Translations under genes and position numbers: made by a program
Shown here: in pieces, positions 1 through 47,647 of the stretch
Position numbering within the stretch: position 1 is the stretch's first letter
How the letters are laid out: every line of letters starts with the position of its first letter
DNA from: Shigella phage Sf12
DNA length: 47,647 bases
Sequence record: MF158039
Reading direction: 5' to 3' (one strand)
The notes under the pieces: model-generated
Told to the model about the DNA's origin: nothing
Seen by the model: only the letters and a program-made list of their open reading frames with translations
The model's database searches: none

Positions 1-257
1 ATATATATATATTAAGGACTTATGGCGTAAGTCATGGCGTAGCTTGGCGTACCTCGCGTAACGATGGCGGCTCAGCTTACATCGCGCTACTGAGGTTACG
101 TGTATATGAAGGAAAAGGCCATGGCGAGCGATAAAACCAACCAACTAGTTGATACACTCCCCTTCATTCCATCCATCCATCAACCATTGCTCAATTCGCA
201 ACAGTCCAGAAAATCATTGCAATCGATGCAATATTGCTATACATGCAATAGTACTGT
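1..257. repeat. Terminal direct repeat, left copy (identical to 47391..47647); true length may be longer because the window ends inside it
   Basis: Exact identity of window start and end read directly; repeat period 47,390 bp. Confidence 0.9.
24..70. repeat. Five GGCGTA-type direct repeats phased at about 10 bp inside the terminal repeat
   Basis: GGCGTA at 24, 36, 46, (G)CGTA at 56, GGCGG at 66; one helical turn apart. Confidence 0.7.
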
Positions 258-280
258 GAATCATTGCAATATCTGCAACA
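185..280. repeat. Cluster of ATTGCAAT / TGCAAT palindromic short repeats inside the terminal repeat
   Basis: cattgcaat at 215 and 262, tgcaat at 227 and 244, tgcaac at 274, attgctcaat at 186. Confidence 0.6.
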
Positions 281-296
281 ATCCATAAATCGAACG

Positions 297-342
297 AATA
301 GCACTTTTTGCTAATGACCATTCAGCCCTGATTGGCTATAGT
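297..342 (+). promoter_or_regulatory. Junction cassette copy: palindrome TAGCA-N5-TGCTA (299..313) then -10-like TATAGT (337..342) and conserved leader
   Basis: aatagcactttttgctaatg; 23-bp gap to TATAGT; leader acaacgaggagagaaagaATG. Confidence 0.55.
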
Positions 343-370
343 TATCACATCAACAACGAGGAGAGAAAGA

Positions 371-589
371 ATGAAAGCGATTATTATCAACAACGAAATC
401 AAGTTTGACGAAGATGCATTGACTCTGGCTGATATGGGTTATGAGATTGGTGAAGAGGTTGAAGTGTTTGAACTTGAAGGTGAGTACTTCATTGATGCAA
501 AGTGCGATGTTGTCATTGATGGCATTGTGGCTATTTACGAAAGTGAGGAGTTCACCGTTACCACAGAAGAAATCGAGGTATTAGCATGA
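371..589 (+). CDS. Hypothetical small acidic protein (ORF 332..589, start refined to ATG 371 behind conserved leader)
   Basis: ORF track; SD gaggag 8 bp upstream of ATG 371. Confidence 0.5.
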   Translation: MKAIIINNEIKFDEDALTLADMGYEIGEEVEVFELEGEYFIDAKCDVVIDGIVAIYESEEFTVTTEEIEVLA

Positions 590-825
590 AGATTCGCTGC
601 GCCAACTGTATAACTAGCACCGACAAGAAGATTGCAACGCCATTCGTAAAAGGCTCTTTATACGACGCTGAGCCGCTAATCATTAACGGCAAGACAATCC
701 CGAACGAGTGGGTGATTAATGGCGCTGAGCGTCCGCACAAGCACGATTCGGGGTGGATTGCTATCGCTGGTTGGAATGTTGGAATGTTTATACCTGGAGT
801 AGCAACTTTTGATGAGGTGAAGTAA
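586..825 (+). CDS. Hypothetical protein, 79 aa (Cys-rich N-terminus CANC)
   Basis: ORF track; ATGA start/stop overlap with previous gene. Confidence 0.45.
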   Translation: MKIRCANCITSTDKKIATPFVKGSLYDAEPLIINGKTIPNEWVINGAERPHKHDSGWIAIAGWNVGMFIPGVATFDEVK

Positions 826-978
826 ATGCTTAAACCATCTGACTTGAACTATTACGATCTAGAAACCATAGCCAAGTACAGCGGAAAGGGCTGGCCTGTT
901 GGTGACTACTTTAAGGAAGACCTTATAGAGAGCTTCGATATTGTTCAGAAAGCAATTGCAAAAGCGGCGAAGAAATAG
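826..978 (+). CDS. Hypothetical small protein, about 50 aa
   Basis: TAAATG coupling to previous gene; stop TAG is embedded in the next junction palindrome. Confidence 0.3.
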   Translation: MLKPSDLNYYDLETIAKYSGKGWPVGDYFKEDLIESFDIVQKAIAKAAKK

Positions 979-1018
979 CATTAATTGTTAAAGCCCTTCG
1001 GGGCTTATCATGTATATT
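975..1018 (+). promoter_or_regulatory. Junction cassette copy: palindrome TAGCA-N5-TGTTA (976..990), GC hairpin aagcccttcggggctt (991..1006) in spacer, -10-like TATATT (1013..1018)
   Basis: Read directly; leader aaacgagaggatttaaccATG. Confidence 0.5.
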
Positions 1019-1047
1019 CAATTAAAAGCAAACGAGAGGATTTAACC

Positions 1048-1401
1048 ATGGCTACTACACTGACTAAGAATTGGGTTAACGCTGAAAACAAACTATTTAA
1101 AGCTCGCGTTAAAGATGAGGTTGAGCAAATTAAGGTCGATGGCAAGTGGGTTAATCTCGAAATTAACGGTCATTACATTAAGACAAAGACACTACTTTGC
1201 ACCAAGGTTGACCACAGCAATCCACTCAAGAAATCATTTACTGAAGGAAAGCGTTATCAGATTTCTATGCATGCTGGATTAGGTCGTAATGCTGGCTACA
1301 TTTATGACAATGAAGGTGATGGCTGGCAACTTACTCGCGATGATGAGGTTGGCTATGATGTTGGTTATGGCATGTATAAATTTGAAGCTCAGTATAAGTA
1401 A
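1048..1401 (+). CDS. Hypothetical protein, about 117 aa (ORF 985..1401, start refined)
   Basis: ORF track; SD gagagga before ATG 1048. Confidence 0.5.
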   Translation: MATTLTKNWVNAENKLFKARVKDEVEQIKVDGKWVNLEINGHYIKTKTLLCTKVDHSNPLKKSFTEGKRYQISMHAGLGRNAGYIYDNEGDGWQLTRDDEVGYDVGYGMYKFEAQYK

Positions 1402-1446
1402 ATAGCACTTTTTGTTAATGACACTACCCGCTTCGGCGGGTATATT
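1400..1446 (+). promoter_or_regulatory. Junction cassette copy: palindrome TAGCA-N5-TGTTA (1403..1417), -35-like ATGACA, hairpin cccgcttcggcggg (1427..1440), -10 TATATT (1441..1446)
   Basis: ATGACA-17 bp-TATATT fits sigma70 spacing; leader ccatcgataacaacgagagagaataagATG. Confidence 0.6.
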
Positions 1447-1478
1447 TATAGCCATCGATAACAACGAGAGAGAATAAG

Positions 1479-3062
1479 ATGTTTGATTTTAACGAAGATA
1501 AGTTATCAGTAGAACAGGTAATGTCTGTAGCTGCAGCTGAGAATCTGCCACCTTTACGAGTTGCTATTAATGCAAATGGCTATCGCCAGAGCGCTTCATT
1601 CTGGAAAGCTCCTGTTGAGATTGATTCAACTGGTGATAAATATCCGGTCATTTCACTTGGAAATGATTGTGATGTCGTTGGTAAGTTATCAAGCAATATC
1701 GCACGCTCAGTTCAGTTCCCTGAGTCATCTGCTTATATGCATTTTCTTGGCTGCATATCAGCAGCAATGCTTGGTCGCTTCACTGTTGAATACCATGGAA
1801 CTCAGCAGCCTACATCCCTGTACGTCGTGACCAGTCAGCCACCATCAACTGGTAAATCTGCTATTAACTCATTATCAATCGCGCCAATGATTGCAGAGAC
1901 TGAACGACTGAATGAATTACGCAAGCGCGACCGTAAGAAGATTATGGCCAAATTGTCAGCGCTAGCCAAAGAGATGAAGCAGGAGAAGTCACCATCAGAG
2001 ATGGCTGGATTATTCGAAGAGAAAGAGGAACTGGAGGAGAAGTTAGAAAAGCTGTGTGACATTGTTTTTCCGGTGTCCGATACCACGCCTGAAGGCCTTG
2101 CTCGAATCAACAGTCGACAGGGTAACTTTTCAGTAATCTCCGATGAAGCAACTAGCGTGAACTCACTGTTAGGCATGACATATGGTGACGGCTCAAAGAA
2201 AACTAACAGCGAGCTGGTACTTAAAGCATGGGATGCTGGCAACGTATCTATCGCGCGTGCGAATGCAGAGAACAACATGAGCTTCATTGCCATGGGTTGT
2301 ATCTCGGTAATTGCGCAGGATGAAACAATCGTGGCCATCATGAATGCCGGCGCGCGTGGTATCGGTGTATCCGAACGTTTCTTGCTTGTGCGTGAAAAAT
2401 CATTCCTTGGTGAGCGTGTGTTCGTCGATGATGATGGCGAGTCAACATATGAACCAATTGATGGAGCTCTGAAGGCTGATTACTTCCGTCTGGTACATGA
2501 AATTATGAATGAGCAAGATGTTAAGCTGACTGTCAGCAATTCGGCAATGAAGCATCTCAATCGCGCGCGGCAGGAAATGGAGCCTCACCTTGCAGATGGC
2601 GGCAAATATTCACATACAATGCTGCGCGGCGCTTTGGGTAAAATGGATAAGCAGGTAATTCGACTTGCAGCAGTTCTTCACACTATCCGTAACTGGTTTA
2701 ACCCTAACGGCGGTAGTCCGCAGAAATCCAGAGAGATTGAACTGGAAACGATGCAGGAGGCTTTATTAATGTTTGAAGAGCTTAGTAAGACTTACTTGTC
2801 TTCCGCTAATGCTGCTGGTCACGCAGGTGATAATGCAGAGATGAATAAGCTAATTGATATCCTGATTAAGCAAGGCAAGAACAGCAAAGGAGTTGTAGGG
2901 TTGCGCTCACTTTATGAGGCTGCGCGTAAGGTTCGACCTTTTGAGGCTCAGACTGGCGTAATGGCTAAGATTAAAGACCATTTACTGCCGATGCTTGATG
3001 AGAAAAACTACACCTGCCTGATTGGTGATAAGGTTTACATTAATCCACGACTGCTGGGGTAA
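1479..3062 (+). CDS. P-loop NTPase-containing protein, 527 aa; N- and C-terminal segments are paralogous to 46060..46605
   Basis: Walker A-like QPPSTGKS; N-term MFDFNEDKL..NLPPLRVAINANGY and C-term KGVVGLRS..CLIGDKVYINPRLL shared with short paralog. Confidence 0.6.
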   Translation: MFDFNEDKLSVEQVMSVAAAENLPPLRVAINANGYRQSASFWKAPVEIDSTGDKYPVISLGNDCDVVGKLSSNIARSVQFPESSAYMHFLGCISAAMLGRFTVEYHGTQQPTSLYVVTSQPPSTGKSAINSLSIAPMIAETERLNELRKRDRKKIMAKLSALAKEMKQEKSPSEMAGLFEEKEELEEKLEKLCDIVFPVSDTTPEGLARINSRQGNFSVISDEATSVNSLLGMTYGDGSKKTNSELVLKAWDAGNVSIARANAENNMSFIAMGCISVIAQDETIVAIMNAGARGIGVSERFLLVREKSFLGERVFVDDDGESTYEPIDGALKADYFRLVHEIMNEQDVKLTVSNSAMKHLNRARQEMEPHLADGGKYSHTMLRGALGKMDKQVIRLAAVLHTIRNWFNPNGGSPQKSREIELETMQEALLMFEELSKTYLSSANAAGHAGDNAEMNKLIDILIKQGKNSKGVVGLRSLYEAARKVRPFEAQTGVMAKIKDHLLPMLDEKNYTCLIGDKVYINPRLLG

Positions 3063-3065
3063 TTT

Positions 3066-3401
3066 ATGTTCATACTGGATGTGTTCAGGTTCTGCGAGAG
3101 TTACGAGCGATTCAACAGACAGCATTTGGCGGTATTCATTTACCGCCACAAGGACTGTGAACGCATGGCCAAATCCGCTAGAGTTACCACAAGGTACTTT
3201 GCATCATCTGCTTCAAAGGAGTTTTTAGCGAGGTGCATGACTGAAGGTTACATCGATGGGGTTAATGGTAATTACTGGAGTAAAGGTAGCACAAAGCGAC
3301 CGTTCGGATTCAGCTTCAGATGCCTTAATGGTGAGAGTGATAAGTACACCAATGAGATGATGACGATAAAAGAAATGACAGACGACCAATTGTTCGCATA
3401 A
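3066..3401 (+). CDS. Hypothetical protein, 111 aa
   Basis: ORF track; followed by bidirectional terminator. Confidence 0.4.
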   Translation: MFILDVFRFCESYERFNRQHLAVFIYRHKDCERMAKSARVTTRYFASSASKEFLARCMTEGYIDGVNGNYWSKGSTKRPFGFSFRCLNGESDKYTNEMMTIKEMTDDQLFA

Positions 3402-3407
3402 AAGAAA

Positions 3408-3429
3408 GGAGCCATTAGGCTCCTTTTTT
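3408..3429. terminator. Bidirectional rho-independent terminator between convergent blocks
   Basis: Hairpin ggagccattaggctcc followed by tttttt; T-rich on the other strand too. Confidence 0.65.
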
Positions 3430-3819
3430 GTTTCCTGCAAATCTTAAAGCGAAGTAAGTTAGCAATCCAGAAACTAATCCGGCCAAGACCCCCCAAACCA
3501 AAGAGTCAAAACCAGAATTTTCAGTGCTATGAATCTCAATCTTTTCAGCCGTTATTGTGTTAGCTGAGAGACCAGTAGCAGCAGTCTTTTTCTGGCTTGA
3601 TGAGTCTACATCTCTGTTTGTTGAGTTTCGCATATCGCTTTCTACAGAGCTAGATTTGTCTGTCTGATTTGATAGTCCAACCCCTGTCTTCTGGTTAGAC
3701 TCACCAACCTGAGCTGTTGCCTCAACTCCGTCCTTTGTTGGTAACAAATCAGAAATGGCTGACATGGCAGAGCAACCAGTCAGTAAGGTAATTGCCAGAA
3801 CTACAACTCCGAGACGCAT
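3415..3819 (-). CDS. Unimolecular spanin-like lysis protein (N-terminal lipoprotein signal plus C-terminal transmembrane helix)
   Basis: Lipobox LLTGC at N-terminus; C-terminal hydrophobic WGVLAGLVSGLLTYFAL then NKKGA; directly downstream of endolysin. Confidence 0.6.
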   Translation of the reverse strand: MRLGVVVLAITLLTGCSAMSAISDLLPTKDGVEATAQVGESNQKTGVGLSNQTDKSSSVESDMRNSTNRDVDSSSQKKTAATGLSANTITAEKIEIHSTENSGFDSLVWGVLAGLVSGLLTYFALRFAGNKKGA

Positions 3820-4286
3820 AACTTAATCTCCGCGTTACGCCTGTTAACCAGGCCTTTGCTCACAACTTTCTTGCCACCAACGCTAATTTTATTCCACATT
3901 GATAGCGCCTCACATCCACCACGAATATCACCACGATTCATGCGCCTGATAACAGTTGAATTGCGCATTGCATTGGTTCCGACATTGAATGAAAAACTAT
4001 ACAGTGCCGCCCTGGTGCTTACCGGAACCTCCACCTTCAGAGCTTTATCTACGGCAGCTCGATGAATTGACAGATGCTTCATAAGAAGTGCGTCACATTC
4101 TCGCTGGGTGTAAACCTTACCACGAATAACGTCAGGACCAGTGATACCAGCACAAACAGTCCATACTCCAGCAATGTCCTTATAAGGCCTGTGCTCAACG
4201 CCTTCATGCTCATTCAGGAATGGAACAGCTAGCGCCATAGCACCAGCGACTGCTGAGCCTATAATCTTATTCTTAAAACTCATCAC
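3801..4286 (-). CDS. SAR endolysin (phage lysozyme, T4-lysozyme/GH24-like catalytic motif)
   Basis: E-x8-D-x5-T motif in EGVEHRPYKDIAGVWT; Gly/Ala-rich N-terminal signal-anchor IIGSAVAGAMALAVPFL. Confidence 0.8.
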   Translation of the reverse strand: MMSFKNKIIGSAVAGAMALAVPFLNEHEGVEHRPYKDIAGVWTVCAGITGPDVIRGKVYTQRECDALLMKHLSIHRAAVDKALKVEVPVSTRAALYSFSFNVGTNAMRNSTVIRRMNRGDIRGGCEALSMWNKISVGGKKVVSKGLVNRRNAEIKLCVSEL

Positions 4287-4498
4287 TTGCTCCTTATCCT
4301 CATTGCCTCGCGAATGTCGCCATCCTCAAGTGCTTTATGGAGCGCCTTACTGTCACGCCAGCGCAGCCATGCGCCAAAAATACCAAAGCATACGGCAATA
4401 ACTAAGCCAATAATGCCGATGATTGTGTTGTCAGATAAACCGCCGCCCATAGCTACTCCGCTACCGGACAAAGCGGCTGCGTCATAGAAATGCTTCAT
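4283..4498 (-). CDS. Holin (probably pinholin partner of the SAR endolysin)
   Basis: 71 aa, hydrophobic IIGIIGLVIAVCFGIFGAWL, charged C-terminus; overlaps endolysin start. Confidence 0.6.
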   Translation of the reverse strand: MKHFYDAAALSGSGVAMGGGLSDNTIIGIIGLVIAVCFGIFGAWLRWRDSKALHKALEDGDIREAMRIRSK

Positions 4499-4612
4499 GT
4501 TGCGGCCTCTTTAAGTTGATTTGGTTAAATAATACCAGACATTAACCTTTGACATAAACGAAAAAAGGCAGCCTTAAAGGCCGCCTGTTTGCAACATGAT
4601 GTTTTATATGGC

Positions 4613-4786
4613 TTAGTCTGCGATAATGAATTCCACCAGTTCTCCATCAATGGGAGCGAAGATCCAAGTCATGTCATCGCCATAAATCTTGTAGTTACCA
4701 TCACCCTGGTACTCACCACTGTATGGATTATTTACAGTAAAAGGCAGTGATTTAGATTTGTTGCTAACGCAGAATAATTTAGTCAT
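4613..4786 (-). CDS. Hypothetical small protein, 57 aa
   Basis: Hand-translated MTKLFCVSNK...; preceded by hairpin plus T-run. Confidence 0.3.
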   Translation of the reverse strand: MTKLFCVSNKSKSLPFTVNNPYSGEYQGDGNYKIYGDDMTWIFAPIDGELVEFIIAD

Positions 4787-4798
4787 TTTGATAATCTC

Positions 4799-4987
4799 TC
4801 AACGGTTTACGCAAATAAGCGTTTTTACATTAATCGGGAAGCAGTTGCCACCCACGGTCTTAATCATTACAAAAGTACAGCTAGGGTAATACTCAAGGAT
4901 TGTAGACTTAACTTTCTGCGGTGGGCAATTTGAGAACAAAACTTCATCACCCACCTTAACCATATCAGCTTTAATTGTTTGCAGCAT
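4799..4987 (-). CDS. Hypothetical protein, 62 aa
   Basis: ORF track. Confidence 0.35.
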   Translation of the reverse strand: MLQTIKADMVKVGDEVLFSNCPPQKVKSTILEYYPSCTFVMIKTVGGNCFPINVKTLICVNR

Positions 4988-5172
4988 TAACGCTCCCCAA
5001 GTGCCGAAAGGATTGCATAAGCGATTTCACGTGCATTCTTAGCGGTAAGGTTAATGGTGTCGACTTTTACATCTTCTTCGCTAGATCCATAAGCCTGCGC
5101 AATCTTAAATGTCTTACCAAAGCCAACATCTTTAACTTCGATTTGTGCATCTGATTGTGTGAACTTAGCCAT
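4987..5172 (-). CDS. Hypothetical protein, about 61 aa (ORF 4987..5238, start refined to ATG 5172 behind conserved leader)
   Basis: Leader ccatcgaaacaaacgagaggataaaaagATG. Confidence 0.45.
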   Translation of the reverse strand: MAKFTQSDAQIEVKDVGFGKTFKIAQAYGSSEEDVKVDTINLTAKNAREIAYAILSALGER

Positions 5173-5204
5173 CTTTTTATCCTCTCGTTTGTTTCGATGG
5201 AGTA

Positions 5205-5250
5205 AATATACGCCATCTTTTGATTTCTGTTTTAGCAATTCGTGCTATTT
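5205..5250 (-). promoter_or_regulatory. Junction cassette copy: palindrome (5233..5247) and -10-like TATATT (complement of 5205..5210)
   Basis: ttagcaattcgtgctattt; stop codon of HNH gene lies in the palindrome. Confidence 0.55.
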
Positions 5251-5703
5251 ACCGTGTCTTTCTGTGAAGCAATGATTTGACTCATAGAAGCTGACTGCTA
5301 GCGCCTTTGCCTCATCAAAACTATCAAATGTTCTATGAATCCTGTGATTGTCCTTTTGCAATTGAACTGTGTATTTACCCTTAGCTTTATTGTAAGAAAC
5401 TCCTGTTTGTCCTGTTTTGTTATCTTTTCTCATCGCTGCGTTTTTGCAGTTTACCAGCCTATCTACACATCTTAAGTTTTCTATTCTGTTGTCGTGCTTT
5501 ATTCCATTCAGGTGATCTATCTCCATACCTTTAGTTATCTCACCATTGTGCATTTCCCATATAACTCGGTGGGCAAAAGTCATTTTGTGACCAACCTTTG
5601 TTCTTACGTAGCCCCTTCTGTCAATATACCCAGCCACTGAATTTGTTGTCTTCCTGATTAGATTGCCTTTGTCGTATATGTAGTGTTTATTCCAATCTTC
5701 CAC
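5245..5703 (-). CDS. HNH homing endonuclease (HNH plus AP2-like C-terminal domain)
   Basis: EIDHLNGIKHDNRIENLRCV motif; paralogous to four other copies in the window. Confidence 0.8.
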   Translation of the reverse strand: MEDWNKHYIYDKGNLIRKTTNSVAGYIDRRGYVRTKVGHKMTFAHRVIWEMHNGEITKGMEIDHLNGIKHDNRIENLRCVDRLVNCKNAAMRKDNKTGQTGVSYNKAKGKYTVQLQKDNHRIHRTFDSFDEAKALAVSFYESNHCFTERHGK

Positions 5704-5745
5704 TATTTTCTCTCTTCAAGTGTTGGGGCCTAAGCCCCTGTTTTA

Positions 5746-6876
5746 TTATTTAAACATTTCTGGTCTGCATGTGAATCGACCAATCTCGCCGTAATCTTTT
5801 GAGTAGATAATAACTGATGCCTGTCGGTATGAGCGGTAACCGCCGTTTGCGCTATAAGCATCTTTAGCACCCAGTTGCCCGTGAGACTCATCAATACCAA
5901 GGTTTCCTTCAGTAATTGTCTGGTGGTGATAGTGGCCGGAATGCGTGTAAACGTATTCAGCATTACCAAATGCTTTTCGATGATCTCTTGCAAGTGTTGA
6001 AAGTCGAGTGTCAGGCTTTCGTAGCTCATGCCCATGACAGTAACCAAGAAGTGTTTTTCCAAACTCAGTCACATGCAATGCGGCTGGAGATGCATCAACA
6101 TTAACTCGGGGCTCATCCATGTAGAATGCTGCCATTGCTGCCCTCAACCAAATCATTCCGCTTAAATCGTGGTTGCCAGGGATAATCTGAACTTCAACCT
6201 CGGCGTGCTTATCAAGCATCTTGCTAATTGCTCGACGAGTAGACCTAACTGCAACGTAAACCAATTTATGATAGCGGCTATCCTGATCTAGCACGTGATG
6301 GCTAGTTGGTGTTACCGCCTCCATGCCGTCAGAATGAAGAAAATCACCGCCAATCAACAACACGGCTTTGCTTGAGTTCGGTGATTTCGCCACAGCGTAA
6401 TCAAAGTAATCATTAAGAACTCGCTCAGCGATTTCTGTGCTATAGTTTTCACCGCATTCGGCATGGTGAGCCATAGCGCCAATGTGCATATCAAAAACAG
6501 GGTAAAGAGCAAGTGTATCTTCATAGCTTGATTCATTTAGCTTCTTCGGTTTCTCGCGAGGCAATTCATCAGTAAGCGCTTTGATTGCAGCCTCCATCAT
6601 TTCTAGCTGCTTCTCTTTATCTTGATCGCTCTTAACCCATTGCTGCTTAATCTCTCCATCTTCACCAATAAGCGTTGAGACACCCTTCACTGCATAGCCA
6701 GTTGGAATGAGGTTACTCACATCACGACCATGACCCTCCCCAGCCTTAGCAAGCTTACCGCGACGCAGTTCTACGTTGCGAATATTCATACCGTACTTCT
6801 CTGCGATTGATTTGTTAGTCATACCGTTAGCCAGTTCTTCTTTAAGTTGTTCGTTCGTAATTTTAGCGATAGCCAT
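5746..6876 (-). CDS. Calcineurin-like metallophosphoesterase with N-terminal HTH-like segment
   Basis: Motifs DMHIG, GGDFLHSDG, GNHD, GHYHH; N-terminus MTNKSIAEKYGMNIRNVELRRGKL. Confidence 0.7.
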   Translation of the reverse strand: MAIAKITNEQLKEELANGMTNKSIAEKYGMNIRNVELRRGKLAKAGEGHGRDVSNLIPTGYAVKGVSTLIGEDGEIKQQWVKSDQDKEKQLEMMEAAIKALTDELPREKPKKLNESSYEDTLALYPVFDMHIGAMAHHAECGENYSTEIAERVLNDYFDYAVAKSPNSSKAVLLIGGDFLHSDGMEAVTPTSHHVLDQDSRYHKLVYVAVRSTRRAISKMLDKHAEVEVQIIPGNHDLSGMIWLRAAMAAFYMDEPRVNVDASPAALHVTEFGKTLLGYCHGHELRKPDTRLSTLARDHRKAFGNAEYVYTHSGHYHHQTITEGNLGIDESHGQLGAKDAYSANGGYRSYRQASVIIYSKDYGEIGRFTCRPEMFK

Positions 6877-6955
6877 TATTTAATTTCCTGTTAGCAGATT
6901 ATGAAGTACATGATTATAAAGGTTAATGGCATAGCCATCAACGGTAGTAATGTTT

Positions 6956-7159
6956 TCATTGAGCAATTGACCAGTCAAGGTATTCCTTGTCAACTAGGTC
7001 TATCGATATAACATCACCAGTATCATCCTCTATGTATACTATGTAGTCGAAGTCGCTATCAACCTTCTTTACATCATAAACCTTGCCAATTGTCAGGAAA
7101 GTTAAGAAGAAGTCGTGAAGGCTTGTACCAAAAGTTACGTCGTTTAATTTTACTTTCAT
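6956..7159 (-). CDS. Hypothetical protein, 67 aa
   Basis: ORF track; junction cassette upstream. Confidence 0.4.
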   Translation of the reverse strand: MKVKLNDVTFGTSLHDFFLTFLTIGKVYDVKKVDSDFDYIVYIEDDTGDVISIDLVDKEYLDWSIAQ

Positions 7160-7194
7160 TGTTTTACTCTCTTATATCTCGTTTCGATGAACAC

Positions 7195-7240
7195 ACTATA
7201 CGCCATCCATGGCGATGTGTTTTAACAAAAAGTGCTATTT
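7195..7240 (-). promoter_or_regulatory. Junction cassette copy: palindrome-like TAGCA-N5-TGTTA (7223..7237), -10-like TATAGT (complement of 7195..7200)
   Basis: 22-bp gap; leader catcgaaacgagatataagagagtaaaacaATG. Confidence 0.5.
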
Positions 7241-7492
7241 CACTTCTTTTAGCCAATAATCAAGAAACTCAGTTTCAAGCGCTGCGATTGCCGGCGAATA
7301 CTCACTAGGCATCATCATATTGCATCCGGGTGAATAGTACATAAGCTCAGCCTTACCAACTTCAATTTGGACCAGCACATCAAGGTAGTCGGGAGGAATC
7401 CAATCAGAGAAAGGAATCTTCCTGTATGGGACCTCACCAAAAAACACAACAGGATATTTACTCTCATCAAAATCAAGACCTGGTAAATTCAT
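7235..7492 (-). CDS. Hypothetical protein, 85 aa
   Basis: ORF track. Confidence 0.4.
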   Translation of the reverse strand: MNLPGLDFDESKYPVVFFGEVPYRKIPFSDWIPPDYLDVLVQIEVGKAELMYYSPGCNMMMPSEYSPAIAALETEFLDYWLKEVK

Positions 7493-7782
7493 TTCTTCGC
7501 ACCTTTCTTAAATATCTTCTTACCTTCCTCTCTATACATTGCAAGGCTTGGCGTTGCTGGAACTCTTACATACTTACGAGGTCGCTGATTCATATAACTA
7601 AACTTCCCATTGAAAACTACAGAGATGTCGTCGATATCAAAATACTTGCTTATCATCTTGATATCATCCTGTAATCCAGCCTCTCCGCAGTGCGCCCAGA
7701 CCTCAGCCCTTCCGGTTTTTAGTATCATAATCCTAACGATTTCTTTAAAAGGTACATAGCCACAGCCCAATCCGTGGAGCAT
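7489..7782 (-). CDS. Hypothetical protein, 97 aa
   Basis: ORF track; 4-bp overlap with downstream gene. Confidence 0.4.
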   Translation of the reverse strand: MLHGLGCGYVPFKEIVRIMILKTGRAEVWAHCGEAGLQDDIKMISKYFDIDDISVVFNGKFSYMNQRPRKYVRVPATPSLAMYREEGKKIFKKGAKK

Positions 7783-7849
7783 CTTTCTTTAACTGCTGAT
7801 TTTGACATTACCTGTGCATCATTAAATGCTTTGAAATCAAAAATCTTCA

Positions 7850-8140
7850 TTATTTAATCTCCGCATGTTTGCGCACCCAAGCTACACGGGCCGGATTGAG
7901 GTGTTTATTGGCGTCTACCTTATACGCTGACAAACAGCGATCGAAAGGATGCTCCCAGTTAAGACCGGCGTCTGTAAACTGCTGCTGCATCTCTTTGAGC
8001 AAAGCGTAGTCGTCATAATCTGAAAATTGCTCTAGTGAGTAACACAAGCCGCGGCTCCGATCGAACGGCCTGTTTTTTGTTGCGCCAGCGTCAAGCCATG
8101 CAGAATATGCTTTATAGAATGCTTTAAGTTTCTCAGTCAC
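7850..8140 (-). CDS. Hypothetical protein, 96 aa
   Basis: ORF track. Confidence 0.4.
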   Translation of the reverse strand: MTEKLKAFYKAYSAWLDAGATKNRPFDRSRGLCYSLEQFSDYDDYALLKEMQQQFTDAGLNWEHPFDRCLSAYKVDANKHLNPARVAWVRKHAEIK

Positions 8141-8367
8141 TATTGAATCTCCGCAAAAAGTTGAGGTGCATCTTCTTTAAACTCTTCAATATCACGTTGC
8201 ATCATATCTTCCCAATCATTTAAATCTGCGTGCATGTAACCTTCCTCAAAGCTCATATCTAAACAGCTAGCCATTTTTAATGGGTCTTGATTAAATCCTT
8301 TATCAACAAGTTTCTTTGCAGCTAAACCCTGGAACAGTTCCCATTTAGTTTCAAAAGTTAATTTCAT
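8140..8367 (-). CDS. Hypothetical acidic protein, 75 aa
   Basis: ORF track; 1-bp overlap with upstream gene. Confidence 0.4.
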   Translation of the reverse strand: MKLTFETKWELFQGLAAKKLVDKGFNQDPLKMASCLDMSFEEGYMHADLNDWEDMMQRDIEEFKEDAPQLFAEIQ

Positions 8368-8370
8368 TAC

Positions 8371-8571
8371 TCAAACCTCAATTAAAAAAGATACGTGATT
8401 ACCATTTTCATCAACACAACCATAGTAGCCATCACCTTCATTTGATAGCTGCCAGATATACCCAGCGTTTGATTTTATGCACGCGAAGTTTTCAAACTTT
8501 GCGATAACTTCATAATCTTCCAATAAGGTGAAGTGGCTTGTCTTATCTTTAACACAGATTGCAGTTTTCAT
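8371..8571 (-). CDS. Hypothetical protein, 66 aa
   Basis: ORF track; junction cassette upstream. Confidence 0.4.
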   Translation of the reverse strand: MKTAICVKDKTSHFTLLEDYEVIAKFENFACIKSNAGYIWQLSNEGDGYYGCVDENGNHVSFLIEV

Positions 8572-8610
8572 TATTATTTCCTTTGTTGATTACTTCGTTT
8601 CGATGAAGTG

Positions 8611-8656
8611 ATAATACAACATCCTTGGTTTTCGTCTTTAGCAATTCGTGCTATTT
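8611..8656 (-). promoter_or_regulatory. Junction cassette copy: palindrome (8639..8653), -10-like TATTAT (complement of 8611..8616)
   Basis: tttagcaattcgtgctattt; palindrome encodes the C-terminal NSTNC and stop of the upstream gene. Confidence 0.55.
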
Positions 8657-9051
8657 GAAAGATAATCCTCAATTGCCAACTTAAACATTTCGAACCCATA
8701 GCAGATTGCCGCGTAACCTCCTGTTTCTGATACCTTTTCAAGAAACTCCTTTTGCTCATTTGAAACCTTGCTATCTGATTTTATTGCTCGCTTAAGCTCT
8801 ATTGCGGCAAAGCCATTAGGCCCAATCAGAAGGATATCTGACACGCCTTTGATAACCCCCTCTTGCTTATCCTTCATAGCAGTACCAATAGACTTCAACC
8901 CCTCATTCTTCACGTGCCATGCGAATATCTCTGGGTGATTATGGCGAACCCATGCGATTGAATTGGTTTGGTGAATGCACTCTTTACTTTTATCTTCTGA
9001 CTTCTTATCTAAGAATATTTTAACGCTCATTTTCTGCTCCGTGGTTTTCAT
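8638..9051 (-). CDS. VRR-NUC-like nuclease
   Basis: GVSDILLIGPNGFAAIELKR resembles the VRR-NUC G-x-P/S-D ... E-x-K core. Confidence 0.55.
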   Translation of the reverse strand: MKTTEQKMSVKIFLDKKSEDKSKECIHQTNSIAWVRHNHPEIFAWHVKNEGLKSIGTAMKDKQEGVIKGVSDILLIGPNGFAAIELKRAIKSDSKVSNEQKEFLEKVSETGGYAAICYGFEMFKLAIEDYLSNSTNC

Positions 9052-9550
9052 GGTACCCGATTTCTTTTTCTAAAGACTTCCTGGCTAACACTGCTGACTT
9101 CAAATCCACAAAGTAACCTATGTGCTTCTCCTTGCCGTTTATGTTTATGTAAGCTCTGAATTTCTGCTCTCTCTTGTTCCAGCTAACACCTGTAACCCCT
9201 GAAGTGTTGTCATTCCTTTTGCTTTGATTTTTTAAATTATCCTGCTTAGATACTAACCTTAGATTTTCAATCCTATTGTCATCTCTTATGTGGTTTATAT
9301 GGTCTATCTCCATTCCTTTAGGGATTTTGCCATTATAAATCTCCCATATTATCCTATGTGCAAGAAATGGTTTTTTATTTAAAATTATCTGAATGTATCC
9401 GATGTTTTTGGTTCCAGCCTCTTTGCCTGCATAGTTTCCATTCCATTGGGGCCTAACATCACCCCTCCATTTCCAAAACAACTTAAAATCATCACTTAAT
9501 GAAAAATAATCCAACCAATCAAAATTGCTTATTACTAATGACATCTTCAC
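9020..9550 (-). CDS. HNH homing endonuclease
   Basis: EIDHINHIRDDNRIENLRLV motif; overlaps both neighbours. Confidence 0.8.
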   Translation of the reverse strand: MKMSLVISNFDWLDYFSLSDDFKLFWKWRGDVRPQWNGNYAGKEAGTKNIGYIQIILNKKPFLAHRIIWEIYNGKIPKGMEIDHINHIRDDNRIENLRLVSKQDNLKNQSKRNDNTSGVTGVSWNKREQKFRAYININGKEKHIGYFVDLKSAVLARKSLEKEIGYHENHGAENER

Positions 9551-11462
9551 CCTTCCCGTTTTTACGATGAGTTAGTTTAGTTGGCGCTTTAATGAGATGC
9601 TTCATTTCAAGGATCTTTCTTGCGTTACGGCATGCTAACAAGAATCTACGCTCATTGTTTACCAAAACGTGCGGTAGTATAGCCTTTTGCTGATAAATTG
9701 TTCTAGCTATCTTGTGCGTTGATTCTGGGAAGAACACCTCACGAGCCTTGAACCTTTCGCCTGAATCATCAATCAGCGTGTAAGTGTAAATCAATCCTGA
9801 TTGGTTCTTTGTCAATCCAACATCAAATTCAACAACATCGTAGTAGTCATTTTTTGTATAGTGACGACCCGTTAGCTTCAGGTTTGGGTCTATAAGTGTA
9901 CAATCACAACCTCTACATATTTTTGCAGCAACATCATTCTGTACTCCACATCCCTTAACCAATACTTTTCCGGTTCTTGTGTCCTTTTGATCATCGCATG
10001 TACGGCTTACCCAGAAGTAAGAGCATCTCTCACCACTCTCATCAACATGCATGCAGCGTCGAGCAAAGAAGCTGTTCTCTGTTCCGCATACTGGACACTG
10101 CTTAGTCTCCTTGCCATTACTCTTTCGTAGCTGATATTGAGCCTGCTCAAGAATTGGATTGAAGTACAATGATGCCATGGAGTCCATCGTTCCTGCGAAG
10201 TCCAGAACAAGGTGATCATTCTTAATCATCCCCTTATCTTCATGGAGCTTCTTAAGCTTACGCATTCCGCGACCAAGTAGCTGAACCAGGAGTGTAAGGC
10301 TGCCAATCTTACGCAATATAACGCTAGTATCCCAAGTTGGAACGTTAACGCCGGTGGTGAGAGCCTGAACCTGGAAGCAATATTTAATCTCTCCAGTGAA
10401 GCACTTATCCAGCAACTCCTTGCGCTGCTTCTCTCCTGTTTTTCCAGTAATTATACAGTAAGTCTCACCTTCAGGTAGGTAGCTTGCAGCCTCCTTGCAG
10501 TGTCGCTCTCCCGCGCAAGTTACAAGAACTCCATTCCGATCTTTTGCTGCCAACCACACCTTCTTCATAATCTCAGCTGTCATTGTGCCTGACTGCTGAA
10601 TCTTCTTCTCCATTGCCTCTAGCTGAGATTTCGTGAAGTCCTGAACACCATCATCTGCTGAAGTGTCAAACTCAGAGAGATCATAGCCAACACCATAAGT
10701 AGACCCAAAATTCGTAGGAACAACAGAGCCAAACTCAACCAGATAGTTGGTATCAATATTAGTCGCCGTTTCACGCCAGAACCCAAGCTCCTTAAGGTTC
10801 TCCACAACAATTGGTGTTGTTCCGCGGAAAGGAGAGCCAGTCAGGCCAAATATCCTAAGTTCACGCCCATACTTAGCGCGGCAGCGTTCCATTAAAGTAA
10901 GGATGATAACGGTGTATTGGCTGCGCCCTCTATCTGACGCCTGCTGCGCAGTTTCGTTGTTATCAATTGCCTCTGCGATATCCTGATCATCAATATGGTG
11001 GCACTCATCAATAGCAACTACCGCAGGGAAAAAATCGCCAAGTGACTTCTTAAGCCCACCAACTACCGTACCCTCAGAACCAACAACTACAGGAAAGTAG
11101 GATGATTTAATACCCAAACCTGAACAATATATAGAGTTAGGCACTCCATAATCAGAGATCTCAGAAGCATTCTGGCTAACGAGTTCAGCCTGGCGAGCAA
11201 GGAGAAGCATAGGTAAGCCAAGCTCAGAACAACGTTTAGCTACCATAGCAAATACAAGAGTCTTACCAGCCGACACTGAAGCCATTGCGATGAAAGGGTG
11301 TTTGTATTTGCCAATACGCTTAGCAATCTCATCATACATTACACACTGGTAGCTGTATGGAATCATGCCATTGGATGATGTAAATTTTTCCTGAATCTCT
11401 TTAATCTTATTTTCGCCTAGTTCTTCAATCTGTTTTTGTATTGATTTCAATCGCATAGTCAT
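9519..11462 (-). CDS. SF2 DExH-type DNA helicase with C-terminal zinc-finger-like region
   Basis: Walker A SAGKT, Walker B DECHH, CPVCG ... RRC. Confidence 0.75.
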   Translation of the reverse strand: MTMRLKSIQKQIEELGENKIKEIQEKFTSSNGMIPYSYQCVMYDEIAKRIGKYKHPFIAMASVSAGKTLVFAMVAKRCSELGLPMLLLARQAELVSQNASEISDYGVPNSIYCSGLGIKSSYFPVVVGSEGTVVGGLKKSLGDFFPAVVAIDECHHIDDQDIAEAIDNNETAQQASDRGRSQYTVIILTLMERCRAKYGRELRIFGLTGSPFRGTTPIVVENLKELGFWRETATNIDTNYLVEFGSVVPTNFGSTYGVGYDLSEFDTSADDGVQDFTKSQLEAMEKKIQQSGTMTAEIMKKVWLAAKDRNGVLVTCAGERHCKEAASYLPEGETYCIITGKTGEKQRKELLDKCFTGEIKYCFQVQALTTGVNVPTWDTSVILRKIGSLTLLVQLLGRGMRKLKKLHEDKGMIKNDHLVLDFAGTMDSMASLYFNPILEQAQYQLRKSNGKETKQCPVCGTENSFFARRCMHVDESGERCSYFWVSRTCDDQKDTRTGKVLVKGCGVQNDVAAKICRGCDCTLIDPNLKLTGRHYTKNDYYDVVEFDVGLTKNQSGLIYTYTLIDDSGERFKAREVFFPESTHKIARTIYQQKAILPHVLVNNERRFLLACRNARKILEMKHLIKAPTKLTHRKNGKGEDVISNKQF

Positions 11463-11499
11463 GTTCTCAAATGCCTTTCATGTTCGTTCGATTGACGTT

Positions 11500-11542
11500 A
11501 TAATAACAGCCATCAAAACCAATGTTTAACAAAAAGTGCTAT
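11500..11542 (-). promoter_or_regulatory. Junction cassette copy upstream of the helicase: palindrome-like TAGCA-N5-TGTTA (11527..11541), -10-like TATTAT (complement of 11500..11505)
   Basis: 21-bp gap; leader caatcgaacgaacatgaaagg. Confidence 0.5.
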
Positions 11543-11546
11543 CGAG

Positions 11547-12029
11547 GTGATAAAAGTGACTGAAATTGATAAGCGTACTCTTAACGGTAATAATGGAACC
11601 ATCCGAACAGAAGATAAGAAACCACGTAAACGGCCTTCAGGTTACTATGTGTTAAAGGATGAAGTAAAGGCTGGGCTGAGGGCAAGACTTGAGATTGTTT
11701 TAGACTTCTACGGCAGCAAGGCGAATATGGCGAAGCAATTAAAGGTTACTCGCCAGGCTGTTGAGGAATGGTTTAATCGCGGCATGATGTCGGCACGTGG
11801 CGCCCAGCTTGCTCACAATCGATACAAGCGAACTGGCGAAGGCTTCCGCGCTACATTTTGTCGACCAGACTTGCAGTTTGACGGTAACGGCAAGCCGCTA
11901 ACTCTGCGTTGCAAAAAGCGCCACATGCTACGCGTGGTCACTGATGCAGAATTAGCCACCAAGCCCGAGTGTCGCTCGTGGCGCAAAATTAAAGCAGCTA
12001 ATGAAGCAGCACGAAAAGCTAAAGAGTAA
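11547..12029 (+). CDS. HTH DNA-binding protein, candidate regulator
   Basis: HTH-like KANMAKQLKVTRQAVEEWFNRG; GTG start; divergent from helicase. Confidence 0.5.
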   Translation: MIKVTEIDKRTLNGNNGTIRTEDKKPRKRPSGYYVLKDEVKAGLRARLEIVLDFYGSKANMAKQLKVTRQAVEEWFNRGMMSARGAQLAHNRYKRTGEGFRATFCRPDLQFDGNGKPLTLRCKKRHMLRVVTDAELATKPECRSWRKIKAANEAARKAKE

Positions 12030-12036
12030 CAATTAA

Positions 12037-12067
12037 GGTTGTGCCATAATCGGTGCAACCTTTTTTA
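12037..12067 (+). terminator. Rho-independent terminator
   Basis: ggttgtgccataatcggtgcaacc followed by tttttt. Confidence 0.6.
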
Positions 12068-12081
12068 TTGGATTAAATAGA

Positions 12082-13005
12082 ATGAACTACGACAAGAAAG
12101 AAGTAATGGCAAGAATGAAAGGATTATGGCCGGATGCTTTAGTTAAGTTATGCGGCGTCAATCCTTCAGTATTTAAAACTAAACGCCATCAACCTTGCAT
12201 ATACTGTGGCGGCACTGACAGGTGGCGCTGGACTGACAAGGTTAGTGAGCATGGGGATGGCGGGGCAATTTGCAACCAATGCGGGGCTGGCGACGGCATA
12301 ATTTGGATACAGAAACTACGAGGGGAGTCTTTTAGCGAGGCGGTAAATACTGTTGGTGAGTGGCTAAACCTGGTTCCAGTTGAGGTGATCAACAAGGCTA
12401 ACAAGTCAGCAAGCAGAGTTCAGCGGTACAAAAATGGCGCTCAATCATCTCCTGATAGGATTAATTTGGTAATGAGTAAAACTGAGCTCGTATATGATAG
12501 TCCAATACTTAGATTTGAGGGCTTGCACACATATGATGGAATGAGAGTTGGCAGAAATGATATTGGAGAGGTAATTCACGCTGAGCCTTGCTTTATGGTG
12601 TATGAGGACGGTTTATCAGATGAGCCTTGTAATGTAAAGTTTATCAATGAAGAGGGTGATGAATCATATCTTGCAAAAGATTATACTCGTGGCTCAGTTA
12701 TTCCGGTCAGTGAATGTAGTGATGGGGCAATCTATCTTACGGTGGGTTGGGTTAACGCATTACACGTATCGGCATGCACAAAAAGGACGACATACGACTG
12801 CCTCACTCATCACAACTTAGAGATGGTGGCTTATGAACTTAGAGGTAAGGAGTGCAGAATAGCTTGTCTTGCTGATGATAAAGAGTCGCTTTATGTTGCT
12901 GACGATAGGGGGCTGAAGGTGGTGATTCCAAATGGTGGAAACTTCAAAATGGGGCTTGAGCGAAAGCTATATAGCCCACAAGATCTGATAGATAAGCATT
13001 CATAA
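12082..13005 (+). CDS. DNA primase (P4-type zinc-ribbon N-terminus, Toprim-like C-terminus)
   Basis: HQPCIYCGGTDRWRW ... GAICNQCGAGDGI zinc-ribbon; LYVADDRG. Confidence 0.7.
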   Translation: MNYDKKEVMARMKGLWPDALVKLCGVNPSVFKTKRHQPCIYCGGTDRWRWTDKVSEHGDGGAICNQCGAGDGIIWIQKLRGESFSEAVNTVGEWLNLVPVEVINKANKSASRVQRYKNGAQSSPDRINLVMSKTELVYDSPILRFEGLHTYDGMRVGRNDIGEVIHAEPCFMVYEDGLSDEPCNVKFINEEGDESYLAKDYTRGSVIPVSECSDGAIYLTVGWVNALHVSACTKRTTYDCLTHHNLEMVAYELRGKECRIACLADDKESLYVADDRGLKVVIPNGGNFKMGLERKLYSPQDLIDKHS

Positions 13006-13008
13006 CAA

Positions 13009-13032
13009 TAACCCTCTTCGGAGGGTTTTTTA
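13009..13032 (+). terminator. Rho-independent terminator
   Basis: aaccctcttcggagggtt followed by tttttat. Confidence 0.6.
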
Positions 13033-13083
13033 TTACAACTAATCTGATACAATAGGTTTCATCTATCAAATAGGAGAAATAAA

Positions 13084-14280
13084 ATGGCAATTTATGACGC
13101 AGGAACAGCATCGCTTGCGGCTGACGGAACTGTAACTGGTGTTGGTACTACCTGGAGGCAGCCGTTAACTCTAATTCGAGTTGGTGCGACGATGATTTTC
13201 AACACCACGCCAGCAAGCATTGTAACTATTGCTGAAATTATCAGCGATACAGAAATTAGAGTTTTTAACGATAAGGGCTTTACCGCGCCAGCAGGAACCC
13301 AGTACTCAATTCTTGCTCATGACGGAATTACTGTTCAGGGATTGGCTCAGGATGTTGCAGAGACACTTAGATATTACCAGTCTAATAACTATGTAACCGC
13401 AGATGAAAATGGAAACGTTGAAATTCAGAATGGAGGTACAGGTGCAAGTAGTGCACCAGATGCACGAGCTAACTTAGGTTTAGGTTCGGCAGCTACATTT
13501 GATACCGTTCCTGTAGCTAACGGCGGCACAGGTGCTAACAACGCATCTGACGCGCGCGATAACCTTGGGTTAGGTCCATTATCTACATCTAATGTGGCAC
13601 CAATAGAGAACGGCGGGACTGGAGTAACAACTCGAGAGGAGCTATGGCCTATCGTTCGACCTTTCGACGTGTACGGTAACGTTGGACGCCGAATGGGTTT
13701 ACCGGACGGTATCACACGAAACCACATCACTATGTGGAACTCGGCAGACACGCCGTCGGCAGGTTTCATGAACTATTTAGAAGGCGGATGGTTCAACGGT
13801 GCATGGCGTATCGGTGGGATACGTGGCGGTGGACAGGATCTGGCAGCATGCCAACTGACAGTTGACAGCGGTCAAGGTATGAATTATGACTATGTGTTCA
13901 ACAATAACGGTACAGCGAGCGCTGCAAACTGGGTCAGCACATCTGACCGACGCGTAAAAAAAGACATCGTTGAAATAGCAGACCCGCTAACTAAGATGCG
14001 CTCGATTCGAGGCGTATCATGGACTATGCGCTTCAAAAATAACCCCCTTAAAGGTTTCGGCTTTGTGGCACAGGAAGTGCAAAAGTATTTTCCTGATGCC
14101 GTTAGTGTGGTAAACAAAAACCCCATGACACTTGAAGACGATACAGTTGTTGAGGGTGTCATGAGCGTTGACACATCTGGAGTGTCCGCTGCACTACATC
14201 ACGAAGCCATACTGACACTGATGGATAAAATTGAAGTTCTTGAGTCACGAATATCTTCTCTTGAGGCTGGAGGGAAATAA
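13084..14280 (+). CDS. Side tail fiber with three NGGTGA..A(R)xNLGLG repeats and C-terminal intramolecular-chaperone (peptidase S74-like) domain
   Basis: Repeats at aa 116-180; C-terminal STSDRRVKKDI ... GFGFVAQEVQKYFPDAV. Confidence 0.7.
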   Translation: MAIYDAGTASLAADGTVTGVGTTWRQPLTLIRVGATMIFNTTPASIVTIAEIISDTEIRVFNDKGFTAPAGTQYSILAHDGITVQGLAQDVAETLRYYQSNNYVTADENGNVEIQNGGTGASSAPDARANLGLGSAATFDTVPVANGGTGANNASDARDNLGLGPLSTSNVAPIENGGTGVTTREELWPIVRPFDVYGNVGRRMGLPDGITRNHITMWNSADTPSAGFMNYLEGGWFNGAWRIGGIRGGGQDLAACQLTVDSGQGMNYDYVFNNNGTASAANWVSTSDRRVKKDIVEIADPLTKMRSIRGVSWTMRFKNNPLKGFGFVAQEVQKYFPDAVSVVNKNPMTLEDDTVVEGVMSVDTSGVSAALHHEAILTLMDKIEVLESRISSLEAGGK

Positions 14281-14376
14281 TTAGCCACTTCATGATGCCA
14301 TAAATTAAGTAACGCAAAATCACTTAATGAAGTTATCATGAATATAGTAACGCATCCAATTTAGATTAATTATCAC

Positions 14377-14410
14377 AAAAAAAAGGCCCCGAAAGGGGCC
14401 TTATCTTTCG
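14377..14410. terminator. Bidirectional terminator between convergent fiber and SSB genes
   Basis: aaaaaaaaggccccgaaaggggcctt. Confidence 0.65.
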
Positions 14411-14414
14411 AATA

Positions 14415-14840
14415 TCAGAACGGAATATCCTCTTCGTCATTGAATCGACTTTGCTGCTGAGGTTGCTGGCGTTGCTGCTGCTGTGGTTGTTGCTGGTATT
14501 GCTGCTGTGGTGCCGATTCACCACCTCGCTGGCTAAACATCAACCGAGGATTCTGCAACTCAAGCGTGATATAAGTCTTGCCGTTATGTTCTCGCTCATT
14601 AATAGCCAATGAATCACCGCTCACAGAGATAACCTTTCCTTCCTGGAAGGCTTCATCATACCAGCTAACCTGAGCCTCGCTTGCAAAAAATGTTACTGAG
14701 TAATTTGTGTATTTCCTTTCACCTTCTTTATTTTTATATGACTCTGAAAGTTCAACCTTATACATCTTCCACTGGCCTTTACTGTTTTCCCCAGTCTTTG
14801 TGAAAGGCGTTTTGCGGATATTTCCAGTTAAAGTATGCAT
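14415..14840 (-). CDS. ssb: Single-stranded DNA-binding protein
   Basis: Gln/Pro-rich linker and acidic tail ending DEEDIPF. Confidence 0.75.
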   Translation of the reverse strand: MHTLTGNIRKTPFTKTGENSKGQWKMYKVELSESYKNKEGERKYTNYSVTFFASEAQVSWYDEAFQEGKVISVSGDSLAINEREHNGKTYITLELQNPRLMFSQRGGESAPQQQYQQQPQQQQRQQPQQQSRFNDEEDIPF

Positions 14841-14887
14841 TTTATATTCTCTTCTCGTTTGATTGTGGGGCCGAAGCCCCGTTTAAT

Positions 14888-15538
14888 TTAGAACTGCTCT
14901 ATTGATTGTGATTCTACAGCTTCACTCGGTGCATTTGCAACAACTTTAGTTACTTCTTTTGGTTTTGCTGGGTTAAAGCCACTTGCAGAAGCCATCTTAA
15001 TCTCTGCTTGCTTTTCGATAATCGCCTTCTCTACGATACACCACGTTGCGGCATCAGCTTGTGATTTACAAGCCTTGTAAACCTCTACAAGTTCATCGCG
15101 AGTCTCTGCTTTCTCTACTTCGCGCTTCCAGTCTTTGACGCTCTTGACTGCAAGATTGCCGTCATCATCAGCCTGACTAAGACCGAGAGCTGCCGTAATA
15201 GCGTATCGCCTAGCATAAGTTAATGATGAGCCAGTTCCCTGACAATCATTTTTAGCTAACGGTACAATTGTCAGGAAAGAAACCCATTCAGCAGACTCAG
15301 CATGATAAATCTTAGTCTCAACCTTAATCTGATTCGAGACTTCTGACTCAAGCATACTCTGGAACATTACCAGTCCACTATCTTCAAGCCCTGGCTCTAC
15401 AGCCGCTAGAACGTCATCAAGTGTTGCGTATTTGTTTTTAAGGTGCGAGTTCTGCTTGGACTTTTCAGCCTTGGCAAACTTGCTCTTAGCTTCAAATAGA
15501 GCCTTTAAAACGTTTGTGTTTTTGTCGCTGGTATTCAT
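14888..15538 (-). CDS. Erf-like single-strand annealing recombinase (ORF 14888..15577, start refined to ATG 15538)
   Basis: Adjacent to exonuclease and SSB; leader catcgacaacgagaggaaaagtATG; family call from overall similarity memory. Confidence 0.5.
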   Translation of the reverse strand: MNTSDKNTNVLKALFEAKSKFAKAEKSKQNSHLKNKYATLDDVLAAVEPGLEDSGLVMFQSMLESEVSNQIKVETKIYHAESAEWVSFLTIVPLAKNDCQGTGSSLTYARRYAITAALGLSQADDDGNLAVKSVKDWKREVEKAETRDELVEVYKACKSQADAATWCIVEKAIIEKQAEIKMASASGFNPAKPKEVTKVVANAPSEAVESQSIEQF

Positions 15539-15565
15539 ACTTTTCCTCTCGTTGTCGATGAGGTA

Positions 15566-15608
15566 ACTATACCTCACCGATTTAATGTTGTTTTAGCTAT
15601 TAGTGCTG
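15566..15608 (-). promoter_or_regulatory. Junction cassette copy (degenerate palindrome 15594..15608, -10-like TATAGT complement of 15566..15571)
   Basis: 22-bp gap; conserved leader. Confidence 0.45.
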
Positions 15609-16570
15609 TTTTCGTATTTTGACATGTAGTATGAAGGAACCTGTAGCTCCATAGAGTCCTCAATCATGTTGTAGCCAGGCCAGCGGTCGTACTTCTTGCA
15701 CTGCTTGTATGTCGCCAGGGCTTCCATGTATTGACGCCGACCTAAGGCAATATGTGCATCTGATAGCGTGTAGCACATTGGTAAGTAGGGAGCCTTTTTT
15801 TCTTGAGCTAAAAGCCGAACTAAAACTTTACGTTTTTCGTTGAAAGCACGAACAAACAAATCTCTTTGCAAAGCCATTTTTAGCAGGTAACCATAATTGG
15901 CAGCTAGCCTACCAAACCCTTCAGGAGATGCGTCTGATGTCGTTTTAAAATCTGTAATTATGACCGTATCACCAACAACATCAACGTGGTCCAGCCTAAC
16001 CTTAACTCCGCACTCATTAATCTCTCCGAAGATTGATAGTTCCCTCTGAGCGGTTTCGCTGTTAACTATAGCGTTGTAAGCGGGAATGCCACACAACACC
16101 TCTCGCATCGCTTGTACGGTGTCAAAGTCCTTAGCTGATACAATCTCGCGGCCTTCGGCTTTAATCTCGCTAGATCGCTGGATATCCCACCATACGTTGA
16201 GTGATTCACCAGTCAGCGTCAGCATCTCCATCAATTCAGGGTAATCCTTGCCAGAAGTTCCCGTGATTCCCATCGCCTTAAGTCTTGCGGCTAATGCAGT
16301 CTTGCTTGTGATAAGGTCTTCAAACTCTTCCTGTGCTGGCTGTCGGTAATAAGTAGAATCGAATATGTCACTTTCCAAAATCATTGTATGTGCTGCGCTA
16401 CCAAATGAAAGCGCCCTGCTTTTCTCACTCTCCTGAAATCTAAATGCAGCAGGGCATGTTGAAAATATCTTAGCAAGACCGCTACCCGATACGTGATCAA
16501 CTTCTGAATGATAAGCATCATTTGTTAGCTCATCTCTCGTAAAGACCTTGAATTTCATTTTTCCCACCAT
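15593..16570 (-). CDS. PD-(D/E)XK recombination exonuclease (YqaJ/RecE-like)
   Basis: LDHVDVVGDTVIITDFKT D...D-x-K core; recombination-module context. Confidence 0.6.
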   Translation of the reverse strand: MVGKMKFKVFTRDELTNDAYHSEVDHVSGSGLAKIFSTCPAAFRFQESEKSRALSFGSAAHTMILESDIFDSTYYRQPAQEEFEDLITSKTALAARLKAMGITGTSGKDYPELMEMLTLTGESLNVWWDIQRSSEIKAEGREIVSAKDFDTVQAMREVLCGIPAYNAIVNSETAQRELSIFGEINECGVKVRLDHVDVVGDTVIITDFKTTSDASPEGFGRLAANYGYLLKMALQRDLFVRAFNEKRKVLVRLLAQEKKAPYLPMCYTLSDAHIALGRRQYMEALATYKQCKKYDRWPGYNMIEDSMELQVPSYYMSKYENSTNS

Positions 16571-17078
16571 GCTCTAATGTGAACTTGTTTTTCTTGTTGA
16601 ACTCTAAGCGAACCTTTATGGCCTCCTCCCTTGTATCGAACCTTCCTAGATTTACTGTCTTACCATTTAATCCGGCCCTTGCTATCCACTTGCTTCTATT
16701 TTTATCCCAACAAACACCACAAAAACCAGAAGTGTTATCATCCCTCATTTTTGAATTTCTATTGTTAACTGACTGAGTTACCACTCTAAGGTTTGATATC
16801 TTATTATCATCTCTAAATCCATTAACGTGGTCTATTTGATGCCCTTCTGGTATCTTTGATTTCAAAATCTCCCAAATAGCCCTATGAGCCATGTACTTCA
16901 CATTGTCAATTGTTATGTATATGTATCCTCTCTTCTCATTCTTAACGCCCGCCCTTTTATTTGCAAACCTTGAATTCCACATTTTACATGTCCTTGATGA
17001 TGGGAAATCTGATTCTGGTCTATTCTTCCATATCAGATAACCATCTTCATGGTATGTGAAGTATCTACTCCAATCCAT
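16530..17078 (-). CDS. HNH homing endonuclease
   Basis: QIDHVNGFRDDNKISNLRVV motif. Confidence 0.8.
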   Translation of the reverse strand: MDWSRYFTYHEDGYLIWKNRPESDFPSSRTCKMWNSRFANKRAGVKNEKRGYIYITIDNVKYMAHRAIWEILKSKIPEGHQIDHVNGFRDDNKISNLRVVTQSVNNRNSKMRDDNTSGFCGVCWDKNRSKWIARAGLNGKTVNLGRFDTREEAIKVRLEFNKKNKFTLEHGGKNEIQGLYER

Positions 17079-17081
17079 GAC

Positions 17082-17276
17082 TTACTCCTTAACCTTAATC
17101 ACCTTAACAATCCCACCCAACTCTTCATCGTTAATGCTACCCCACTCCATAGCCTCAGCTTTCGTATCGAACCGCTTAGCATCAGCTTTGTGGTCGCAGT
17201 AACCTGAACCATCCTCGCAGTAGTAGACCGTGCCGAAAATCGGATTGTTTCGCTCTTGAATAATGAAGTATGCCAT
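17082..17276 (-). CDS. Hypothetical protein, 64 aa
   Basis: ORF track. Confidence 0.4.
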   Translation of the reverse strand: MAYFIIQERNNPIFGTVYYCEDGSGYCDHKADAKRFDTKAEAMEWGSINDEELGGIVKVIKVKE

Positions 17277-17346
17277 TTCTCTATCTCTCTTTGTTTGTGT
17301 GATTTAACTATGCCATCCGTGGCTAAGTTTATCCAATTGGTTTTGC

Positions 17347-17949
17347 CTATTGTTTTTCTTTGTATCCTACAGCTTCAAGCAGAAAGTTGGTTAGATGCGG
17401 GTTGCTTTCTAACGACCTCAAAGCAAGCTTGATGTTTCCTGACTCCCAAAGCATCTTAAATGTACTAACAACCATTGCATTTCTGATGTTCGAATCTTCC
17501 ACATTGACCCCATCAAGGAACCTTTTGTTTTTGACAGCTTTGGCTTGAACCTCAAGAATCCCATGAATAAGCGCATCATGCTTTTTCTTAAGGTCTACAA
17601 TTAAATCATAAACAACCTCACGAACGACCTTACTACTGCGCATTCCCATGATTACCATCTGCTTGTAGCTGAGCTCGTAAACCAAAATTTCTGAACGAGC
17701 GTTGCTACCTTTTCTATCTACCATTTTTTGGTAGATAGACGGACCCGCGCCAATACTGATTTGCTTTGAAAATTCATCTTCAATTTGTTTGATGAACTGG
17801 TTGTGCCTCAACCCATCCTCTCCATTTTCCTTTCGAACCTTATTGATTACTGTGTTAAGAAATTCGTGAGAGTCCATAGTGAACTCGCCAATCTCTCCGA
17901 CTTTATTGATGTTATCTAAGTTTAAAATACTCATTTTATATCCCTTCAA
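17347..17949 (-). CDS. Hypothetical protein, 200 aa
   Basis: ORF track; first gene of leftward operon leaving the control region. Confidence 0.4.
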   Translation of the reverse strand: MKGYKMSILNLDNINKVGEIGEFTMDSHEFLNTVINKVRKENGEDGLRHNQFIKQIEDEFSKQISIGAGPSIYQKMVDRKGSNARSEILVYELSYKQMVIMGMRSSKVVREVVYDLIVDLKKKHDALIHGILEVQAKAVKNKRFLDGVNVEDSNIRNAMVVSTFKMLWESGNIKLALRSLESNPHLTNFLLEAVGYKEKQ

Positions 17950-18348
17950 TTAGTTGTATTGTTTAATGTTTTTTGATTCTTCAATTGCTTCGCAAGTCTC
18001 AATGAATCGATATGAGTCCTCAATGACTCCAATCATAGAGGTCTGTTCTTCAAGATAAACGTCGATAACAGTTATAGTGAAATCGTCAGCATTGATCTTA
18101 GCCAATTCAATCAAGCTATTAACTAGATTATTGGATTGCTCAAACTCACCCTTAACACTCTTTACAGTCGCAAGAACAAATCTGTAGCTTTCATCGTTGA
18201 AGTCTAGTGATTTTATGTATTCACTTGTCTTCGTCATTGATTCAATTCGGCTATTTTTCATCATGTAGCTTTTTGCTTTCTCTGTGTTCATTGTTTTATA
18301 TCTCATTTTTAGCAGCACCATTGCTGCCGATGAGTGCACTATACCCAA
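17950..18348 (-). CDS. Hypothetical protein (probable start at internal Met, about 113 aa)
   Basis: ORF track. Confidence 0.4.
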   Translation of the reverse strand: MGIVHSSAAMVLLKMRYKTMNTEKAKSYMMKNSRIESMTKTSEYIKSLDFNDESYRFVLATVKSVKGEFEQSNNLVNSLIELAKINADDFTITVIDVYLEEQTSMIGVIEDSYRFIETCEAIEESKNIKQYN

Positions 18349-18736
18349 TCAGTATGTATCCGTTTTGATTATTCGTGCTATTTTGTATATCGGTGTAAAC
18401 CTCACCTAAATACGTTTTGATGCTCCGTGCGCCGCATGGATGCTGAGTGTAACTCTTGTAACCAATGTATCCACCAATTTTGCACCCTATCTATATCTAT
18501 ATGCATTTCCTCCTTAACAGGAAATCAAACATAGTCTTTTAGAAAAACATACCAACATAGCAATAGAGAGTAGTTACACTATATACAAACAAATATAGTA
18601 ATAATAATAATTACTCTAAACCCTTATTATATAAGGATTTTATAGTGTAACTAATGCGTATCTGTGCGTAAAAAGCGTATACAATTTTCTGCGGATGAGA
18701 TTGTATACATCGAGTTACATCGGTTACGCGTATATC
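18349..18736. other. AT-rich non-coding control region between divergent operons; candidate origin/regulatory hub
   Basis: tatctatatctatatgcat, (TAA)n at 18598..18613, inverted repeat gtatacaat-N14-attgtatac (18670..18702). Confidence 0.5.
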
Positions 18737-18783
18737 AAATAGCACGATTTGCTAAAGACTCCCGCATCAGCCTTTGCTATAGT
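18737..18783 (+). promoter_or_regulatory. Junction cassette copy: palindrome (18740..18754), -10-like TATAGT (18778..18783)
   Basis: aaatagcacgatttgctaaag; 23-bp gap; leader ccatcgaaacgaaac. Confidence 0.55.
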
Positions 18784-18823
18784 TACTCCATCGAAACGAA
18801 ACATACTCACTAAGGAATACAAA

Positions 18824-18928
18824 ATGACTAACTTCGCAACCAACGTAATGGCCTTCACCTTCGGCGTAGCAACTACTGGTTTCTTCGTGTGGGTACTGCT
18901 GCTGGCTTCAAAATTTAACGGTTTCTAA
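18824..18928 (+). CDS. Small hydrophobic membrane peptide, 34 aa
   Basis: MTNFATNVMAFTFGVATTGFFVWVLLLASKFNGF; tightly coupled to lipoprotein gene. Confidence 0.45.
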   Translation: MTNFATNVMAFTFGVATTGFFVWVLLLASKFNGF

Positions 18929-18938
18929 GGTGAATAAG

Positions 18939-19160
18939 ATGAAAAAATTAATCGTTATCGCAGCAATGATGTTAGGTGGGTGCTCTACGATGCCAGAACG
19001 CACTTGTACGGCGACTTATGAGTCAGGCGGAATGAGTTACTCGGTTTATGTTTTTGGCACGCAGAAGCGCGGTGATGAGCTTTTACTTAGGGCTGGATAT
19101 CCATTCTCGTTCCAGTATGTCTCTGAGCGGAATTTTAAAGACCACGATTGCGGTGGTTGA
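18939..19160 (+). CDS. Small lipoprotein, candidate Cor/Llp-like superinfection-exclusion factor
   Basis: Signal peptide with lipobox MLGGC; convergent on distal tail-tip genes. Confidence 0.55.
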   Translation: MKKLIVIAAMMLGGCSTMPERTCTATYESGGMSYSVYVFGTQKRGDELLLRAGYPFSFQYVSERNFKDHDCGG

Positions 19161-19162
19161 TA

Positions 19163-19190
19163 AAGAAAAAGCCCCGAAAGGGGCTTTAGT
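19163..19190. terminator. Bidirectional terminator
   Basis: aaagccccgaaaggggcttt flanked by A/T runs. Confidence 0.65.
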
Positions 19191-19716
19191 CGTTTGTGAA
19201 TTTTGGTTTGATTACTTCACCATTTGATCCATTCCTTAATTCATAAATCATGTCAAATTCAGAGTTTGTATAAGCATCAACAGTAATCCAATCCTCTGGA
19301 AAAAACTCACCAAATGAACCAGTATACTTGTCATCATCATAGTCACCGATAAACTTACTATAAAAAACCCTTAAATCAGTTCTTGAAAAGTCATAATCAT
19401 CATCACCTAAATCAGACCATGAAATATTGAAGCCCTCTCTCAAGAATGGATCATCTTTAGGCTCCATGACGCCACCTTCATTTAAAACATAATAACCATC
19501 AGAACCATCCTCTGGATTGTACCAATCAAAGTTTCTATAAAGCCTGTATCCATTTAGGATATTAGATAGAATTGAACTAAACTCAGAAAGCCCATACCAT
19601 GAACCGGAAATCTCATCATAACCATACTCAAGATCCCCAATGTCTACATCAAAGTAAAATGGTCCATGATCAACACCACCAACACTCGCCCAAACCAAAG
19701 TTTTTTTAATGCTCAT
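19186..19716 (-). CDS. Hypothetical acidic Trp/Tyr-rich protein at the distal end of the tail module
   Basis: ORF track; position after J. Confidence 0.45.
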   Translation of the reverse strand: MSIKKTLVWASVGGVDHGPFYFDVDIGDLEYGYDEISGSWYGLSEFSSILSNILNGYRLYRNFDWYNPEDGSDGYYVLNEGGVMEPKDDPFLREGFNISWSDLGDDDYDFSRTDLRVFYSKFIGDYDDDKYTGSFGEFFPEDWITVDAYTNSEFDMIYELRNGSNGEVIKPKFTND

Positions 19717-19725
19717 AATTTCCCC

Positions 19726-20442
19726 TTAATCGTAGTTTGATGTATTAATTGCCACAGCAGTAACTCCAGTGTTTATTGAACCAGTCTGAGAGCCAGGTAC
19801 AGTATTGTATCCAGCCGCCCTTATTCTTGTTCTCGAACCGTTGTAGTTAGCTGTTGTGTATAGGTCAATTGTATACCTCTGAGGTATACCTCCAACAATT
19901 TGCTCAGATATTATCGCTCCTAACCTCCTCGGTGATACAGCCCATGATCCAGATAATAATGAGCCGGTATCTATGTTTATACCTCCCCCAGCTTGCCCTG
20001 GTGTTCCAACCGTTCTTAAATCTGAAAGCACCTTCGTTTCGTTAGTTAGTATTAACTTGCCAGCAGCATCCCATATTGCCATGCCCCAATCAGGTAATGT
20101 TTGCGTGAATATCCCGAAAATATATACTGTTGCAGTAAAATTTTCTCCGCTTGAGTTTTGCGCTGTGAAGTAAACATTTCCAGAGTTTGGTCCACTTGTG
20201 AATCTGTAAGCAGCAATTCCCGTACCTGTGTTTGTCTCTGTCGTCTTTGCGAAAACCATGCAAGGTATATCATTTGGAACTGGTATGTAAACTGAACCTG
20301 TCATACCACCACTACCAGAATGGGTTGTTTTTTTGTATAAAGCAAAAGGTGTTGAGTTTGGGGTTATGAATGGATTTCCATTAACATCAATCATTGCACC
20401 ATAAGACATTATTGATTCTCCAGATAAATTACAAGGTAGCAC
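19726..20442 (-). CDS. Hypothetical Gly/Thr/Ser-rich tail-module protein (possible fiber or receptor-binding component)
   Basis: ORF track; composition; position after J. Confidence 0.45.
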   Translation of the reverse strand: MLPCNLSGESIMSYGAMIDVNGNPFITPNSTPFALYKKTTHSGSGGMTGSVYIPVPNDIPCMVFAKTTETNTGTGIAAYRFTSGPNSGNVYFTAQNSSGENFTATVYIFGIFTQTLPDWGMAIWDAAGKLILTNETKVLSDLRTVGTPGQAGGGINIDTGSLLSGSWAVSPRRLGAIISEQIVGGIPQRYTIDLYTTANYNGSRTRIRAAGYNTVPGSQTGSINTGVTAVAINTSNYD

Positions 20443-20714
20443 TCTTCTGCTGGATAAACTCCATCTCCAGGCGTTGTTGTTGCTGATATCGTTATAGCGT
20501 TTCCACTTGCGGTTATCTTTCTGGCTGCCTCATTTCCACCAACACTCAAGCTGACTGTGTAACCTAACTTTGTTCCAGACGGTATTGTGTATGAGTAACT
20601 CCCTGAAGTTTGACCAGTCTCAAGCTTAACAACCGCAACAACCGTGACTGGCTTAATCCCATAGTTATTGTAATTACCATTTGCATCATATGTAGCAATC
20701 CCATATGCAGCCAT
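20409..20714 (-). CDS. Hypothetical tail-module protein, 101 aa
   Basis: ORF track. Confidence 0.45.
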   Translation of the reverse strand: MAAYGIATYDANGNYNNYGIKPVTVVAVVKLETGQTSGSYSYTIPSGTKLGYTVSLSVGGNEAARKITASGNAITISATTTPGDGVYPAEECYLVIYLENQ

Positions 20715-20761
20715 AAATTCCTCCTATTGATAAGGGCAATTCCATTTGCCCATTCTATCAG

Positions 20762-23700
20762 TTAGTAAACTCCAGTCAAACGGCCAATCTGAACACGAAG
20801 CCTTCCGTTAGCGTCAGCAACAGATATTGTCTCATTTGTTTGCTTCATTCTACCCTCTCCAGCCGTAGAGCCGTTATTTTCGAACGTTCCACCCTTGTCA
20901 AGTCTCCATCCGACAGAGCCAAATACGTAGTTGTTAGACTGAATTGCACCACCAATCTTCGCGTTAGTGATTGAACCGTCCTGAATAACCGCGCTTTGTA
21001 TGAATACCTGGTTATTCTCGACAACGAAAGGCAGCGACCACTGACCGGAACCAGAACTAATGCCGTTACTGATTGCAAACCTGTTAGCATCGAAAATGAA
21101 CTGACTACGAACATTTCCACCACTACCGGTTAACTCCATGCTCATGCCAGCACCGTACTCAACTCCATTGTACTTAAGGCCTAGCTTAACGCCGTACTGA
21201 ACACCAACGCCTTCAACTGTAGCGTAAGAGTCGAGCTTCTGATTCAAAGCCGCCTCGTTATCACCAAGCCTTGCGCTGAGAGCCGTATCAGCAGTAGCCC
21301 TCGCTTCCGTCTCGGTTGCTAGCGCTGTTTCGATAGTTGTAATCTGACCAACAATCTCATCATCAATTTGCGCCTTAAGCTGCGTAAGAGCCTCTACACG
21401 AGCCTCAGTTTCGTTGGCTATTAGATTAACAGCCTGACGATACTCAGCCTTCCTGGCTCCATTTTCACGCCTCATAACACGAACATCAGTATCGTTTGCC
21501 AATGCGTTCTCAATTATTGCCTCGGCCTGGTTCTGAATGTCAGCATTTGCATCTATCGCGTTCTGGAGTAGATACTTGTATCCATCTGAGTTTTCAATAT
21601 CAACCTTAATTTCTCCAATGATTGCACTCACGTCATCCGAAGCCATACCCCTGACAAAATCAGTCCATTGCGATACGTTACCAATCCTGTCGATCGTTCT
21701 TCCCCTATACCAGATCACCTTTCCTGCCGGGAGCGTCGTGTGCCAATACTCAAACTGAGGGTAAGGAACGAGAGTTAACAATGAGGCATTCTCAGGGGTG
21801 TATGTCCCATCGCCATTATCAGCAACTTGCTGCAATTCCACATAAGCAGTATCACCACTATTATTGCCAAAACCCCACTTAACACGGATGCCAAATACTT
21901 CATCATCTGAAGCCGTGATGACCTGCAATGGCTCAGGCTCACCAACCTTACCAGTCAAGCTAACTGTTGTAATTTCAGACCATGCCGATACTGATTTTTG
22001 GTCAGTTACAGCACGAACCCTGACGTCGTAAATGCCAGCGTAGATGCCTTCAATATCAACCTCAGTGTTAGCCGTCTCCGGTACATTAATCCAGTTTCCG
22101 TTATTCTTACGCCATTGCACGTTGTATGTTTTCGCATACTGCACCTTGTCGTAACCGATAACCATCGTCTCAACGCTCATGCCCTGAACTACTTTGCTGT
22201 AACTAGTAACCGTAATGTTCTTCGGTGGTAAAATCCTGTCAGGGTCAACTATGCTTGTTGGCCTGTCGTCGATGTTTACTCCGTAGTCAATCTCATCGTA
22301 CTTGTTAGGGTCATACTGAACAGCCGTGATGCTGTACTGGAATGAATCCTCTCCGTCCGTGTTGGCTTTTTGAATCCCGGTCACAACATATTGCTGTAAA
22401 GCAAGATTCTGCTTGTCGATTGCAAATACCGTATCTGGCTGCGGCGTGAAGCTGAATGCTGTATTCAGCTCAAGCGTCAACTTATCGGCAGATACTGAAG
22501 CGATAGTCCTGTACTCCGGGCTTCCATCTGGCTTGTTGATTAAGATTCTGTCGCCAGGGTCAGCATCAATAGCGAACGGAACAAAAACCTGCAAACCAGT
22601 AGCCTCCACGATTCGACCAGAAAGGTTTAACGTGTAATTGCTTGACCAAGCTTGGTCATTAACAGCAATGACATCACCAATCATAGGAATCATACCTTCG
22701 AGTCCGGTGGTGAATGTTATTGTTTCGCTACGCAAGTTCGTTTTAAGGAGCCAACGACCACGACGGTTAGCCTCGCTACGCCTTACGCATCCAATTGCAG
22801 TCAGGTCTACAGGGTTATACCCAAACCTGCGAGTTGCCTCAAGGTCAAACACTGGCTCTACGTCTTGCTGGTAGTTGTTCTCTACATCATCAAACTGAAC
22901 GTTGGCAGTCGTGTACAAACTCTTATCACTAGCAAACGTGCGGTTGAATAAACCATCGACTACGTTATCATTTGTGAATACGTAACTTGGTTGGCGCGGC
23001 CTGTCAACTACAATCCCAATTTGCTCACCATCATAGAAGGTTAATCCACGGAAAATGGAACAGATGTCACGAATAATCTGATACGCTTCCACTTTCTGCT
23101 GAATGACAACGTTACAAGTATATCGCGGCTCCATTCCACCCTTACCATCCGGGACCATCTGGTCGCAGAATTGCGCAGCTTCATACAGACCCCACTTATC
23201 AATCTCAACTCCAAGCTCTCGCTGGTCAAGCCCATACCTCTGACTGACTACCAGGTCATATAAAACCCACGCCGGGTTATCTGACCATGCCATCTTGAAA
23301 GTTCCATCCCAAGTTCCGCTATAAGTCCGCGTTGCTGGGGTGTAGTTTGTTGGGACTCTAATTATCTTCCACCTTTTCTTGATTGCGATAGGCGGCAACC
23401 CGTTAGGAAAAAGGTCTGAACTGAACTCTACATAAACAAGCGCTGTAAGTGGATAACGGAATTTGGCGTCAATTACTTCCTGATAGGTCGTAATCTGCAT
23501 TCCGTTTACCAGAGTGCTGCTTGTTGAGTCTGGCGTTAACTTCCTAATACGAACAAGAGCGCTGCTAAACTCGGCTGGTAAGTTAACCCTGATACTGCGG
23601 TCGTAACCTGTTGTAGTTTTACCGTTAGCCACGCCTCTGGTATATTCAGTGTACGCTGAGCCATTAACTGATAAATCGATTGCATATTCACATGTTGTGC

Positions 23701-24157
23701 CATTTAAATCTCCATTCTCTTCTTGCTTAACGAGTCTAGGCCAGAACAGCTTGACGCGAATTGCTGATAGCTGACTGTTGTTTACTGCTATGATGTAAGG
23801 TGTATCGTTGTTAATCTCGCGGCTAACCTGAATCTCTGATGCTGCACCATCTAGTCCGGCGATATAGTCTTGAGACTGAGTGCCAGGGCGAAATTCTGCG
23901 GTCACTCCTTCGTAGTTGAATGAGTTATCCTGGTTTTGCACGGGAACGTCAGCAAGGTAAAGGTCTTTAAGTGAAAAGCTTGAGTCAACCTCGCCATCAG
24001 CAACGGCCAGTAGCACCTTAATCTTGTTGAGTGAAATCAGGTTATCTTCTTGCTCTACAGGTGTGTGCTGCTTTTGGCTACCACCCTTGCTTCCATAAAT
24101 CTTTGGCAAATCGGCCATATCATATAACCTCGTTGTTTGTTTAACCATTTGTGCCAT
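20762..24157 (-). CDS. Central tail fiber / host-specificity protein (lambda gpJ-like); probable true start at Met 24118
   Basis: YSGTWDGTF ... DKWGLYEAAQFCDQMVPDGKGGMEPRYTCN resembles lambda J conserved core as recalled. Confidence 0.9.
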   Translation of the reverse strand: MAQMVKQTTRLYDMADLPKIYGSKGGSQKQHTPVEQEDNLISLNKIKVLLAVADGEVDSSFSLKDLYLADVPVQNQDNSFNYEGVTAEFRPGTQSQDYIAGLDGAASEIQVSREINNDTPYIIAVNNSQLSAIRVKLFWPRLVKQEENGDLNGTTCEYAIDLSVNGSAYTEYTRGVANGKTTTGYDRSIRVNLPAEFSSALVRIRKLTPDSTSSTLVNGMQITTYQEVIDAKFRYPLTALVYVEFSSDLFPNGLPPIAIKKRWKIIRVPTNYTPATRTYSGTWDGTFKMAWSDNPAWVLYDLVVSQRYGLDQRELGVEIDKWGLYEAAQFCDQMVPDGKGGMEPRYTCNVVIQQKVEAYQIIRDICSIFRGLTFYDGEQIGIVVDRPRQPSYVFTNDNVVDGLFNRTFASDKSLYTTANVQFDDVENNYQQDVEPVFDLEATRRFGYNPVDLTAIGCVRRSEANRRGRWLLKTNLRSETITFTTGLEGMIPMIGDVIAVNDQAWSSNYTLNLSGRIVEATGLQVFVPFAIDADPGDRILINKPDGSPEYRTIASVSADKLTLELNTAFSFTPQPDTVFAIDKQNLALQQYVVTGIQKANTDGEDSFQYSITAVQYDPNKYDEIDYGVNIDDRPTSIVDPDRILPPKNITVTSYSKVVQGMSVETMVIGYDKVQYAKTYNVQWRKNNGNWINVPETANTEVDIEGIYAGIYDVRVRAVTDQKSVSAWSEITTVSLTGKVGEPEPLQVITASDDEVFGIRVKWGFGNNSGDTAYVELQQVADNGDGTYTPENASLLTLVPYPQFEYWHTTLPAGKVIWYRGRTIDRIGNVSQWTDFVRGMASDDVSAIIGEIKVDIENSDGYKYLLQNAIDANADIQNQAEAIIENALANDTDVRVMRRENGARKAEYRQAVNLIANETEARVEALTQLKAQIDDEIVGQITTIETALATETEARATADTALSARLGDNEAALNQKLDSYATVEGVGVQYGVKLGLKYNGVEYGAGMSMELTGSGGNVRSQFIFDANRFAISNGISSGSGQWSLPFVVENNQVFIQSAVIQDGSITNAKIGGAIQSNNYVFGSVGWRLDKGGTFENNGSTAGEGRMKQTNETISVADANGRLRVQIGRLTGVY

Positions 24158-24169
24158 TCTACACTAAAT

Positions 24170-24190
24170 AAAAAACCCGCACTAGGCGGG
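24170..24190 (-). terminator. Hairpin plus T-run between I and J (possible attenuator)
   Basis: cccgcctagtgcggg then tttttt on minus strand. Confidence 0.45.
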
Positions 24191-24198
24191 TTGTGATT

Positions 24199-24774
24199 TT
24201 AAGCAATATCTTCAGCGTACGAGCCTGCACTAAATACAGCGCCACCAACCGTTCGATATCCATATGGTAGGCATACTGGATTTCCAGCCGCAATGGTGTT
24301 TACTGCTGATCCAAATGCGTATGATGCTCTGTTGCTTGTCTGTGATGCCTGGTCATTCAATCCAGTCGCTTGTGGTGCCAATAACTGAGCTACACCACCA
24401 GCAAGAAGGCCTACAGCCACTGGCAAAAGAACAGGAAAGAAGTAAGACGCCACCAGAAGTACACCGCCAAGGATTGTCTGGAATAAGCCGCCAGATTTTC
24501 GACCTTGAGGTATTGGCATAATCCTGATTTCACGAACAGTCTCAAGGTCATTAATCTTGTGCTCGTTGACATTTTTCCCGTCAACGAATACAGCAAACCT
24601 TGTGTTCTGGCCCACATGGCTACGCATGAATTCTTTAAATTCAGGAATGTTTACAGAAAGAGCTCGCATTGCTTCTGGGACTGTTTTCACGCAAAGCTTA
24701 TGTAGCTTTCCAAACTTCCTGCCCAAACCTAATCCCAACTTAACATCAATCACGTTCTGGGTCATAACCCGCAT
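24199..24774 (-). CDS. Tail assembly protein (lambda gpI-like)
   Basis: C-terminal hydrophobic segment with GGVAQLLAP; position between K and J. Confidence 0.7.
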   Translation of the reverse strand: MRVMTQNVIDVKLGLGLGRKFGKLHKLCVKTVPEAMRALSVNIPEFKEFMRSHVGQNTRFAVFVDGKNVNEHKINDLETVREIRIMPIPQGRKSGGLFQTILGGVLLVASYFFPVLLPVAVGLLAGGVAQLLAPQATGLNDQASQTSNRASYAFGSAVNTIAAGNPVCLPYGYRTVGGAVFSAGSYAEDIA

Positions 24775-25522
24775 CCTCCGGTAAATCTTTATGCCTTACG
24801 ATTCGCACTGTCCGCTCACGATAGTAGTCGCCGTACAAATCAACCTTACTCATCTTACCATATAAATGGTGTAGGATTTTATTATCACCAATATAGATGG
24901 CAGCGTGGTTTGTCTTCTCGCTTTGAATCTGCATCATAATCATCGATCCAATTGGGATGTTATTACCGCGAACTAACTCGAACCCCTCTAACTCCCAATT
25001 GTCATCGTAGATATTGTCAGGGTATTCGTTCGTCCACCACTGATAATCAACGCGGTAGTCATTTAGTTTAACGCCGTGTAGCTTGTGAAATTCCATAACC
25101 AAATTCCAACAGTCGAAGCTGCCAAGACCCCATGGGCGACCAGCAAGCGGCATTTTTTCTGGCTGAATAATCCGTAAGTCCCCTTCAGGTATAGAAACAA
25201 TAACATAAGGCAGCTCGCACTCATTGCAGCTGCAAATATCAGCTGCGCTTGGCCTAGTAGTAGCACCATCACCAGTATGTGAATGTACAACATAAACAAC
25301 GTTTTCATTATCTGAAATCTCCATGAATTCTGATGGGTCAAGAATGAATGATTGCTCTGGTGTTTTGGATACGTTGGTAATCCTGTGATACTTCTGAGCC
25401 ATTCCCTTTTGAGTCACAACCCCGCAAGATTCTTGCGGGTAAACCTCGTTGGCATGTCGAAATATTTCGATTTTTACTTTAGGTGTTAGCATTTTATCTC
25501 CCATGATTCTCATGAAAACCAT
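24746..25522 (-). CDS. Tail tip protein (lambda gpK-like: JAMM/MPN plus NlpC/P60 domains)
   Basis: HSHT JAMM-like motif, Cys/His peptidase signature; position. Confidence 0.7.
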   Translation of the reverse strand: MVFMRIMGDKMLTPKVKIEIFRHANEVYPQESCGVVTQKGMAQKYHRITNVSKTPEQSFILDPSEFMEISDNENVVYVVHSHTGDGATTRPSAADICSCNECELPYVIVSIPEGDLRIIQPEKMPLAGRPWGLGSFDCWNLVMEFHKLHGVKLNDYRVDYQWWTNEYPDNIYDDNWELEGFELVRGNNIPIGSMIMMQIQSEKTNHAAIYIGDNKILHHLYGKMSKVDLYGDYYRERTVRIVRHKDLPEDAGYDPERD

Positions 25523-25971
25523 TTAACCTTCTGAATTCATCTACAGCAATTGATGCTGATTCAAATGATTCATGACTTCCTAAGCTGTATTTCTTCCCAT
25601 TGAAGACAACGCTTGCCCTGTAGTTATTTCTGTCCTTTCTAAATGTGACCCCACTTTCACCGGTTGTATTTCTCTTATTCATTTTCATGTTTTTTTTGAT
25701 TTTCAGAGTGACTAACAATCCTTAAATTTTCTACCCTATTGTCGGACCTCGAACCGTTTATGTGATCTATCTCCATACCTTCTGGTATATCACCGTTGTG
25801 CATTTCCCAAACAATCCTATGCACGTAATGATAACTTCCTTTAGCACCAACCCTCAAGTATCCTCCGCTACGCAAAGAACCCGCTAAAGATCCTATTACT
25901 ATATTTCTGTTTGTCTTCTTATTCCAGTAAAGCTTGCCATCTCTGTATTCAAAAATTTCATTCCAGTTCAT
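25494..25971 (-). pseudogene. HNH homing endonuclease split into two ORFs by a frameshift at a T8 homopolymer (25690..25697)
   Basis: ORF 25675..25971 carries the HNH motif EIDHINGSRSDNRVENLRIV; ORF 25494..25718 carries the C-terminal domain. Confidence 0.6.
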
Positions 25972-25992
25972 TTTTAATCTCCAGTTTAATAG

Positions 25993-26040
25993 ATTATAGG
26001 ATAGCGCATTTCTGCGCTACCCAATTAACAAAAAGTGCTT
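25993..26040 (-). promoter_or_regulatory. Variant junction cassette upstream of the HNH gene: palindrome-like (26026..26040), hairpin, consensus -10 TATAAT
   Basis: ttaacaaaaagtgctt; tagcgcatttctgcgcta hairpin; TATAAT complement of 25993..25998. Confidence 0.4.
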
Positions 26041-26806
26041 AAGTCTGTTGGTTGGCTTTAGCTTGCAGGCTTGCGGCTGCACAACCGCCAAAGTCTAATT
26101 GATTGTTAGCTCCAAACCTTAACTTACAGGCGGTCACGGTTCCAGCACAGAAGTCTTGTGATGGGTCAGTCACAGGCGCGTTGTCCTTATCGAAATATCG
26201 AGTACCCATGTAGTTACATCCATTGCCTGAGCGGTAAAGCCCTCGCTGAGCCCAATAACAAACTGACTGAACAAGGCGCGCCGGAATGTAGATACCATCC
26301 ATATCCATCGGGCTGGTTAGTTCAAATGAGGCCGTATTGTAATCAACCTGCTTAGGTCGCTCAATGAAGTAAACCAGCTTGCGGTAATCGCCATCAGCAA
26401 TGGTGCCATCTTCGTTAATATTCTCCCGAAGGGTGATCCAGATAGTAACCTTGGCCTGAACAAGGCCATTGTAGGTGCGGATAAGCGCAGAAATGTTCTG
26501 GTCAACATTAGAGACAACTAGCGTTACTTTGTTTGCCTTGCCATCAGAAGTCATATTAATACCCTGAATACCGAATGGCCTTGCGCCGTACTCTTCACCA
26601 CGGAAAGTAATTGTCTTCGCTGAAATAGGTTGCCCCGTAGACTGAGCAATCATAATTTCTTCTGGTGTGTAGCTGATGTTCTCTCCATGGAAGCGATACA
26701 CCCTCCCGCCAAACTTAGTGCCATCAACCTCGATTAGCGTAACAATCTCGCCAGGGAACAGGCTTTGTAATTGATTCTCAAACTTAGTGCTTAATGGCGT
26801 AGCCAT
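26039..26806 (-). CDS. Minor tail protein (lambda gpL-like)
   Basis: C-terminal Cys cluster C..C..C..C; position between M and K. Confidence 0.7.
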   Translation of the reverse strand: MATPLSTKFENQLQSLFPGEIVTLIEVDGTKFGGRVYRFHGENISYTPEEIMIAQSTGQPISAKTITFRGEEYGARPFGIQGINMTSDGKANKVTLVVSNVDQNISALIRTYNGLVQAKVTIWITLRENINEDGTIADGDYRKLVYFIERPKQVDYNTASFELTSPMDMDGIYIPARLVQSVCYWAQRGLYRSGNGCNYMGTRYFDKDNAPVTDPSQDFCAGTVTACKLRFGANNQLDFGGCAAASLQAKANQQT

Positions 26807-26820
26807 AATATTTCTCCAAT

Positions 26821-26842
26821 AAAAAAGACCCCGTAGGGTCTT
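26821..26842 (-). terminator. Rho-independent terminator after the moron gene
   Basis: gaccctacggggtc then tttttt on minus strand. Confidence 0.6.
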
Positions 26843-26860
26843 AGTTTATCTCAATTTACA

Positions 26861-27055
26861 TCAATCTTCACTAGTAATAACCTTTGATGCATTTTTTGAG
26901 TAGTGAGAAATCTCATCAAAAGACAATTCAACCCACTCATCCAAGCCAATCTCATAGTAAAGAGGTTTATCTCCAGAGTTATCAATTGTTACAGAGAATG
27001 GCTTTCCATTGTGGAAGTGAACCAGTACGAATTGTGATTTAGGGAAGTTTTTCAT
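26861..27055 (-). CDS. Moron: hypothetical 64-aa protein inserted between tail genes M and L
   Basis: Own junction-cassette promoter upstream and own terminator downstream. Confidence 0.5.
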   Translation of the reverse strand: MKNFPKSQFVLVHFHNGKPFSVTIDNSGDKPLYYEIGLDEWVELSFDEISHYSKNASKVITSED

Positions 27056-27103
27056 TTCATTATCCTCGTTTGTTTGTTTTGGTCATTTCGTTTCGATGAA
27101 GTG

Positions 27104-27150
27104 ATAATACACCACTTCACCGATTCGTCTTTAGCAATTCGTGCTATTTA
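27104..27150 (-). promoter_or_regulatory. Junction cassette copy driving the moron: palindrome (27132..27146), -10-like TATTAT (complement of 27104..27109)
   Basis: tttagcaattcgtgctattta; 22-bp gap; leader catcgaaacgaaatgaccaaaacaaacaaacgaggataATG. Confidence 0.55.
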
Positions 27151-27498
27151 CTGCATCGAGGTAAAAACTTCTACAAACTGCATTGATACAGTCTGCACTT
27201 CCCTAGTGTTTGGTGTGACACTGATGCTGTCTTGAGCCACAACAAACAACCTCAGCTCACCCTGCGGAGTTGTCCAGGCGAACGGGGTGATGATATGCGC
27301 AAAACAGAAGTCTAACACTTCCTTCCAGTTGGTGTTGGTGTAGGTCATGTTGTAAGTGCGCTTATTGGTTCTGTAACCTCCAGTACCAATTTGGGTGTAG
27401 CCATTACCGAATGAGACGCTTCTTACATTGCTTGCGTTGGTAAATGAGCCGCCGCCATTTTGAACCTGTGTACAAAAAGTAAAAGTATCTAATGCCAT
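27148..27498 (-). CDS. Minor tail protein (lambda gpM-like)
   Basis: Size, position between tape measure and L, N-terminal similarity as recalled. Confidence 0.6.
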   Translation of the reverse strand: MALDTFTFCTQVQNGGGSFTNASNVRSVSFGNGYTQIGTGGYRTNKRTYNMTYTNTNWKEVLDFCFAHIITPFAWTTPQGELRLFVVAQDSISVTPNTREVQTVSMQFVEVFTSMQ

Positions 27499-27529
27499 TT
27501 AAAATCCTTAGGGGCCGAAGCCCCATTTA

Positions 27530-30271
27530 TTAACTGTAACCGCGCAAGAACTGGTAAGCAGTCCCGCCCTGCTGGAAGGACTGAGTAATCTCTTCCGCGA
27601 TGATAACCCTGATACCAGATTCTAACTGTTTAGCGTCATTACCGCCACCGCCGCCAAGACCTGTCTGAACGGTAACATTCACTCCACCAACGTTAACGTT
27701 GCTTCCACCAACAAGTCCACCAGTCGCATAACCAGGACCAGAACCAACCACTCCGCCGTTGGCGTATCCGCGCATCAACTTGTACAGGTTGTCTACACCA
27801 ATCCTTGACGTTGCCTCCTTCGTAAAGACAAATTCACCACGATGCACTGTACCAGCTGGCTCGTACTTACCACCGTTTCCAGTGTAACCACCTGAAGCGA
27901 AACCAAATGCGCTACCAATGGAGCCAATAGCACCACCGCTACCGCCAAAACTAGAGATGGTTGACTCAATCGCCTTAATCAAAAGTAGCTGCGTTGCAAT
28001 GCGTGCAATCTGCTTCAAAATCGACGCTGTAAACTCGCGGAAGTTAGCCTCTCCAGTTGTTACCAAGTTTGTAATCTGATCAGTCAAGCCATTAAAGGCA
28101 CTCGTTGCCAATTCAGCTCCAATCTGATTGAAATTTGCCAATTCATCAGCTGTCTCGGCGAATGCTGACCTAACGCCAGCCAGCCAGTTACCACGTAATG
28201 CATCTTCCTGATTGTAGAAATTCTGACGAGCCTGAAGTAGCGCCTGAAAGTCAGTATCGTCTACTGAGCCACCTCGATTAACTTGCTGCGCTGTTAATGC
28301 TGCAATTTCACGCTGCCTCTCCTGCTCCCTTCTTGAAAGTCCAGCTCCAAGTGAAAGCGCTTCAGTCTGGGCGTTAATCTGATTGGTCTTCCTGATGTTT
28401 TCATCAAGTAATTTGTTTGCAGCTTCCTGCTGCTGAATCTGGTCACCTAGAATCGCAGACTTCTCACGCTCTGCAAGAATGATATCTCTCTTGGCGAACA
28501 ATTCACGCTGCGCTGCATTTGCAGTGCCTGCGTTAATTCTTTCCTCGATAACTGCAAACCTCGCCTGTTCATCAATTAGCTGCTTGCGCTGCTGACTGAG
28601 AGTTCTTCCTACCAGTTCCTGATCTTTAAGTACCCTGAGTTGAGCCTCCAGTGCTATCACTCCAGCTTCCGCGTCCTGGGTTAAGTCTCTTTGTTGTCTT
28701 GGCTGCCTTTCTGTGGTCCTCCTCCCATTTCTTGGTTTGTTTGCTTCGGCTAGTTCCTCCTTCCTGATTTCAACAATCCTATTGGCTTGTCTAATTGCCT
28801 CGGCATTACCGCTCAGCCTAATCTTGTTTAGCTGGCTTTCCGCTTGCTGTAATGCTCTAGTCGCACCAGCAACTCTATCAGTAGCGAAGTACTCCTTGTC
28901 GATTGCTGCTACAGTCTCAGCTCTTTCCCTCGCACCTTCACGAAGTGCGTTGTTTAGATCCGTTGCTGTTATCGCTATATCATCAATTGATCGCTGAACC
29001 CTTGCGTTGTTACTGACCTGTGAGTTACCAAGCTGCTGTAAAACTCTAGTTAGAAAACCAACCTCTGTTGCTGCCTGCTTGTAGCTATCAGCAATCCCTG
29101 CGACTTGAGCTTTGTGTTCTGCAATCTTTGCGTTAACTGCGGTGAAGTTTGAAGCATCCTTATACTGATCAACAAGCTCCCTCGCCTCTTCATAGCTCAA
29201 ACCAACATCAATAAGAGCAAGTTCAGCTTCTAAAGCGCCATCTGTAGTTGATACGAATGCTTGTGCAATTGACTCAGCAGACTTGCCTGTCTCCTCCGCG
29301 AGATCAGCGACCAGCTGACCAAGCCTTGATGCGGAATCACCAGTCAGGCCAAGTGATTTCTGAACTGCTGCCGTTCCTTCTTCCAGCCTCTTTTGTGAGT
29401 TGAATATTGATACGCCTAGCGTAGTAAATGCAATTGCAAGAACACCAAGAGAAGCCGTTACAGGGTTAATGTAACTAAGTAAGAACCTAAATGTGTTAGC
29501 GACACCTCCGAAGCTATCCTTAATCTGACCACCCTGCTGTATTGCAATAAGCCAAAGTGGTATGCCGCCAGCGATTGATGTCCCGATGTCTGTAATCTGC
29601 GCCGGAAGTTGTGCAATGGCATTTTTATATTGACCAGCGCTTAACCCTGATTTCCTGAACGCCTCGGCTTGACGACCTAGCGCTTCTACGTTAGCGTTCG
29701 TCCTTTGAGAAATTGATTGAATCAATGGTGCCGCCTGATCTGAAACACCAAGCTGGGCCGCTCTAAGTTCAAGAAGTTCTGTAGTTGTCCTTCCAGCTGC
29801 TAGCTCTTGCTGCCTGAGCGACTCAATGAACCTTTGACCAGCAGAGGCAAGCTTTTCTTTCTCTCTTGAGGCAGCTAGTGAAGCCCTACCTTCCTCAGTC
29901 AATGCGGCAGCACTTCTACGCAGTCTATTTTCCTGAGTCTCAAGAACCTCCCCAAGCCTGAAGAACTGCTCATCAGGAACTACACCAGCGGCAAACGCCT
30001 TATCTAAACCCTCCGCAGCTACACGCAACTTCTGTAGTTTTGAAGCCGTTGGGTCAATCGTCTGACTAAGCCTCTGAAAGGCTATCTGCTGTTCCTGCGT
30101 TGCCCTTGCGGTATCTCTGGCTATTGTCCTGGCAACTTGCTCAGCGTTAACAAACTTATCAACACCAGATGCCGCCTGTTCATTGGCACGTTTAAATTCT
30201 TGCAGGGACTTTGTGCCCTGTTCAACTTGGCGAACGTCAACGCCAAGTGTGATACCTGCAAATTCTGCCAT
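27530..30271 (-). CDS. Tail tape measure protein (start refined to Met 30271)
   Basis: About 910 aa, Ala/Gln-rich coiled-coil, Gly-rich C-terminus; follows G/T chaperones. Confidence 0.8.
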   Translation of the reverse strand: MAEFAGITLGVDVRQVEQGTKSLQEFKRANEQAASGVDKFVNAEQVARTIARDTARATQEQQIAFQRLSQTIDPTASKLQKLRVAAEGLDKAFAAGVVPDEQFFRLGEVLETQENRLRRSAAALTEEGRASLAASREKEKLASAGQRFIESLRQQELAAGRTTTELLELRAAQLGVSDQAAPLIQSISQRTNANVEALGRQAEAFRKSGLSAGQYKNAIAQLPAQITDIGTSIAGGIPLWLIAIQQGGQIKDSFGGVANTFRFLLSYINPVTASLGVLAIAFTTLGVSIFNSQKRLEEGTAAVQKSLGLTGDSASRLGQLVADLAEETGKSAESIAQAFVSTTDGALEAELALIDVGLSYEEARELVDQYKDASNFTAVNAKIAEHKAQVAGIADSYKQAATEVGFLTRVLQQLGNSQVSNNARVQRSIDDIAITATDLNNALREGARERAETVAAIDKEYFATDRVAGATRALQQAESQLNKIRLSGNAEAIRQANRIVEIRKEELAEANKPRNGRRTTERQPRQQRDLTQDAEAGVIALEAQLRVLKDQELVGRTLSQQRKQLIDEQARFAVIEERINAGTANAAQRELFAKRDIILAEREKSAILGDQIQQQEAANKLLDENIRKTNQINAQTEALSLGAGLSRREQERQREIAALTAQQVNRGGSVDDTDFQALLQARQNFYNQEDALRGNWLAGVRSAFAETADELANFNQIGAELATSAFNGLTDQITNLVTTGEANFREFTASILKQIARIATQLLLIKAIESTISSFGGSGGAIGSIGSAFGFASGGYTGNGGKYEPAGTVHRGEFVFTKEATSRIGVDNLYKLMRGYANGGVVGSGPGYATGGLVGGSNVNVGGVNVTVQTGLGGGGGNDAKQLESGIRVIIAEEITQSFQQGGTAYQFLRGYS

Positions 30272-30305
30272 GTAACCTCCATAAAAAAACCTCCACAAAG
30301 GGAGG

Positions 30306-30560
30306 TTATTTTTGCCTTACTTGCATCATCTCAAGTGCTTTGCACTCCAGTATTCGCAAGTCATTTAAAGTCATCTCTTTGTCCTTGACATTATACACAT
30401 CAAAGAGGAAAGGGAGTACTGAATAATCTATTCCGGTAGCGCCGTTCATACCTACACGCCATTGAGTTGAAGCAGCCTGATACACAGTCCATGCCAGCAT
30501 CATGTCATCATCGAAGTGTAGTTCTTCAGGCTCTTCATCTTCGTAATCGGAACGCCTCAT
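30306..30560 (-). CDS. Tail assembly chaperone T-like segment (probable -1 frameshift extension of G)
   Basis: Frame is open upstream into the end of G; frame offset consistent with -1 shift. Confidence 0.45.
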   Translation of the reverse strand: MRRSDYEDEEPEELHFDDDMMLAWTVYQAASTQWRVGMNGATGIDYSVLPFLFDVYNVKDKEMTLNDLRILECKALEMMQVRQK

Positions 30561-30622
30561 GCCAATTGCTTCAAGCTCGGATTCCGTTGGCTCTCTTTGG
30601 TATTGTAGATATACTGCGCGCT

Positions 30623-30937
30623 TTAGACCTTTGCGCGTTGGCCCGCCAGAGCTTGCATGTAAGCATTAGTCAGTGCAAGAACGGATGCGGGGAACAGGGA
30701 GACCAGTTCTTCGATGTTCTCGTCGTTAAATTCCTCTTCAAGGTTCCAGCCACTGCAAATCTCTTTCACAAAATCAAAGTCCTTAAGGCCTTCTGTCTGG
30801 AATACTTCCTGAATTTCTTTTGCCTTACGGTGTTTTGCGTTGAAGATAACCTCAGCTTCCTCGCCGTTGATCATCTGGAACTTAACTGGAAGCTTGAAAT
30901 CAGGGAGTGCGCCTAATTTTAATTTGAACTTAGCCAT
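30623..30937 (-). CDS. Tail assembly chaperone (lambda gpG-like)
   Basis: 104-aa acidic protein between major tail protein and tape measure. Confidence 0.55.
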   Translation of the reverse strand: MAKFKLKLGALPDFKLPVKFQMINGEEAEVIFNAKHRKAKEIQEVFQTEGLKDFDFVKEICSGWNLEEEFNDENIEELVSLFPASVLALTNAYMQALAGQRAKV

Positions 30938-30980
30938 TTAAATAATCCTCTCGTGTTTGTTTGAGTTGAAATTATAACAT

Positions 30981-31005
30981 AAAAAAAGCCCCTGTGAAGG
31001 GGCTT
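30981..31005 (-). terminator. Rho-independent terminator after the major tail protein gene
   Basis: aagccccttcacaggggctt then ttttttt on minus strand. Confidence 0.6.
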
Positions 31006-31010
31006 GATTA

Positions 31011-31661
31011 TTATGCTGGCAGGAAGCTGTAGCGTCCACGTACCGTAATTGCTACGGATACAGTTTCGATTTCGTTAACGCTTACGTTTGGAGTTTCGTT
31101 AAAAGCAACGGTACCAGTCCACAGGCGAACTTCGCTAGCCTTTGGTACATATGCACGAATCGCAGTAACCTTGCCACTCTCATCCAGTTCGCGAAGGATT
31201 GGGTAAATGGGGTTGTTGTATTCATGAGCAAAAGTATAGGTCGCGTTTACTGCAGACTTGTAAGTAGGAATCTGCTGTTCACGGTCATCGCTCAGGCACT
31301 GATAGGTAACGAACTGCTGCTCACCACCGTCAGTAGAAACATCCTGAATACAAGGCATTTCAAACCAGGTAAGAACCTTGGCGATAGTTGCCGTGCCGCC
31401 AGCTGGGAACTTCAGGGTTGAAGTGGTATCAATACCTTCAACGGTGATAGTTGTAGCGGTGGTAGACACCACGCGAAGCTGCTTGTCTGCCAGGTTAGAC
31501 CAGGTTGAAGATTCAACAACAACGAAATCGCCGGTAGCGAAGGTTGAAGCGTCAGCAACAGTCATGACCGGCTGAACTGCGTTGGTAATTGCTGTAACAT
31601 CTACTGCGTCAGAGCGTGAGCCCTCAATAAAAATTTGACTGCCATTTGCGAGGTGAGCCAT
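31011..31661 (-). CDS. Major tail protein
   Basis: Position upstream of G/T and tape measure; strong terminator downstream. Confidence 0.55.
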   Translation of the reverse strand: MAHLANGSQIFIEGSRSDAVDVTAITNAVQPVMTVADASTFATGDFVVVESSTWSNLADKQLRVVSTTATTITVEGIDTTSTLKFPAGGTATIAKVLTWFEMPCIQDVSTDGGEQQFVTYQCLSDDREQQIPTYKSAVNATYTFAHEYNNPIYPILRELDESGKVTAIRAYVPKASEVRLWTGTVAFNETPNVSVNEIETVSVAITVRGRYSFLPA

Positions 31662-31675
31662 GTAAATCTCCTTAA

Positions 31676-32062
31676 TTAGTCTAATCTTACGTAAAATCGG
31701 ACAGGAATGAACCAGCCGGACTGTGATTTCACTGGAGGAAATACAGAACCGCCTTCATAAATGTATCCGCTGTCAAGCATTGTACCATCGGCGAAAGCTT
31801 CTGACAATCGCCCAGCCAATTGGCGAGGCCTATCAGTTCCCTCGCCTGGTGAAAAGAATATAGAGACCTGAACCATGCCTACGTAATACCGGCATGTTCG
31901 CTGCAGCCCCCATGTCACACTATCAACCTCCGTGTAATCAAACTTCAGCCATGAACTTCCGTTTTTTGGCGGAGTGAATCCGCAGTTCTCATAAGATACT
32001 GGCAGCCCTCCTGCAATATCAACTGCAGCATCGCTAACCAGCTTTCTTGCTGCTACCATCAT
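31676..32062 (-). CDS. Tail terminator / completion protein (ORF 31676..32191, start refined)
   Basis: Position only. Confidence 0.4.
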   Translation of the reverse strand: MMVAARKLVSDAAVDIAGGLPVSYENCGFTPPKNGSSWLKFDYTEVDSVTWGLQRTCRYYVGMVQVSIFFSPGEGTDRPRQLAGRLSEAFADGTMLDSGYIYEGGSVFPPVKSQSGWFIPVRFYVRLD

Positions 32063-32063
32063 C

Positions 32064-32492
32064 TCATAGTGCACGTTTAGCCTCCTGTACCGCCTCAGCG
32101 AAATATCGACCAAGCCTCTTTTGGACAACACCAAGAACGCCAGAAGGTGCCTGATTGGATGAACCAAACTCAAGACCTTGCGCATAATCAAGGCGGTTGG
32201 TAATGTAAATTACGTTTGTATTGTTATCCCTGGCTAGTGCGTAGATTTGCCTGCGAAGAGAGTTTCGAGTCTCATTACCGTCAGGGTCGTAATTATTCAG
32301 TGACTGCGATGCTGGTGAGTTACCAGTAGCCTGCCAGTTACCTCTAAATCGACCAGTATCAACGGGAGATAGCTTAACGATGTCGTTGGCAGCCTTGGTT
32401 AATGTGCCTTCCACAATCAATTCTACACCCTCCGTGACTCCATCAATCCATGCGTTAATTGAGTTCCTAAAACTAACAACGTCATTAGCCAT
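32064..32492 (-). CDS. Head-tail joining protein (putative)
   Basis: Position only. Confidence 0.4.
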   Translation of the reverse strand: MANDVVSFRNSINAWIDGVTEGVELIVEGTLTKAANDIVKLSPVDTGRFRGNWQATGNSPASQSLNNYDPDGNETRNSLRRQIYALARDNNTNVIYITNRLDYAQGLEFGSSNQAPSGVLGVVQKRLGRYFAEAVQEAKRAL

Positions 32493-32862
32493 AAGTTGCA
32501 GCCCTCCTTAGTACTGGCCTGTAGGCGATTACCGTGCCAGTTGGCTTCACTGGTCGCGGGTCAATGACTGTGTAGGCCTCCTGGTCAATGTAGATTCGGT
32601 CGCCTTCCGATACAACTGAATCAGCAGTAAAAATTCCGCGACGGTCACCGAATTTAATGATGTCACCGTCAATGTCTCGCGCTTTGAATTCACGGATAAC
32701 ACCTCGCACTGTGTATGAAGTTCCAGGGGTGCGCACCTCGTAGCCATTCACGATAGAGATGGTTGGTTGAGTTGTAGCCTCGAAAACGCCATCACCATCT
32801 GACAGGAGGTTAATGCCAGCTTTAATTTGCTGTTGCAAAAGTGCGTGATTCATCGGCAGCAC
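32485..32862 (-). CDS. Head-tail connector / head completion protein (putative)
   Basis: Position only. Confidence 0.4.
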   Translation of the reverse strand: MLPMNHALLQQQIKAGINLLSDGDGVFEATTQPTISIVNGYEVRTPGTSYTVRGVIREFKARDIDGDIIKFGDRRGIFTADSVVSEGDRIYIDQEAYTVIDPRPVKPTGTVIAYRPVLRRAATYG

Positions 32863-33251
32863 CTCGACCCACCAGAAGTAATCAAACCCCAGCGGCCAAC
32901 TTTGCGACGCATTAAATCAATGTAAAGCTTACCCCATGAGGACGCCTCAAGGTTAGACGAGCTTGCAGCAGCTGTGCTTGTATCATAGCTAATAGTGTAC
33001 TCGCCTGAAAGGGAGTAGGACTTAACCCGGTCAGAGGATGTTTGGCTTGAATCATTCTCAGTCTTCAGTGCGATATCCTGGCTAAGCAAGTGAAGCGTGT
33101 AGAATGCCAATGCTGGAACCTGCTTGTCGCCAAACTTATCTAAGCAGATAAACAACTTGGCCACCTCAATCCATGCGTTAATAACATCATCAGGTTGATT
33201 GTTAAGGGGAGGGTAAAGCTGCCTCATATACGCAATTACTTCTTCATTCAT
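32850..33251 (-). CDS. Head-tail adaptor (putative)
   Basis: Position only. Confidence 0.4.
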   Translation of the reverse strand: MNEEVIAYMRQLYPPLNNQPDDVINAWIEVAKLFICLDKFGDKQVPALAFYTLHLLSQDIALKTENDSSQTSSDRVKSYSLSGEYTISYDTSTAAASSSNLEASSWGKLYIDLMRRKVGRWGLITSGGSRCCR

Positions 33252-33295
33252 GTGATATCTCCATACAATAAAGGACGCCGAAGCGCCCTTTTGGT

Positions 33296-33541
33296 TTATT
33301 TGTAGTCGCCGCCGTTCTCAGCTTCGTCAATGTTCTTTGCTTGTTTCTTGGTCTTAGCTTTCGCTTTAACTTCCTGCTCGATTTCTTTCGTTGCCTTATG
33401 GTCATCCTCAATCTCAAGCTTACCTTCAGCCACCAGAATCTTTAAGCCAACTGATAACTCTTCAACCTCAATGCAGTCACCTGGCAGATAATCTTTAGCT
33501 CCAAGACGGATAACACAAGCACCTTTATGTAACAGTTTCAT
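33296..33541 (-). CDS. Hypothetical head-module protein, about 81 aa (ORF 33296..33598, start refined)
   Basis: Consensus -10 TATAAT and conserved leader caatcgaaacaaaggaggaaagaATG upstream. Confidence 0.45.
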   Translation of the reverse strand: MKLLHKGACVIRLGAKDYLPGDCIEVEELSVGLKILVAEGKLEIEDDHKATKEIEQEVKAKAKTKKQAKNIDEAENGGDYK

Positions 33542-33568
33542 TCTTTCCTCCTTTGTTTCGATTGTTTG

Positions 33569-33633
33569 ATTATATAGCCATATAAACAAAAATACCACCC
33601 CGAAGGGTGGTAGGTGATCAGCAATAATTGCTA
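33569..33633 (-). promoter_or_regulatory. Composite junction: palindrome (33619..33633) right after the capsid-gene stop, terminator hairpin (33596..33611), then -10 TATAAT (complement of 33569..33574)
   Basis: gcgTAA-TAGCAATTATTGCTG; ccacccttcggggtgg plus T-run. Confidence 0.55.
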
Positions 33634-34620
33634 TTACGCGAAGGTGATACCCTTCATGACTGCCATCGTTAAAGGCCTATACACGATCAAACCAGTTGCC
33701 TTGGAGGTTACTGGTACGCGGAAATGTAAATCCTTCGGCTGAGCCGGTAGTGCGTTAGTAGCTTCCGGAATCTCGATGGCCATGTTGTTCGGGTCTTTCT
33801 CATAAGCGATAGCTGCAGAGGTGCCAGTGCCATTGTAATCATTCAGGTACTGAACGAACTCAACAGTTACGCCGCTGTTGTTCTGGCGGAAGAATTCACC
33901 ATAGCTAACAGAGGTGCCAGGAACCAGGTTCTGCATGATACGACGAGCGGTAGTAGGCAGAAGAAGGTGCGTAGCGCGGTGCTGACCATTAGTTGAAGTC
34001 TCGATAATATCCAGAAGGCTTGTAATGTCGCTTACCGCTGTGGTAGGTTGAGCCCATGAGCCACCGCTAACAACGTTGTTGATATTTGGGTAGTCGAACA
34101 CGCTAGGGATGCCGTGAACGGTAGAGCCGGACCATACCAGTTTATCAAGCAGCTTGTCGTGAGCTTCGAAAGCCAAGGACTGCTTGCGAGCAGACAGTGA
34201 CTGACCAGTAGCCTGACCAACTTTAATTTCATCAATAGAAATCAGGAACGCGTTACCGAAACGGAAAACTTTACCCTGACGTTCAGTTGCTAAAGCGTCA
34301 ACCAGTGGCAGGTCATCAGTGTAGTCAGCTACGATCTGAGCAATACCAACGCCATCAAATACCGGATACTCAAAGTACTTAGCATAGCCAGGGATTTCAT
34401 TGCTTACAGGGAACAGGTTTACTACGGAGTTCTGATCGTACTCAGTCTCGTAAGCTTTATTCAGGCTTGCAGTGAGTTGCTTCACAGTCCAGATACCAGC
34501 CGCGTCGGCTTTATCAACACCCATCGCGCGCAGGTGGTTAGTAATCTTTTCTTGCTCGAAAGCGTCAAGTTTGATAGTCATATTAAGATGCATCCTTTTG
34601 TTTATGAGTTTACGTGTCAA
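33634..34620 (-). CDS. Major capsid protein (putative)
   Basis: 328 aa, followed by strong terminator; position in head module; no motif-level proof. Confidence 0.5.
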   Translation of the reverse strand: MTRKLINKRMHLNMTIKLDAFEQEKITNHLRAMGVDKADAAGIWTVKQLTASLNKAYETEYDQNSVVNLFPVSNEIPGYAKYFEYPVFDGVGIAQIVADYTDDLPLVDALATERQGKVFRFGNAFLISIDEIKVGQATGQSLSARKQSLAFEAHDKLLDKLVWSGSTVHGIPSVFDYPNINNVVSGGSWAQPTTAVSDITSLLDIIETSTNGQHRATHLLLPTTARRIMQNLVPGTSVSYGEFFRQNNSGVTVEFVQYLNDYNGTGTSAAIAYEKDPNNMAIEIPEATNALPAQPKDLHFRVPVTSKATGLIVYRPLTMAVMKGITFA

Positions 34621-34680
34621 TTATACACGAGATTTTGATTGGAACAATAGGCGATTCCTTTCGCCTTTAACTTTAATCCA

Positions 34681-36156
34681 CTATGCGAGAGGTTCGCTTA
34701 AGTTTTCCACCTTATAAGCGTAAACGCCAGCCAAGGCATCGGATGAGTTCCTTATGCCAACTATTGTAAGCTTGAAGCATTTAGAGTCAGCTGTAGCTCC
34801 TGGTGATGTGGTTACGTAGTGCTCAGATGTGACTCCAAAAACTCCTGGCTTGAACACGCTATTCCAAAGAGCAGTCCCAGGAGGCATGCTTGTTACTATC
34901 GCTGTGTAGTTTTTCAACTTATCAGCTGCAACTGTAGTGAGTGAGTCAATCTGGTATGCAGTGTGCCTTATTGAAGCGATGTTTGATGTACCGGTATTAC
35001 TAACACCAACCCACAGCCCCTTAGCGGCAACTGTCGCATTCTTCTCTCCGGTAAGAGCGAACCTTATTGTTGTCTCTCCAGGTATATCTATAAAGTCAGT
35101 ATCCGTCTGATTGATCAACCCTGACCTTACGCCTGAAGCTACGTTATAAGAGGCTGGACCAGCCACCCCCTGTAAGCCCTGAGGTCCCGTAGGGCCCTGC
35201 AATCCACGCTCACCCTGCGGGCCTGCCGGGCCTTGTGGTCCAACTGCACCAGCTACACCTTGTAAGCCTTGCGGGCCAGCTGGGCCTTGCTCACCTTGCA
35301 GGCCCCTCTCGCCTTGTGGGCCTTGAATACCTGCCGGACCTGTCGGGCCAGTTGGGCCTGCTGGACCAGCGGAACCCTGTGGGCCTGGAGCACCCTGTGC
35401 GGCCAGTAACTCCCAGGAATCGCTAACATCTGGATTTTCTCCGGTCACGGCGGCGGTAGCAAACCAGCTTGAGTTATTGAATGTAACAACGTCATCTTTA
35501 ACGTAAGCTGTCGCTGCGTCGTACATCCCGCGGAATGTTAAGCCTGCCGGACCAACTGGGCCCGCATCACCTTTATCACCTTTAGGGCCAGCAGGACCTG
35601 CTGCGCCAGTTGCACCGATAGGGCCTTGCGGACCAGCCTCGCCAGTTTCACCTTGAGGACCTTGCGGGCCTACGGGGCCAGCTGGACCAGTTTCGCCTTT
35701 AGCACCTGCCGCGCCTGCCGGGCCGGTAGCACCTGTTGGGCCTTGAGGACCCTGTGGACCAATAGCTCCTGCCGGGCCCGCTGGACCCTGTGGACCAACC
35801 GGACCTTGTGGGCCTGCTTCACCTGAGCCTCCTTCTTCATCACTTACAAAATCACCTTTCGCCAGCGCTGAAAGATAAGCACCATCTTCGAAGTGGGCAT
35901 TGCCAAACCTGCGCCAGCCCTGGGCTAGATATCTGTTAACCCTGTTAACTAATCCCTGAATTGTGGTATCGGATGTCACCATGAAGTCTTCAACGTTGTT
36001 TGCTGTTCCCTTCGCCATCTTCATGCCAAAGAGGGTGCCGCTCAGCATCTGCACGTCGCCATATGGCTGGAATCCTGATGAAATCATCATTTTTACGTTT
36101 CTGGCTAAGATTTCAGGTGAATTCCCTACTGCCATAGCAATTTCTGTGTAAGCCAT
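34681..36156 (-). CDS. Collagen-like triple-helix repeat protein (fiber-like structural protein)
   Basis: Two long Gly-X-Y tracts, e.g. [34 protein letters not shown]. Confidence 0.8.
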
Positions 36157-36210
36157 CTCTATCTCCTGATTGGTTAATAATCATTGACAGTCTAACAGAA
36201 AACCAGCAAT

Positions 36211-36232
36211 AAAAAACCTCCCAAAGGAGGTT
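36211..36232 (-). terminator. Rho-independent terminator
   Basis: aacctcctttgggaggtt then tttttt on minus strand. Confidence 0.6.
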
Positions 36233-36237
36233 TGATA

Positions 36238-37530
36238 TTAAACGCGAGAAACTGAAAGGATTTCCACTTGGGCGCCAGTTTGTAAGTATAGCTGGCCAGC
36301 AACGTCATTCTCATCAATAGCATTTACTACGCCAGAGAAGATTCTGACACCAAAACCTTTAGTCAGCCTTGCCACTACGTTAAATCCACGAGGCTTAACT
36401 GGAACCATTAGTGATTTCTGACCTGTAGCCGCCAGAAAAACCTCGCGAGCCATAGCCATACCCCTGAACTCATGACCCAGAGCGCCAGGGTGAACCCTAT
36501 CAGTTCCGGTGTATATTTCAGAGTTTGCTGCCGTTACATAGTTGCTAATGTTGATTACTGGTATCCCGTTATCAGCACAGAAGCCATCAACCAACTCAAC
36601 AACCCTCTGAGTTGTGGCATTCAATCCAATTGGTGTTGCGCAGCTAATCTGGATGATTGGTACATCACTGTAAGTCTTCCTGGTCTCCTCCAGGCACTCC
36701 GACATAGACCTAAGCAGCCACTCAGCCTTGCCAGGGTCATTTATTGAAACTGAGTCATTATAACCAAGCGCCCACGAGATAACGTCAGGTTTTCTATTTA
36801 ACGCTGCGAGCCTTGTCTTTACCCTGTTAATCGGGAACCTGCCCTCCTCTTTTGAAGTCCAGGCCGATCCACCAATCCCTTCGCAGATACCATCGAATCC
36901 AAGCGCTCGACTAAAAGTATAGAAGTCGTTTACTGCAGGGGATGAGCCATAAGACTGAGTCCTAAATCCCGCACCAGTACCAGCTGTGTAGCTATCACCC
37001 ATCTGGTAAATGAATGGCCTTTTAATAGTAATATCCCTGCTAATCGTGTCTAACGGACCGAATGCGAAAGAGCCAAATGCAGTGTTAACGCCATAAATCT
37101 CAATATGCCTTAACTTTCCGCTAACGACTCCATCATTGGCCTTCACTTGAATCCAGCTAACACCCTCAGTGGTTGGTGTCGTGATAGCATCTAGGGTTAC
37201 CAATTTACCGTCAACGAATATTGAGTAAGATGAAAGAGAGCCAATGGTCTTAATTTCAAAAAGCCTTGAATCAGTCATAAACTCAAGTTTCATCTGAAGG
37301 CCATTCGAAGGCTTCTGACCAGTGTAAGACCCGCCTGAAACGTTATCAAATCCGTAGGTTGTCCACATGAGATTGGTCTCATTAAGTCTATTGATAACTT
37401 GAGGGGTGGTAATTGATGTTGCGGCCCTGATTTCCTTGATTGCGGAAAACTCAGTCGATAGCTGAACTGGCTGCATAGTAGCCAAGCCGTTTTCAATATT
37501 TCTTTTTACCAAATCAATAAAGCTTGCCAT
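36238..37530 (-). CDS. SGNH/GDSL-family esterase with about 170-aa N-terminal non-catalytic domain
   Basis: Block I GDSYTAG, block III GYND, block V DRVH. Confidence 0.7.
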   Translation of the reverse strand: MASFIDLVKRNIENGLATMQPVQLSTEFSAIKEIRAATSITTPQVINRLNETNLMWTTYGFDNVSGGSYTGQKPSNGLQMKLEFMTDSRLFEIKTIGSLSSYSIFVDGKLVTLDAITTPTTEGVSWIQVKANDGVVSGKLRHIEIYGVNTAFGSFAFGPLDTISRDITIKRPFIYQMGDSYTAGTGAGFRTQSYGSSPAVNDFYTFSRALGFDGICEGIGGSAWTSKEEGRFPINRVKTRLAALNRKPDVISWALGYNDSVSINDPGKAEWLLRSMSECLEETRKTYSDVPIIQISCATPIGLNATTQRVVELVDGFCADNGIPVINISNYVTAANSEIYTGTDRVHPGALGHEFRGMAMAREVFLAATGQKSLMVPVKPRGFNVVARLTKGFGVRIFSGVVNAIDENDVAGQLYLQTGAQVEILSVSRV

Positions 37531-37580
37531 TTTCTTTCCTCCAATTTTAAGTGAAACTAATTGTACCAGTTTACAGGCAT

Positions 37581-37603
37581 AAAAAAACCTCCCGAAGGAG
37601 GTT
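37581..37603 (-). terminator. Rho-independent terminator
   Basis: aacctccttcgggaggtt then ttttttt on minus strand. Confidence 0.6.
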
Positions 37604-37612
37604 TGATCTGAA

Positions 37613-38137
37613 TTATTCCATTAACTCATAAGTAACAATGGCTCGTCCTGATGTTTTTTTGTTCACTTCAGCAGCTACACCTGCCACGACGATAATCCTG
37701 TGTGCATATGCTTCTGGATCTATAGTCCAGTTGTAATATCCATTATATGGACCACTAAAAACGTATACCGCATCATCATCAAAGTCATTAGCAAGCTTTG
37801 GCTTAGACAGCGGTGTTAGACCCATAGATTCACACATCTCATAACCAATCATCTCATGATCTACAGTTGGTTGCTTTCCCATACCAAGATCAATAACAAT
37901 CAATTTAATGCTTGAAAATTTAACCCCAGAACTAACAGTCTCAGAGTAAGGTAATGATGTGGCACTTGATTTTTTATACGTCTCCTTTGAGGTTGCGCTT
38001 AAGTTGAATCCCTTGTATGAAGCGACCTCTAGGTATGGGAATGATCCGATAAATGAAACCTCTTTCTCGCTGAAATTATCTGCAATTGCAGCAGATAGTT
38101 CATCTAAAGTAATCAAGTCTAAGTTTAGCTTCTTCAT
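37613..38137 (-). CDS. Hypothetical structural-module protein (ORF 37613..38200, start refined to Met 38137)
   Basis: ORF track; upstream extension would cover a terminator hairpin. Confidence 0.4.
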   Translation of the reverse strand: MKKLNLDLITLDELSAAIADNFSEKEVSFIGSFPYLEVASYKGFNLSATSKETYKKSSATSLPYSETVSSGVKFSSIKLIVIDLGMGKQPTVDHEMIGYEMCESMGLTPLSKPKLANDFDDDAVYVFSGPYNGYYNWTIDPEAYAHRIIVVAGVAAEVNKKTSGRAIVTYELME

Positions 38138-38174
38138 ATAAACCCCTATTAAAAAGGCCCCGAAGGGCCATTTA

Positions 38175-38648
38175 TTATTTCTGAATAACCTGAACTTCAA
38201 CGAGCGCTGGGTCAGTTAATGCATCAGCTCCAGCTGCCTGGAAGCCACCTGCGAATGTCCAGTTAGTAGTGATTGCACCACCGCTTGTTGCGGAGCCATC
38301 AGTACCAATGGTAACCGCGCTGCCAAATGCCGGAGCGGCAGAAAGACCGGTAACCATCCAGATGCGACCGTGAGTCATTACGTTAGCGACCTGGAAGTTA
38401 TCAATATTACCAACAACGCCACCGTAAGAGCCGCGCGGGCTTTCGTAGTGTGACTTCACCAGAACGCCATATACGTTATCAGCAACAGCGGAAACCAGAA
38501 CTTTGTGACCATCAGCATCAACAGAACCGACACCAACAGCATAACCGACACCCTGAACTACTCCGGTAGACATTATACATGCACCATCAATATTGTACAG
38601 AGAGGTATCTGCAACCATACCAGCAGTAGCTTGACGACGAATTGCCAT
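38175..38648 (-). CDS. Gly/Ala/Val-rich structural protein (possible decoration or minor head protein)
   Basis: Composition and position after scaffold-like gene. Confidence 0.4.
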   Translation of the reverse strand: MAIRRQATAGMVADTSLYNIDGACIMSTGVVQGVGYAVGVGSVDADGHKVLVSAVADNVYGVLVKSHYESPRGSYGGVVGNIDNFQVANVMTHGRIWMVTGLSAAPAFGSAVTIGTDGSATSGGAITTNWTFAGGFQAAGADALTDPALVEVQVIQK

Positions 38649-38659
38649 ATTAAGACTCC

Positions 38660-39769
38660 TTATTTTTTCAATTTAGCGAGGCGAGCGCGCGGGTTAAGAG
38701 TCTTAACTTCCGGTGCTGCATCAGATTTTTCCGCGCCAGCAACTGCTACACGGGCTTCAGCCATTTTATCAGAAGATTTGGCGATATCAAAGGCCGCATC
38801 GATGTACGCATCAGATTTCTCAGCAACTTCAATACCAGATACTTCTTTAACGTAAGCAACTTTAATTGCTTTAGCGTCCAGGCCATCACATTTAACGCCA
38901 GCTTCTGCAGCAACGGCGACCAGAGCAGCCAGTTCATCAGCATCAGCTTTAGCTTTCGCTACAGCAGCTTCGATTTCAGCAGGAATGCCATCAACTTTAG
39001 CTTTCAGTGCGTCACGCTCAGCTTCAAGGGTGTCAGCTTTGGCCTTGGCCTGTTCTGCATCAGCTTTAACGGCCTCGATATGCTTAGCAACTTCCGGGGC
39101 GATTTCGAACTCCTGCTCGCCATCCAGTTTAATCTTAATCATCAATTTATCCTCTTTATTTGATTGAACGGTATCAGTATACGGGTTTTCCTGTTCCGCG
39201 TCCAGATTCAGTTTAGCCACTTGCGCACGGCCTTTATATACCAGAGCAATGTGGTTCACAACGATGTTTGTTTGCAGAGCATCAAAGCGTACCCAATCAG
39301 CAGGAATCTCATCCTGACTTGAGTATTCTCCATCAAGCTTATACTCACCAGTTTCATTGCTGCCCCAGCCAGGAGACTCAATATCAACAGTGTTGTAGCC
39401 AACCGAAAGCTCACCAGCAACGCCAGACCTAGCCTTCTCGATTGCTTGCTTGTCGTAAACGGTAAGAGGAACGACAACTGTAGAATCCTGGCGCATCGCC
39501 GTACCGGATACTGCGCCAACTACGACATCCTTGGCGTTATCTGAGTTAACTACAACGTGACCTAAGGTAAGCGGCTTGCCCTGATAACTTTGCAGAGAGT
39601 CAGCTTTAAAGACCTCTGATGCTGGTCGGAACTCTCGGCGCTCCGAACCATCTGGCAGATGGTAAGTTTGCACGCCTACACGCGCAACCACTGGAGTGTC
39701 TACGAGAAACCCGTTTTCATCGAAATGGGCCTTTACTTTGGCGCTATCATAACGCATCTTACTCTTCAT
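38660..39769 (-). CDS. Head morphogenesis protein: N-terminal globular domain plus Ala/Lys/Glu-rich coiled-coil scaffold-like C-terminus
   Basis: C-terminal low-complexity AKADAEQAKAKADTLEAERDALKAK; position after portal. Confidence 0.5.
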   Translation of the reverse strand: MKSKMRYDSAKVKAHFDENGFLVDTPVVARVGVQTYHLPDGSERREFRPASEVFKADSLQSYQGKPLTLGHVVVNSDNAKDVVVGAVSGTAMRQDSTVVVPLTVYDKQAIEKARSGVAGELSVGYNTVDIESPGWGSNETGEYKLDGEYSSQDEIPADWVRFDALQTNIVVNHIALVYKGRAQVAKLNLDAEQENPYTDTVQSNKEDKLMIKIKLDGEQEFEIAPEVAKHIEAVKADAEQAKAKADTLEAERDALKAKVDGIPAEIEAAVAKAKADADELAALVAVAAEAGVKCDGLDAKAIKVAYVKEVSGIEVAEKSDAYIDAAFDIAKSSDKMAEARVAVAGAEKSDAAPEVKTLNPRARLAKLKK

Positions 39770-41036
39770 TAATCACCACCTCCTCTACTAATTCTTCCTG
39801 AGCGGGTTGCTCTGGCAAGTTAACATCGCCATCCTGAAGCTTAACTTCCGTCGCAATGGTACGTAGTGTATCACGAGCTTCTTCGGTATTCATCACGCCA
39901 GCAGCAATCAATGCGGCGACTGAGTTAACGTTCTTCTCAAGAATCTCAGACTTATCTTTATCGCTAACCTGAGATAGGGGGTTAAATTCCACTGACCACT
40001 CTTGCTTAGTTACGATGAACGGTAACAGAAACTCAAGAAGAGGCAGCAATTCAGCCTTTCGCTTGCGGTCAACGTACCCGTAAAACGTCTCTAAAGCAGT
40101 ATTCTGGCTTGCTGATACGCCGCCAACGTTCTTGCCTTTAAGGATAATCTCGTGAATACCGCTCAGAGCAACGATTCGGTCAAACTTCTGACTCAAAAAC
40201 GTATCAATACCGCCAATATCCGAGTTAAGTACGTTATATTCCTCGCTCTCTGCGTCAATGCCGATTGCCTGGCCAACTCCACTGTTATTATCAACCTGTG
40301 CCAGGCGCAATCGAGCCGCGCCAAATCCATCTGAATCATCGCACAGGTCAGCTAAACCCTTGGCTTTCCAAACCGCCTGCTGTTTACGACGCAGTAACTG
40401 AGTAGCCAGTCGCTCACAGTTCTGATAGTCGTCAATAGCGTCGATTAAGTCACCAGTTAGTACGCTTGCGCCCCAGCCATCGTTGTTGCGACGTAAATTG
40501 TTAGGCACTCGCTCGCCATCAATGATATGGCAGCGTGTATAATGCACATCGTAGAACGTTGCCGCACCATTTGGCGTAATGCGGTAAGTTAATGGCTTAC
40601 CAAATCTAGCGTTACGTGGATTCTCCTCGCGAGTCTGGACCTTAACTTGCTGCCGGTCGTATACGCGAACAGTTTCGAGCTCCGCGCCTTCACGAATCGG
40701 GCTGGTTAGTGCTCTGCCATCCTTAACGATTGCCACTACAGCGGCGCCACCGTATAACCTCGCCCACGCCAGAGCGTCGATTACACTATCTGAAAGGTCT
40801 AAATCATCCCAGCGCGACCAGAAAGCGCCCTCATCATCAATGCCTTCAATGTTGAAGCCTGCGCCAAGCGCTACCTCTGGCACGATATCAATGATTCGGC
40901 GAACCAACGCGCTGCTGACGTAAAGCTGCTCAAGCTGCGCTGGCGCTGTTAAACCAAGGCTGCCAAACTTTCCGTAAATCTCGCTACCATCACTCCCGTT
41001 AAGAAAGATGTTTGCGTAGCTGTCTGCTTTTACCAT
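39759..41036 (-). CDS. Portal protein (putative)
   Basis: 425 aa directly downstream of the large terminase; position-based. Confidence 0.5.
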   Translation of the reverse strand: MVKADSYANIFLNGSDGSEIYGKFGSLGLTAPAQLEQLYVSSALVRRIIDIVPEVALGAGFNIEGIDDEGAFWSRWDDLDLSDSVIDALAWARLYGGAAVVAIVKDGRALTSPIREGAELETVRVYDRQQVKVQTREENPRNARFGKPLTYRITPNGAATFYDVHYTRCHIIDGERVPNNLRRNNDGWGASVLTGDLIDAIDDYQNCERLATQLLRRKQQAVWKAKGLADLCDDSDGFGAARLRLAQVDNNSGVGQAIGIDAESEEYNVLNSDIGGIDTFLSQKFDRIVALSGIHEIILKGKNVGGVSASQNTALETFYGYVDRKRKAELLPLLEFLLPFIVTKQEWSVEFNPLSQVSDKDKSEILEKNVNSVAALIAAGVMNTEEARDTLRTIATEVKLQDGDVNLPEQPAQEELVEEVVINEE

Positions 41037-41049
41037 GTAATTTCTCCAA

Positions 41050-41072
41050 TAAAAAAGCCCCTGAGTAAGGGG
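41050..41072 (-). terminator. Hairpin plus T-run between large terminase and portal
   Basis: gcccc-ttactcag-gggc then ttttttatt on minus strand. Confidence 0.5.
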
Positions 41073-41085
41073 CAGTTTATCATGA

Positions 41086-42654
41086 TTACTTGACTCCAGC
41101 TAGTCGCATTAAGCGGGCTCTTGGGTCGTCACTCAAGTTCAATTCACAGTTGATTGCCATCGTTGTTGTATCCACAATGTCATCATGAGGGTGTGAATCG
41201 TCCGCAGTGAACGCTGAGAACTCAGTTAACAGCGATGTAAGCCACGGTGCAGAGTCTGGCAGAACTACGTTACCAGCCTTAATCTGTGGCAATGCGCTCA
41301 TCACTCTGGTTAGTTTATCCGTATCTGGAACAAATGGTTCGATAGGTGTTCTCATGGTTCGACCTGCTGACTGGATAAGGCCGATACCAGATGCCTTTTT
41401 CTCGATAATAACCTTGCGTAAGATACCATCCGTTTTACTGGTTGCCCTATGCTTGCTCTCAAAATCCAGCAGAGTTTGCTCAAGCTCTGGAGCCTCCCAT
41501 TTCCCCCTCACCATATCCAGAAGGTAGAGCTTGTTATCCTTACGCCCCCAGAGCTGGAATACTGAGTAGTCGCTATAACTCTTCGTAGTCATGGCAGTAT
41601 CAGCCGTAATGAAGCGGTAGTCATACTTGACTGGCGGCCTGTTGTTCTCATCAAGCCTTACGAACCAATCTACGTTAATCAGGTTTCCACCCAGAGCTAC
41701 TGGCTCCTGCTGGTACTGGCTTAGGAATGTATACGGGTCTGAGTCCCACATCGCCATCAGGTCGTGCACAGATTCCTTTTGTGGAAAGTAGCTATAGTAT
41801 TTCACGCCGTCACGCTCAACTGATTCGGATGACAGGACATCCTTCTCGAACTGCTCACGAATCCAGTCAGGAAGCTCATTCGCATAGTCTTCAGTAACCA
41901 GCGCTGGTATCTTTACCACATCAAAGTCGATACCCATACCGCCAGAAGTCATGAACCACGTTGAATCCTGCGTATGTAGCCTTTGCTGGATTGATATAAT
42001 TGGCGTTGATTTACCCTTGACGCTACTTGCCCTACGCGAGCGGATGGTGTTTTTTAGCAACATGTGAACAGACTCGCGCTTCACCTTACTAAACATATCA
42101 TCAGCTTTATCGATATCGTCCAGCATCAGGCATCCGCTATAGGTGTCCGTGATATACCCACCACGACTGCCCGTAATCTGAGAGCCAATTGCCTTGGATA
42201 TGGATTCAAACTTAACCTTCCCAGAATCATCTAGCACCTGAATCTCATCATCCTTACAGGTTCCAAACTTGCACGGGAAAAGACTTTGAAACTCAACTGA
42301 CTTGATAAGGTCACGCACTCGCTTTGAGTTACGCTTCACAAGGCTATCAGAGAACGAGAGGTTAAGGTTCCTTACTTTCTTCAGCTTAAGCATCGAATAA
42401 ACCGGAAAGTGGATCGATGTAATCTCGGTTTTTCCGGCCCCCGGCGAAATATTTATAATCGTATCCTTCCTCTCGCCAGAAACTATCTCATCAATGATTC
42501 TGCATAGGTATTTATGGTGCCAGTTAGGAATGTATCGCTCTGATTGAGATAGCTGGAACCATACACGAAGGAATGCCTCGAAACTGTGAGTGGATAGTGC
42601 CTTAACTGCCAGCTTTTCAGCTGGCGTCATCTCTTCCCAAACTAATGTCTTCAT
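41086..42654 (-). CDS. Terminase large subunit
   Basis: Walker A-like SPGAGKT near N-terminus; acidic nuclease-like C-terminal half; overlaps TerS by 4 bp. Confidence 0.8.
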   Translation of the reverse strand: MKTLVWEEMTPAEKLAVKALSTHSFEAFLRVWFQLSQSERYIPNWHHKYLCRIIDEIVSGERKDTIINISPGAGKTEITSIHFPVYSMLKLKKVRNLNLSFSDSLVKRNSKRVRDLIKSVEFQSLFPCKFGTCKDDEIQVLDDSGKVKFESISKAIGSQITGSRGGYITDTYSGCLMLDDIDKADDMFSKVKRESVHMLLKNTIRSRRASSVKGKSTPIISIQQRLHTQDSTWFMTSGGMGIDFDVVKIPALVTEDYANELPDWIREQFEKDVLSSESVERDGVKYYSYFPQKESVHDLMAMWDSDPYTFLSQYQQEPVALGGNLINVDWFVRLDENNRPPVKYDYRFITADTAMTTKSYSDYSVFQLWGRKDNKLYLLDMVRGKWEAPELEQTLLDFESKHRATSKTDGILRKVIIEKKASGIGLIQSAGRTMRTPIEPFVPDTDKLTRVMSALPQIKAGNVVLPDSAPWLTSLLTEFSAFTADDSHPHDDIVDTTTMAINCELNLSDDPRARLMRLAGVK

Positions 42655-43166
42655 AGTTTATCCATTACCGAGGCCAGAGCTGCCTTCATTGCTTCCTCAT
42701 CGTTTACTACTGCATTAGAAGCGTTGTTGATGTTAACCTCTTGCGGCTTGTCGATGCCAAGGTCTTTGCCAATCAGTCCAGGGTTGACGATATTGTTAAC
42801 GCCAAGCTGATACTTCTGCTCAAAGATGACTGAATCCACGAACTCCATAACCTCATCGAACCCAGGTGATGAACGCCATTTGGCGATTGCATTGGGGCCT
42901 ACGCCGCAGAACAACTGGAATCCAGTTATCGTAAATACTCGCGGCTTGTGCACAAGGTTCTCAGTGACTACGCCCCGAAAGCTAGCGGTTTCAATTGCTT
43001 TAATTACTTGCTCTTCAGCCCAGCTGAAATACCTGACGGCCATATCGAAGACCTGTTCTGGCGTATATCTATGGTTAATCTTCAGGTTGGCAATGTCGCC
43101 ATACTTCTTATTGTAAAGTTCTTTGAAGTTTCCAATCTTCTGGTGAATCTTTTTCTCTTCTGACAT
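42651..43166 (-). CDS. Terminase small subunit (putative)
   Basis: 171 aa immediately upstream of and overlapping the large subunit. Confidence 0.5.
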   Translation of the reverse strand: MSEEKKIHQKIGNFKELYNKKYGDIANLKINHRYTPEQVFDMAVRYFSWAEEQVIKAIETASFRGVVTENLVHKPRVFTITGFQLFCGVGPNAIAKWRSSPGFDEVMEFVDSVIFEQKYQLGVNNIVNPGLIGKDLGIDKPQEVNINNASNAVVNDEEAMKAALASVMDKL

Positions 43167-43213
43167 GTGATATTCCTCCTGTTTTAAAAGTCATTGTATC
43201 ATGAGTACGCACG

Positions 43214-43238
43214 AAAAAAAGCCCTCACGAGGAGGGCC
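43214..43238 (-). terminator. Rho-independent terminator
   Basis: ggccctcctcgtgagggc then ttttttt on minus strand. Confidence 0.6.
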
Positions 43239-43265
43239 AAGTACTACATTGCGAGATTACCAATC

Positions 43266-43451
43266 TCAAACGAGGGATATTTTATCAACGCTGACTTTGT
43301 GAACTGTCAGGTCAATCTTAAATGCTGCCTTTGCGGCTGCAACTGCTTCTTCAGGGCTACTGGCAAGGAACCTACCTTCGTATGATTGCTGGCAAGATTT
43401 GCATTGTCGACCCATTAGGCGGGAAGTTAAACGTACTTCGTAGTTATTCAC
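43266..43451 (-). CDS. Hypothetical Cys-containing small protein, 61 aa
   Basis: ORF track. Confidence 0.4.
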   Translation of the reverse strand: MNNYEVRLTSRLMGRQCKSCQQSYEGRFLASSPEEAVAAAKAAFKIDLTVHKVSVDKISLV

Positions 43452-43467
43452 CAGGATGCTCCATGAT

Positions 43468-43543
43468 TGGTGTTCCGCGCTGGACTCGAACCAGCAACTG
43501 AGACTTAGGAGGTCTCTGCGTTATCCTGTTACGCCAGCAGAAC
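43468..43543 (-). tRNA. tRNA-Arg (anticodon CCU, decodes AGG)
   Basis: Hand-folded cloverleaf: acceptor GTTCTGC/GCGGAAC, D stem GCGT/ACGC with GG in loop, anticodon stem GAGAC/GTCTC loop CTCCTAA, T arm GCTGG-TTCGAGT-CCAGC, encoded CCA. Confidence 0.85.
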
Positions 43544-43795
43544 TAGAATAGGTGCCGGTTACGGAATCCGGCGAGCTTTCACAATGCTCCGCGTTTGCGA
43601 CTTATACTTTGCTTTTGGCGATGCGCTATTGCCTCGTATCTTTACCCAGCCCGGCTATCGGCTTGCATCTCCGCGATGCGCGTTACGGTCATTGCCGCCT
43701 ACGTGGTTAATACTAACCACATTTAACATTTGAGTCAAGCCATGACGACGAAATAAATCCATGTCAGTATGCCCGCCAGGAACCAGATTGATAAC

Positions 43796-44035
43796 TCAGT
43801 CATAAAGTGACTCTCCAGTTTCGGTTTTACCACATCTTCCCGCCAGGTAACCTGCAACCCAAACGAAACGCATCTTCTCGATGATTGCGCTGATCGGGCT
43901 ATGGAACTCACAGATAACTGCCTTCATGATGTCATTATCCTGCTTCTGCTTTGCTGTAAGTTTATCAACCGCCTCGTTTAGCTTCTTGGCCTGGGCGCGT
44001 ACTGCGTTGAATTGTGATTGGGTAAGTCCGAACAT
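43796..44035 (-). CDS. Hypothetical protein, 79 aa
   Basis: ORF track. Confidence 0.4.
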   Translation of the reverse strand: MFGLTQSQFNAVRAQAKKLNEAVDKLTAKQKQDNDIMKAVICEFHSPISAIIEKMRFVWVAGYLAGRCGKTETGESLYD

Positions 44036-44303
44036 TTTAAATTGCCTTATCGACTAAAGTAATACTGCACAGTCCCGCCAAGGACGGCCTGCTGAGCGTA
44101 CGCTGATTCAGAACTGTCGTGGACTCTTCTGTGCATAACGCTGTTAAACTTTCCAGTGTAGTATGTGTGAATCCAGATCATCTCTTGCTCCACATGTGAA
44201 TTGCTAGCTTACCGTCTCCAGCCTCAGAATCGTTTGCTGCCCATAAGTTGCCAGTGAATACGTAAATCTTCATTTCTTCTCCTCGTTTCGTCTTGATGTG
44301 GTA

Positions 44304-44350
44304 ATCATATCAACTACCCATTCTGGCGTATTAGCAATTAGTGCTATTTG
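44304..44350 (-). promoter_or_regulatory. Junction cassette copy: palindrome (44332..44346), -10-like TATGAT (complement of 44304..44309); no long ORF downstream
   Basis: attagcaattagtgctatttg; leader catcaagacgaaacgaggagaagaaATG precedes only a 22-codon ORF. Confidence 0.5.
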
Positions 44351-44820
44351 CCGTGATTATCATGAAATACGTATTTTAAGTTCGCTTCCTGCCTTGCCTT
44401 AATTGCCTCATTCATGTCGGAATAAGTTCCCAGGTGAATATCCTTTCCGGAGACTTTAATCTTTGCGGCCCACTTACCTGAAGCTTTGTGCCAGCCTACT
44501 CCAATGAAACCACTTAAGCTAGATGGTCTTATTGATTGGTTCCTCTGATTTCCTGCGTTTGTAACAAGCCTTAGGTTTTCAATCCTGTTATCTTTCCTAT
44601 TATGGTTTATGTGATCAATCATCATACCTTCGGGCTTTTCCCTACCATGCATGAACCAAACTATATTGTGCACAAGTGCGGTTCCGTCTATGAAATGTCA
44701 CTGCAGATAACCTTTAGAATCAGGACTTCCAGTAACTCGTCCATTTGACAATCTGGTTATCGTTCCATCTTTATTATAGCTAAAGTGGCATTTTATATAC
44801 TCTTTATTTCTCACTACCAT
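44344..44820 (-). pseudogene. HNH homing endonuclease interrupted by an in-frame TGA (complement of 44698..44700)
   Basis: Hand translation MVVRNKEY...SKGYLQ*HFIDGTALVHNIVWFMHG...IDHINHNRKDNRIENLRLV aligns across the stop with intact paralogs. Confidence 0.6.
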
Positions 44821-44953
44821 CTACCTCCCTAGACCCCCACATATTCATCAGCTCAAAGTAAGCCATTGCCTCATCGCCGTCCTTTGCCTCATCCATCATC
44901 TTCTTACACCAGTCAGAAGGATTCATTTCCTTCTTCTTCATAATCAGGTCCAT
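44804..44953 (-). CDS. Hypothetical small acidic protein (ORF 44804..44998, start refined)
   Basis: Conserved leader tatcgaaacgagaggagacaaggcagtgATG. Confidence 0.4.
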   Translation of the reverse strand: MDLIMKKKEMNPSDWCKKMMDEAKDGDEAMAYFELMNMWGSREVDGSEK

Positions 44954-44986
44954 CACTGCCTTGTCTCCTCTCGTTTCGATAAAGTA

Positions 44987-45033
44987 ATAGTATCGCATCC
45001 TTGCGATTGATGTTTAGCAATTCGTGCTATTTA
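44987..45033 (-). promoter_or_regulatory. Junction cassette copy: palindrome (45015..45029), -10-like TACTAT
   Basis: tgtttagcaattcgtgctattta; palindrome encodes C-terminal NSTNC of the upstream gene. Confidence 0.5.
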
Positions 45034-45277
45034 TCTTCTTATGACCGTAAAGTTCCTTAGCTTTCTGAAGTGACTCAATTGAGTCATCAATGTCGGTTAG
45101 GTAGTCTTTGTGCCCACGAAGCCCTGTACACAGCATTTTCTTGATTGCGTGCTGAGTTGCCGGGTCAGTTACCTTGAAAGCATCCAGAACACGATATACA
45201 TCGATTGCCGTTACTGTGCCATCCAGGCCGATAATCTCACGGTTGTACTTACTCATAATCATCGCCCTCATTAACAA
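45014..45277 (-). CDS. Hypothetical protein (C-terminus KINSTNC encoded by the junction palindrome)
   Basis: ORF track. Confidence 0.4.
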   Translation of the reverse strand: MLMRAMIMSKYNREIIGLDGTVTAIDVYRVLDAFKVTDPATQHAIKKMLCTGLRGHKDYLTDIDDSIESLQKAKELYGHKKINSTNC

Positions 45278-45657
45278 TAATCACGCCATGGTTGTCGCCA
45301 TCACAAACCGTTAGATTGCCAAACCTCTCGTAAAACTCAATGCATTCGCCGACTGGAGTGTATTGGTACTGGTCATTAACATTGTTGTTCATATCTCAAT
45401 CCTCGTTATTGTGCCGCCATGCGTCTTCTGCATTAACATGGCGTATCTCTCGTCTACATAATGCAGGAGCATATCGATGCCCCTGCTACTGAATCTGTGT
45501 TCGTAGATGGTCATTGGTCTAATGCGATAATATCAACAAAGCCACCAATTGAATTTGCATATTCACTGGCCTTATCTTCATCAATAAAGCATTTAATTGC
45601 GTGATTGTCTTTTTTTACAATGAATAAATAACCAACAATATTAATCATTCTTAATCC

Positions 45658-45894
45658 TCACTTATATTGACTAGCCAGCTGGCAACCTGATAGCGCCGTG
45701 CAAATCTGCTCGTATCGACTCCATGCGGTATCGGCATCCCATGGGAGTTCATTTTCGTCGAACTCTTGGTTGCGAATCTGATTTAAAACCTCCGCGATGA
45801 CGCCTGAATCCTGGAACATTCCTTTTGAGTCGAAGTACTGAAGTGCTACTTTCAGTGCAAATGCGTGCTCTTCTGACAGGTTAATAGTAATCAT
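45658..45894 (-). CDS. Hypothetical protein, 78 aa
   Basis: ORF track; ATGA coupling to a 30-codon ORF upstream. Confidence 0.4.
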
Positions 45895-46019
45895 TTTCCA
45901 AGTACCCCTTTGGTTTTTAGGTTTTTGCGGTAGAATTGCATAATGTGCTGATTGTAATAATTACTTGATGGATACTCTTTCATCTTTTTACCCTCTCCTC
46001 CCGTTTGGTTGATAGGGTA

Positions 46020-46066
46020 ATCATAGCTGACTACCCGATTTATTGTTTAGCAATTCGTGCTATTTA
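46020..46066 (-). promoter_or_regulatory. Junction cassette copy: palindrome (46048..46062), -10-like TATGAT (complement of 46020..46025)
   Basis: ttgtttagcaattcgtgctattta; 22-bp gap. Confidence 0.55.
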
Positions 46067-46605
46067 CCAGTCAGGGGATATTTCTTCTTCCTCTTAAGCC
46101 TCTCGATCTGCTCATCAATAGCCTTGATAGTAATCTCGTCAACAATCTTCTCGCAATCCTCGATGTTGAAGTCATCTTCCAGTGGCTTAACCTTGTAAGT
46201 CCAGTCCTGGTCGCCATCCAGCAGTCTAGGGTTGATGTAAATCTTATCGCCGATTAGACATGTATAACAAAGTTTATCCAGGCTTGGGATGATGACGTCC
46301 TTAATCTCCCGCATCACTCCACTCCGACCTTCGAATGGCTTAACTTTACGTGCCGACTCATATATTGACCTAAGGCCAACGACACCTTTACTGTTCATGC
46401 CCTGTTTAATGAGGATATCTATAGCCTTTAATGTGTCACGGTTAAGCTCAAAATCTTTCACCGCAGAAAGCTCTGGCCAGTAGTCCAGAGACTGCTTATA
46501 TCCGTTAGCATTGATTGCCACTCGCAACGGCGGCAAATTGTCTGCCGACGCTATCAACAACACTTGTTCGCTAGTTAGCTTATCTTCGTTGAAATCAAAC
46601 ATCAT
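46060..46605 (-). CDS. Short paralog (181 aa) of the 527-aa P-loop protein, lacking the central ATPase segment
   Basis: MMFDFNEDKLTSEQV..NLPPLRVAINANGY and KGVVGLRSIYESARKVKPFE..CLIGDKIYINPRLL match 1479..3062 ends. Confidence 0.6.
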   Translation of the reverse strand: MMFDFNEDKLTSEQVLLIASADNLPPLRVAINANGYKQSLDYWPELSAVKDFELNRDTLKAIDILIKQGMNSKGVVGLRSIYESARKVKPFEGRSGVMREIKDVIIPSLDKLCYTCLIGDKIYINPRLLDGDQDWTYKVKPLEDDFNIEDCEKIVDEITIKAIDEQIERLKRKKKYPLTGK

Positions 46606-47087
46606 TTAATATCCTCAATAATTAAACGGTAATCTTTAATCGCTTTCATCGCTGCTGCAAGAGCATCTCCTTCATACTCTGATAAGTCTGGCATAACCTT
46701 TGAGATCTTGGTCTTAAACTCGGCAATCGCCCCATCTTTTACTGCGTCGTTAGTCTTCTTTCTGATTCCAATGTTCACTTCGCCAGGGATTAACTTGATG
46801 ACTAATTTTCTTTCACCAGCTATCTCAGTTAAACCGAATTCAGTGTTACCCTCATCATCATCGTAGAAATGAGTTGCTTTGAGGCCAGCGTCCCTCAGCT
46901 CAGTCATGCGCGCAGTTGTATTGTAAATGTATGAGCTCTTAAGTTTTGACATTGATTCACCATCATCCCCTATAAGGCTCTCAATCTTATTCAATGACAC
47001 GCTGAATGTCTTATCTTCAGACTTTAGTGCTTGCCTTGTCATTTCTCGAATTACCTGGCCAAGCGTCACTTTTTCTTTCATCTTCAT
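46602..47087 (-). CDS. Hypothetical protein, 161 aa; first gene of the leftward right-end operon
   Basis: ORF track; consensus sigma70-like promoter upstream. Confidence 0.5.
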   Translation of the reverse strand: MKMKEKVTLGQVIREMTRQALKSEDKTFSVSLNKIESLIGDDGESMSKLKSSYIYNTTARMTELRDAGLKATHFYDDDEGNTEFGLTEIAGERKLVIKLIPGEVNIGIRKKTNDAVKDGAIAEFKTKISKVMPDLSEYEGDALAAAMKAIKDYRLIIEDIK

Positions 47088-47112
47088 ATCTCCTCTCGTT
47101 TAAGTTGAGTAA

Positions 47113-47141
47113 ATCATATACCGACTTACGCATGTAGTCAA
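47113..47141 (-). promoter_or_regulatory. Consensus-like sigma70 promoter (TTGACT-17 bp-TATGAT) reading leftward from the right end
   Basis: Minus strand cTTGACTacatgcgtaagtcggtaTATGATttactcaacttaaacgagaggagatATG. Confidence 0.55.
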
Positions 47142-47331
47142 GCGTAATTCTTGGTAAATTTTAGGGGGTCTTACGCCAAATGGCACCTTAGCTCAGTCAT
47201 GGCTTAATGTAGTTCGTGGTAACGCCTGTAACGAAGCAAATGGTCGGTTAGACCCCCGCACTGTCGTAATGTGTCCATAGATAGCAATTATGTATTCTGA
47301 TAGGAAAAAACACACAGATACCCGTGGAACC

Positions 47332-47380
47332 CCAGTTACACTAGTTACATACAATAATATTAATAATAATAATAATAATA
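47332..47380. repeat. AGTTACACTA plus (TAA)n low-complexity element, also present at 18572..18613
   Basis: agttacactagttacatacaataatattaataataataataataata versus agttacactatatacaaacaaatatagtaataataataatta. Confidence 0.6.
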
Positions 47381-47390
47381 GAAAGAAGAT

Positions 47391-47647
47391 ATATATATAT
47401 ATTAAGGACTTATGGCGTAAGTCATGGCGTAGCTTGGCGTACCTCGCGTAACGATGGCGGCTCAGCTTACATCGCGCTACTGAGGTTACGTGTATATGAA
47501 GGAAAAGGCCATGGCGAGCGATAAAACCAACCAACTAGTTGATACACTCCCCTTCATTCCATCCATCCATCAACCATTGCTCAATTCGCAACAGTCCAGA
47601 AAATCATTGCAATCGATGCAATATTGCTATACATGCAATAGTACTGT
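47391..47647. repeat. Terminal direct repeat, right copy (identical to 1..257)
   Basis: Exact identity read directly. Confidence 0.9.

What the first reader, a model, noticed from the sequence alone, without database searches (positions are those of the whole stretch)
19186..20714. Three uncharacterised genes downstream of gpJ, one of them strongly acidic and aromatic-rich
They occupy the position where lambdoid or T1-like phages carry accessory fiber or receptor-binding determinants. None shows a motif I can name. The 176-aa Asp/Tyr/Trp-rich protein directly abuts the lipoprotein locus.
Basis: inference. Interest (0 to 1): 0.4.

Follow-up and report, generated by a model that had tools for sequence, protein, structure and literature searches.

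The report
FhuA receptor cassette with swappable extra gene
Two of the three genes after the tail-tip gene J are the known receptor-recognition pair of FhuA-using T1-like phages, and the third, acidic one belongs to a rare, fast-changing and exchangeable add-on family whose role is still unproven.

Summary
The window is Shigella phage Sf12, a T1-like phage of the Drexlerviridae.

**The first two genes are already known.**
- ORF-A (101 aa) and ORF-B (227 aa) are homologues of T1 gp32/gp31 and phi80/N15 gp22/gp23.
- Together with the Cor lipoprotein, this pair marks phages that use FhuA.
- This supports a receptor-binding role for ORF-B.

**The third gene is the unusual part.** ORF-C is 176 aa, with pI 4.05 and 19% aromatic residues.
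- It is an insertion. In 75 of 80 related cassettes, cor follows ORF-B within 25-175 bp.
- It is an orphan. A search of 1.84 billion representative proteins found only its own family.
- It is under purifying selection (dN/dS 0.12-0.19).
- It is exchanged for very different proteins between cassettes whose ORF-A, ORF-B and cor are 96-99% identical.
- Every protein found in this slot shares a roughly 20-residue N-terminal motif.

**My best reading (inference):** ORF-C is a dispensable accessory of the tail tip, anchored by its N-terminus, that modulates host recognition. The main rival is a non-structural cargo gene, for example one that counters host defence.

The parts
20762..24157 (-). gpJ homologue (central tail fibre / tip attachment protein, 1131 aa). 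It is the upstream anchor of the locus.
   Evidence: ORF listing. phmmer against PDB sequences gives T1 gp33 (9l9p_S) at E = 0 and lambda J (8iyk_J) at E = 4e-101.
20409..20714 (-). ORF-A, 101 aa. Homologue of T1 gp32 and N15/phi80 gp22. It is the small partner of the receptor-binding protein and probably a tail-tip adaptor.
   Evidence: - phrog_557, E 2e-30.
- 55% identical to T1 gp32 and 99% identical to Sd1 gp27.
- The homologue in BASEL phage JulesPiccard is annotated 'putative tail tip protein'.
- Strong SD sequence AGGAGG upstream.
19726..20409 (-). ORF-B, 227 aa. Homologue of T1 gp31 and N15/phi80 gp23. Candidate FhuA receptor-binding protein.
   Evidence: - phrog_425, E 3e-66.
- tblastn finds it in 347 phage records, including T1, phi80 and JLBYU37/60, at 48-52% identity.
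- AF2 model: pLDDT 79.7, pTM 0.78.
19186..19716 (-). ORF-C (Sf12 gp36), 176 aa, acidic and aromatic-rich. This is the lineage-specific 'third-slot' gene. It has a conserved N-terminal motif (about residues 7-26), a variable middle, and a conserved C-terminal part of about 60 residues within its own family.
   Evidence: - 100% match to Sf12_gp36; only 5 proteins found among 5.8 billion clusters.
- An exhaustive profile search of 1.84 billion representatives finds only its own family.
- No Pfam, PHROG, NCBIfam, PADLOC or PDB hit.
- dN/dS 0.12-0.19.
- N-terminal motif shared with L098 (0 of 10000 shuffles) and Sd1 gp25 (1 of 10000).
- GC 35.2%, against 44.3% for the window.
19168..19187 (.). Bidirectional hairpin terminator (AAAGCCCCTTTCGGGGCTTT) shared by the J-A-B-C operon and the convergent cor operon. 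It also marks the 3' boundary of the exchanged segment.
   Evidence: Terminator scan finds it on both strands. It is conserved in Sf12, Sd1, L002 and L003 while the coding sequence before it differs.
18939..19160 (+). cor, the superinfection-exclusion lipoprotein (73 aa from the ATG; lipobox LGGC). It is the FhuA-specific partner of the cassette.
   Evidence: NCBIfam NF047972 'phage exclusion lipoprotein Cor' at 50.2 bits against a cut-off of 31. phrog_1119, E 2.5e-28. 72% identical to T1 Cor.
18824..18928 (+). 34-aa single-pass membrane peptide immediately upstream of cor, probably co-transcribed with it.
   Evidence: tblastn finds it at 59-88% identity in the same position in Sd1, Opt-719, Phagiculus, JulesPiccard and L002-L004.

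Best explanation

**ORF-A and ORF-B.** They are the conserved pair (T1 gp32/gp31, N15/phi80 gp22/gp23) that, with the convergent Cor lipoprotein, makes up the FhuA-type receptor-specificity cassette.
- ORF-B is the receptor-binding protein. It consists of two beta domains with the same fold as the LptD-binding receptor-binding protein of phage Oekolampad.
- Its most conserved stretches are predicted to be unstructured when the protein is modelled alone. They probably fold onto the tail tip (inference).
- ORF-A is probably the adaptor between the C-terminus of J and ORF-B (inference).

**ORF-C.** It is not part of the canonical cassette. It sits in a 'third slot' between ORF-B and the terminator, and this slot exists only in the Sf12/Sd1 lineage.
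- Slot proteins share a roughly 20-residue N-terminal motif: W, then 4-6 residues (usually 5), then [IVL]-x-x-GPF-x-h-D-[VI]-[DE].
- Behind the motif they carry very different acidic, aromatic-rich bodies.
- These bodies are exchanged between phages whose ORF-A, ORF-B and cor are nearly identical.

**Most likely mechanism for ORF-C (inference).** It is made together with the receptor-binding protein and docks on the tail-tip complex through the conserved N-terminal motif. It displays its variable body as a dispensable accessory that tunes host recognition, for example by contacting a surface glycan or a second surface component. FhuA would remain the terminal receptor.
For: **Shown for ORF-A and ORF-B**
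- Homology of ORF-A and ORF-B to the T1/phi80/N15 pair, and synteny J-A-B-cor.
- The literature ties this cassette to FhuA use.
- The A-B pair also sits next to J without cor in Klebsiella Webervirus and an Aeromonas phage, so it travels with J rather than with cor.
- ORF-B model pLDDT 79.7. Low confidence falls on residues 1-19 and 105-126, which are the most conserved stretches.
- The Oekolampad paper reports that the tail-proximal part of that receptor-binding protein is poorly ordered.

**Shown for ORF-C**
- It is the last gene of the operon, 9 nt after the ORF-B stop, with SD sequence AAGGGGA, and it ends at a shared terminator.
- The third gene is absent in 75 of 80 IMG/VR cassettes.
- Sd1 has ORF-A, ORF-B and cor at 99.0, 98.7 and 95.9% identity to Sf12, but a different 186-aa protein in the slot. 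The exchange boundaries lie exactly at the SD sequence and the terminator.
- L097 has ORF-B 99.1% identical to Sf12, but its slot protein is only 46.6% identical.
- The N-terminal motif is shared by all slot proteins: L098 scores 19.6 bits (0 of 10000 shuffles) and Sd1 gp25 scores 8.0 bits (1 of 10000).
- Acidic, aromatic composition is conserved across the family, there is no Cys, and there is no hydrophobic segment.
- dN is about 5 times that of ORF-B at similar dS.
Against: - There is no direct evidence that ORF-C is in the virion or touches ORF-A, ORF-B or J.
- The ORF-C structure model failed (pLDDT 48), so no fold argument is possible.
- The usual logic for an attached adhesin would predict co-variation with its docking partner. 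None is seen beyond one residue, ORF-B N225, which may simply hitch-hike with the exchanged segment.
- T1, phi80 and most relatives infect through FhuA without any such protein.
- One relative (L096) carries an in-frame stop at codon 11 of the slot gene. So any adsorption role is at best auxiliary.
- Low GC (35%) and replacement at one site also fit a cargo gene unrelated to adsorption.
- FhuA use by Sf12 itself is inferred from the cassette. It has not been measured.
Confidence: 0.5

Rival explanations
1. ORF-C is a non-structural cargo gene sitting in a permissive insertion site at the end of the tail operon. It would be a cytoplasmic acidic protein acting on the host, for example a counter-defence inhibitor, decoy or DNA-mimic-like protein. 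It would have nothing to do with adsorption.
For: - Present only in one lineage, and replaced by very different genes at exactly the same site.
- AT-rich relative to its neighbours (35% against 44-46%).
- Strongly acidic (pI 4.05).
- No signal peptide or membrane segment.
- Evolves fast.
- Apparently inactivated in L096.
- Orphan status is typical of such accessory genes.
Against: - It has no promoter of its own and is tightly coupled to the receptor-binding gene, giving late, stoichiometric co-expression, whereas most counter-defence genes act early.
- No hit to Pfam families, which include ArdA and Ocr, or to PADLOC.
- The low-confidence model predicts mostly beta strand and the sequence is aromatic and Gly-rich, which is unlike the known helical DNA mimics (own knowledge).
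- A conserved N-terminal motif in front of interchangeable bodies is hard to explain for an inhibitor. It is typical of proteins that dock on a common partner.
Confidence: 0.3
2. ORF-C is a dedicated assembly chaperone for the receptor-binding protein or the J tip. It would resemble tail-fibre assembly proteins, which are encoded just downstream of the fibre gene.
For: - Its position immediately after the receptor-binding gene, and its size of about 175-190 aa, match tail-fibre assembly proteins (own knowledge).
- Acidic and soluble.
- Co-expressed with ORF-B.
Against: - No Pfam hit at all, including no Caudo_TAP hit.
- Nearly identical ORF-B proteins (98.7-99.1%) are paired with slot proteins that are unrelated or only 47% identical. 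This is the opposite of the chaperone-client co-variation expected.
- Homologous receptor-binding proteins in T1, phi80 and more than 300 other phages need no such gene.
Confidence: 0.07
3. ORF-A and ORF-B, and by extension ORF-C, are membrane-associated helpers of Cor in superinfection exclusion rather than virion proteins. The KanT1 paper proposes this, and the PHROG names ('outer membrane protein', 'membrane associated protein') imply it.
For: Co-occurrence of ORF-A, ORF-B and Cor in FhuA-targeting BASEL phages, together with the authors' suggestion (PMC13164509). PHROG names.
Against: - ORF-A and ORF-B are co-oriented with J and converge on cor.
- The A-B pair occurs next to J without cor in Klebsiella and Aeromonas phages.
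- ORF-B resembles a solved receptor-binding protein.
- Two independent comparative studies assign receptor specificity to this locus.
Confidence: 0.08

Closest known systems
FhuA-type receptor-specificity cassette downstream of gpJ (T1 gp33-gp32-gp31-cor; N15/phi80 gp21-gp22-gp23-cor)
   Same: - The gene order is the same: J, a roughly 100-aa protein, a roughly 225-aa protein, then the Cor lipoprotein.
- ORF-A is 55% and ORF-B 53% identical to the T1 proteins, and Cor is 72% identical.
   Different: Sf12 carries an extra 176-aa gene between the receptor-binding gene and the terminator. T1, phi80 and 75 of 80 surveyed cassettes have only 25-175 bp there.
Receptor-binding protein of phage Oekolampad (Bas18) bound to Shigella flexneri LptDE (PDB 9rpt chain C)
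   Same: - Both are encoded just after a J-like gene next to an exclusion lipoprotein.
- In both, the tail-proximal part is poorly ordered.
   Different: - Only 10% sequence identity, and no sequence-level match in the PDB.
- The receptors differ: LptD for Oekolampad, FhuA (inferred) for Sf12.
- I did not inspect the Oekolampad locus for an ORF-C-like third gene.
Sd1 gp25 (Shigella phage Sd1), the protein in the same slot of the closest sequenced relative
   Same: - Same position, similar length (186 aa against 176 aa) and acidic, aromatic composition (pI 4.58, 16% aromatics).
- It shares the N-terminal motif ...IYQGPFMIDIE....
   Different: - The rest of the protein shows no detectable similarity (BLASTP E 0.67; hhalign probability 2.4%).
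- It is a singleton in the 5.8-billion-cluster database.
T-even gp38 adhesins and tail-fibre assembly proteins (lambda Tfa, Mu/P2 type)
   Same: These too are small proteins encoded directly after the receptor-recognition gene, with a conserved attachment end and a variable remainder exchanged by recombination (own knowledge; gp38 variability is described).
   Different: - No sequence or profile similarity.
- ORF-C varies independently of its presumed partner ORF-B.
- Virion association has not been tested.

Membership tests
FhuA-type receptor-specificity cassette (J / gp22-like / gp23-like / Cor) | A gp23-like protein of about 225 aa, with more than 30% identity over its full length to members from FhuA-dependent phages | tested here: met
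   ORF-B is 48-52% identical over 99-100% of its length to T1, phi80 and JLBYU37/60. phrog_425, E 3e-66.
FhuA-type receptor-specificity cassette (J / gp22-like / gp23-like / Cor) | A gp22-like protein of about 100 aa between J and the gp23-like gene, on the same strand | tested here: met
   ORF-A hits phrog_557 at E 2e-30. It is 55% identical to T1 gp32. Gene order is shown.
FhuA-type receptor-specificity cassette (J / gp22-like / gp23-like / Cor) | An adjacent Cor exclusion lipoprotein | tested here: met
   NF047972 at 50.2 bits, above the cut-off of 31. phrog_1119. The lipobox is visible in the translation.
FhuA-type receptor-specificity cassette (J / gp22-like / gp23-like / Cor) | Infection depends on FhuA | not testable with these tools
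   No receptor data for Sf12 were found in the paper library.
Small-siphophage receptor-binding protein fold (Oekolampad RBP, PDB 9rpt_C) | Structural similarity of the whole protein | tested here: met
   [not shown]
Small-siphophage receptor-binding protein fold (Oekolampad RBP, PDB 9rpt_C) | Detectable sequence homology | tested here: not met
   [not shown]
Tail-fibre assembly chaperones (Pfam Caudo_TAP) - considered for ORF-C | Profile match to the family | tested here: not met
   No Pfam family at E <= 1 and no PHROG at E <= 0.01.
Tail-fibre assembly chaperones (Pfam Caudo_TAP) - considered for ORF-C | Co-variation with the tip of the client fibre or receptor-binding protein | tested here: not met
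   ORF-B is 98.7-99.1% identical in Sd1 and L097, while the slot protein is unrelated or 46.6% identical.
Acidic DNA-mimic anti-restriction proteins (Ocr, ArdA) - considered for ORF-C | Strongly acidic protein | tested here: met
   pI 4.05, net charge -23.
Acidic DNA-mimic anti-restriction proteins (Ocr, ArdA) - considered for ORF-C | Sequence or profile similarity to a known family | tested here: not met
   No hit in Pfam, PHROG, NCBIfam, PADLOC or PDB.
Acidic DNA-mimic anti-restriction proteins (Ocr, ArdA) - considered for ORF-C | Early expression, or packaging into the virion | tested here: inconclusive
   Gene order places ORF-C last in the tail operon with no promoter of its own. Transcription timing and virion content were not measured.
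Exclusion lipoproteins (Cor/Llp) - considered for ORF-C | Signal peptide with a lipobox cysteine | tested here: not met
   ORF-C has no Cys. Its maximum 19-residue hydropathy is 0.68.
'Third-slot' protein family defined here (Sf12 gp36, Sd1 gp25, L098 type) | N-terminal motif (W, then 4-6 residues, usually 5, then [IVL]-x-x-GPF-x-h-D-[VI]-[DE]) in a gene located between the gp23-like gene and the terminator | tested here: met
   Alignment of 11 loci. Shuffle tests gave 0 of 10000 for L098 and 1 of 10000 for Sd1 gp25.

The most novel reading that the evidence does not exclude
The third slot encodes a modular family of exchangeable tail-tip accessories. A common N-terminal plug would dock on the FhuA receptor-binding complex, and interchangeable acidic, aromatic bodies would supply a second, rapidly switchable specificity. 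That specificity could be for a glycan, for a second outer-membrane component, or for escape from Cor/Llp-blocked FhuA. This would be a siphophage counterpart of the T-even gp38 adhesin principle, layered on top of a fixed protein receptor.
Probability: 0.25. Interest if true: 0.65.

Novelty: new variant of a known kind. Interest (0 to 1): 0.4.

Why it matters
The locus downstream of gpJ is currently used to predict, and to re-engineer, the receptor specificity of T1-like phages. Those schemes assume a receptor-binding protein, one small accessory protein and an exclusion lipoprotein.

A lineage of Shigella phages carries a further gene in this cassette. That gene is exchangeable and fast-evolving, and it has a conserved N-terminal motif. 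This could add a layer to host-range determination that receptor-prediction models do not yet capture. If the rival reading is right, the same site is instead a hot spot for counter-defence cargo.

The structural link between the FhuA-type and LptD-type receptor-binding proteins also matters. It suggests that at least two of the four 'unrelated' receptor-binding families in this locus share one ancestral fold.

Tried and rejected
**Searches for relatives of ORF-C**
- tblastn of ORF-C against 50,697 phage records gave no match. Sf12 itself is evidently not in that collection.
- Pfam, PHROG, NCBIfam, PADLOC and PDB-sequence searches with ORF-C or its profile gave nothing.
- The IMG/VR scan with the ORF-C profile returned only Sf12.
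- The exhaustive profile search returned only its own family.
- No paralogue of ORF-C exists elsewhere in the window.

**Structure of ORF-C**
- AF2 with a 5-sequence alignment gave pLDDT 48, which is unusable. I therefore ran no fold search on it.

**ORF-C against Sd1 gp25**
- Full-length comparisons were not convincing: BLASTP E 0.67, hhalign probability 2.4%, full-length HMM rank 47 of 5000 and global z about 2.5.
- Only the N-terminal motif test was significant.

**Other negative results**
- The search for residues in ORF-A or ORF-B diagnostic of third-gene presence found none in ORF-A and three in ORF-B (positions 64, 86, 225). With 7 against 9 related sequences this is weak and possibly hitch-hiking.
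- The Rfam, tRNA and repeat scans found nothing in the locus.

**Literature**
- The Sf11 structure paper concerns a chi-like phage and is not informative here.
- The Sfin-1 proteome concerns a different cassette.
- The Doore 2018 paper is not held in the library.

**Not attempted**
- I considered a fused ORF-B+ORF-C AF2 run and dropped it, because the tool returns no inter-residue error map and an interface could not be read.
- One call failed on a length limit.
Full report
**Identity of the window and check of the observation**

The 176-aa ORF is 100% identical to Sf12_gp36 on a 47,647-bp contig, so the window is Shigella phage Sf12. The closest annotated relative at this locus is Shigella phage Sd1 (Drexlerviridae, Rogunavirinae, Wilsonroadvirus).

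Three minus-strand ORFs follow the 1131-aa gpJ homologue at 20762-24157. J matches T1 gp33 in the PDB at E = 0.
- ORF-A lies at 20409-20714 (101 aa).
- ORF-B lies at 19726-20409. It is 227 aa from the ATG that overlaps the ORF-A stop. Homologues support this start rather than the upstream GTG.
- ORF-C lies at 19186-19716 (176 aa).

Each ORF has a Shine-Dalgarno-like sequence. ORF-C starts 9 nt after the ORF-B stop. ORF-C ends at a bidirectional hairpin terminator (19168-19187), which it shares with the convergent cor gene.

The composition claim is correct. ORF-C has pI 4.05, net charge -23, 13.6% Asp, 19.3% aromatic residues and no Cys.

**ORF-A and ORF-B are the known FhuA-type cassette**

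ORF-A hits phrog_557 (E 2e-30) and ORF-B hits phrog_425 (E 3e-66). The plus-strand lipoprotein is Cor, with phrog_1119 and NCBIfam NF047972 scoring above its cut-off.

ORF-B has homologues in 347 phage records. They include T1, phi80, the mEp phages and the FhuA-dependent phages JLBYU37 and JLBYU60, at 48-52% identity over the full length. In T1 the order is gp33 (J), gp32, gp31, then cor. In phi80 it is gp21, gp22, gp23, then cor.

The literature describes this locus in three ways.
- The BASEL paper calls it the locus that encodes terminal-receptor specificity in small siphophages (PMC8594841).
- The KanT1 paper shows that Cor plus these two proteins track FhuA use across BASEL phages. It found no structural match and suggested a role in exclusion instead.

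My results favour the receptor-binding reading.
- The A-B pair sits next to J without any cor in Klebsiella Webervirus and in an Aeromonas phage.
- A 19-sequence alignment gave a good ORF-B model, with pLDDT 79.7, pTM 0.78 and two beta domains.
- Foldseek missed this match.
- The low-confidence parts of the model (residues 1-19 and 105-126) are the most conserved sequence stretches. The Oekolampad study likewise found the tail-proximal part of its receptor-binding protein poorly ordered. I infer that these stretches fold only on the tail tip.

**ORF-C is an insertion into that cassette**

I surveyed 80 IMG/VR loci that encode an ORF-B relative.
- In 75 loci, cor starts 25-175 bp after the ORF-B stop.
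- In three loci there is no recognisable cor.
- Only Sf12 and Sd1 have a gene-sized gap, of 569 bp and 607 bp.

Sd1 is 99.0% (ORF-A), 98.7% (ORF-B) and 95.9% (cor) identical to Sf12. Yet it carries a different 186-aa protein, gp25, in the slot. In the DNA alignment, similarity stops at the SD sequence (GATTAAGGRGAAAT) and resumes at the terminator.

ORF-C has no match in any family library or in the PDB and none in 50,697 phage genomes. The 5.8-billion-cluster protein database holds only five members. An exhaustive profile search of 1.84 billion representatives found only its own cluster and one fragment. Sd1 gp25 is a singleton.

ORF-C is nevertheless a real gene. dN/dS is 0.12-0.19. Its dN is about five times that of ORF-B in the same pair of genomes (0.138 against 0.026) at similar dS. 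It is AT-rich, at 35.2% GC against 46.3% for J and 44.3% for the window. The same holds for Sd1 gp25 and the L002 copy.

**The slot holds a family with a common N-terminus and interchangeable bodies**

I followed ORF-C and ORF-B relatives into public assemblies. This gave 11 loci with a third gene, all with the same order: J, ORF-A, ORF-B, slot gene, cor.

They fall into several sequence types.
- Three ORF-C subtypes that are only 47-57% identical to each other: Sf12/L090/L100, L002/L003/L004/L099, and L097/L096.
- A very different type in L098.
- Sd1 gp25.

Three of these loci are especially informative.
- L097 has ORF-B 99.1% identical to Sf12, but its slot protein is 46.6% identical.
- L003 has a divergent, phi80-like ORF-B (46% identical), yet it carries an ORF-C-type protein.
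- L096 has an in-frame stop at codon 11. This is a possible pseudogene, although an assembly error cannot be excluded.

All slot proteins share an N-terminal motif:
- Sf12: LVWASVGGVDHGPFYFDVDIG
- L098: IRIWFYGNGIYIGPFSMDVDM
- Sd1: FVFWVTNNTHIYQGPFMIDIEW

A profile of the first 32 residues of the ORF-C family scores L098 at 19.6 bits (0 of 10000 shuffles reach it). It scores Sd1 gp25 at 8.0 bits (1 of 10000), and both matches lie at the N-terminus. Full-length comparisons of Sd1 gp25 with ORF-C are not significant.

Within the ORF-C family, conservation varies along the protein.
- The C-terminal 60 residues are the most conserved, with mean column identity of about 0.85.
- Residues 80-115 are the least conserved, at about 0.57.

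Acidic, aromatic composition is kept across the family, and Sd1 gp25 has pI 4.58 with 16% aromatics. No membrane segment or lipobox is present.

**Interpretation**

*What is shown.*
- ORF-A, ORF-B and cor form the canonical FhuA-type cassette.
- ORF-B has a receptor-binding-protein fold.
- ORF-C is a lineage-restricted, selected, fast-evolving and exchangeable gene, co-expressed with the receptor-binding gene.
- ORF-C is not needed for FhuA recognition in general.

*What is inferred.* Interchangeable bodies behind a conserved N-terminal motif are the usual architecture of phage proteins that dock on a common virion partner and present a variable surface. The gene is also coupled tightly to the receptor-binding gene. 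I therefore favour a dispensable tail-tip accessory that tunes host recognition while FhuA stays the terminal receptor. Retention of cor supports that last point.

*The main rival* is a cytoplasmic cargo gene, such as a counter-defence or host-interaction gene, in a permissive site. Low GC, orphan status, same-site replacement and apparent loss in L096 all fit this reading. The absence of co-variation with ORF-B removes one expected signature of physical attachment.

*The chaperone reading* is unlikely, because nearly identical ORF-B proteins are paired with very different slot proteins.

Neither main hypothesis can be settled with sequence tools. The ORF-C model failed (pLDDT 48), and no complex prediction was available.

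**Novelty and verdict**

The locus as a whole is a known kind. Its ORF-A and ORF-B genes are members of a described, though experimentally thin, family.

Two points appear to be new relative to the papers I could search.
- A third slot exists that holds a modular orphan family.
- The FhuA-type protein is linked structurally to the solved LptD-type receptor-binding protein. The preprint calls these families unrelated.

I rate the finding as a new variant of a known kind, of moderate interest.

Noticed in passing
window 18824-18928 (+): A 34-aa single-pass membrane peptide (MTNFATNVMAFTFGVATTGFFVWVLLLASKFNGF) lies directly upstream of cor. It is conserved at 59-88% identity in the same place in Sd1 (where the record lists no gene), Opt-719, Phagiculus, JulesPiccard and L002-L004. 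It may be a partner of Cor.
   Followed up: partly
window 16530-17078 (-): A 182-aa ORF whose sequence looks like an HNH plus AP2-type DNA-binding homing endonuclease. That reading is from the translation only; no family search was run. Its 3' end overlaps the start of the RecE-like exonuclease gene. The corresponding Sd1 region has no such gene between the exonuclease and the 64-aa ORF.
   Followed up: no
window 34681-36156 (-): A 491-aa protein with long collagen-like Gly-X-Y repeats. It explains the local GC peak of 0.577 at 35-36 kb. It is presumably a virion surface or fibre protein.
   Followed up: partly
window 43468-43543 (-): A tRNA-Arg (anticodon CCU) gene. It is the only RNA family hit in the window.
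   Followed up: no
window 20752-20779 (-) and the hairpin just downstream of the J stop: A good sigma-70-like site (10 of 12 matches, with an extended TG) overlaps the end of J, just before ORF-A. A short GGGCAA...TTGCCC hairpin follows the J stop. T1 has an annotated terminator at the equivalent place. ORF-A, ORF-B and ORF-C may therefore be partly uncoupled from J transcription.
   Followed up: no
window 20680-20714 and 20375-20409 (N-termini of ORF-A and ORF-B): ORF-A and ORF-B begin with similar sequences: AYGIATYDANGN in ORF-A and SYGAMIDVNGN in ORF-B. These are conserved in their homologues (alignments). They may be a shared docking strand for the J tip.
   Followed up: no
L096 3694-4230: The slot gene of this relative (ORF-B 96.9% identical to Sf12) has an in-frame stop at codon 11. 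That leaves a 129-aa ORF starting at an internal Met. It is either a pseudogene or an assembly error.
   Followed up: partly
window 18349-18748: A 400-bp non-coding stretch lies between divergent gene blocks. It contains a 17-nt inverted repeat whose arms are 341 nt apart (18373-18389 and 18731-18747). It is possibly a regulatory region for the cor operon.
   Followed up: no
L087 4208-4594 (-): In one cor-less FhuA-type cassette, a 128-aa protein with a lipoprotein-like signal sequence lies on the opposite strand after the ORF-B homologue. It may be an alternative exclusion protein.
   Followed up: no

What the first reader, a model, noticed from the sequence alone, without database searches (positions are those of the whole stretch)
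24170..30302. Internal hairpin/T-run elements inside the tail operon (between I and J, and between G/T and tape measure)
Terminator-like structures at 24170..24190 and 30287..30302 lie within a co-oriented structural operon, suggesting attenuation to lower expression of the tape measure and J relative to upstream genes.
Basis: inference. Interest (0 to 1): 0.25.

Follow-up and report, generated by a model that had tools for sequence, protein, structure and literature searches.

The report
Internal terminators in T1-like tail genes
The two hairpin-plus-T-run elements are real, family-wide conserved intrinsic transcription terminators inside the tail gene cluster of a T1-like coliphage, already annotated at the same two gene junctions in phage T1 and in close relatives, so the finding is correct but ordinary.

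Summary
Both elements exist, on the minus (coding) strand. Site 1 is AACCCGC-ctagt-GCGGGTT plus a T-run at 24192..24166, between tail genes I and J. Site 2 is AACCTCC-ctttgt-GGAGGTT plus a T-run at 30307..30281, between the G/T chaperone and the tape measure gene. The window is a Rogunavirus-like (T1-like, Drexlerviridae) phage. Phage T1 and phage AKS96 carry annotated rho-independent terminators at exactly these two junctions. In IMG/VR relatives, 59 of 60 loci (T to tape measure) and 52 of 56 loci (I to J) have a sense-strand hairpin plus T-run there, against 0.03-0.04 expected. There are at least 7 and 9 different complementary stem sequences. Outgroups with the same genes have abutting or overlapping genes and no hairpin.

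The two sites differ. Site 2 starts inside the T stop codon and ends at the tape measure ribosome-binding site. With no room for a promoter, the tape measure gene must be transcribed by read-through, which supports attenuation. Site 1 is followed by a conserved -10-like hexamer. In many relatives the hairpin loop supplies a TTG 17 nt upstream of it, so this is a terminator plus a probable restart promoter. J is therefore not simply attenuated. No transcript data exist. Novelty: already known. Interest is low.

The parts
24174..24192 (-). Site 1 terminator hairpin AACCCGC-CTAGT-GCGGGTT. It starts 6 nt after the stop codon of I.
   Evidence: dG -10.1. Sequence identical in AKS96, where it is annotated as a rho-independent terminator.
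24166..24173 (-). Site 1 T-run (TTTTATTT). Together with the two stem T's it makes six consecutive T's.
24156..24161 (-). -10-like hexamer TAGAAT, 12 nt after the site 1 stem. The hexamer 17 nt upstream, TAGTGC, lies in the hairpin loop and 3' arm.
   Evidence: 5 of 6 for -10, 2 of 6 for -35. The -10 is a 5-6 of 6 match in all 15 Drexlerviridae lineage representatives scored.
20762..24118 (-). Gene J (central tail fibre / tip attachment protein). The start is revised to ATG 24118, with ribosome-binding site GAGGT at 24131..24127.
   Evidence: The AKS96 annotation places the start at the same offset.
24199..24774 (-). Gene I (tail assembly protein I).
   Evidence: Pfam Lambda_tail_I and phrog_32.
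30288..30307 (-). Site 2 terminator hairpin AACCTCC-CTTTGT-GGAGGTT. Its first two bases are the last two bases (AA) of the T stop codon TAA.
   Evidence: dG -9.1, the weakest of the series. Identical in AKS96, where it is annotated as a terminator.
30281..30287 (-). Site 2 T-run (TTTTTAT). It directly abuts the tape measure ribosome-binding site GGAGG at 30280..30276.
27530..30271 (-). Tape measure gene. The start is revised to ATG 30271.
   Evidence: Pfam TMP_2 and Tape_meas_lam_C. In-frame ATG behind GGAGG.
30306..30665 (-). T reading frame (DUF1799). It is in the -1 frame relative to G and is open from 30665, overlapping the G stop codon at 30623..30625.
30623..30937 (-). Gene G (tail assembly chaperone).
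   Evidence: Pfam Phage_TAC_4.
30971..31005 (-). Terminator after the major tail gene (AAGCCCC-TTCACA-GGGGCTT, 31005..30986), overlapping a near-consensus promoter. The -35 hexamer TTCACA lies in the loop (30998..30993). After a 16-nt spacer comes TG-extended TATAAT (30976..30971).
   Evidence: The same pair is annotated in AKS96. The design is conserved in 35 of 41 distinct family contexts.
26825..26842 (-). Terminator AAGACCC-TACG-GGGTCTT upstream of gene L. Like site 2, it has 18 nt from stem to the L start and no room for a promoter.
   Evidence: Terminators are annotated at the M-L junction in T1 and AKS96.
33593..33612 (-). Terminator after the major head protein gene, followed by TATAAT and the leader AATCGAAAC.
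36214..36233 (-). Terminator AAACCTCC-TTTG-GGAGGTTT in the head module.
37585..37604 (-). Terminator AAACCTCC-TTCG-GGAGGTTT in the head module.

Best explanation
Both elements are rho-independent (intrinsic) transcription terminators for host RNA polymerase. They belong to a series of at least seven sense-strand terminators that divide the head and tail genes of this T1-like phage into short transcription units. They are probably leaky, and they step transcription down along the cluster.

Site 2 (T to tape measure) has the architecture of a pure intra-operon attenuator. G and T are transcribed from a near-consensus promoter just upstream of G. The hairpin starts inside the T stop codon, and the T-run abuts the tape measure ribosome-binding site. 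The tape measure protein and M can therefore only be made from the fraction of polymerases that read through. This gives much more chaperone G than tape measure protein.

Site 1 (I to J) is a terminator followed by a conserved -10-like element. It ends the L-K-I message, and J is probably transcribed both by read-through and from a weak restart promoter.

What is shown: the presence, the position, the conservation, the compensatory stem changes and the absence from outgroups. What is inferred: that transcripts end there, how efficient termination is, and that the promoter is active.
For: (1) Anatomy. Each site has a G+C-rich 7-bp stem and a loop of 5-6 nt, followed by 6-7 consecutive T's (counting the stem's own terminal T's). 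Each is intergenic and on the coding strand.

(2) Prior annotation. Rho-independent terminators are annotated at the homologous junctions in T1 (19508..19527 and 24972..24994) and in AKS96. The AKS96 junction sequences are identical to the window's through hairpin, T-run and spacer.

(3) Conservation. All 12 annotated Drexlerviridae representatives examined have both elements. So do 59 of 60 and 52 of 56 IMG/VR loci, against 0.03-0.04 expected per window.

(4) Compensatory change. The T-to-tape-measure stems include CCTCC/GGAGG, CCCGC/GCGGG, GCGCC/GGCGC, GCCGCC/GGCGGT and GCCCCT/AGGGGC. The I-to-J stems fall into at least 9 classes.

(5) Outgroups. PMBT14, eiAU, HK022 and the distant loci L183-L202 have the homologous genes overlapping or abutting, with no hairpin.

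(6) Two architectural classes. The distance from stem to the next start codon is 16-18 nt at T-to-tape-measure and upstream of L, but 48-57 nt at the other five sites, each of which carries a -10-like hexamer. A TTG in the loop with a -10-like hexamer 16-18 nt downstream is found in 0 of 29 T-to-tape-measure contexts, 21 of 36 I-to-J contexts and 35 of 41 V-to-G contexts.

(7) Strength. The two sites have the weakest hairpins of the series (-9.1 and -10.1 against -10.9 to -13.5 kcal/mol). Both lie within 6 nt of an upstream stop codon. Li et al. 2016 showed that ribosomes strongly repress termination in that position (PMC4824070). Both points favour partial termination.

(8) Literature. The T1 late region has been described as transcriptional modules flanked by rho-independent terminators (PMC11447400, citing Roberts 2004).
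Against: No transcript 3' ends, RNA-seq or Term-seq data for any T1-like phage were found in the held literature. Termination is therefore predicted, not observed.

The single-sequence folding z-scores are modest (-1.4 to -2.0).

Two natural variants have disrupted hairpins (L067 at I-J and L152 at T-tape measure). If these are not sequencing errors, the elements are dispensable.

In this window the -35 position at site 1 is poor (TAGTGC, 2 of 6), so the restart promoter may be inactive in this lineage.

The authors of the TLS re-annotation could not confirm promoter-containing modules in TLS.

If the phage encodes an antiterminator, the terminators would gate timing rather than set ratios.
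Confidence: 0.7

Rival explanations
1. The terminators are temporal gates rather than ratio setters. They would stop transcription early in infection and be overridden late by a phage-encoded antitermination factor or RNA, as with lambda Q or N, or HK022 put. Late in infection coverage would then be flat.
For: There are many terminators in series (at least seven sense-strand ones across 18 kb of the head and tail genes). If each were efficient, almost no polymerase would reach J. T1-like phages use host RNA polymerase throughout and have no known RNA polymerase or sigma factor (PMC11447400).
Against: No antiterminator is annotated in T1, AKS96 or TLS. Rfam finds no put-like or other RNA family in the window. 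Promoter-like elements follow five of the terminators, which is unnecessary if antitermination carried polymerase through. The hairpins are weak and close to stop codons, so leakiness is sufficient.
Confidence: 0.12
2. The hairpins act mainly as mRNA 3'-end stabilisers or processing boundaries. They would protect the upstream V, G-T and L-K-I messages from 3' exonucleases, and the differences in expression would come from differential decay rather than from reduced downstream transcription.
For: Stable stem-loops at 3' ends are known to protect bacterial mRNAs (general knowledge). The elements sit directly after genes needed in excess, namely the major head protein, the major tail protein and G.
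Against: A stabiliser needs no T-run, yet the T-run is conserved in every lineage. A stabilising 3' hairpin has to be created by termination or processing anyway, so this adds to the termination model rather than replacing it.
Confidence: 0.08
3. The elements are chance hairpins, or non-transcriptional DNA features such as recombination or module-boundary palindromes, with no role in RNA.
For: Each hairpin alone scores modestly against shuffles (z -1.4 to -2.0). Both look symmetric, with an A-run upstream and a T-run downstream, so strand specificity is not obvious from one sequence. Homing HNH genes insert at various intergenic sites in this family.
Against: Position is conserved while stem sequences change in a complementary way across at least 7-9 classes. 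Occurrence is 59 of 60 and 52 of 56 against 0.03-0.04 expected. The T-run is always better on the coding strand. The hairpins are not at the HNH insertion points.
Confidence: 0.03

Closest known systems
Annotated rho-independent terminators of coliphage T1 (NC_005833: 19508..19527 between ST39 and ST38; 24972..24994 between ST34 and ST33) and of Rogunavirus AKS96 (NC_024789: 11633..11657; 17217..17243)
   Same: They sit at the same two gene junctions (T to tape measure, I to J), on the same strand, with the same hairpin-plus-T-run design. The AKS96 sequences are identical to the window's. The T1 I-J stem is the same (AACCCGC/GCGGGTT) with a different loop.
   Different: The T1 T-to-tape-measure stem is entirely different (GCCGCC/GGCGGT). 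The T1 I-J loop is CTTGC, which gives TTGCGC-17-TATAAT, whereas the window has CTAGT, giving TAGTGC-17-TAGAAT. All of these are computational predictions; none has been mapped experimentally as far as I could find.
[quoted passage not shown] 2004, as summarised in PMC11447400)
   Same: The window shows the same chain of terminators. Promoter-like elements follow five of the seven sense-strand ones.
   Different: Two junctions (T to tape measure, and upstream of L) have no room for a promoter, so those units are not self-contained. The TLS authors could not confirm transcriptons with stricter promoter criteria. I could not read the 2004 paper itself.
Intra-operon partial terminators that set subunit ratios, for example the rplL-rpoB attenuator of E. 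coli and the T7 T-phi terminator after the major capsid gene (from my own knowledge)
   Same: An intrinsic terminator lies between co-transcribed genes needed in different amounts, and downstream genes are expressed by read-through.
   Different: Those cases have measured termination efficiencies. Here the efficiency is unknown, and the ratio-setting role is inferred from gene order and from lambda tail stoichiometry.
Lambda-type tail gene clusters (lambda, HK022, eiAU, PMBT14) encoding homologous G/T, H, M, L, K, I and J
   Same: They have the same gene order and homologous proteins.
   Different: In these phages the T/H and I/J genes overlap, abut or are separated by morons, with no hairpin plus T-run at the two junctions. 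Internal terminators are therefore a Drexlerviridae trait rather than a property of this type of tail module.

Membership tests
Rho-independent (intrinsic) transcription terminator | G+C-rich stem-loop (stem of about 5-14 bp, loop of 3-8 nt) in the RNA | tested here: met
   7-bp stems with 5 and 4 G-C pairs, loops of 5 and 6 nt, dG -10.1 and -9.1 kcal/mol.
Rho-independent (intrinsic) transcription terminator | U-rich tract immediately 3' of the stem, on the transcribed strand | tested here: met
   TTTTATTT and TTTTTAT directly after stems that themselves end in TT. The T-run is conserved in all lineages.
Rho-independent (intrinsic) transcription terminator | Selection on structure: position conserved with compensatory stem changes | tested here: met
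   At least 7 stem classes (T to tape measure) and at least 9 (I to J), all complementary. 59 of 60 and 52 of 56 loci against 0.03-0.04 expected. Caveat: hairpins were detected with a perfect-stem rule, so pairing percentages are circular. The diversity of stems and the comparison with the background rate are not circular.
Rho-independent (intrinsic) transcription terminator | Transcripts actually end in the U-tract, in vivo or in vitro | not testable with these tools
   No transcript data for T1-like phages were found.
Regulated attenuator (leader-peptide, riboswitch or protein-controlled terminator) | A conserved alternative (antiterminator) structure or a ligand- or protein-binding element competing with the terminator | tested here: not met
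   The only alternative pairing is between the 5' arm AACCTCC and the tape measure ribosome-binding site GGAGGTT (MFE -13.0). It exists only in the Rogunavirus stem class. Other lineages have stems that cannot pair with their ribosome-binding site.
Regulated attenuator (leader-peptide, riboswitch or protein-controlled terminator) | Coupling to translation of an upstream ORF whose stop codon lies at the terminator | tested here: inconclusive
   The site 2 hairpin starts at -2 relative to the end of the T stop codon in most lineages, and at +1 or +2 in the rest. Ribosomes repress terminators placed this close to a stop codon (PMC4824070). Whether this is used for regulation or merely reflects compaction cannot be told from sequence.
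T1-type transcripton boundary (terminator followed by a sigma-70 promoter) | A promoter-like -35/-10 pair directly downstream of, or overlapping, the terminator | tested here: inconclusive
   Site 1 has -10 TAGAAT (5 of 6) but -35 TAGTGC (2 of 6), 7 of 12 in all. Relatives reach 9 of 12 with TTG in the loop.
T1-type transcripton boundary (terminator followed by a sigma-70 promoter) | The same feature, tested at site 2 | tested here: not met
   There are 16 nt between the stem and the tape measure ATG, filled by the T-run and the ribosome-binding site. 0 of 29 family contexts have a TTG-in-loop plus -10 arrangement.

The most novel reading that the evidence does not exclude
The T-to-tape-measure terminator could be a ribosome-sensitive attenuator that ties tape measure transcription to the G-T frameshift. 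Its hairpin begins inside the T stop codon in nearly every Drexlerviridae lineage. T appears to be translated only after a -1 frameshift from G. Polymerases followed by a ribosome that has shifted into T would then have the hairpin blocked and would read through into the tape measure gene. Polymerases on messages where the ribosome stopped at the G stop codon, about 320 nt upstream, would terminate. Tape measure mRNA would thus be produced in proportion to its G-T chaperone.

A second, less speculative novelty is the family-wide design in which the loop of a terminator hairpin supplies the TTG of the -35 element of the next promoter. It is seen at the V-to-G and I-to-J junctions and never at T-to-tape-measure.
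Probability: 0.1. Interest if true: 0.5.

Novelty: already known. Interest (0 to 1): 0.17.

Why it matters
For this window it matters little, because the elements are the expected, previously annotated predicted terminators of a T1-like phage.

More generally, T1-like phages are common in phage therapy collections and as fermentation contaminants, and their late transcription has never been mapped. The comparison here gives three testable points:

- The tail genes are not one operon but a chain of units.
- The tape measure, M, L, K and I genes probably depend on read-through of leaky terminators, which would explain how a phage using unmodified host polymerase makes far more major tail protein and chaperone than tape measure protein.
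- Terminator hairpins whose loops carry the next promoter's -35 element are a compact design that could be useful as a synthetic-biology part.

None of this is surprising to a specialist.

Tried and rejected
(1) MAFFT alignment of the T-to-tape-measure junctions (A3) for the count of structure pairs. Loops of 3-6 nt and stems of 5-8 bp put the arms out of register, so I did not run the tool on it. I used a loop-anchored pair table and a background-rate control instead.

(2) Rfam scan of the whole window. It found only the tRNA.

(3) Literature search for transcript mapping in T1-like phages. Nothing was found, and Roberts et al. 2004 is not held.

(4) Ribosome-binding-site sequestration at site 2, with the 5' arm AACCTCC pairing with the second GGAGGTT. 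It is nearly isoenergetic in this window but is not possible in other stem classes, so I rejected it as a conserved mechanism.

(5) The out-of-frame ATG at 30282 behind the hairpin's GGAGG (53-aa ORF 30121..30282). It is incidental: the T-run-plus-ATG motif recurs in relatives without a conserved ORF.

(6) Reading the I-J spacer match to the family direct repeat (ATGGCACAAATGGTTAAA, 2 mismatches) as a true repeat copy. It lacks the -10 hexamer about 20 nt downstream and the CATCGAAACGA leader that follow genuine copies. In relatives the corresponding motif lies in the J leader next to the ribosome-binding site. I treated it as leader sequence.

(7) A sigma-54-like reading of TGGCAC in that spacer. 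The spacing to TTG or TGG does not fit the -24/-12 pattern.

(8) A role as terminators of antisense (plus-strand) transcription. Both sites also score on the plus strand, but there are no plus-strand genes in the structural region, and the T-runs are better on the minus strand.

Full report
**What the window is.** The genes around the finding lie on the minus strand. The window is a complete 47,647-bp phage contig, IMG/VR UViG_2974508497. It is about 85-90% identical, over roughly two thirds of its length, to Rogunavirus phages: AKS96, AHP42, Rogue1, JK06 and C119. These are T1-like phages of the family Drexlerviridae.

| Coordinates (minus strand) | Gene |
|---|---|
| 24199..24774 | I (Lambda_tail_I) |
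| 20762..24118 | J |
| 30623..30937 | G (Phage_TAC_4) |
| 30306..30560 | T (DUF1799) |
| 27530..30271 | tape measure protein |

M, L and K lie between the tape measure gene and I, interrupted by an HNH endonuclease gene and a 64-aa ORF. T is in the -1 frame relative to G and is open from 30665, overlapping the G stop codon. This is consistent with a G-T frameshift product, although the overlap contains no canonical slippery heptamer.

**Checking the observation.** Both structures are there.
- Site 1 on the minus strand reads AACCCGC-CTAGT-GCGGGTT (24192..24174) followed by TTTTATTT. It starts 6 nt after the stop codon of I.
- Site 2 reads AACCTCC-CTTTGT-GGAGGTT (30307..30288) followed by TTTTTAT. 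Its first two bases are the last two bases of the T stop codon. Its T-run abuts the ribosome-binding site GGAGG and the ATG (30271) of the tape measure gene.

Hairpin energies are -10.1 and -9.1 kcal/mol, the weakest of the terminator series in this phage. Single-sequence z-scores are modest (-2.05 and -1.43). The simple scan finds 27 terminator-like sites in 20 kb against 15.9 +/- 3.2 in shuffles. Sequence statistics alone would therefore not settle the matter.

**Comparative evidence.** The RefSeq record of phage T1 annotates rho-independent terminators at the same two junctions: 19508..19527 between ST39 and the tape measure gene, and 24972..24994 between ST34 and ST33. The AKS96 record does the same, and its junction sequences are identical to the window's.

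I extracted both junctions from 12 annotated Drexlerviridae: members of Rogunavirinae, Tunavirinae, Braunvirinae and Tempevirinae (including Tlsvirus and Henuseptimavirus), plus the genera Kyungwonvirus and Webervirus. Every one has a G+C-rich hairpin plus T-run at both junctions. Three outgroups with homologous tail genes have overlapping or abutting genes, or morons, and no such element (PMBT14, eiAU, HK022).

In IMG/VR loci found with profiles of I and T, 59 of 60 Drexlerviridae-like loci have a sense-strand hit at the T-to-tape-measure junction. At the I-to-J junction the figure is 52 of 56. The background rate in the same loci predicts 0.03-0.04 per window.

The stems differ between lineages but stay complementary.
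- At T-to-tape-measure they include CCTCC/GGAGG, CCCGC/GCGGG, GCGCC/GGCGC, GCCGCC/GGCGGT, GCCCCT/AGGGGC and others.
- At I-to-J there are at least nine classes.

More distant relatives (L183-L202) have T and the tape measure gene overlapping by ATGA and no hairpin. The elements are real, under selection for structure, and a trait of the T1-like family rather than of this type of tail module.

**The two sites are not equivalent.** The window has at least seven sense-strand terminators in the head and tail genes, plus a bidirectional one at the convergent end of the cluster. They fall into two classes by what follows them.

*No room for a promoter.* At T-to-tape-measure, and at the terminator before L, the stem is 16-18 nt from the next start codon. 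That space is filled by the T-run and the ribosome-binding site.

*Room for a promoter.* At the other five sites the spacer is 48-57 nt and holds a -10-like hexamer.
- After the major tail gene, the hairpin loop itself is the -35 hexamer of a near-consensus promoter: TTCACA, 16 nt, TG-extended TATAAT, 11 of 12. AKS96 annotates the same overlapping terminator and promoter.
- Across the family, a TTG in the hairpin loop with a -10-like hexamer 16-18 nt downstream occurs in 35 of 41 distinct V-to-G contexts, 21 of 36 I-to-J contexts and 0 of 29 T-to-tape-measure contexts.
- At I-to-J the hexamer is a 5-6 of 6 match in all 15 Drexlerviridae lineage representatives scored: TATAAT, TACAAT, TAGAAT or TATACT.
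- In T1, SRT8, TLS-like, CS01-like and other lineages the arrangement is TTGCGC-17-TATAAT.
- In the window, and in Braunvirinae, the loop is CTAGT. The -35 position then reads TAGTGC (2 of 6), and only the TAGAAT hexamer remains.

**Most likely mechanism.**

*Site 2.* G and T are transcribed from the strong promoter upstream of G. The terminator at the T stop codon ends most of these transcripts. The tape measure gene and M are expressed only by read-through. It also matches the need for much more chaperone G than tape measure protein, which I infer from lambda tail assembly.

The hairpin is weak and lies on the stop codon. A terminator placed a few base pairs after a translated gene is almost completely repressed by the ribosome (Li et al. 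2016, PMC4824070). Leakiness is therefore expected.

*Site 1.* The terminator ends the L-K-I message. J is probably transcribed by read-through plus a restart promoter, which may be weak in this lineage.

[quoted passage not shown] The same authors could not confirm such modules in TLS. All functional steps are inferred. I found no transcript mapping for any T1-like phage.

**Rival explanations.**
- Temporal gating by an unknown antiterminator cannot be excluded. However, no such factor or RNA is annotated or detected, and the restart promoters would then be superfluous.
- An mRNA-stabilising role is compatible with termination but does not explain the conserved T-runs.
- Chance, or DNA-level palindromes, are excluded by the conservation pattern.
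- Two natural variants with damaged hairpins (L067, L152) suggest the elements are not essential.

**Comparison with what is known, and verdict.** These are homologues of the predicted terminators annotated in T1 in 2004 and in AKS96 and its relatives in 2014. In the AKS96 case they are sequence-identical (PMC4070988).

The most novel reading left open is that the site 2 terminator couples tape measure transcription to G-T frameshifting through ribosome occlusion. I give this about 10%. The loop-embedded -35 design is a tidy regularity. It is partly visible in existing annotation, and I could not check whether the family-wide pattern has been described before.

Noticed in passing
window 298, 975, 1402, 18739 (+); 5231, 7221, 8637, 11525, 15592, 27130, 44330, 45013, 46046 (-); each about 18 nt: A family of direct repeats, ATAGCACnnnTTGnTAAA, gives 26 hits at up to 3 mismatches against 6.85 +/- 2.1 expected. 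This is the repeat reported as unexplained in phage TLS (PMC11447400). In this window each good copy is followed about 20 nt later by a -10-like hexamer (TATAGT, TATTAT or TATGAT), then by a conserved leader CATCGAAACGA and a ribosome-binding site. The repeat is partly palindromic (TAGCA-N5-TGCTA) and would be centred near -42 of a promoter lacking a -35 element. That is the usual position for a dimeric class II activator. This suggests a binding site for a phage regulator rather than a 'stoperator'.
   Followed up: partly
window 26825..27147 (-): Between M and L there is a self-contained unit. It consists of a perfect direct-repeat copy (27147..27130) with a -10-like TATTAT, a 64-aa ORF of unknown function (26861..27055, phrog_24631), and the terminator at 26842..26825. 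AKS96 and T1 have only the terminator at this junction, so this looks like a moron inserted upstream of an ancestral terminator.
   Followed up: partly
window 25675..26041 (-): An HNH endonuclease gene (98 aa, 25675..25971) sits between L and K. It is preceded by a degenerate repeat copy (26041..26024) and a TATAAT. Relatives carry HNH genes at other intergenic positions in the tail cluster: RobRod40 before the major tail gene, ACG-M12 after the tape measure gene, and Rtp between L and K.
   Followed up: partly
window 34681..37530 (-): The head module carries a 430-aa head decoration protein (phrog_9703) and, next to the major head protein gene, a 491-aa protein whose best matches are tail fibre families and which also matches collagen-like minor tail families (phrog_5073). 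Terminators stand before and after the first of these. AKS96 has a single 294-aa hypothetical gene at this place.
   Followed up: no
window 39759..41036 and 38660..39769 (-): The portal gene appears to be followed directly by the 369-aa head maturation protease. The head morphogenesis gene (255 aa) that lies between them in AKS96 and T1 was not seen in the ORF list.
   Followed up: no
window 43468..43543 (-): A single tRNA-Arg (anticodon CCT), as reported for Rogunavirus phages.
   Followed up: yes
window 20730..20779 (-): T1 has an annotated terminator directly after J. This window instead has a promoter-like site (TTGACT-16-TAGAAT, 10 of 12, with TG) overlapping the J stop codon, and only a weak hairpin (GGGCAA..TTGCCC) with no T-run, ahead of the outer-membrane-protein-like gene at 20409..20714.
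   Followed up: no
L067 (IMGVR_UViG_2974611450) and L152 (IMGVR_UViG_2974572761): Two natural variants have disrupted terminator hairpins. In L067 the I-J 3' arm is replaced (AACCCGCTCCGCATTCATTTTTTTT). In L152 a base is missing from the 3' arm of the T-to-tape-measure hairpin. If these are not sequencing errors, they are ready-made tests of whether the elements are dispensable.
   Followed up: no
Webervirus loci L081-L097, I-J junction: Klebsiella Webervirus phages have two hairpins in tandem after I: a small AAGCGATTCGCTT plus T-run, then a long 11-bp stem AGCCTGGGGGC/GCCTCCGGGCT (about -20 kcal/mol). This is much stronger than the 7-bp stem of the coliphages.
   Followed up: no

What the first reader, a model, noticed from the sequence alone, without database searches (positions are those of the whole stretch)
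25494..25971. Second disrupted HNH endonuclease: frameshift at a T8 homopolymer inside the tail operon
The HNH motif ORF and the C-terminal-domain ORF overlap in different frames across tttttttt (25690..25697). Homopolymer tracts are hotspots both for sequencing error and for slippage, so this may be a decaying homing endonuclease or a slippage-regulated one. Together with the TGA-interrupted copy, two of the five HNH genes are broken.
Basis: seen in the sequence. Interest (0 to 1): 0.5.

Follow-up and report, generated by a model that had tools for sequence, protein, structure and literature searches.

The report
Frameshift-broken HNH-AP2 homing endonuclease gene
A selfish "homing endonuclease" gene sitting between two tail genes of Shigella phage Sf12 is split in two by one extra A in a run of A's, which is an ordinary way for such genes to break (or for a sequence record to be wrong) and shows no sign of being a deliberate regulatory trick.

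Summary
The window is the 47,647-bp genome of Shigella phage Sf12, a T1-like Drexlerviridae phage. T8 at 25690-25697 is A8 on the coding minus strand. It lies exactly where a 98-aa HNH ORF (25675-25971) and a 64-aa AP2-like ORF (25494-25688) change frame.

Removing one A gives a 158-aa protein. It aligns end to end with about 100 intact 150-180-aa HNH-AP2 homing endonucleases and restores Asn94, one of three invariant family residues. Intact homologs occupy the same slot between tail genes L and K in AHP42, Rtp and a metagenomic phage, with the A-run interrupted there. Rogue1, Jk06 and AHP24 have an empty site.

The C-terminal half shows no further decay, so this is a single recent lesion: a real A7-to-A8 slip mutation or a homopolymer error in the record. 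No independent copy exists to decide which.

Programmed recoding is not supported. The run is not conserved and no RNA structure follows it. The required change, loss of one A or a +1 shift on A8, is one that E. coli RNA polymerase and ribosomes perform poorly. ICP1 gp115/gp116 is a published precedent for the same HNH/AP2 split. Two of five copies are indeed broken. Low interest.

The parts
25494..25971 (-). Whole HNH-AP2 homing endonuclease gene. As written it is in two frames. With A7 in place of A8 it is one 158-aa ORF.
   Evidence: The A7 reconstruction aligns end to end with 157-162-aa homologs. The AF2 model has pLDDT 89, and its best fold matches are I-HmuI and then AP2 domains.
25675..25971 (-). 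ORF1, 98 aa (GenBank ATE85769.1). It holds the N-terminal beta region and the complete HNH (beta-beta-alpha-metal) motif with D69, H70, N82 and N91. It ends ...NQKKHENE* in the wrong frame.
   Evidence: Pfam HNH_3 at 81.6 bits. The family profile matches I-HmuI 1U3E at E 6e-9. Exact-sequence look-up.
25690..25697 (-). A8 run (T8 on the + strand), the frameshift site. The ancestral reading is inferred to be CAA AAA AAC (Q-K-N).
   Evidence: DNA alignments with AHP42 and Logan contig L003 place a 1-nt gap exactly here. Those homologs read CAAAGAAAC and CAGAAGAAT. A7 gives 158 aa, A10 gives 159 aa, and A6, A8 and A9 give 94-98 aa.
25494..25688 (-). ORF2, 64 aa from its first ATG (GenBank ATE85768.1, 'putative transcription factor'). 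It holds the linker and the AP2-type DNA-binding domain and ends ...FHENHGR*.
   Evidence: Family HMM positions 91-158, E 1.5e-21. Pfam AP2 at 20.3 bits, below the 33.3 cut-off. Profile match to the WRI1 AP2 domain at E 1e-4. Foldseek matches 1GCC and 7ET4 at probability 1.0. No Shine-Dalgarno sequence lies ahead of the ATG (read from the sequence).
25972..26038 (-). 5' block that travels with the endonuclease gene. It contains a 10-bp hairpin (25999-26022), TATAAT (25993-25998) and the SD GGAG (25979-25982).
   Evidence: The block is conserved in AHP42 and L003 and absent from the empty site in Rogue1. Fold z-score is -3.8.
26039..26806 (-). Tail protein L homolog, the upstream flank of the insertion.
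   Evidence: Pfam Phage_tail_L at 159.8 bits.
24746..25492 (-). Tail protein K homolog (JAB + NlpC/P60), the downstream flank. Its SD GGGAGA lies in the last codons of the endonuclease gene.
   Evidence: Pfam Prok-JAB and NLPC_P60. Alignment with AHP42 and Rogue1.

Best explanation
This is one free-standing HNH-AP2 homing endonuclease gene. It is a selfish, AT-rich, roughly 545-bp insert between tail genes L and K of Shigella phage Sf12. One extra A in an A-run (inferred A7, CAA AAA AAC, becoming A8) has put it out of frame.

The extra A most likely arose by replication slippage in the phage. As written, ribosomes end at TAA 25675-25677 and make a 98-aa protein. That protein keeps the catalytic HNH motif but loses invariant Asn94, the linker and the AP2 DNA-binding domain that gives such enzymes their target specificity. 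Homing activity is therefore expected to be lost or nearly lost.

The lesion is recent, because nothing else in the gene has decayed. This is the degeneration stage of the usual homing-endonuclease life cycle, in which a gene invades, becomes fixed, degenerates and is lost. It is not a regulatory device.

Shown here: one gene, the exact position of the break, the domain architecture, presence/absence of the gene at this site among relatives, and the lack of further decay. Inferred: that the extra A is in the phage DNA and not only in the record, and that function is lost.
For: - **Two consecutive halves of one family.** The two ORFs match consecutive parts of one family HMM. The A7 reconstruction aligns without gaps across the junction to 14 and to 89 homologs and restores N94, which with H70 and L83 is one of only three invariant residues.
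- **The break is in the run.** DNA alignments place a single-base gap inside the A-run.
- **Mobile-element signatures.** Intact homologs sit in the same L/K slot in AHP42, Rtp and a 49-kb Logan phage contig. The site is empty in Rogue1, Jk06 and AHP24. The insert is 36.8% GC against 44.3% for the genome.
- **No further decay.** The C-terminal half scores 71.8 bits, the 34th percentile of 105 intact homologs held out of the HMM, and has no stop codons.
- **Break at a domain boundary.** In the AF2 model (pLDDT 89) the break falls at the end of the HNH helix (88-93), just before the linker to the AP2 fold.
- **Decay is ongoing in this genome.** A second copy carries a nonsense codon.
Against: No independent sequence of this allele exists. 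The best relative among 5.8 billion proteins is 53% identical, and the only IMG/VR hit is the same genome. A homopolymer error in the record, or a mutation confined to the sequenced stock, therefore cannot be excluded. The paper describing the sequencing was not available. The complete lack of secondary decay is equally what an artefact, or a tolerated or rescued frameshift, would show.
Confidence: 0.6

Rival explanations
1. Sequencing or assembly artefact. The phage really has A7 and an intact 158-aa endonuclease gene, and the deposited record carries one A too many.
For: The break is a single base in the longest coding homopolymer of the genome. Everything else in the gene is intact, including the invariant residues and the shared stop/SD junction with gene K. 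There is only one record of this allele.
Against: None of the ten 7-nt and 28 6-nt A/T runs in the genome stands out as a frame break. Most of the runs that lie in ORFs are deep inside them, though the few near ORF 3' ends were not checked individually. Systematic homopolymer error is therefore not evident. From memory, unverified here, this genome was sequenced on Illumina, where 8-nt runs are normally called correctly at consensus level. A second endonuclease copy is broken by a substitution (TGA), which cannot be a homopolymer artefact and shows that real decay occurs in this genome.
Confidence: 0.22
2. Slippage-regulated or leaky expression. The A8 tract is kept so that rare RNA-polymerase slippage (loss of one A or gain of two) or a +1 ribosomal shift yields a small dose of full-length enzyme. 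Alternatively the tract acts as a mutational on/off switch in the phage population.
For: - A/T runs of 8-9 nt are used for transcriptional slippage in some bacterial genes and IS elements, including 8-A runs in Deinococcus and Nostoc IS elements (PMC1088944).
- Non-programmed frameshift suppression of 1-10% has been measured in E. coli (PMC10861913).
- The ORF2 frame is open from 25718, giving a window of about 14 codons in which a +1 shift would yield near-native protein.
- Homing endonucleases need little protein (general knowledge).
Against: - The run is not conserved. Both intact homologs aligned at the DNA level at the same site have an interrupted run and a single ORF, and the ~100 full-length (150-182 aa) family members recovered are single ORFs.
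- No downstream structure is present (z = +1.1), and no SD-like or slow-codon +1 stimulator is visible in the sequence.
- A -1 shift gives an immediate TGA.
- E. coli RNA polymerase showed no detectable deletion slippage on sense-strand poly(A) runs up to A8 (PMC6260861).
- No ORF of 400 aa or more is a phage RNA polymerase, so transcription is presumably by the host enzyme.
- Ribosome sliding is robust at A11 but weak at A9-10, and two AAA codons are normally read without sliding (PMC4363877).
Confidence: 0.08
3. Functional two-piece arrangement. The 98-aa nuclease and the 64-aa AP2 protein are both made, the second by termination-reinitiation at the ATGs 5-11 nt upstream of the ORF1 stop. 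They act together, or the AP2 piece acts alone as a DNA-binding regulator or site protector.
For: The break falls at a domain boundary. ATG 25686-25688 and a second ATG lie just upstream of the ORF1 stop, a geometry compatible with coupling. DNA-binding domains of homing endonucleases have been co-opted as regulators elsewhere, for example CapR and the plant AP2 factors (PMC10448857).
Against: There is no Shine-Dalgarno sequence before either ATG. The split is not conserved in any relative. Invariant N94 and the linker are lost from the nuclease half. The allele is unique, so nothing shows that selection maintains the split.
Confidence: 0.07

Closest known systems
Intact HNH endonucleases at the same L/K site: AHP42_22 (AHI60568.1), Rtp rtp40 (YP_398984.1) and P0002 on Logan contig SRR10499612_10621
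   Same: They occupy the same insertion slot between tail genes L and K. They share the 5' hairpin/TATAAT/SD block (aligned for AHP42 and the Logan contig; not examined in Rtp), the first residues (MNWNEIFEYRDGKLYW) and the C-terminal ...HxNHGR*. The stop abutting the K start is shared with AHP42. The HNH_3 + AP2-like architecture is the same.
   Different: They are only 44-53% identical in protein sequence, so they are different alleles. All are single ORFs of 158-171 aa, with the A-run interrupted (CAAAGAAAC in AHP42, CAGAAGAAT in the Logan contig; Rtp DNA not examined). The Sf12 copy alone is frameshifted.
ICP1 gp115/gp116 (IPA-HNH homing endonuclease split by a frameshift; Barth et al. 2023, PMC10448857)
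   Same: An HNH-domain ORF is followed immediately by an AP2-domain ORF. The authors read this as one homing endonuclease gene inactivated by a frameshift.
   Different: It is in a Vibrio phage. Its HNH domain is too divergent for Pfam HNH_3, whereas the Sf12 copy is a canonical HNH_3. No role of a homopolymer is described in the passages I read.
I-HmuI (SPO1 intron-encoded HNH nicking homing endonuclease, PDB 1U3E)
   Same: The N-terminal beta region and the HNH motif align over family profile positions 1-104 at E 6e-9. It is the best Foldseek hit. The Asp-His pair and the Asn residues of the motif are conserved.
   Different: I-HmuI is intron-encoded and has a C-terminal helix-turn-helix domain instead of AP2. 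Sequence identity is 21%.
Genes expressed through transcriptional slippage on A/T runs (T. thermophilus dnaX A9, Shigella mxiE T9, IS elements; Baranov et al. 2005, PMC1088944)
   Same: Two overlapping frames are joined at an A/T homopolymer.
   Different: In those cases the run is conserved among homologs and is usually 9 nt or longer, and fusion is by insertion or by either direction. Here the run is 8 nt, unique to one genome, and needs a deletion in a sense-strand poly(A) run.

Membership tests
HNH_3 (PF13392) / His-Me finger nucleases | Profile match above the curated cut-off | tested here: met
   ORF1 scores 81.6 bits against a cut-off of 24.8, covering profile positions 1-45 of 46.
HNH_3 (PF13392) / His-Me finger nucleases | Catalytic motif residues (the Asp-His pair and the motif Asn residues) and the beta-beta-alpha fold | tested here: met
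   D69, H70, N82 and N91 are present in ORF1 and align to I-HmuI D74, H75, N87 and N96. The model has strands 66-70 and 83-87 and helix 88-93. Invariant N94 is present only in the repaired frame. The roles of the I-HmuI residues are from memory of Shen et al. 2004.
AP2 DNA-binding domain (PF00847) | Profile match above the curated cut-off | tested here: inconclusive
   20.3 bits against a cut-off of 33.3. Most intact family members also lack a precomputed PF00847 hit.
AP2 DNA-binding domain (PF00847) | Three-stranded sheet packed on one helix, resembling solved AP2 domains | tested here: met
   The model has strands 108-111, 116-123 and 126-133 and helix 136-149. Foldseek matches 1GCC (TM 0.65 normalised to the target) and 7ET4 (rmsd 1.8 A) at probability 1.0. 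The family profile matches the WRI1 AP2 domain at E 9.5e-5.
Free-standing homing endonuclease gene | Presence/absence polymorphism at one precise site among related genomes | tested here: met
   The site is occupied in Sf12, AHP42, Rtp and L003. It is empty, with L and K about 9 nt apart, in Rogue1, Jk06 and AHP24.
Free-standing homing endonuclease gene | Cleaves or nicks the gene-less allele near the insertion site and is copied in by repair | not testable with these tools
   This needs co-infection or in vitro cleavage assays.
Programmed frameshift / transcriptional slippage gene | Slippery run and two-frame organisation conserved among homologs | tested here: not met
   The two homologs at the same site aligned at the DNA level have interrupted runs and single ORFs. 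The ~100 full-length (150-182 aa) family members are single ORFs.
Programmed frameshift / transcriptional slippage gene | Stimulatory element (downstream structure, SD-like sequence or slow codon) or a run long enough for efficient slippage | tested here: not met
   The downstream 141 nt fold no better than shuffles (z = +1.1). A8 is below the roughly 9 nt at which selection against runs appears in many bacteria. A8 gave no deletion slippage with E. coli RNA polymerase.
Pseudogene (decaying homing endonuclease gene) | Disrupted reading frame relative to intact homologs | tested here: met
Pseudogene (decaying homing endonuclease gene) | Signs of relaxed constraint beyond the first lesion | tested here: not met
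   The C-terminal half is at the 34th percentile of intact homologs and has no stops. If this is a pseudogene, it is a very young one.

The most novel reading that the evidence does not exclude
The A8 tract is a working throttle or switch. Rare loss of one A in the transcript, or reversible A7/A8 slippage in the DNA of the phage population, would supply just enough full-length HNH-AP2 enzyme for homing while sparing the tail operon a toxic nuclease. Alternatively the freed 64-aa AP2 piece has been co-opted as a DNA-binding regulator or as a protector of the target site.
Probability: 0.06. Interest if true: 0.5.

Novelty: new member of a known kind. Interest (0 to 1): 0.15.

Why it matters
The main value is for annotation. 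The two GenBank/RefSeq entries are halves of one homing endonuclease gene: ATE85769.1 'HNH homing endonuclease', 98 aa, and ATE85768.1 'putative transcription factor', 64 aa. The 'transcription factor' label is a by-product of the split.

The case adds a clean example, with the exact lesion identified, to the known pattern that phage homing endonuclease genes are gained, swapped and broken at fixed sites next to essential genes. Here that site is the L/K junction of T1-like tail operons, and two of five copies are caught in early decay. It does not open a new question unless the A8 tract proves to be functional.

Tried and rejected
- **Independent copies of the allele, to read the run length.** The search of 5.8 billion proteins found nothing above 53% identity apart from Sf12's own ORF. 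Exact look-ups found clusters of one member each, and the fused 158-aa sequence is not on record. The IMG/VR DNA scan returned only the same 47,647-bp genome.
- **The paper describing how Sf12 was sequenced.** Doore et al. 2018 (J Virol) and the 2019 follow-up are not held.
- **Recurrent truncation at the same site in shorter family hits.** P0084, P0087, P0088, P0107 and P0113 are contig-end fragments or N-terminal truncations and do not break at the NQKN site.
- **A frameshift-stimulating RNA structure.** None was found.
- **A phage-encoded, slippage-prone RNA polymerase.** None was found among ORFs of 400 aa or more.
- **Systematic homopolymer errors in the assembly.** None of the other 6- and 7-nt runs stands out as a frame break, and most that lie in ORFs are deep inside them. 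This check is indirect and is not proof.
- **dN/dS on the C-terminal half.** This is not feasible because there are no close relatives. I used held-out HMM scores instead. The homolog set was chosen by similarity to Sf12, which inflates the rank of the N-terminal half.

Full report
**What the window is.** The 98-aa ORF at the finding is identical to ATE85769.1/YP_009792014.1, 'HNH homing endonuclease [Shigella phage Sf12]', on a 47,647-bp contig. That is the length of the window. An IMG/VR record of the same length carries the same sequence. At the nucleotide level the closest records are Drexlerviridae of the Rogunavirinae type (Opt-79, phiEB49, AHP42, Rogue1) at about 85-88% identity. No near-identical record is in the phage collection.

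**Checking the observation.** The + strand has T8 at 25690-25697, and the genes here are on the minus strand, so the coding strand reads ...GAA AAT CAA AAA AAA CAT GAA AAT GAA TAA.
- ORF1 (25675-25971) is 98 aa and is a clear HNH_3 match at 81.6 bits against a cut-off of 24.8.
- ORF2 is open from 25718 to 25494. From its first ATG (25686-25688) it encodes the 64-aa protein that GenBank lists as ATE85768.1, 'putative transcription factor'.
- An HMM built from family members matches ORF1 at profile positions 1-96 (E 1e-47) and ORF2 at positions 91-158 (E 1.5e-21). They are consecutive pieces of one gene.
- The neighbours are tail gene L (Phage_tail_L, 26039-26806) upstream and K (JAB + NlpC/P60, 24746-25492), I and J downstream, with the tape-measure gene further up.

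**Where exactly the break is.**
- Shortening the run to A7 gives a 158-aa ORF and A10 gives 159 aa. A6, A8 and A9 give 94-98 aa.
- The shift needed is therefore loss of one base or gain of two, or a +1 ribosomal shift. A -1 shift runs straight into TGA.
- The A7 protein aligns without a gap through the junction to 14 and then to 89 homologs of 150-180 aa (…SHSENQKNMKMNKRNTTGESGVTF… against, for example, …ALENQKNMKKPSSNTSGVIGVSW…).
- Asn94, the residue restored by the repair, is one of only three invariant positions in the 90-sequence alignment; the others are H70 and L83.
- DNA alignments with two intact homologs put a one-base gap inside the run. Those homologs read AATCAAAGAAAC and AATCAGAAGAAT.
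- The simplest history is CAA AAA AAC (Q-K-N, A7) gaining one A.

**What the gene is.**
- The family profile matches the SPO1 homing endonuclease I-HmuI (1U3E) over positions 1-104 at E 6e-9. It matches the AP2 domain of WRI1 over positions 100-150 at E 1e-4.
- An AlphaFold model of the repaired protein (pLDDT 89) shows the beta-beta-alpha-metal finger (strands 66-70 and 83-87, helix 88-93). A lower-confidence linker follows at 94-107.
- After the linker comes a three-stranded sheet plus helix (108-149). Foldseek ranks I-HmuI first, followed by the AP2 domains of AtERF1 and TEM1.
- This HNH + AP2 architecture is a recognised class of homing endonucleases in phages, cyanobacteria and protists (PMC10448857).
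- The break lies at the end of the HNH helix, on the domain boundary.

**Evidence that it is a mobile, free-standing homing endonuclease gene.**
- Intact homologs sit in exactly the same slot between L and K in AHP42 (162 aa), Rtp (rtp40) and a 49-kb phage contig from a Logan assembly (158 aa, 53% identical).
- Rogue1, Jk06 and AHP24 have L and K about 9 nt apart.
- The insert of about 545 bp is 36.8% GC against 44.3% for the genome and 43-47% for the flanks. All five copies in the genome are 37-40% GC.
- The insert brings a conserved 5' block with a 10-bp hairpin, TATAAT and an SD. Its last codons (CAT GGG AGA TAA) supply the SD for K.

**How old is the lesion?** I built separate HMMs for the N- and C-terminal halves from 105 intact homologs with six-fold hold-out. 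The Sf12 C-terminal half scores 71.8 bits, the 34th percentile of intact proteins. It has no stop codons and keeps the nearly invariant N101, G107, V108, A139, H156 and G157. The frameshift is the only defect. That fits a very recent mutation, a sequence error or a tolerated frameshift, and these three cannot be separated by this test.

**Real mutation or artefact?** No second sequence of this allele exists in any collection searched, and the paper describing the sequencing was not available.
- In favour of a real lesion: none of the other 6- and 7-nt A/T runs stands out as a frame break, and another endonuclease copy is broken by a base substitution (in-frame TGA at 44698-44700), so genuine decay is under way in this genome.
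- In favour of an artefact: this is the only 8-nt homopolymer in coding sequence. The other 8-mer, 14377-14384, is a terminator U-tract.
- I put a real mutation at about 0.6 and an artefact at about 0.2.

**Is it programmed or regulated slippage?** The evidence is against it.
- The run and the two-frame layout are absent from the homologs aligned at the same site, and all ~100 full-length family members recovered are single ORFs.
- The 141 nt around and after the run fold no better than shuffled sequence (z = +1.1). No SD-like or slow-codon element precedes or follows the run.
- No ORF of 400 aa or more is an RNA polymerase, so the host enzyme presumably transcribes the gene.
- In a systematic reporter study, E. 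coli RNA polymerase gave about 10% rescue by deletion on T8 but none on the poly(A) runs tested. It showed no activity at all below T7 or A8 (PMC6260861).
- Selection against coding A/T runs typically sets in at 9 nt, although some IS elements appear to use A8 (PMC1088944).
- Ribosome sliding is robust on A11 and slight on A9-10, and two AAA codons are normally read faithfully (PMC4363877).
- A trace of full-length protein through non-programmed events cannot be excluded; frameshift suppression of 1-10% has been measured for other frameshift mutants (PMC10861913). Nothing suggests the tract is maintained for that purpose.

**Could the two pieces work separately?** Two ATGs lie 5 and 11 nt upstream of the ORF1 stop, so termination-reinitiation is geometrically possible, but neither has an SD. 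The nuclease half lacks invariant N94 and any specificity domain. No relative shares the split. I give this low weight.

**Comparison with what is known.** The closest case is in Vibrio phage ICP1. There gp115 (HNH) and gp116 (AP2) are interpreted as one homing endonuclease gene inactivated by a frameshift. [quoted passage not shown] The Sf12 gene is a new, divergent allele (at most 53% identity) of a known family, at a known kind of site, broken in a known way.

**Verdict.** One correction applies: T7 restores the frame, T9 does not, and T10 would. Interest is low at 0.15. The practical result is an annotation fix, because the 'putative transcription factor' is the AP2 half of the endonuclease.

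Noticed in passing
window 44347-44820 (-): The fifth HNH-AP2 copy has an in-frame TGA at 44698-44700 (…GYLQ*HFIDG…). Both sides of the stop still score as family sequence (N half 84.7 bits, C half 83.3 bits). Gene finders would call only a 109-aa N-terminally truncated ORF starting at a GTG.
   Followed up: partly
window 25972-26038 (-): A block conserved with AHP42 and Logan contig L003 lies directly after the tail-L stop. It has a 10-bp hairpin (GGGUAGCGCA-GAAA-UGCGCUAUCC, 25999-26022), then TATAAT (25993-25998), then a weak A/U hairpin overlapping the SD GGAG (25979-25982). Fold z-score is -3.8. It may be a promoter, an RNA-stability element or a translational control for the endonuclease gene. 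AHP42's annotators called a non-canonical promoter here.
   Followed up: partly
window 25440-26045 against L001 (AHP42): The identity pattern is mosaic. It is 39/40 per 40-column alignment window over 25927-26006 (the upstream block and the first 15 codons of the endonuclease) and 37/40 from 25502 into gene K. It is only about 35-70% through the endonuclease body. This looks like different alleles swapped at one site by recombination in the shared ends.
   Followed up: partly
window 25494-25688 (-): GenBank/RefSeq annotate the AP2 half as a separate 'putative transcription factor' (ATE85768.1/YP_009792013.1). This is a mis-annotation produced by the frameshift.
   Followed up: yes
window 25490-25522 (-): Mechanical ORF listing gives tail gene K an upstream ATG at 25522 (258 aa), overlapping the end of the endonuclease gene. 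Homologs start at 25492 (MLTPKV…, 248 aa), with the SD GGGAGA formed by the last codons of the endonuclease gene.
   Followed up: yes
window 14377-14402: The only other 8-nt homopolymer in the genome (A8 on +, T8 on -) is the U-tract of an intrinsic terminator. The hairpin is AAGGCCCC-TTTC-GGGGCCTT. It lies after the minus-strand gene ending at 14415, between convergent genes.
   Followed up: yes
window 34681-36156 (-) and 36238-37530 (-): A 491-aa protein with collagen triple-helix repeats lies next to a 430-aa GDSL-lipase/acylhydrolase-domain protein in the structural region. These may be a fibre or decoration protein and an esterase. They were seen only in a Pfam scan of the large ORFs.
   Followed up: no

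What the first reader, a model, noticed from the sequence alone, without database searches (positions are those of the whole stretch)
26821..27150. Self-contained moron (promoter-ORF-terminator) inserted between tail genes M and L
A 64-aa ORF (26861..27055) carries its own junction-cassette promoter (27104..27150) and its own terminator (26821..26842), interrupting an otherwise lambda-like M-L-K-I-J block. Morons in this position often encode host-interaction or exclusion functions.
Basis: partly seen in the sequence, partly recalled or inferred. Interest (0 to 1): 0.6.

Follow-up and report, generated by a model that had tools for sequence, protein, structure and literature searches.

The report
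Small accessory gene cassette between tail genes
A real 64-codon gene of unknown function, preceded by one copy of this T1-like phage's repeated regulatory cassette, sits between two tail genes that are adjacent in most relatives; it is an ordinary but clean example of how such phages pick up and swap small extra genes.

Summary
The window is Shigella phage Sf12, a virulent T1-like phage (Drexlerviridae, close to Rogunavirus). A 64-aa ORF (26861-27055, minus strand) lies between the gpM-like and gpL-like tail genes. One of about 12 genome copies of a conserved cassette precedes it, and a strong hairpin plus T-run follows it.

The ORF is a real gene. dN/dS is 0.16-0.31, its length is conserved exactly, and the AlphaFold model is confident. 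It is accessory: 45 of 48 related loci have no gene at this spot. The closest relatives of the flanks are either empty (AKS96, AHP42) or carry an unrelated 71-aa ORF at exactly the same point (C119, Rogue1, phiKP26).

- The terminator is not the insert's own. It is the resident M-L terminator, present at empty sites and across the family. The mobile unit is therefore cassette plus ORF, 302 nt, at 35% GC against 44% for the genome.
- An HNH gene also interrupts the tail block, between L and K.

The cassette is the known Drexlerviridae 21-nt repeat, a -10 hexamer at fixed spacing and a stem-loop around it. It resembles the PeSL cassettes of T4-type phages. Homology breakpoints between Sf12 and AHP24 fall on cassette edges.

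Protein function is unknown. The sequence gives no support for an envelope or exclusion role.

The parts
27148..27498 (-). gpM-like minor tail gene (116 aa). Its TAA stop (27150-27148) abuts the repeat ATAGCAC and supplies the first A's of AAATAGCAC.
   Evidence: PF05939, E = 6e-17; phrog_14; sequence.
27129..27149 (-). 21-nt Drexlerviridae direct repeat, AAATAGCACGAATTGCTAAAG. It forms the left end of the insert.
   Evidence: 12 copies against 0.08 expected. It matches the TLS consensus aaATAGCACnnnTTGnTAAAA (PMC11447400).
27093..27123 (-). Stem-loop enclosing the -10 hexamer (TCGGTGAAGTGGTG / TATCACTTCATCGA).
   Evidence: -18.9 kcal/mol, z = -5.2. The same kind of stem-loop is seen in 29 of 43 cassette copies in Sf12, AHP24 and T1.
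27104..27109 (-). -10-like hexamer TATTAT, at the fixed offset of +40 from the start of the repeat.
   Evidence: Offset of 40/41 in nearly all copies.
27088..27098 (-). Conserved CATCGAAACGA. The predicted transcription start is the A at 27097, 7 nt after the -10 (inferred).
   Evidence: Conserved across copies. The start position is an inference only.
27063..27067 (-). Shine-Dalgarno sequence GAGGA, 7 nt before the ATG.
   Evidence: Sequence.
26861..27055 (-). 64-aa ORF (Sf12_gp45): acidic (pI 5.2), soluble, with a beta-beta-beta-beta-alpha-beta predicted fold. Function unknown.
   Evidence: phrog_24631, E = 3e-43.
26846..27147 (-). Extent of the insert relative to the empty sites (302 nt, with 4 nt of TAAA ambiguity at each junction). 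GC is 35.1%.
   Evidence: Junction alignment; GC content.
26817..26842 (-). Resident M-L intrinsic terminator (AAGACCCTACGGGGTCTT + TTTTATT). It is present at empty sites as well.
   Evidence: annotated as a terminator in the AHP24, AHP42 and AKS96 records.
26039..26806 (-). gpL-like minor tail gene (255 aa).
   Evidence: PF05100, E = 7e-47.

Best explanation
What it is. A 302-nt accessory unit sits exactly between the stop codon of the gpM-like tail gene and the intrinsic terminator that is resident at the M-L junction. The unit is one copy of the phage's repeated regulatory cassette plus a 64-codon ORFan. The cassette consists of a 21-nt direct repeat, a stem-loop, a -10 hexamer, a conserved leader and a Shine-Dalgarno sequence.

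Shown:
- The ORF is a real, selected gene.
- The site is empty in most relatives.
- An unrelated ORF with the same cassette start occupies the identical point in other Rogunaviruses.
- The terminator predates the insert.
- This is the only canonical cassette copy inside the roughly 25-kb structural block.

Inferred:
- The gene is transcribed in two ways. One is read-through from the tail operon, because no terminator now separates it from M. The other is its own cassette promoter, the type that otherwise precedes small non-structural genes. Both transcripts would end at the borrowed terminator.
- The unit arrived, and is exchanged or lost, by recombination at the cassette on the left and the terminator on the right. 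This is the way PeSL cassettes shuffle ORFans in T4-type phages.
- The product is a dispensable, cytoplasmic, non-virion protein. It most likely binds a host or competitor protein (host takeover or counter-defence). That last step is a guess.
For: Coding:
- dN/dS is 0.31, 0.21 and 0.16 among the three homologs. The 64-codon length is kept at 71% nucleotide identity.
- AF2 mean pLDDT is 86.9 from a 3-sequence alignment.
- The protein matches phrog_24631.

Accessory status:
- Across all searches the protein turned up only in Sf12, AHS24/AHP24 and one Logan contig. It was always at the M-L junction.
- Of 48 loci, 45 have no cassette or ORF there.
- Nothing similar was found in 5,426 E. coli genomes or in the plasmid collection.

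Exact junctions:
- The empty site reads cagTAA|ACTAAGACCC...
- Both insert types start at ATAGCAC and end just before ACTAAG.
- They are flanked by TAAA (Sf12 type) or AGTAAA (C119 type).

Insert state does not track the flanks:
- The M genes of Sf12 and AKS96 are 93% identical, yet AKS96 is empty.
- AHP42 (empty) and C119 (71-aa ORF) are 94% identical.
- Contig L008 switches from Sf12-like to AHP24-like inside the ORF.

Cassette:
- 12 copies against 0.08 expected.
- The -10 sits at a fixed offset. Stem-loops give a mean z of -2.35 over 43 copies, with covarying arms in T1.
- Five of 32 Sf12/AHP24 homology boundaries lie within 10 nt of a cassette edge, against 0.36 expected.

Composition and virion content:
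- The insert is 35% GC against 44% for the genome.
- SDS-PAGE patterns of virions with and without the ORF were identical (PMC4070988).

PeSL architecture and role: PMC2839356.
Against: Promoter:
- No transcription-start or expression data exist for any of these phages.
- The generic sigma-70 scan did not call the cassette. TTGCTA lies 22 nt from the -10, and the sequence at the -35 position is weak.
- The authors who described the repeat left its role open: stoperator, enhancer site or UP-like element.

Direction and age of the event:
- Insertion versus deletion is inferred by parsimony only.
- The ORF's dS (0.93) equals that of its flanks (0.82-1.02). The insert is therefore old, not a recent arrival.

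Breakpoints: BLAST boundaries tend to fall at conserved intergenic islands in any case.

Virion content: a 7-kDa protein would not be seen on the 12% gel used.

Function: nothing here bears on it.
Confidence: 0.78

Rival explanations
1. The ORF is a conserved tail structural or assembly component that belongs to the M-L-K-I-J module.
For: Its position inside the tail operon, and co-transcription with M by read-through (sequence).
Against: It is absent from 45 of 48 related junctions, including the nearest relatives AKS96 and AHP42. An unrelated ORF replaces it in C119 and Rogue1. Virion protein patterns were identical with and without it.
Confidence: 0.04
2. The selected feature is the regulatory cassette itself. 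It would supply extra transcription, or an attenuating hairpin, for the tail-tip genes L-K-I-J. The ORF would be a passenger or spurious.
For: The M-L copy has one of the strongest cassette hairpins (-18.9 kcal/mol, against -4.9 for its closest paralog at 8654). In other subfamilies the M-L gap holds a terminator followed by a -10-like promoter.
Against: The ORF shows purifying selection and an exactly conserved length. A confident fold is predicted. The cassette lies upstream of the resident terminator, so it does not bypass it. No junction was found with the cassette alone.
Confidence: 0.1
3. It is a classical moron that provides superinfection exclusion or host-surface modification, as the first reader suggested (like HK97 gp15 or T1 Cor).
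For: Its position among tail genes, where such genes are found in temperate siphophages (general knowledge, not tested here). Its AT-rich composition.
Against: The longest hydrophobic run is 6 residues, with no signal peptide or lipobox (sequence). The phage is virulent. A separate small membrane protein plus lipoprotein pair lies downstream of the tail genes, behind the 18739 cassette. No homology to any exclusion protein was found.
Confidence: 0.06
4. It is a remnant or partner of a homing-endonuclease insertion. Freestanding HNH genes occupy neighbouring junctions in this family.
For: HNH genes sit at TMP-M (phiEB49, IME253), after the M-L terminator (L025) and at L-K (Sf12, AHP42, L008).
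Against: The ORF has no similarity to HNH or to any nuclease. It is intact and under selection. No endonuclease is adjacent at the M-L junction.
Confidence: 0.03

Closest known systems
PeSL (promoter-early stem-loop) cassettes of T4-type phages (Arbiol et al. 2010, PMC2839356; Comeau et al. 2014, PMC4122927)
   Same: Both are repeated intergenic units with the same layout: the upstream gene's stop codon in an AT-rich stretch, a promoter, a stem-loop that often overlaps the -10, a Shine-Dalgarno sequence and a start codon. Both sit mostly in front of small ORFans. A few copies lie inside virion modules next to genes of unknown function. Both mark indel and replacement boundaries between close relatives.
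   Different: The phage family is different and so is the sequence. Here a conserved 21-nt repeat replaces a consensus -35, and TTGCTA lies 22 nt from the -10. Promoter activity, terminator activity and mini-circle formation were shown for PeSLs. None of these has been tested here.
Morons of lambdoid phages (the Hendrix/Juhala concept; e.g. HK97 gp15 among tail genes). Recalled from general knowledge.
   Same: An extra gene lies between two genes that are adjacent in relatives. It is bracketed by a promoter-like element and a terminator, and its composition is deviant (AT-rich).
   Different: The phage is virulent, so there is no prophage expression. The terminator is resident rather than imported. 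The promoter is the phage's own repeated cassette. The protein is soluble, with no membrane features.
The 21-nt direct repeats of TLS, T1, Rtp and Rogue1 (Kropinski et al. 2024, PMC11447400)
   Same: The left end of the insert is a copy of this repeat. [quoted passage not shown]
   Different: That paper leaves the function open. It does not describe the fixed -10, the stem-loop, or the association with indel boundaries seen here.
Freestanding HNH homing endonuclease insertions at tail-gene junctions in Drexlerviridae
   Same: They use the same class of intergenic insertion points and show a similarly patchy distribution.
   Different: The ORF has no nuclease domain and is much smaller. It always comes with a cassette.

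Membership tests
Moron (lambdoid sense) | Present between two genes that are adjacent in related phages | tested here: met
   Exact empty sites in AHP42 and AKS96. Of 48 loci, 45 have no gene there.
Moron (lambdoid sense) | Carries its own promoter | tested here: inconclusive
   A conserved cassette with a -10 at fixed spacing is part of the insert. The sigma-70 scan does not call it, and no activity data exist.
Moron (lambdoid sense) | Carries its own terminator | tested here: not met
   The same terminator is present at empty sites and family-wide. It lies outside the insert.
Moron (lambdoid sense) | Expressed from the repressed prophage, to the benefit of the lysogen | not testable with these tools
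   Relatives are reported as lytic and without integration genes (PMC4070988). No expression data.
Moron (lambdoid sense) | Nucleotide composition different from the neighbours | tested here: met
   35% GC, against 45-48% in the flanks. This is the 3.5th percentile of 195-nt windows.
PeSL-type regulatory cassette (works-like comparison) | Repeated intergenic motif combining a sigma-70-type promoter with a stem-loop | tested here: met
   12 copies against 0.08 expected. TAnnnT sits at a fixed offset. Stem-loops give a mean z of -2.35, and 29 of 43 enclose the -10. The -35 is weak.
PeSL-type regulatory cassette (works-like comparison) | Marks indel and replacement boundaries between close relatives | tested here: met
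   Five of 32 Sf12/AHP24 homology boundaries lie within 10 nt of cassette edges, against 0.36 expected. Two different cargos sit behind the same cassette start at the M-L junction.
PeSL-type regulatory cassette (works-like comparison) | Demonstrated promoter and terminator activity; mini-circle formation | not testable with these tools
   This needs reporters and PCR on infected cells.
Drexlerviridae 21-nt direct repeat (aaATAGCACnnnTTGnTAAAA) | Match to the consensus, oriented with transcription, tens of nt upstream of a start codon | tested here: met
   AAATAGCACGAATTGCTAAAG at 27149-27129, 94 nt before the ATG.
phrog_24631 | Full-length profile match | tested here: met
   E = 2.8e-43 over residues 1-64 of 64. 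The family has no annotated function.
Lambda-like tail tip block (gpM, gpL, gpK, gpI, gpJ) | Flanking genes belong to the gpM and gpL families | tested here: met
   PF05939 and PF05100. K, I and J match PHROGs, and in L008 also Pfam.

The most novel reading that the evidence does not exclude
The repeat / stem-loop / -10 units of Drexlerviridae may be functional counterparts of the T4-type PeSLs. That is, they would be portable gene boundaries that close the upstream ORF, attenuate read-through, restart transcription, and serve as recombination points. On this reading they have delivered at least two unrelated ORFans to one exact spot inside the tail operon. The 64-aa protein would then be a previously unrecognised host-takeover or counter-defence factor, and the -10 hexamer would be presented in the loop of a covarying hairpin.
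Probability: 0.4. Interest if true: 0.55.

Novelty: new member of a known kind. Interest (0 to 1): 0.36.

Why it matters
The case shows base by base how a virulent T1-like phage acquires an extra gene inside a conserved tail operon. The gene arrives attached to a copy of the phage's own regulatory cassette and is slotted in front of a terminator that was already there. Closely related phages carry nothing, this gene, or a different gene at the same nucleotide.

That gives a natural set of near-isogenic comparisons (Sf12 vs AKS96; C119 vs AHP42) for asking what such ORFans do. It also suggests a role for the unexplained 21-nt repeat of T1-like phages, parallel to the PeSLs of T4-like phages. 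The gene itself remains of unknown function, so the immediate biological payoff is modest.

Tried and rejected
Function of the 64-aa protein (nothing informative):
- Pfam, NCBIfam and PDB sequence searches gave nothing.
- A HMMER profile search against 1.84 billion representatives found only the family itself, plus repeat-protein noise.
- Foldseek against PDB had a best E of 0.4.
- Foldseek against BFVD found only small uncharacterised phage proteins.
- The afdb50 library was unavailable.

Origin of the insert:
- No paralog of the ORF or of the C119 71-aa ORF exists in Sf12.
- The two cargo proteins are unrelated in sequence.
- The AF2 model of the 71-aa ORF was too poor to compare (pLDDT 55).
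- No matches were found in E. coli genomes or plasmids.

Other checks:
- Rfam found only the tRNA.
- Literature searches for transcription-start data on Drexlerviridae, and for a link between PeSLs and T1-like phages, found nothing. A free-text search for ATAGCAC was uninformative.
- I considered sigma-54 (the TGGCAC-N5-TTGC look of TAGCACGAATTGCT) and a T4 MotA-box reading of the repeat. I dropped both because the spacings do not fit; this rests on the sequence and general knowledge.
- I did not attempt a fixed-column covariation test of the stem-loop. The register of the stem differs between copies, so per-copy z-scores were used instead.

Full report
**Identity of the window.**
- The 64-aa product is 100% identical to 'hypothetical protein Sf12_gp45 [Shigella phage Sf12]', on a contig of 47,647 nt.
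- DNA matches are to Rogunavirus and other Drexlerviridae at 77-90% identity.
- Bases 1-257 repeat at 47391-47647, so the genome is about 47.39 kb.
- The tail genes are on the minus strand: TMP 27530-30298, gpM-like 27148-27498, the ORF 26861-27055, gpL-like 26039-26806, an HNH gene, then K, I and J.

**Checking the observation.**
- The cassette is far from chance. ATAGCACNNNTTGNTAA (one mismatch allowed) occurs 12 times, against 0.08 expected. The 63-nt unit is a 9-copy repeat family.
- The terminator is a 7-bp stem followed by a T-run. It folds at -13.9 kcal/mol, z = -3.35.

**Is the ORF a gene?**
- Homologs exist only in AHS24/AHP24 (64% aa identity) and in one Logan contig (67%). All are at the same M-L position.
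- All three are exactly 64 codons long despite 71% nucleotide identity. dN/dS is 0.31, 0.21 and 0.16.
- AlphaFold2 gives a confident model (pLDDT 86.9) with strand-strand-strand-strand-helix-strand order.
- The protein is acidic (pI 5.2), contains no Cys and has no hydrophobic segment.
- I conclude it is a real, selected, soluble protein.

**Is it an insert?**
- Junction alignment shows that AHP42 and AKS96 read cagTAA|ACTAAGACCCTACGGGGTCTTTTTTATTGGAGAAATATT|atg. That is the M stop, the terminator, the L ribosome-binding site and the L start.
- Sf12, AHP24 and L008 carry 302-308 extra bases exactly between TAA and ACTAAG.
- C119, phiKP26, Rogue1, UDF157lw and BECP10 carry a different 71-aa ORF at the identical point. 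Their insert also begins ATAGCACTAATTGCTAAA.
- The two proteins are unrelated.
- The inserts are flanked by TAAA (Sf12 type) or AGTAAA (C119 type).
- Among 48 Drexlerviridae loci from IMG/VR, only Sf12, AHS24 and phiKP26 have cassette + ORF. The others have 30-103 nt gaps, apart from three longer gaps and two alignment artefacts: one has an HNH gene after the terminator, and two are M-gene alignment artefacts.
- By parsimony the empty state is ancestral for the family.

**The terminator is resident.**
- Every short M-L gap I inspected holds a hairpin plus T-run directly after M. The arm sequences covary: GACCC/GGGTC, GGCCC/GGGCC, GCCCC/GGGGC, and unrelated stems in other subfamilies.
- The T1 record annotates this terminator at 22793-22816. 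The AHP42 and AKS96 records annotate it at their empty sites.
- The ORF therefore uses a terminator that was already there. M has lost its immediate terminator and should now read through into the ORF.

**Insert state versus the flanks.**
- The M gene of Sf12 is 93% identical to that of AKS96, which is empty, but only 82% identical to that of AHP24, which has the same ORF.
- AHP42 (empty) and C119 (71-aa ORF) are 94% identical in both M and L.
- Contig L008 has Sf12's cassette and first 12 codons, then AHP24's ORF body and L gene. A crossover has occurred inside the ORF.
- The ORF's dS between Sf12 and AHP24 (0.93) equals that of M and L (0.82, 1.02). The ORF is a long-standing resident that is exchanged and lost by recombination. 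It is not a recent arrival.
- Nothing similar occurs in 5,426 complete E. coli genomes or in the plasmid collection.

**The cassette: structure.**
- All copies share this layout: AAATAGCAC-nnn-TTGnTAAA, then a TAnnnT hexamer 40-41 nt from the start of the repeat, then (C)ATCGAAACGA, a Shine-Dalgarno sequence and a start codon 73-94 nt from the repeat.
- The 21-nt repeat was described in TLS, with 21 copies about 76 nt upstream of start codons. It was noted there in T1, Rtp and Rogue1, and its function was left open: stoperator, enhancer site or UP-like element (PMC11447400).
- TTGCTA lies 22-23 nt from the hexamer, which is too far for a -35. The generic scan does not call a promoter here.
- Promoter function is therefore an inference. 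It rests on three things: the conserved -10, the pyrimidine-purine step 7 nt downstream of it, and the position in front of genes.

**The cassette: the stem-loop.**
- A stem-loop encloses or abuts the -10 in 29 of 43 copies across Sf12, AHP24 and T1.
- Mean folding z is -2.35, and 22 copies have z below -2.
- The arms in T1 clearly covary: GGGGTA/TACCCC, AAGGCCA/TGGCCTT, AGGGGAA/TTCCCCT, GGGAGTA/TACTCCC.
- The M-L copy has one of the strongest stems (-18.9 kcal/mol, z = -5.2). Its closest paralog, at 8654, shares the same repeat and the same 23 nt after the -10 but folds weakly (-4.9 kcal/mol).

**The cassette: distribution.**
- In Sf12 and in AHP24 the M-L copy is the only canonical copy inside the structural block. 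All other copies precede non-structural genes, mostly small ORFs.

**Comparison with known systems.**
- The architecture and distribution closely parallel the PeSLs of T4-type phages. PeSLs run stop codon in AT-rich DNA, promoter, stem-loop often overlapping the -10, Shine-Dalgarno sequence, ATG. They lie mostly before ORFans, with a few inside virion modules next to unknown genes. They mediate indels and replacements (PMC2839356; PMC4122927).
- I tested the last property. Five of 32 boundaries of Sf12/AHP24 homology lie within 10 nt of a cassette edge (offsets 0, 0, 2, -3 and 5). The expectation is 0.36, and none of 20,000 permutations reached 5.
- A caveat applies: conserved intergenic islands attract BLAST boundaries in any case.
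- The unit also fits the descriptive 'moron' pattern and is AT-rich (35% against 44% GC). It fails two moron criteria: the terminator is not its own, and prophage expression is not applicable.
- No paper in the searchable library links PeSLs with T1-like phages.

**Function.**
- No family, sequence or fold match is informative.
- The best structural neighbours in BFVD are 60-75-aa uncharacterised proteins of unrelated phages.
- Virions of AHP24/AHS24 (with the ORF) and AHP42/AKS96 (without it) gave identical SDS-PAGE patterns (PMC4070988). This is weak evidence, given the 7-kDa size of the protein.
- My best guess is a dispensable cytoplasmic protein acting on a host or competitor target. An envelope-level exclusion role is unlikely from the sequence.

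**Verdict.** This is a clean, well-bounded example of a known phenomenon: an ORFan cassette at a recombination hot spot. The new details are the borrowed terminator and the PeSL-like nature of the Drexlerviridae repeat. Interest is modest.

Noticed in passing
window 298, 975, 1402, 18739 (+); 5248, 7238, 8654, 11542, 15609, 18383, 27147, 44347, 45030, 46063 (-); also L057 (AHP24) and L058 (T1): The family-wide 21-nt repeat is followed by a -10 hexamer at a fixed +40/41. In most copies a stem-loop of variable register encloses the -10 or ends at CATCGA. The arms covary strongly in T1. This puts the -10 in a hairpin loop, which is PeSL-like, or possibly a supercoil-sensitive promoter.
   Followed up: partly
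window 5250, 7176, 8592, 15611, 360 (cassette edges): Homology between Sf12 and AHP24 starts or stops within 0-5 nt of cassette edges at five places (expected 0.36). The cassette is conserved while the cargo next to it is replaced.
   Followed up: partly
window 27130-27150, 5245-5250, 8638-8656, 46060-46065: The repeat offers stop codons in different frames: TAG in ATAGCAC, TAA in GCTAAA, and often a TAA just before it. Upstream ORFs do end in them (M, the HNH gene at 5245, the ORF ending at 8638, the ORF ending at 46060). The repeat may act as a portable gene boundary.
   Followed up: partly
window 25494-25971 (-): The HNH endonuclease gene between L and K is split over two frames (98 aa + 74 aa), against an intact 161-aa homolog in L008. 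This is either a frameshifted pseudogene or a sequencing error. AHP24 has no gene at this junction; AHP42 and L008 have an intact one.
   Followed up: partly
window 5245-5703, 9020-9550, 25494-25971, 44344-44673 (-): There are four paralogous HNH homing-endonuclease genes (repeat family D5). The one at 44344-44673 looks N-terminally short.
   Followed up: no
L004 1293-1508 (C119), L005 1379-1510 (Rogue1): The alternative 71-aa cargo at the M-L site is annotated 'tailspike sialidase' in C119, phiKP26, UDF157lw and BECP10. It has no Pfam or NCBIfam support, so this is probably a propagated misannotation. In Rogue1 the ORF is frameshifted and only 43 aa are annotated.
   Followed up: partly
L008 2909-3248 (Logan SRR28154160 contig): This contig is a recombinant. 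Its cassette and first 12 codons are nearly identical to Sf12, while the rest of the ORF and the L gene are AHP24-like. The crossover lies inside the 64-aa ORF.
   Followed up: partly
L014, L019, L026, L030, L037, L044 (M-L gaps): In other Drexlerviridae subfamilies the M-L gap holds a terminator followed by a -10-like element (e.g. TCTATAAT, TGTTACAAT, TGATACAAT) before L. The Rogunavirus-type gap has the terminator only.
   Followed up: no
window 34681-36156 (-): A 491-aa protein among the head genes contains long collagen-like Gly-X-Y runs, which are the source of the 9-nt periodic repeats D1 and D2. This region has no BLAST match to AHP24 (Sf12 34636-38577).
   Followed up: partly
window 1-257 and 47391-47647: A 257-nt sequence is repeated identically at both ends of the window. 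It is either an assembly overlap of a circularly permuted genome or a terminal redundancy.
   Followed up: no
window 27058-27084 (-): An 8-codon mini-ORF (ATGACCAAAACAAACAAACGAGGATAA) lies in the leader. It ends inside the Shine-Dalgarno region of the 64-aa ORF. It is shared with L008 but not with AHP24, and has no Shine-Dalgarno sequence of its own.
   Followed up: no
window 18824-18928 (+) and following: The plus-strand cassette at 18739 drives a 34-aa single-TM peptide. It is followed by an ORF that starts MKKLIVIAAMMLGGC, which is lipoprotein-like. This pair is a better candidate for an exclusion function than the M-L ORF.
   Followed up: no
window 43468-43543 (-): A single tRNA-Arg (anticodon CCT), as in the AHP24-group phages.
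   Followed up: no

What the first reader, a model, noticed from the sequence alone, without database searches (positions are those of the whole stretch)
30306..30937. G/T-type tail chaperone pair without a canonical slippery heptamer
The T-like ORF is open upstream into the last codons of G in the frame expected for a -1 shift, but the overlap (..CTGGCGGGCCAACGCGCAAAGGTCTAA) lacks an X-XXY-YYZ motif. The shift site may be non-canonical, or T may be translated independently from ATG 30560.
Basis: seen in the sequence. Interest (0 to 1): 0.35.

Follow-up and report, generated by a model that had tools for sequence, protein, structure and literature searches.

The report
Tail chaperone frameshift at A-AAG
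This T1-like E. coli phage most likely makes its long tail-assembly chaperone by the usual backward ribosome slip, but at a short, already known slippery motif (GCA-AAG) instead of the textbook seven-base one, so the finding is real but ordinary.

Summary
On the minus strand, G (30937..30623, Pfam Phage_TAC_4) is followed by a T-like ORF (DUF1799). That ORF is open in the -1 frame from 30665 to 30306, and no in-frame X_XXY_YYZ heptamer lies in the 43-nt overlap.

The window is a Rogunavirus (Drexlerviridae, about 95% identical to Rogue1, JK06 and C119). Independent translation from ATG 30560 is not supported:
- The ATG has no Shine-Dalgarno sequence.
- This Met is a Leu (TTA/CTT/CTC) in T1, TLS-type and Webervirus relatives.
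- The 62 nt between the G stop and the ATG evolve as -1-frame coding sequence. In 8 genomes with this exact site, 9 of 10 variable positions are third codon positions (P = 3.6e-4).
- That stretch encodes the best-conserved part of T (LKRAVYL...), yet no ATG/GTG/TTG lies upstream of it.

Relatives slip at the same place. Most carry A_AAA_AAC plus a hairpin. This clade carries GCA_AAG GTC TAA, which contains an in-frame A_AAG tetramer (30632..30629). In published E. coli reporter assays A_AAG is the most slip-prone tetramer and outperforms A_AAA_AAC when a pseudoknot is present.

I found no downstream hairpin or pseudoknot here. The Rogue1 paper (2012) had already noted the missing lambda-type site. 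Verdict: a known kind of system with a minor variant; low interest.

The parts
30986..31005 (-). Terminator-like hairpin after the major tail protein gene. It marks the upstream boundary of the G-T unit.
   Evidence: 8-bp stem plus T-run. The homologous site is annotated as a terminator in AKS96 and T1.
30971..30998 (-). Sigma-70-like promoter (TTCACA-16-TATAAT, 11/12 matches, TG extension) just upstream of G
   Evidence: A promoter is annotated at the same place in AKS96. This is a consensus match only.
30946..30952 (-). Shine-Dalgarno-like GAGAGGA for G
   Evidence: Sequence read. Anti-SD pairing energy is -5.8 kcal/mol.
30623..30937 (-). G: tail assembly chaperone, 104 aa, zero-frame product (Pfam Phage_TAC_4)
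   Evidence: E = 6e-37. Variable sites among 8 genomes fall 5/1/46 on codon positions 1/2/3.
30629..30634 (-). Proposed -1 slip site GCA_AAG. The A_AAG tetramer is 30632..30629. tRNA-Lys would re-pair from AAG to AAA.
   Evidence: only shift-prone in-frame motif in the overlap. (positional homology with A_AAA_AAC, A_AAG_GGT and G_GGA_AAC in relatives). PMC4066793 Table S2.
30306..30629 (-). T part of the GT fusion, read in the -1 frame (GLKRAVYL...RQK plus stop). The predicted fusion is join(30937..30629, 30629..30306), 210 aa.
   Evidence: Pfam DUF1799; PHROG 17368 matched end to end.
30561..30622 (-). 62-nt 'spacer' between the G stop and ATG 30560. It is coding in the -1 frame and is the best-conserved part of T.
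   Evidence: Variable sites fall 1/0/9 on -1-frame codon positions in 8 genomes (P = 3.6e-4). Nine of 23 residues are invariant across 10 phages from different Drexlerviridae groups.
30558..30560 (-). ATG (an internal Met of T). It is not supported as an initiation codon.
   Evidence: no SD. (Leu TTA/CTT/CTC in T1, TLS-type and Webervirus relatives).
30288..30307 (-). Terminator-like hairpin between T and the tape measure gene
   Evidence: Annotated as a terminator in AKS96 and T1.
30270..30272 (-). Likely true start (ATG) of the tape measure protein gene, with a GGAGGT Shine-Dalgarno sequence
   Evidence: anti-SD -9.9 kcal/mol. Relatives annotate the tape measure start at this position.

Best explanation
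G and T form a lambda-type G/GT tail-assembly-chaperone pair expressed by programmed -1 ribosomal frameshifting. Most ribosomes terminate at TAA 30625..30623 and make G (104 aa). A minority slip back one base at GCA_AAG (30634..30629), two codons before the stop. In that event the single E. coli tRNA-Lys (anticodon UUU), having decoded AAG, re-pairs with the overlapping AAA. The next codon read is then GGT. Translation continues through ...QRAK-G-LKRAVYL... to 30306 and gives a 210-aa GT fusion.

By analogy with lambda, the G part binds the tape measure protein and the T part recruits the major tail protein. This functional step is inferred, not shown here.

The site is a degenerate descendant of the family's A_AAA_AAC heptamer (three adjacent substitutions, AAAAAC to AAGGTC). 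It belongs to the known NNA_AAG tetramer/hexamer class used by IS3, IS1222 and B. subtilis cdd.

Shown here: the frame relations, the absence of a heptamer, the coding constraint on the -1 frame from the G stop onward, the absence of initiation signals, and the positional homology of the slip site.

Inferred: that slippage occurs at A_AAG rather than a neighbouring register, its efficiency, and the function of GT.
For: 1. T is the -1 frame of G with a 43-nt overlap. No ATG/GTG/TTG lies upstream of 30560 in that frame.

2. In 8 genomes that all carry GCA AAG GTC TAA, the 62 nt after the G stop vary at -1-frame codon positions 1/2/3 = 1/0/9 (P = 3.6e-4). The last 45 nt of G vary only at G-frame third positions (3 sites). 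Constraint therefore switches frame at the G stop.

3. Across 10 phages from different Drexlerviridae groups, the 23 residues encoded by that stretch are 48-83% identical to the window, against 45-68% for the rest of T. Nine of 23 are invariant, against 19 of 84.

4. The Met of ATG 30560 is Leu (TTA/CTT/CTC) in T1, TLS-type and Webervirus phages. Their first in-frame ATG lies 119-146 nt after the G stop.

5. ATG 30560 has no SD (-2.2 kcal/mol, against -5.8, -9.2 and -9.9 for G, the major tail protein and the tape measure protein) and no promoter between G and T.

6. Every relative has a -1-competent motif in the last 2-3 codons of G:
- A_AAA_AAC: T1, TLS-type and Sd1; 45 of 80 IMG/VR loci.
- A_AAG_GGT: BEK12A.
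- G_GGA_AAC: distant PF08748/PF08809 pairs in contigs that include several of about 100 kb, and in a Ralstonia phage.
- CAA_AAG: Fuzzy_ER39.

7. In E. coli reporters, the A_AAG tetramer gives 0.18% without and 5.64% with the IS3 pseudoknot. The A_AAA_AAC heptamer gives 0.16% and 0.74% (PMC4066793 Tables S2/S3). NNA_AAG sites are used by IS1222 and occur in cdd (PMC5009743).

8. A Webervirus relative, Skenny, whose site is GCA AAA GTT TAA, carries an annotated joined 'frameshift product' CDS.

9. The conceptual fusion matches PHROG 17368 over its whole length.
Against: No fusion protein has been observed, and none of the Rogunavirus GenBank records I inspected annotates a joined CDS.

The P-site tRNA-Ala (GCA) cannot re-pair on CGC, so only the A-site tRNA is accommodated after the shift.

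I found no stimulatory element. The 60 and 100 nt after the stop fold no better than shuffled sequence (z = +1.1 and +1.8). A brute-force H-type pseudoknot search gave z = -0.2. There is no convincing upstream SD-like sequence.

Without a stimulator, A_AAG gave only about 0.18% in reporters, close to background. GT could therefore be far scarcer here than the 1 GT per 30 G reported for lambda (PMC5009743).

The exact register of the slip (tetramer A_AAG, or P-site Lys in A_AAG_GUC) is not resolved.
Confidence: 0.75

Rival explanations
1. T is made only as a free 84-aa protein, initiated at ATG 30560 either independently or by re-initiation after G terminates. No frameshift occurs.
For: The ATG exists and is conserved in Rogunavirinae and Braunvirinae-type relatives (MM01, RobRod40). 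GenBank records annotate an 84-85-aa CDS there. No canonical heptamer is present.
Against: There is no SD (-2.2 kcal/mol; 59% of all ATG triplets on the strand do as well or better) and no internal promoter. The 62 nt upstream of the ATG are under -1-frame coding constraint (1/0/9, P = 3.6e-4) and encode the most conserved T residues. The Met is a non-start Leu codon in most of the family. MM01 and RobRod40 have both the ATG and a canonical A_AAA_AAC, so the ATG is not a replacement for the slip site.
Confidence: 0.06
2. A -1 shift does occur at the end of G, but in a different register. Either tRNA-Lys slips in the P site (AAG to AAA) with GUC in or awaiting the A site (the near-heptamer A_AAG_GUC), or the shift is at the upstream G_GGC tetramer (30644..30641).
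For: A_AAG_GUC is one base away from the canonical A_AAG_GGU seen in BEK12A. G_GGC is the only other in-frame Z_ZZN tetramer in the overlap.
Against: tRNA-Val on GGU would have a central mismatch. G_GGC was at background in E. coli reporters (0.137% without and 0.047% with the pseudoknot). It is also not conserved in relatives (GCA GGG, GCC GGA, GCT GGT), whereas A_AAR at codon -2 is present in every Drexlerviridae locus examined.
Confidence: 0.15
3. The slip site has been lost and T is a decaying remnant in this clade, or the apparent frame change is a sequencing error.
For: Both the heptamer and the downstream hairpin seen in T1-type relatives are missing.
Against: The identical GCA AAG GTC TAA is present in 8 distinct, independently isolated genomes. 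T stays intact at 106 codons after the stop. Its variable sites are biased to third positions (6/2/14 in the core, 1/0/9 in the spacer).
Confidence: 0.02
4. Transcriptional slippage by RNA polymerase, rather than ribosomal slippage, puts T in frame.
For: Most relatives have a run of six A at the site (GTA AAA AAC).
Against: The window has only AAA at the site. Known transcriptional slippage needs much longer homopolymer runs (established knowledge; see the review PMC5009743).
Confidence: 0.01

Closest known systems
Phage lambda G/GT tail assembly chaperones (Levin, Hendrix and Casjens 1993; Xu, Hendrix and Duda 2004, 2013)
   Same: Two small ORFs sit between the major tail protein and tape measure genes. 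The second ORF is in the -1 frame and overlaps the 3' end of the first. The slip occurs a few codons before the G stop. The A-site half of the slip site (A_AAG) is identical to that of lambda's G_GGA_AAG.
   Different: The P-site half (G_GG) is missing, so the site here is C_GCA_AAG. There is no detectable sequence homology to lambda gpG or gpT; the Pfam families here are PF08748 and PF08809. The fusion has not been demonstrated.
T1-family G/GT pairs: T1 gp40/gp39, TLS-type phages, and Webervirus Skenny with its annotated frameshift product
   Same: The proteins are homologous, at 45-83% identity in T. The gene order is the same. The slip position is the same (the last 2-3 codons of G). The -1-frame motif LKRAVYL starts at the stop codon in all of them.
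   Different: T1 and TLS-type phages have the canonical A_AAA_AAC plus a 7-8-bp GGCGGUU(U)/(A)AACCGCC hairpin starting 7 nt downstream (z = -3.9 and -3.4). The window has A_AAG only and no structure (z = +1.1). Weberviruses have GCA_AAA_GTY, that is A_AAA only.
Rogue1 gp30/gp31 (Kropinski et al. 2012, PMC3496638)
   Same: Same genus, with about 95% identical DNA in this region. The paper already states that gene 30 lacks the lambda site GGGAAAG yet may form a G-T-type fusion with gp31.
   Different: The paper names no slip site and invokes a 'downstream pseudoknot'. I could not reproduce that pseudoknot in the window or in C119.
NNA_AAG tetramer/hexamer -1 frameshift sites: IS3 (CCA_AAG), IS1222 (CGA_AAG) and B. 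subtilis cdd (CGA_AAG)
   Same: An in-frame A_AAG decoded by the shift-prone tRNA-Lys(UUU), preceded by an NNA codon whose tRNA cannot re-pair in the -1 frame (PMC5009743 and PMC4066793).
   Different: IS3 relies on a strong downstream pseudoknot, and the reporter study found A_AAG barely above background without one. No such stimulator was found here.

Membership tests
Lambda-type G/GT programmed -1 frameshift in tail assembly chaperones | The gene pair lies between the major tail protein gene and the tape measure gene | tested here: met
   ORF map. Annotations of C119, UDF157lw, Opt-79, T1 and Skenny.
Lambda-type G/GT programmed -1 frameshift in tail assembly chaperones | The second ORF is in the -1 frame, overlaps the 3' end of the first, and lacks its own initiation signals | tested here: met
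   43-nt overlap in the -1 frame. No start codon upstream of 30560. No SD and no promoter.
Lambda-type G/GT programmed -1 frameshift in tail assembly chaperones | A canonical X_XXY_YYZ slippery heptamer lies in the overlap | tested here: not met
   All 14 in-frame heptamers were enumerated and none is canonical. Relatives do meet this feature (A_AAA_AAC, A_AAG_GGT, G_GGA_AAC).
Lambda-type G/GT programmed -1 frameshift in tail assembly chaperones | The downstream frame is under protein-coding selection from the shift site onward, and the arrangement is conserved in relatives | tested here: met
   Spacer variable sites fall 1/0/9 (P = 3.6e-4). The spacer peptide is more conserved than the T core. 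78 of 80 IMG/VR loci keep a T ORF of 104-113 codons after the stop; the other two are a 21-codon chance match and a match at a contig edge.
Lambda-type G/GT programmed -1 frameshift in tail assembly chaperones | A GT fusion protein is produced at a low fixed ratio to G | not testable with these tools
   Needs a reporter assay, western blot or mass spectrometry on infected cells.
Lambda-type G/GT programmed -1 frameshift in tail assembly chaperones | Sequence homology to lambda gpG or gpT | tested here: not met
   A Pfam scan at E <= 1 returned only PF08748 and PF08809 as significant matches. No relative has a solved structure. The pair is therefore an analogue by position and arrangement, not a demonstrable sequence homologue of the lambda proteins.
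Pfam Phage_TAC_4 (PF08748) plus DUF1799 (PF08809) chaperone pair of T1-like phages | Matches above the curated gathering scores for both domains | tested here: met
   127 bits against a cutoff of 21.1, and 49.3 bits against a cutoff of 26. PHROGs 569, 680 and 17368 also match.
Z_ZZN / NNA_AAG tetramer-hexamer -1 frameshift sites (IS3, IS1222, cdd) | An in-frame A_AAG with AAG as a zero-frame codon, inside the overlap | tested here: met
   C_GCA_AAG at 30635..30629.
Z_ZZN / NNA_AAG tetramer-hexamer -1 frameshift sites (IS3, IS1222, cdd) | A stimulatory element is present (downstream hairpin or pseudoknot, or an upstream SD-like sequence) | tested here: not met
   MFE z = +1.1 (60 nt) and +1.8 (100 nt). 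Pseudoknot search z = -0.2. Only a weak GGCGGG lies upstream. The methods are crude for pseudoknots, so a weak or unusual stimulator is not excluded.
Z_ZZN / NNA_AAG tetramer-hexamer -1 frameshift sites (IS3, IS1222, cdd) | The host decodes AAA and AAG with a single tRNA-Lys(UUU) | not tested
   This is established for E. coli (PMC5009743). The hosts of close relatives are E. coli and Shigella. I did not scan the window for a phage tRNA-Lys.

The most novel reading that the evidence does not exclude
Rogunaviruses have lost both the heptamer and the downstream RNA stimulator that their T1-type relatives carry. They now depend on a bare GCA_AAG site. Either they assemble tails with far less GT than lambda's 1 GT per 30 G, or an unrecognised stimulator boosts slippage. 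Candidate stimulators are the nascent ...ALAGQRAK peptide, the nearby stop codon, a GUC versus GGU tRNA-supply effect, or the GC-rich inverted repeat that brackets the site. In either case the clade would be a natural experiment on how much GT a siphovirus tail needs.
Probability: 0.15. Interest if true: 0.45.

Novelty: new member of a known kind. Interest (0 to 1): 0.2.

Why it matters
The main value is for annotation. In this large phage family (more than 1000 records with a tblastn match), T is routinely mis-annotated. It is called as a short free-standing ORF, split into fragments, or omitted (for example T1 gp39 at 55 aa, VAC11 in two pieces, and no T call at all in aaroes, tonn and Henu4_2). 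The correct product is a joined G-T CDS.

It also gives a clean example for frameshift predictors. A tail-chaperone frameshift can rest on a Z_ZZN tetramer, and about 40% of the family sample lacks a canonical heptamer.

Mechanistically it adds little. A_AAG slippage by E. coli tRNA-Lys is well characterised. One modest question stays open: how enough GT is made without any detectable stimulator.

Tried and rejected
- **Word-indexed homologue search with the 210-aa fusion.** It returned a single 123-aa DUF1799 protein and was uninformative about naturally fused or annotated GT proteins.
- **Xu et al. 2004.** The paper is not held in the library (one search was a malformed query), so I could not check whether T1 is in their table.
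- **Downstream stimulator.** I tried an MFE fold of 141 nt (z = 0.17), 60- and 100-nt folds and a home-made H-type pseudoknot enumeration with dinucleotide shuffles. Nothing rose above chance in the window or in C119. The 'downstream pseudoknot' mentioned for Rogue1 (PMC3496638) is therefore not reproduced.
- **The CGCGC/GCGCG hairpin predicted.** It brackets the slip site itself (the site lies in the loop), so its 5' arm would be inside the ribosome at the moment of slippage. I reject it as a classical stimulator. It is largely a by-product of Arg-Ala codons occurring in both frames.
- **Upstream SD-like stimulator.** Only GGCGGG is present, with a central mismatch to the anti-SD, and it is not conserved in relatives. 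Rejected.
- **Other searches.** PDB sequence search and NCBIfam gave no informative hit.

Full report
**What the window is.** Region 30250..31010 is 94-95% identical to Rogunavirus genomes (Rogue1, JK06, C119, e4/1c, AKS96 and others; Drexlerviridae, T1-like siphoviruses of E. coli). The window itself is IMG/VR contig 2974508497_000001, 47,647 bp.

The relevant genes are on the minus strand, in this order:
- Major tail protein: 31661..31011.
- G: 30937..30623, Pfam Phage_TAC_4, E = 6e-37.
- T-like ORF: Pfam DUF1799, E = 6e-13.
- Tape measure protein: likely start at ATG 30272.

The G-T unit is flanked by terminator-like hairpins at 31005..30986 and 30307..30288. A promoter-like site lies just upstream of G. 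Nothing promoter-like on the minus strand lies between G and T. Homologous features are annotated in AKS96 and T1.

**Checking the observation.** The T frame is the -1 frame of G. It is open from 30665 to 30306 and overlaps G by 43 nt.

In-frame A_AAG is rare in the window's large ORFs (11 of 2560 codons). About 0.06 would be expected by chance in the 14-codon overlap.

Eight distinct genomes all carry GCA AAG GTC TAA: the window, C119, UDF157lw, Opt-79, e4/1c, AHS24, phiKP26 and phiEB49. Among them, variable sites fall as follows:

| Region | Frame used | Codon positions 1 / 2 / 3 |
|---|---|---|
| G body | G frame | 5 / 1 / 46 |
| Last 45 nt of G | G frame | 0 / 0 / 3 |
| 62-nt 'spacer' after the G stop | -1 frame | 1 / 0 / 9 (binomial P = 3.6e-4) |

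Constraint therefore switches from the G frame to the -1 frame right at the G stop.

At family level, the 23 residues encoded by this stretch (GLKRAVYLQYQREPTESELEAIG) are more conserved than the 84 residues after the Met. Identity to the window is 48-83% against 45-68%, and 9 of 23 residues are invariant against 19 of 84.

No ATG, GTG or TTG precedes 30560 in this frame. ATG 30560 has no Shine-Dalgarno sequence: its anti-SD energy is -2.2 kcal/mol, and the median for all 1016 ATG triplets on the strand is -2.6. G, the major tail protein and the tape measure protein score -5.8, -9.2 and -9.9. In T1, TLS-type, Hanrivervirus, Warwickvirus and Webervirus relatives this Met is a Leu encoded by TTA, CTT or CTC. 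Their first in-frame ATG lies 119-146 nt after the G stop.

Independent initiation cannot explain these data. A shift from G can.

**Where the shift happens.** Every homologue examined carries a -1-competent motif in the last two or three codons of G.
- T1, TLS-type, SRT8, MM01 and RobRod40 have GTA/GCA AAA AAC TAA, which is A_AAA_AAC.
- Sd1, which is 90% identical to the window in this region, also has A_AAA_AAC.
- BEK12A has GTA AAG GGT TAA, which is A_AAG_GGT.
- Weberviruses have GCA AAA GTY TAA, which contains A_AAA only.
- Distant PF08748/PF08809 pairs, several of them in contigs of about 100 kb, and a Ralstonia phage end with G_GGA_AAC followed by the stop.
- Klebsiella phage Fuzzy_ER39 has CAA AAG CAC TAA, a second and apparently independent A_AAG.

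An IMG/VR pattern scan returned 99 matching stretches, of which 80 were listed as loci and analysed. Of the 80, 78 fall into the three types below; the other two are one chance match and one match at a contig edge.

| Site type | Loci |
|---|---|
| A_AAA_AAC | 45 |
| Webervirus type (GCA AAA GTT/GTC/GCC) | 28 |
| GCA AAG GTC | 5 |

The pattern required AAAR at this position, so the census is conditional on it.

The window's GCA_AAG sits in exactly this position. It differs from Sd1's site by three adjacent substitutions (AAAAAC to AAGGTC), so it is a recent derivative of the family's heptamer.

**Is A_AAG a plausible slip site?** Sharma et al. 2014 (PMC4066793) measured all tetramers and heptamers in E. 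coli.

| Motif | No stimulator | With IS3 pseudoknot |
|---|---|---|
| A_AAG tetramer | 0.178% | 5.64% |
| A_AAA_AAC heptamer | 0.163% | 0.739% |
| A_AAA tetramer | 0.125% | 0.256% |
| G_GGC tetramer | 0.137% | 0.047% |

A_AAG is by far the best tetramer. The 'canonical' A_AAA_AAC is a poor motif in E. coli. G_GGC is at background.

The Atkins et al. 2016 review (PMC5009743) lists NNA_AAG sites in cdd (A_CGA_AAG) and IS1222 (G_CGA_AAG). It notes that efficiency depends on the wobble behaviour of the tRNA reading the 5' NNA codon.

In E. coli, then, losing the heptamer did not mean losing slipperiness. The predicted product is join(30937..30629, 30629..30306), 210 aa, with the junction ...QRAK-G-LKRAVYL. 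It matches PHROG 17368 over its full length (E = 6e-85). A Webervirus relative, Skenny, already carries an annotated joined 'frameshift product'.

**Stimulators.** T1 and TLS-type phages have a GGCGGUU(U)/(A)AACCGCC hairpin starting 7 nt after the heptamer (z = -3.9 and -3.4). MM01 and RobRod40 have a long-range stem (z = -4.0).

The window and C119 fold no better than shuffled sequence. For the window z = +1.1 (60 nt) and +1.8 (100 nt); for C119 z = +2.45 and +0.64. A brute-force H-type pseudoknot search found nothing above chance (z = -0.2 and +0.31), while it did flag T1 (z = -2.5). The median MFE of the 60 nt after the stop is -4.9 kcal/mol for the Rogunavirus type, against -15 to -18 for the other types.

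The Rogue1 paper's remark that gene 30 'does possess a downstream pseudoknot' (PMC3496638) is therefore not reproduced. This is the one loose end. Unstimulated A_AAG is close to background in reporters, so either little GT is needed or a stimulator escaped my methods.

**Comparison with what is known, and novelty.** The arrangement works like lambda G/GT. It is homologous to the T1-family chaperone pair. It does not meet the 'canonical heptamer' criterion and shows no detectable sequence homology to lambda gpG or gpT.

The same puzzle was already stated for Rogue1 in 2012: the lambda site is lacking and a G-T fusion is nevertheless proposed. What I add is threefold: the likely slip site (a known motif class), the evidence that the spacer is translated, and the family-wide picture.

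I rate it a new member of a known kind, with low interest (0.2). The residual novel reading, stimulator-free or unusually stimulated frameshifting in this clade, gets a probability of about 0.15.

Noticed in passing
L008 (phage T1) 19194-19229; same place in L004, L005, L034, L035, L036: T1 and TLS-type relatives have a textbook -1 frameshift cassette: A_AAA_AAC, a 7-nt spacer, then the hairpin GGCGGUU(U)/(A)AACCGCC (z = -3.9 and -3.4). In T1 the loop sequence UCUGUU can pair with AACAGA just downstream, giving a possible H-type pseudoknot (z = -2.5; 2 of 200 shuffles score as well). None of the records I inspected for these phages annotates a frameshift.
   Followed up: partly
L032 (MM01) 719-788 and L033 (RobRod40): A long-range stem (-34.3 kcal/mol, z = -4.0) starts 6 nt after the A_AAA_AAC heptamer. 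It pairs with the sequence around the internal Met codon of T (GAUGCGCCGCUC). It could act both as a frameshift stimulator and as an occluder of that AUG. It is weak in Sd1 and C119 and essentially absent in the window.
   Followed up: partly
window 30637..30633 and 30621..30617 (minus strand): A GC-only inverted repeat, CGCGC/GCGCG, brackets the slip site and stop codon in an 11-nt loop. It is a perfect 8-bp stem (CAGCGCGC/GCGCGCUG) in UDF157lw. It arises from Arg-Ala codons in both frames. Its 5' arm would be inside the ribosome during slippage, so its significance is unknown.
   Followed up: partly
L041 (Klebsiella phage Fuzzy_ER39) around 739-753: A distant homologue ends G with CAA AAG CAC TAA. 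This is a second, apparently independent, A_AAG tetramer at codon -2. The record splits T into two small 'hypothetical' CDSs.
   Followed up: no
GenBank records seen (T1 gp39, VAC11, aaroes, tonn, Henu4_2, vbKpUKJ_2): T is mis-annotated across the family. In T1 it is truncated to 55 aa, in VAC11 it is split into two CDSs, and in several records it is not called at all. RefSeq names G and T 'tail length tape measure protein'.
   Followed up: partly
window 34681..36156 (minus strand): A 491-aa ORF with long collagen-like Gly-X-Y repeats ([16 protein letters not shown]...) lies just upstream of the major capsid protein gene.
   Followed up: no
window 30272..30298 (minus strand): The mechanical ORF call starts the tape measure gene at TTG 30298, inside the terminator hairpin after T. 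The real start is almost certainly ATG 30272, which has a GGAGGT Shine-Dalgarno sequence (-9.9 kcal/mol) and is where relatives annotate it.
   Followed up: partly
window 30971..31005 (minus strand): A strong promoter-like site (TTCACA-16-TATAAT with a TG extension, 11/12 matches) overlaps the terminator hairpin that follows the major tail protein gene. The G-T-tape measure block may therefore be both attenuated and re-initiated at this point.
   Followed up: no
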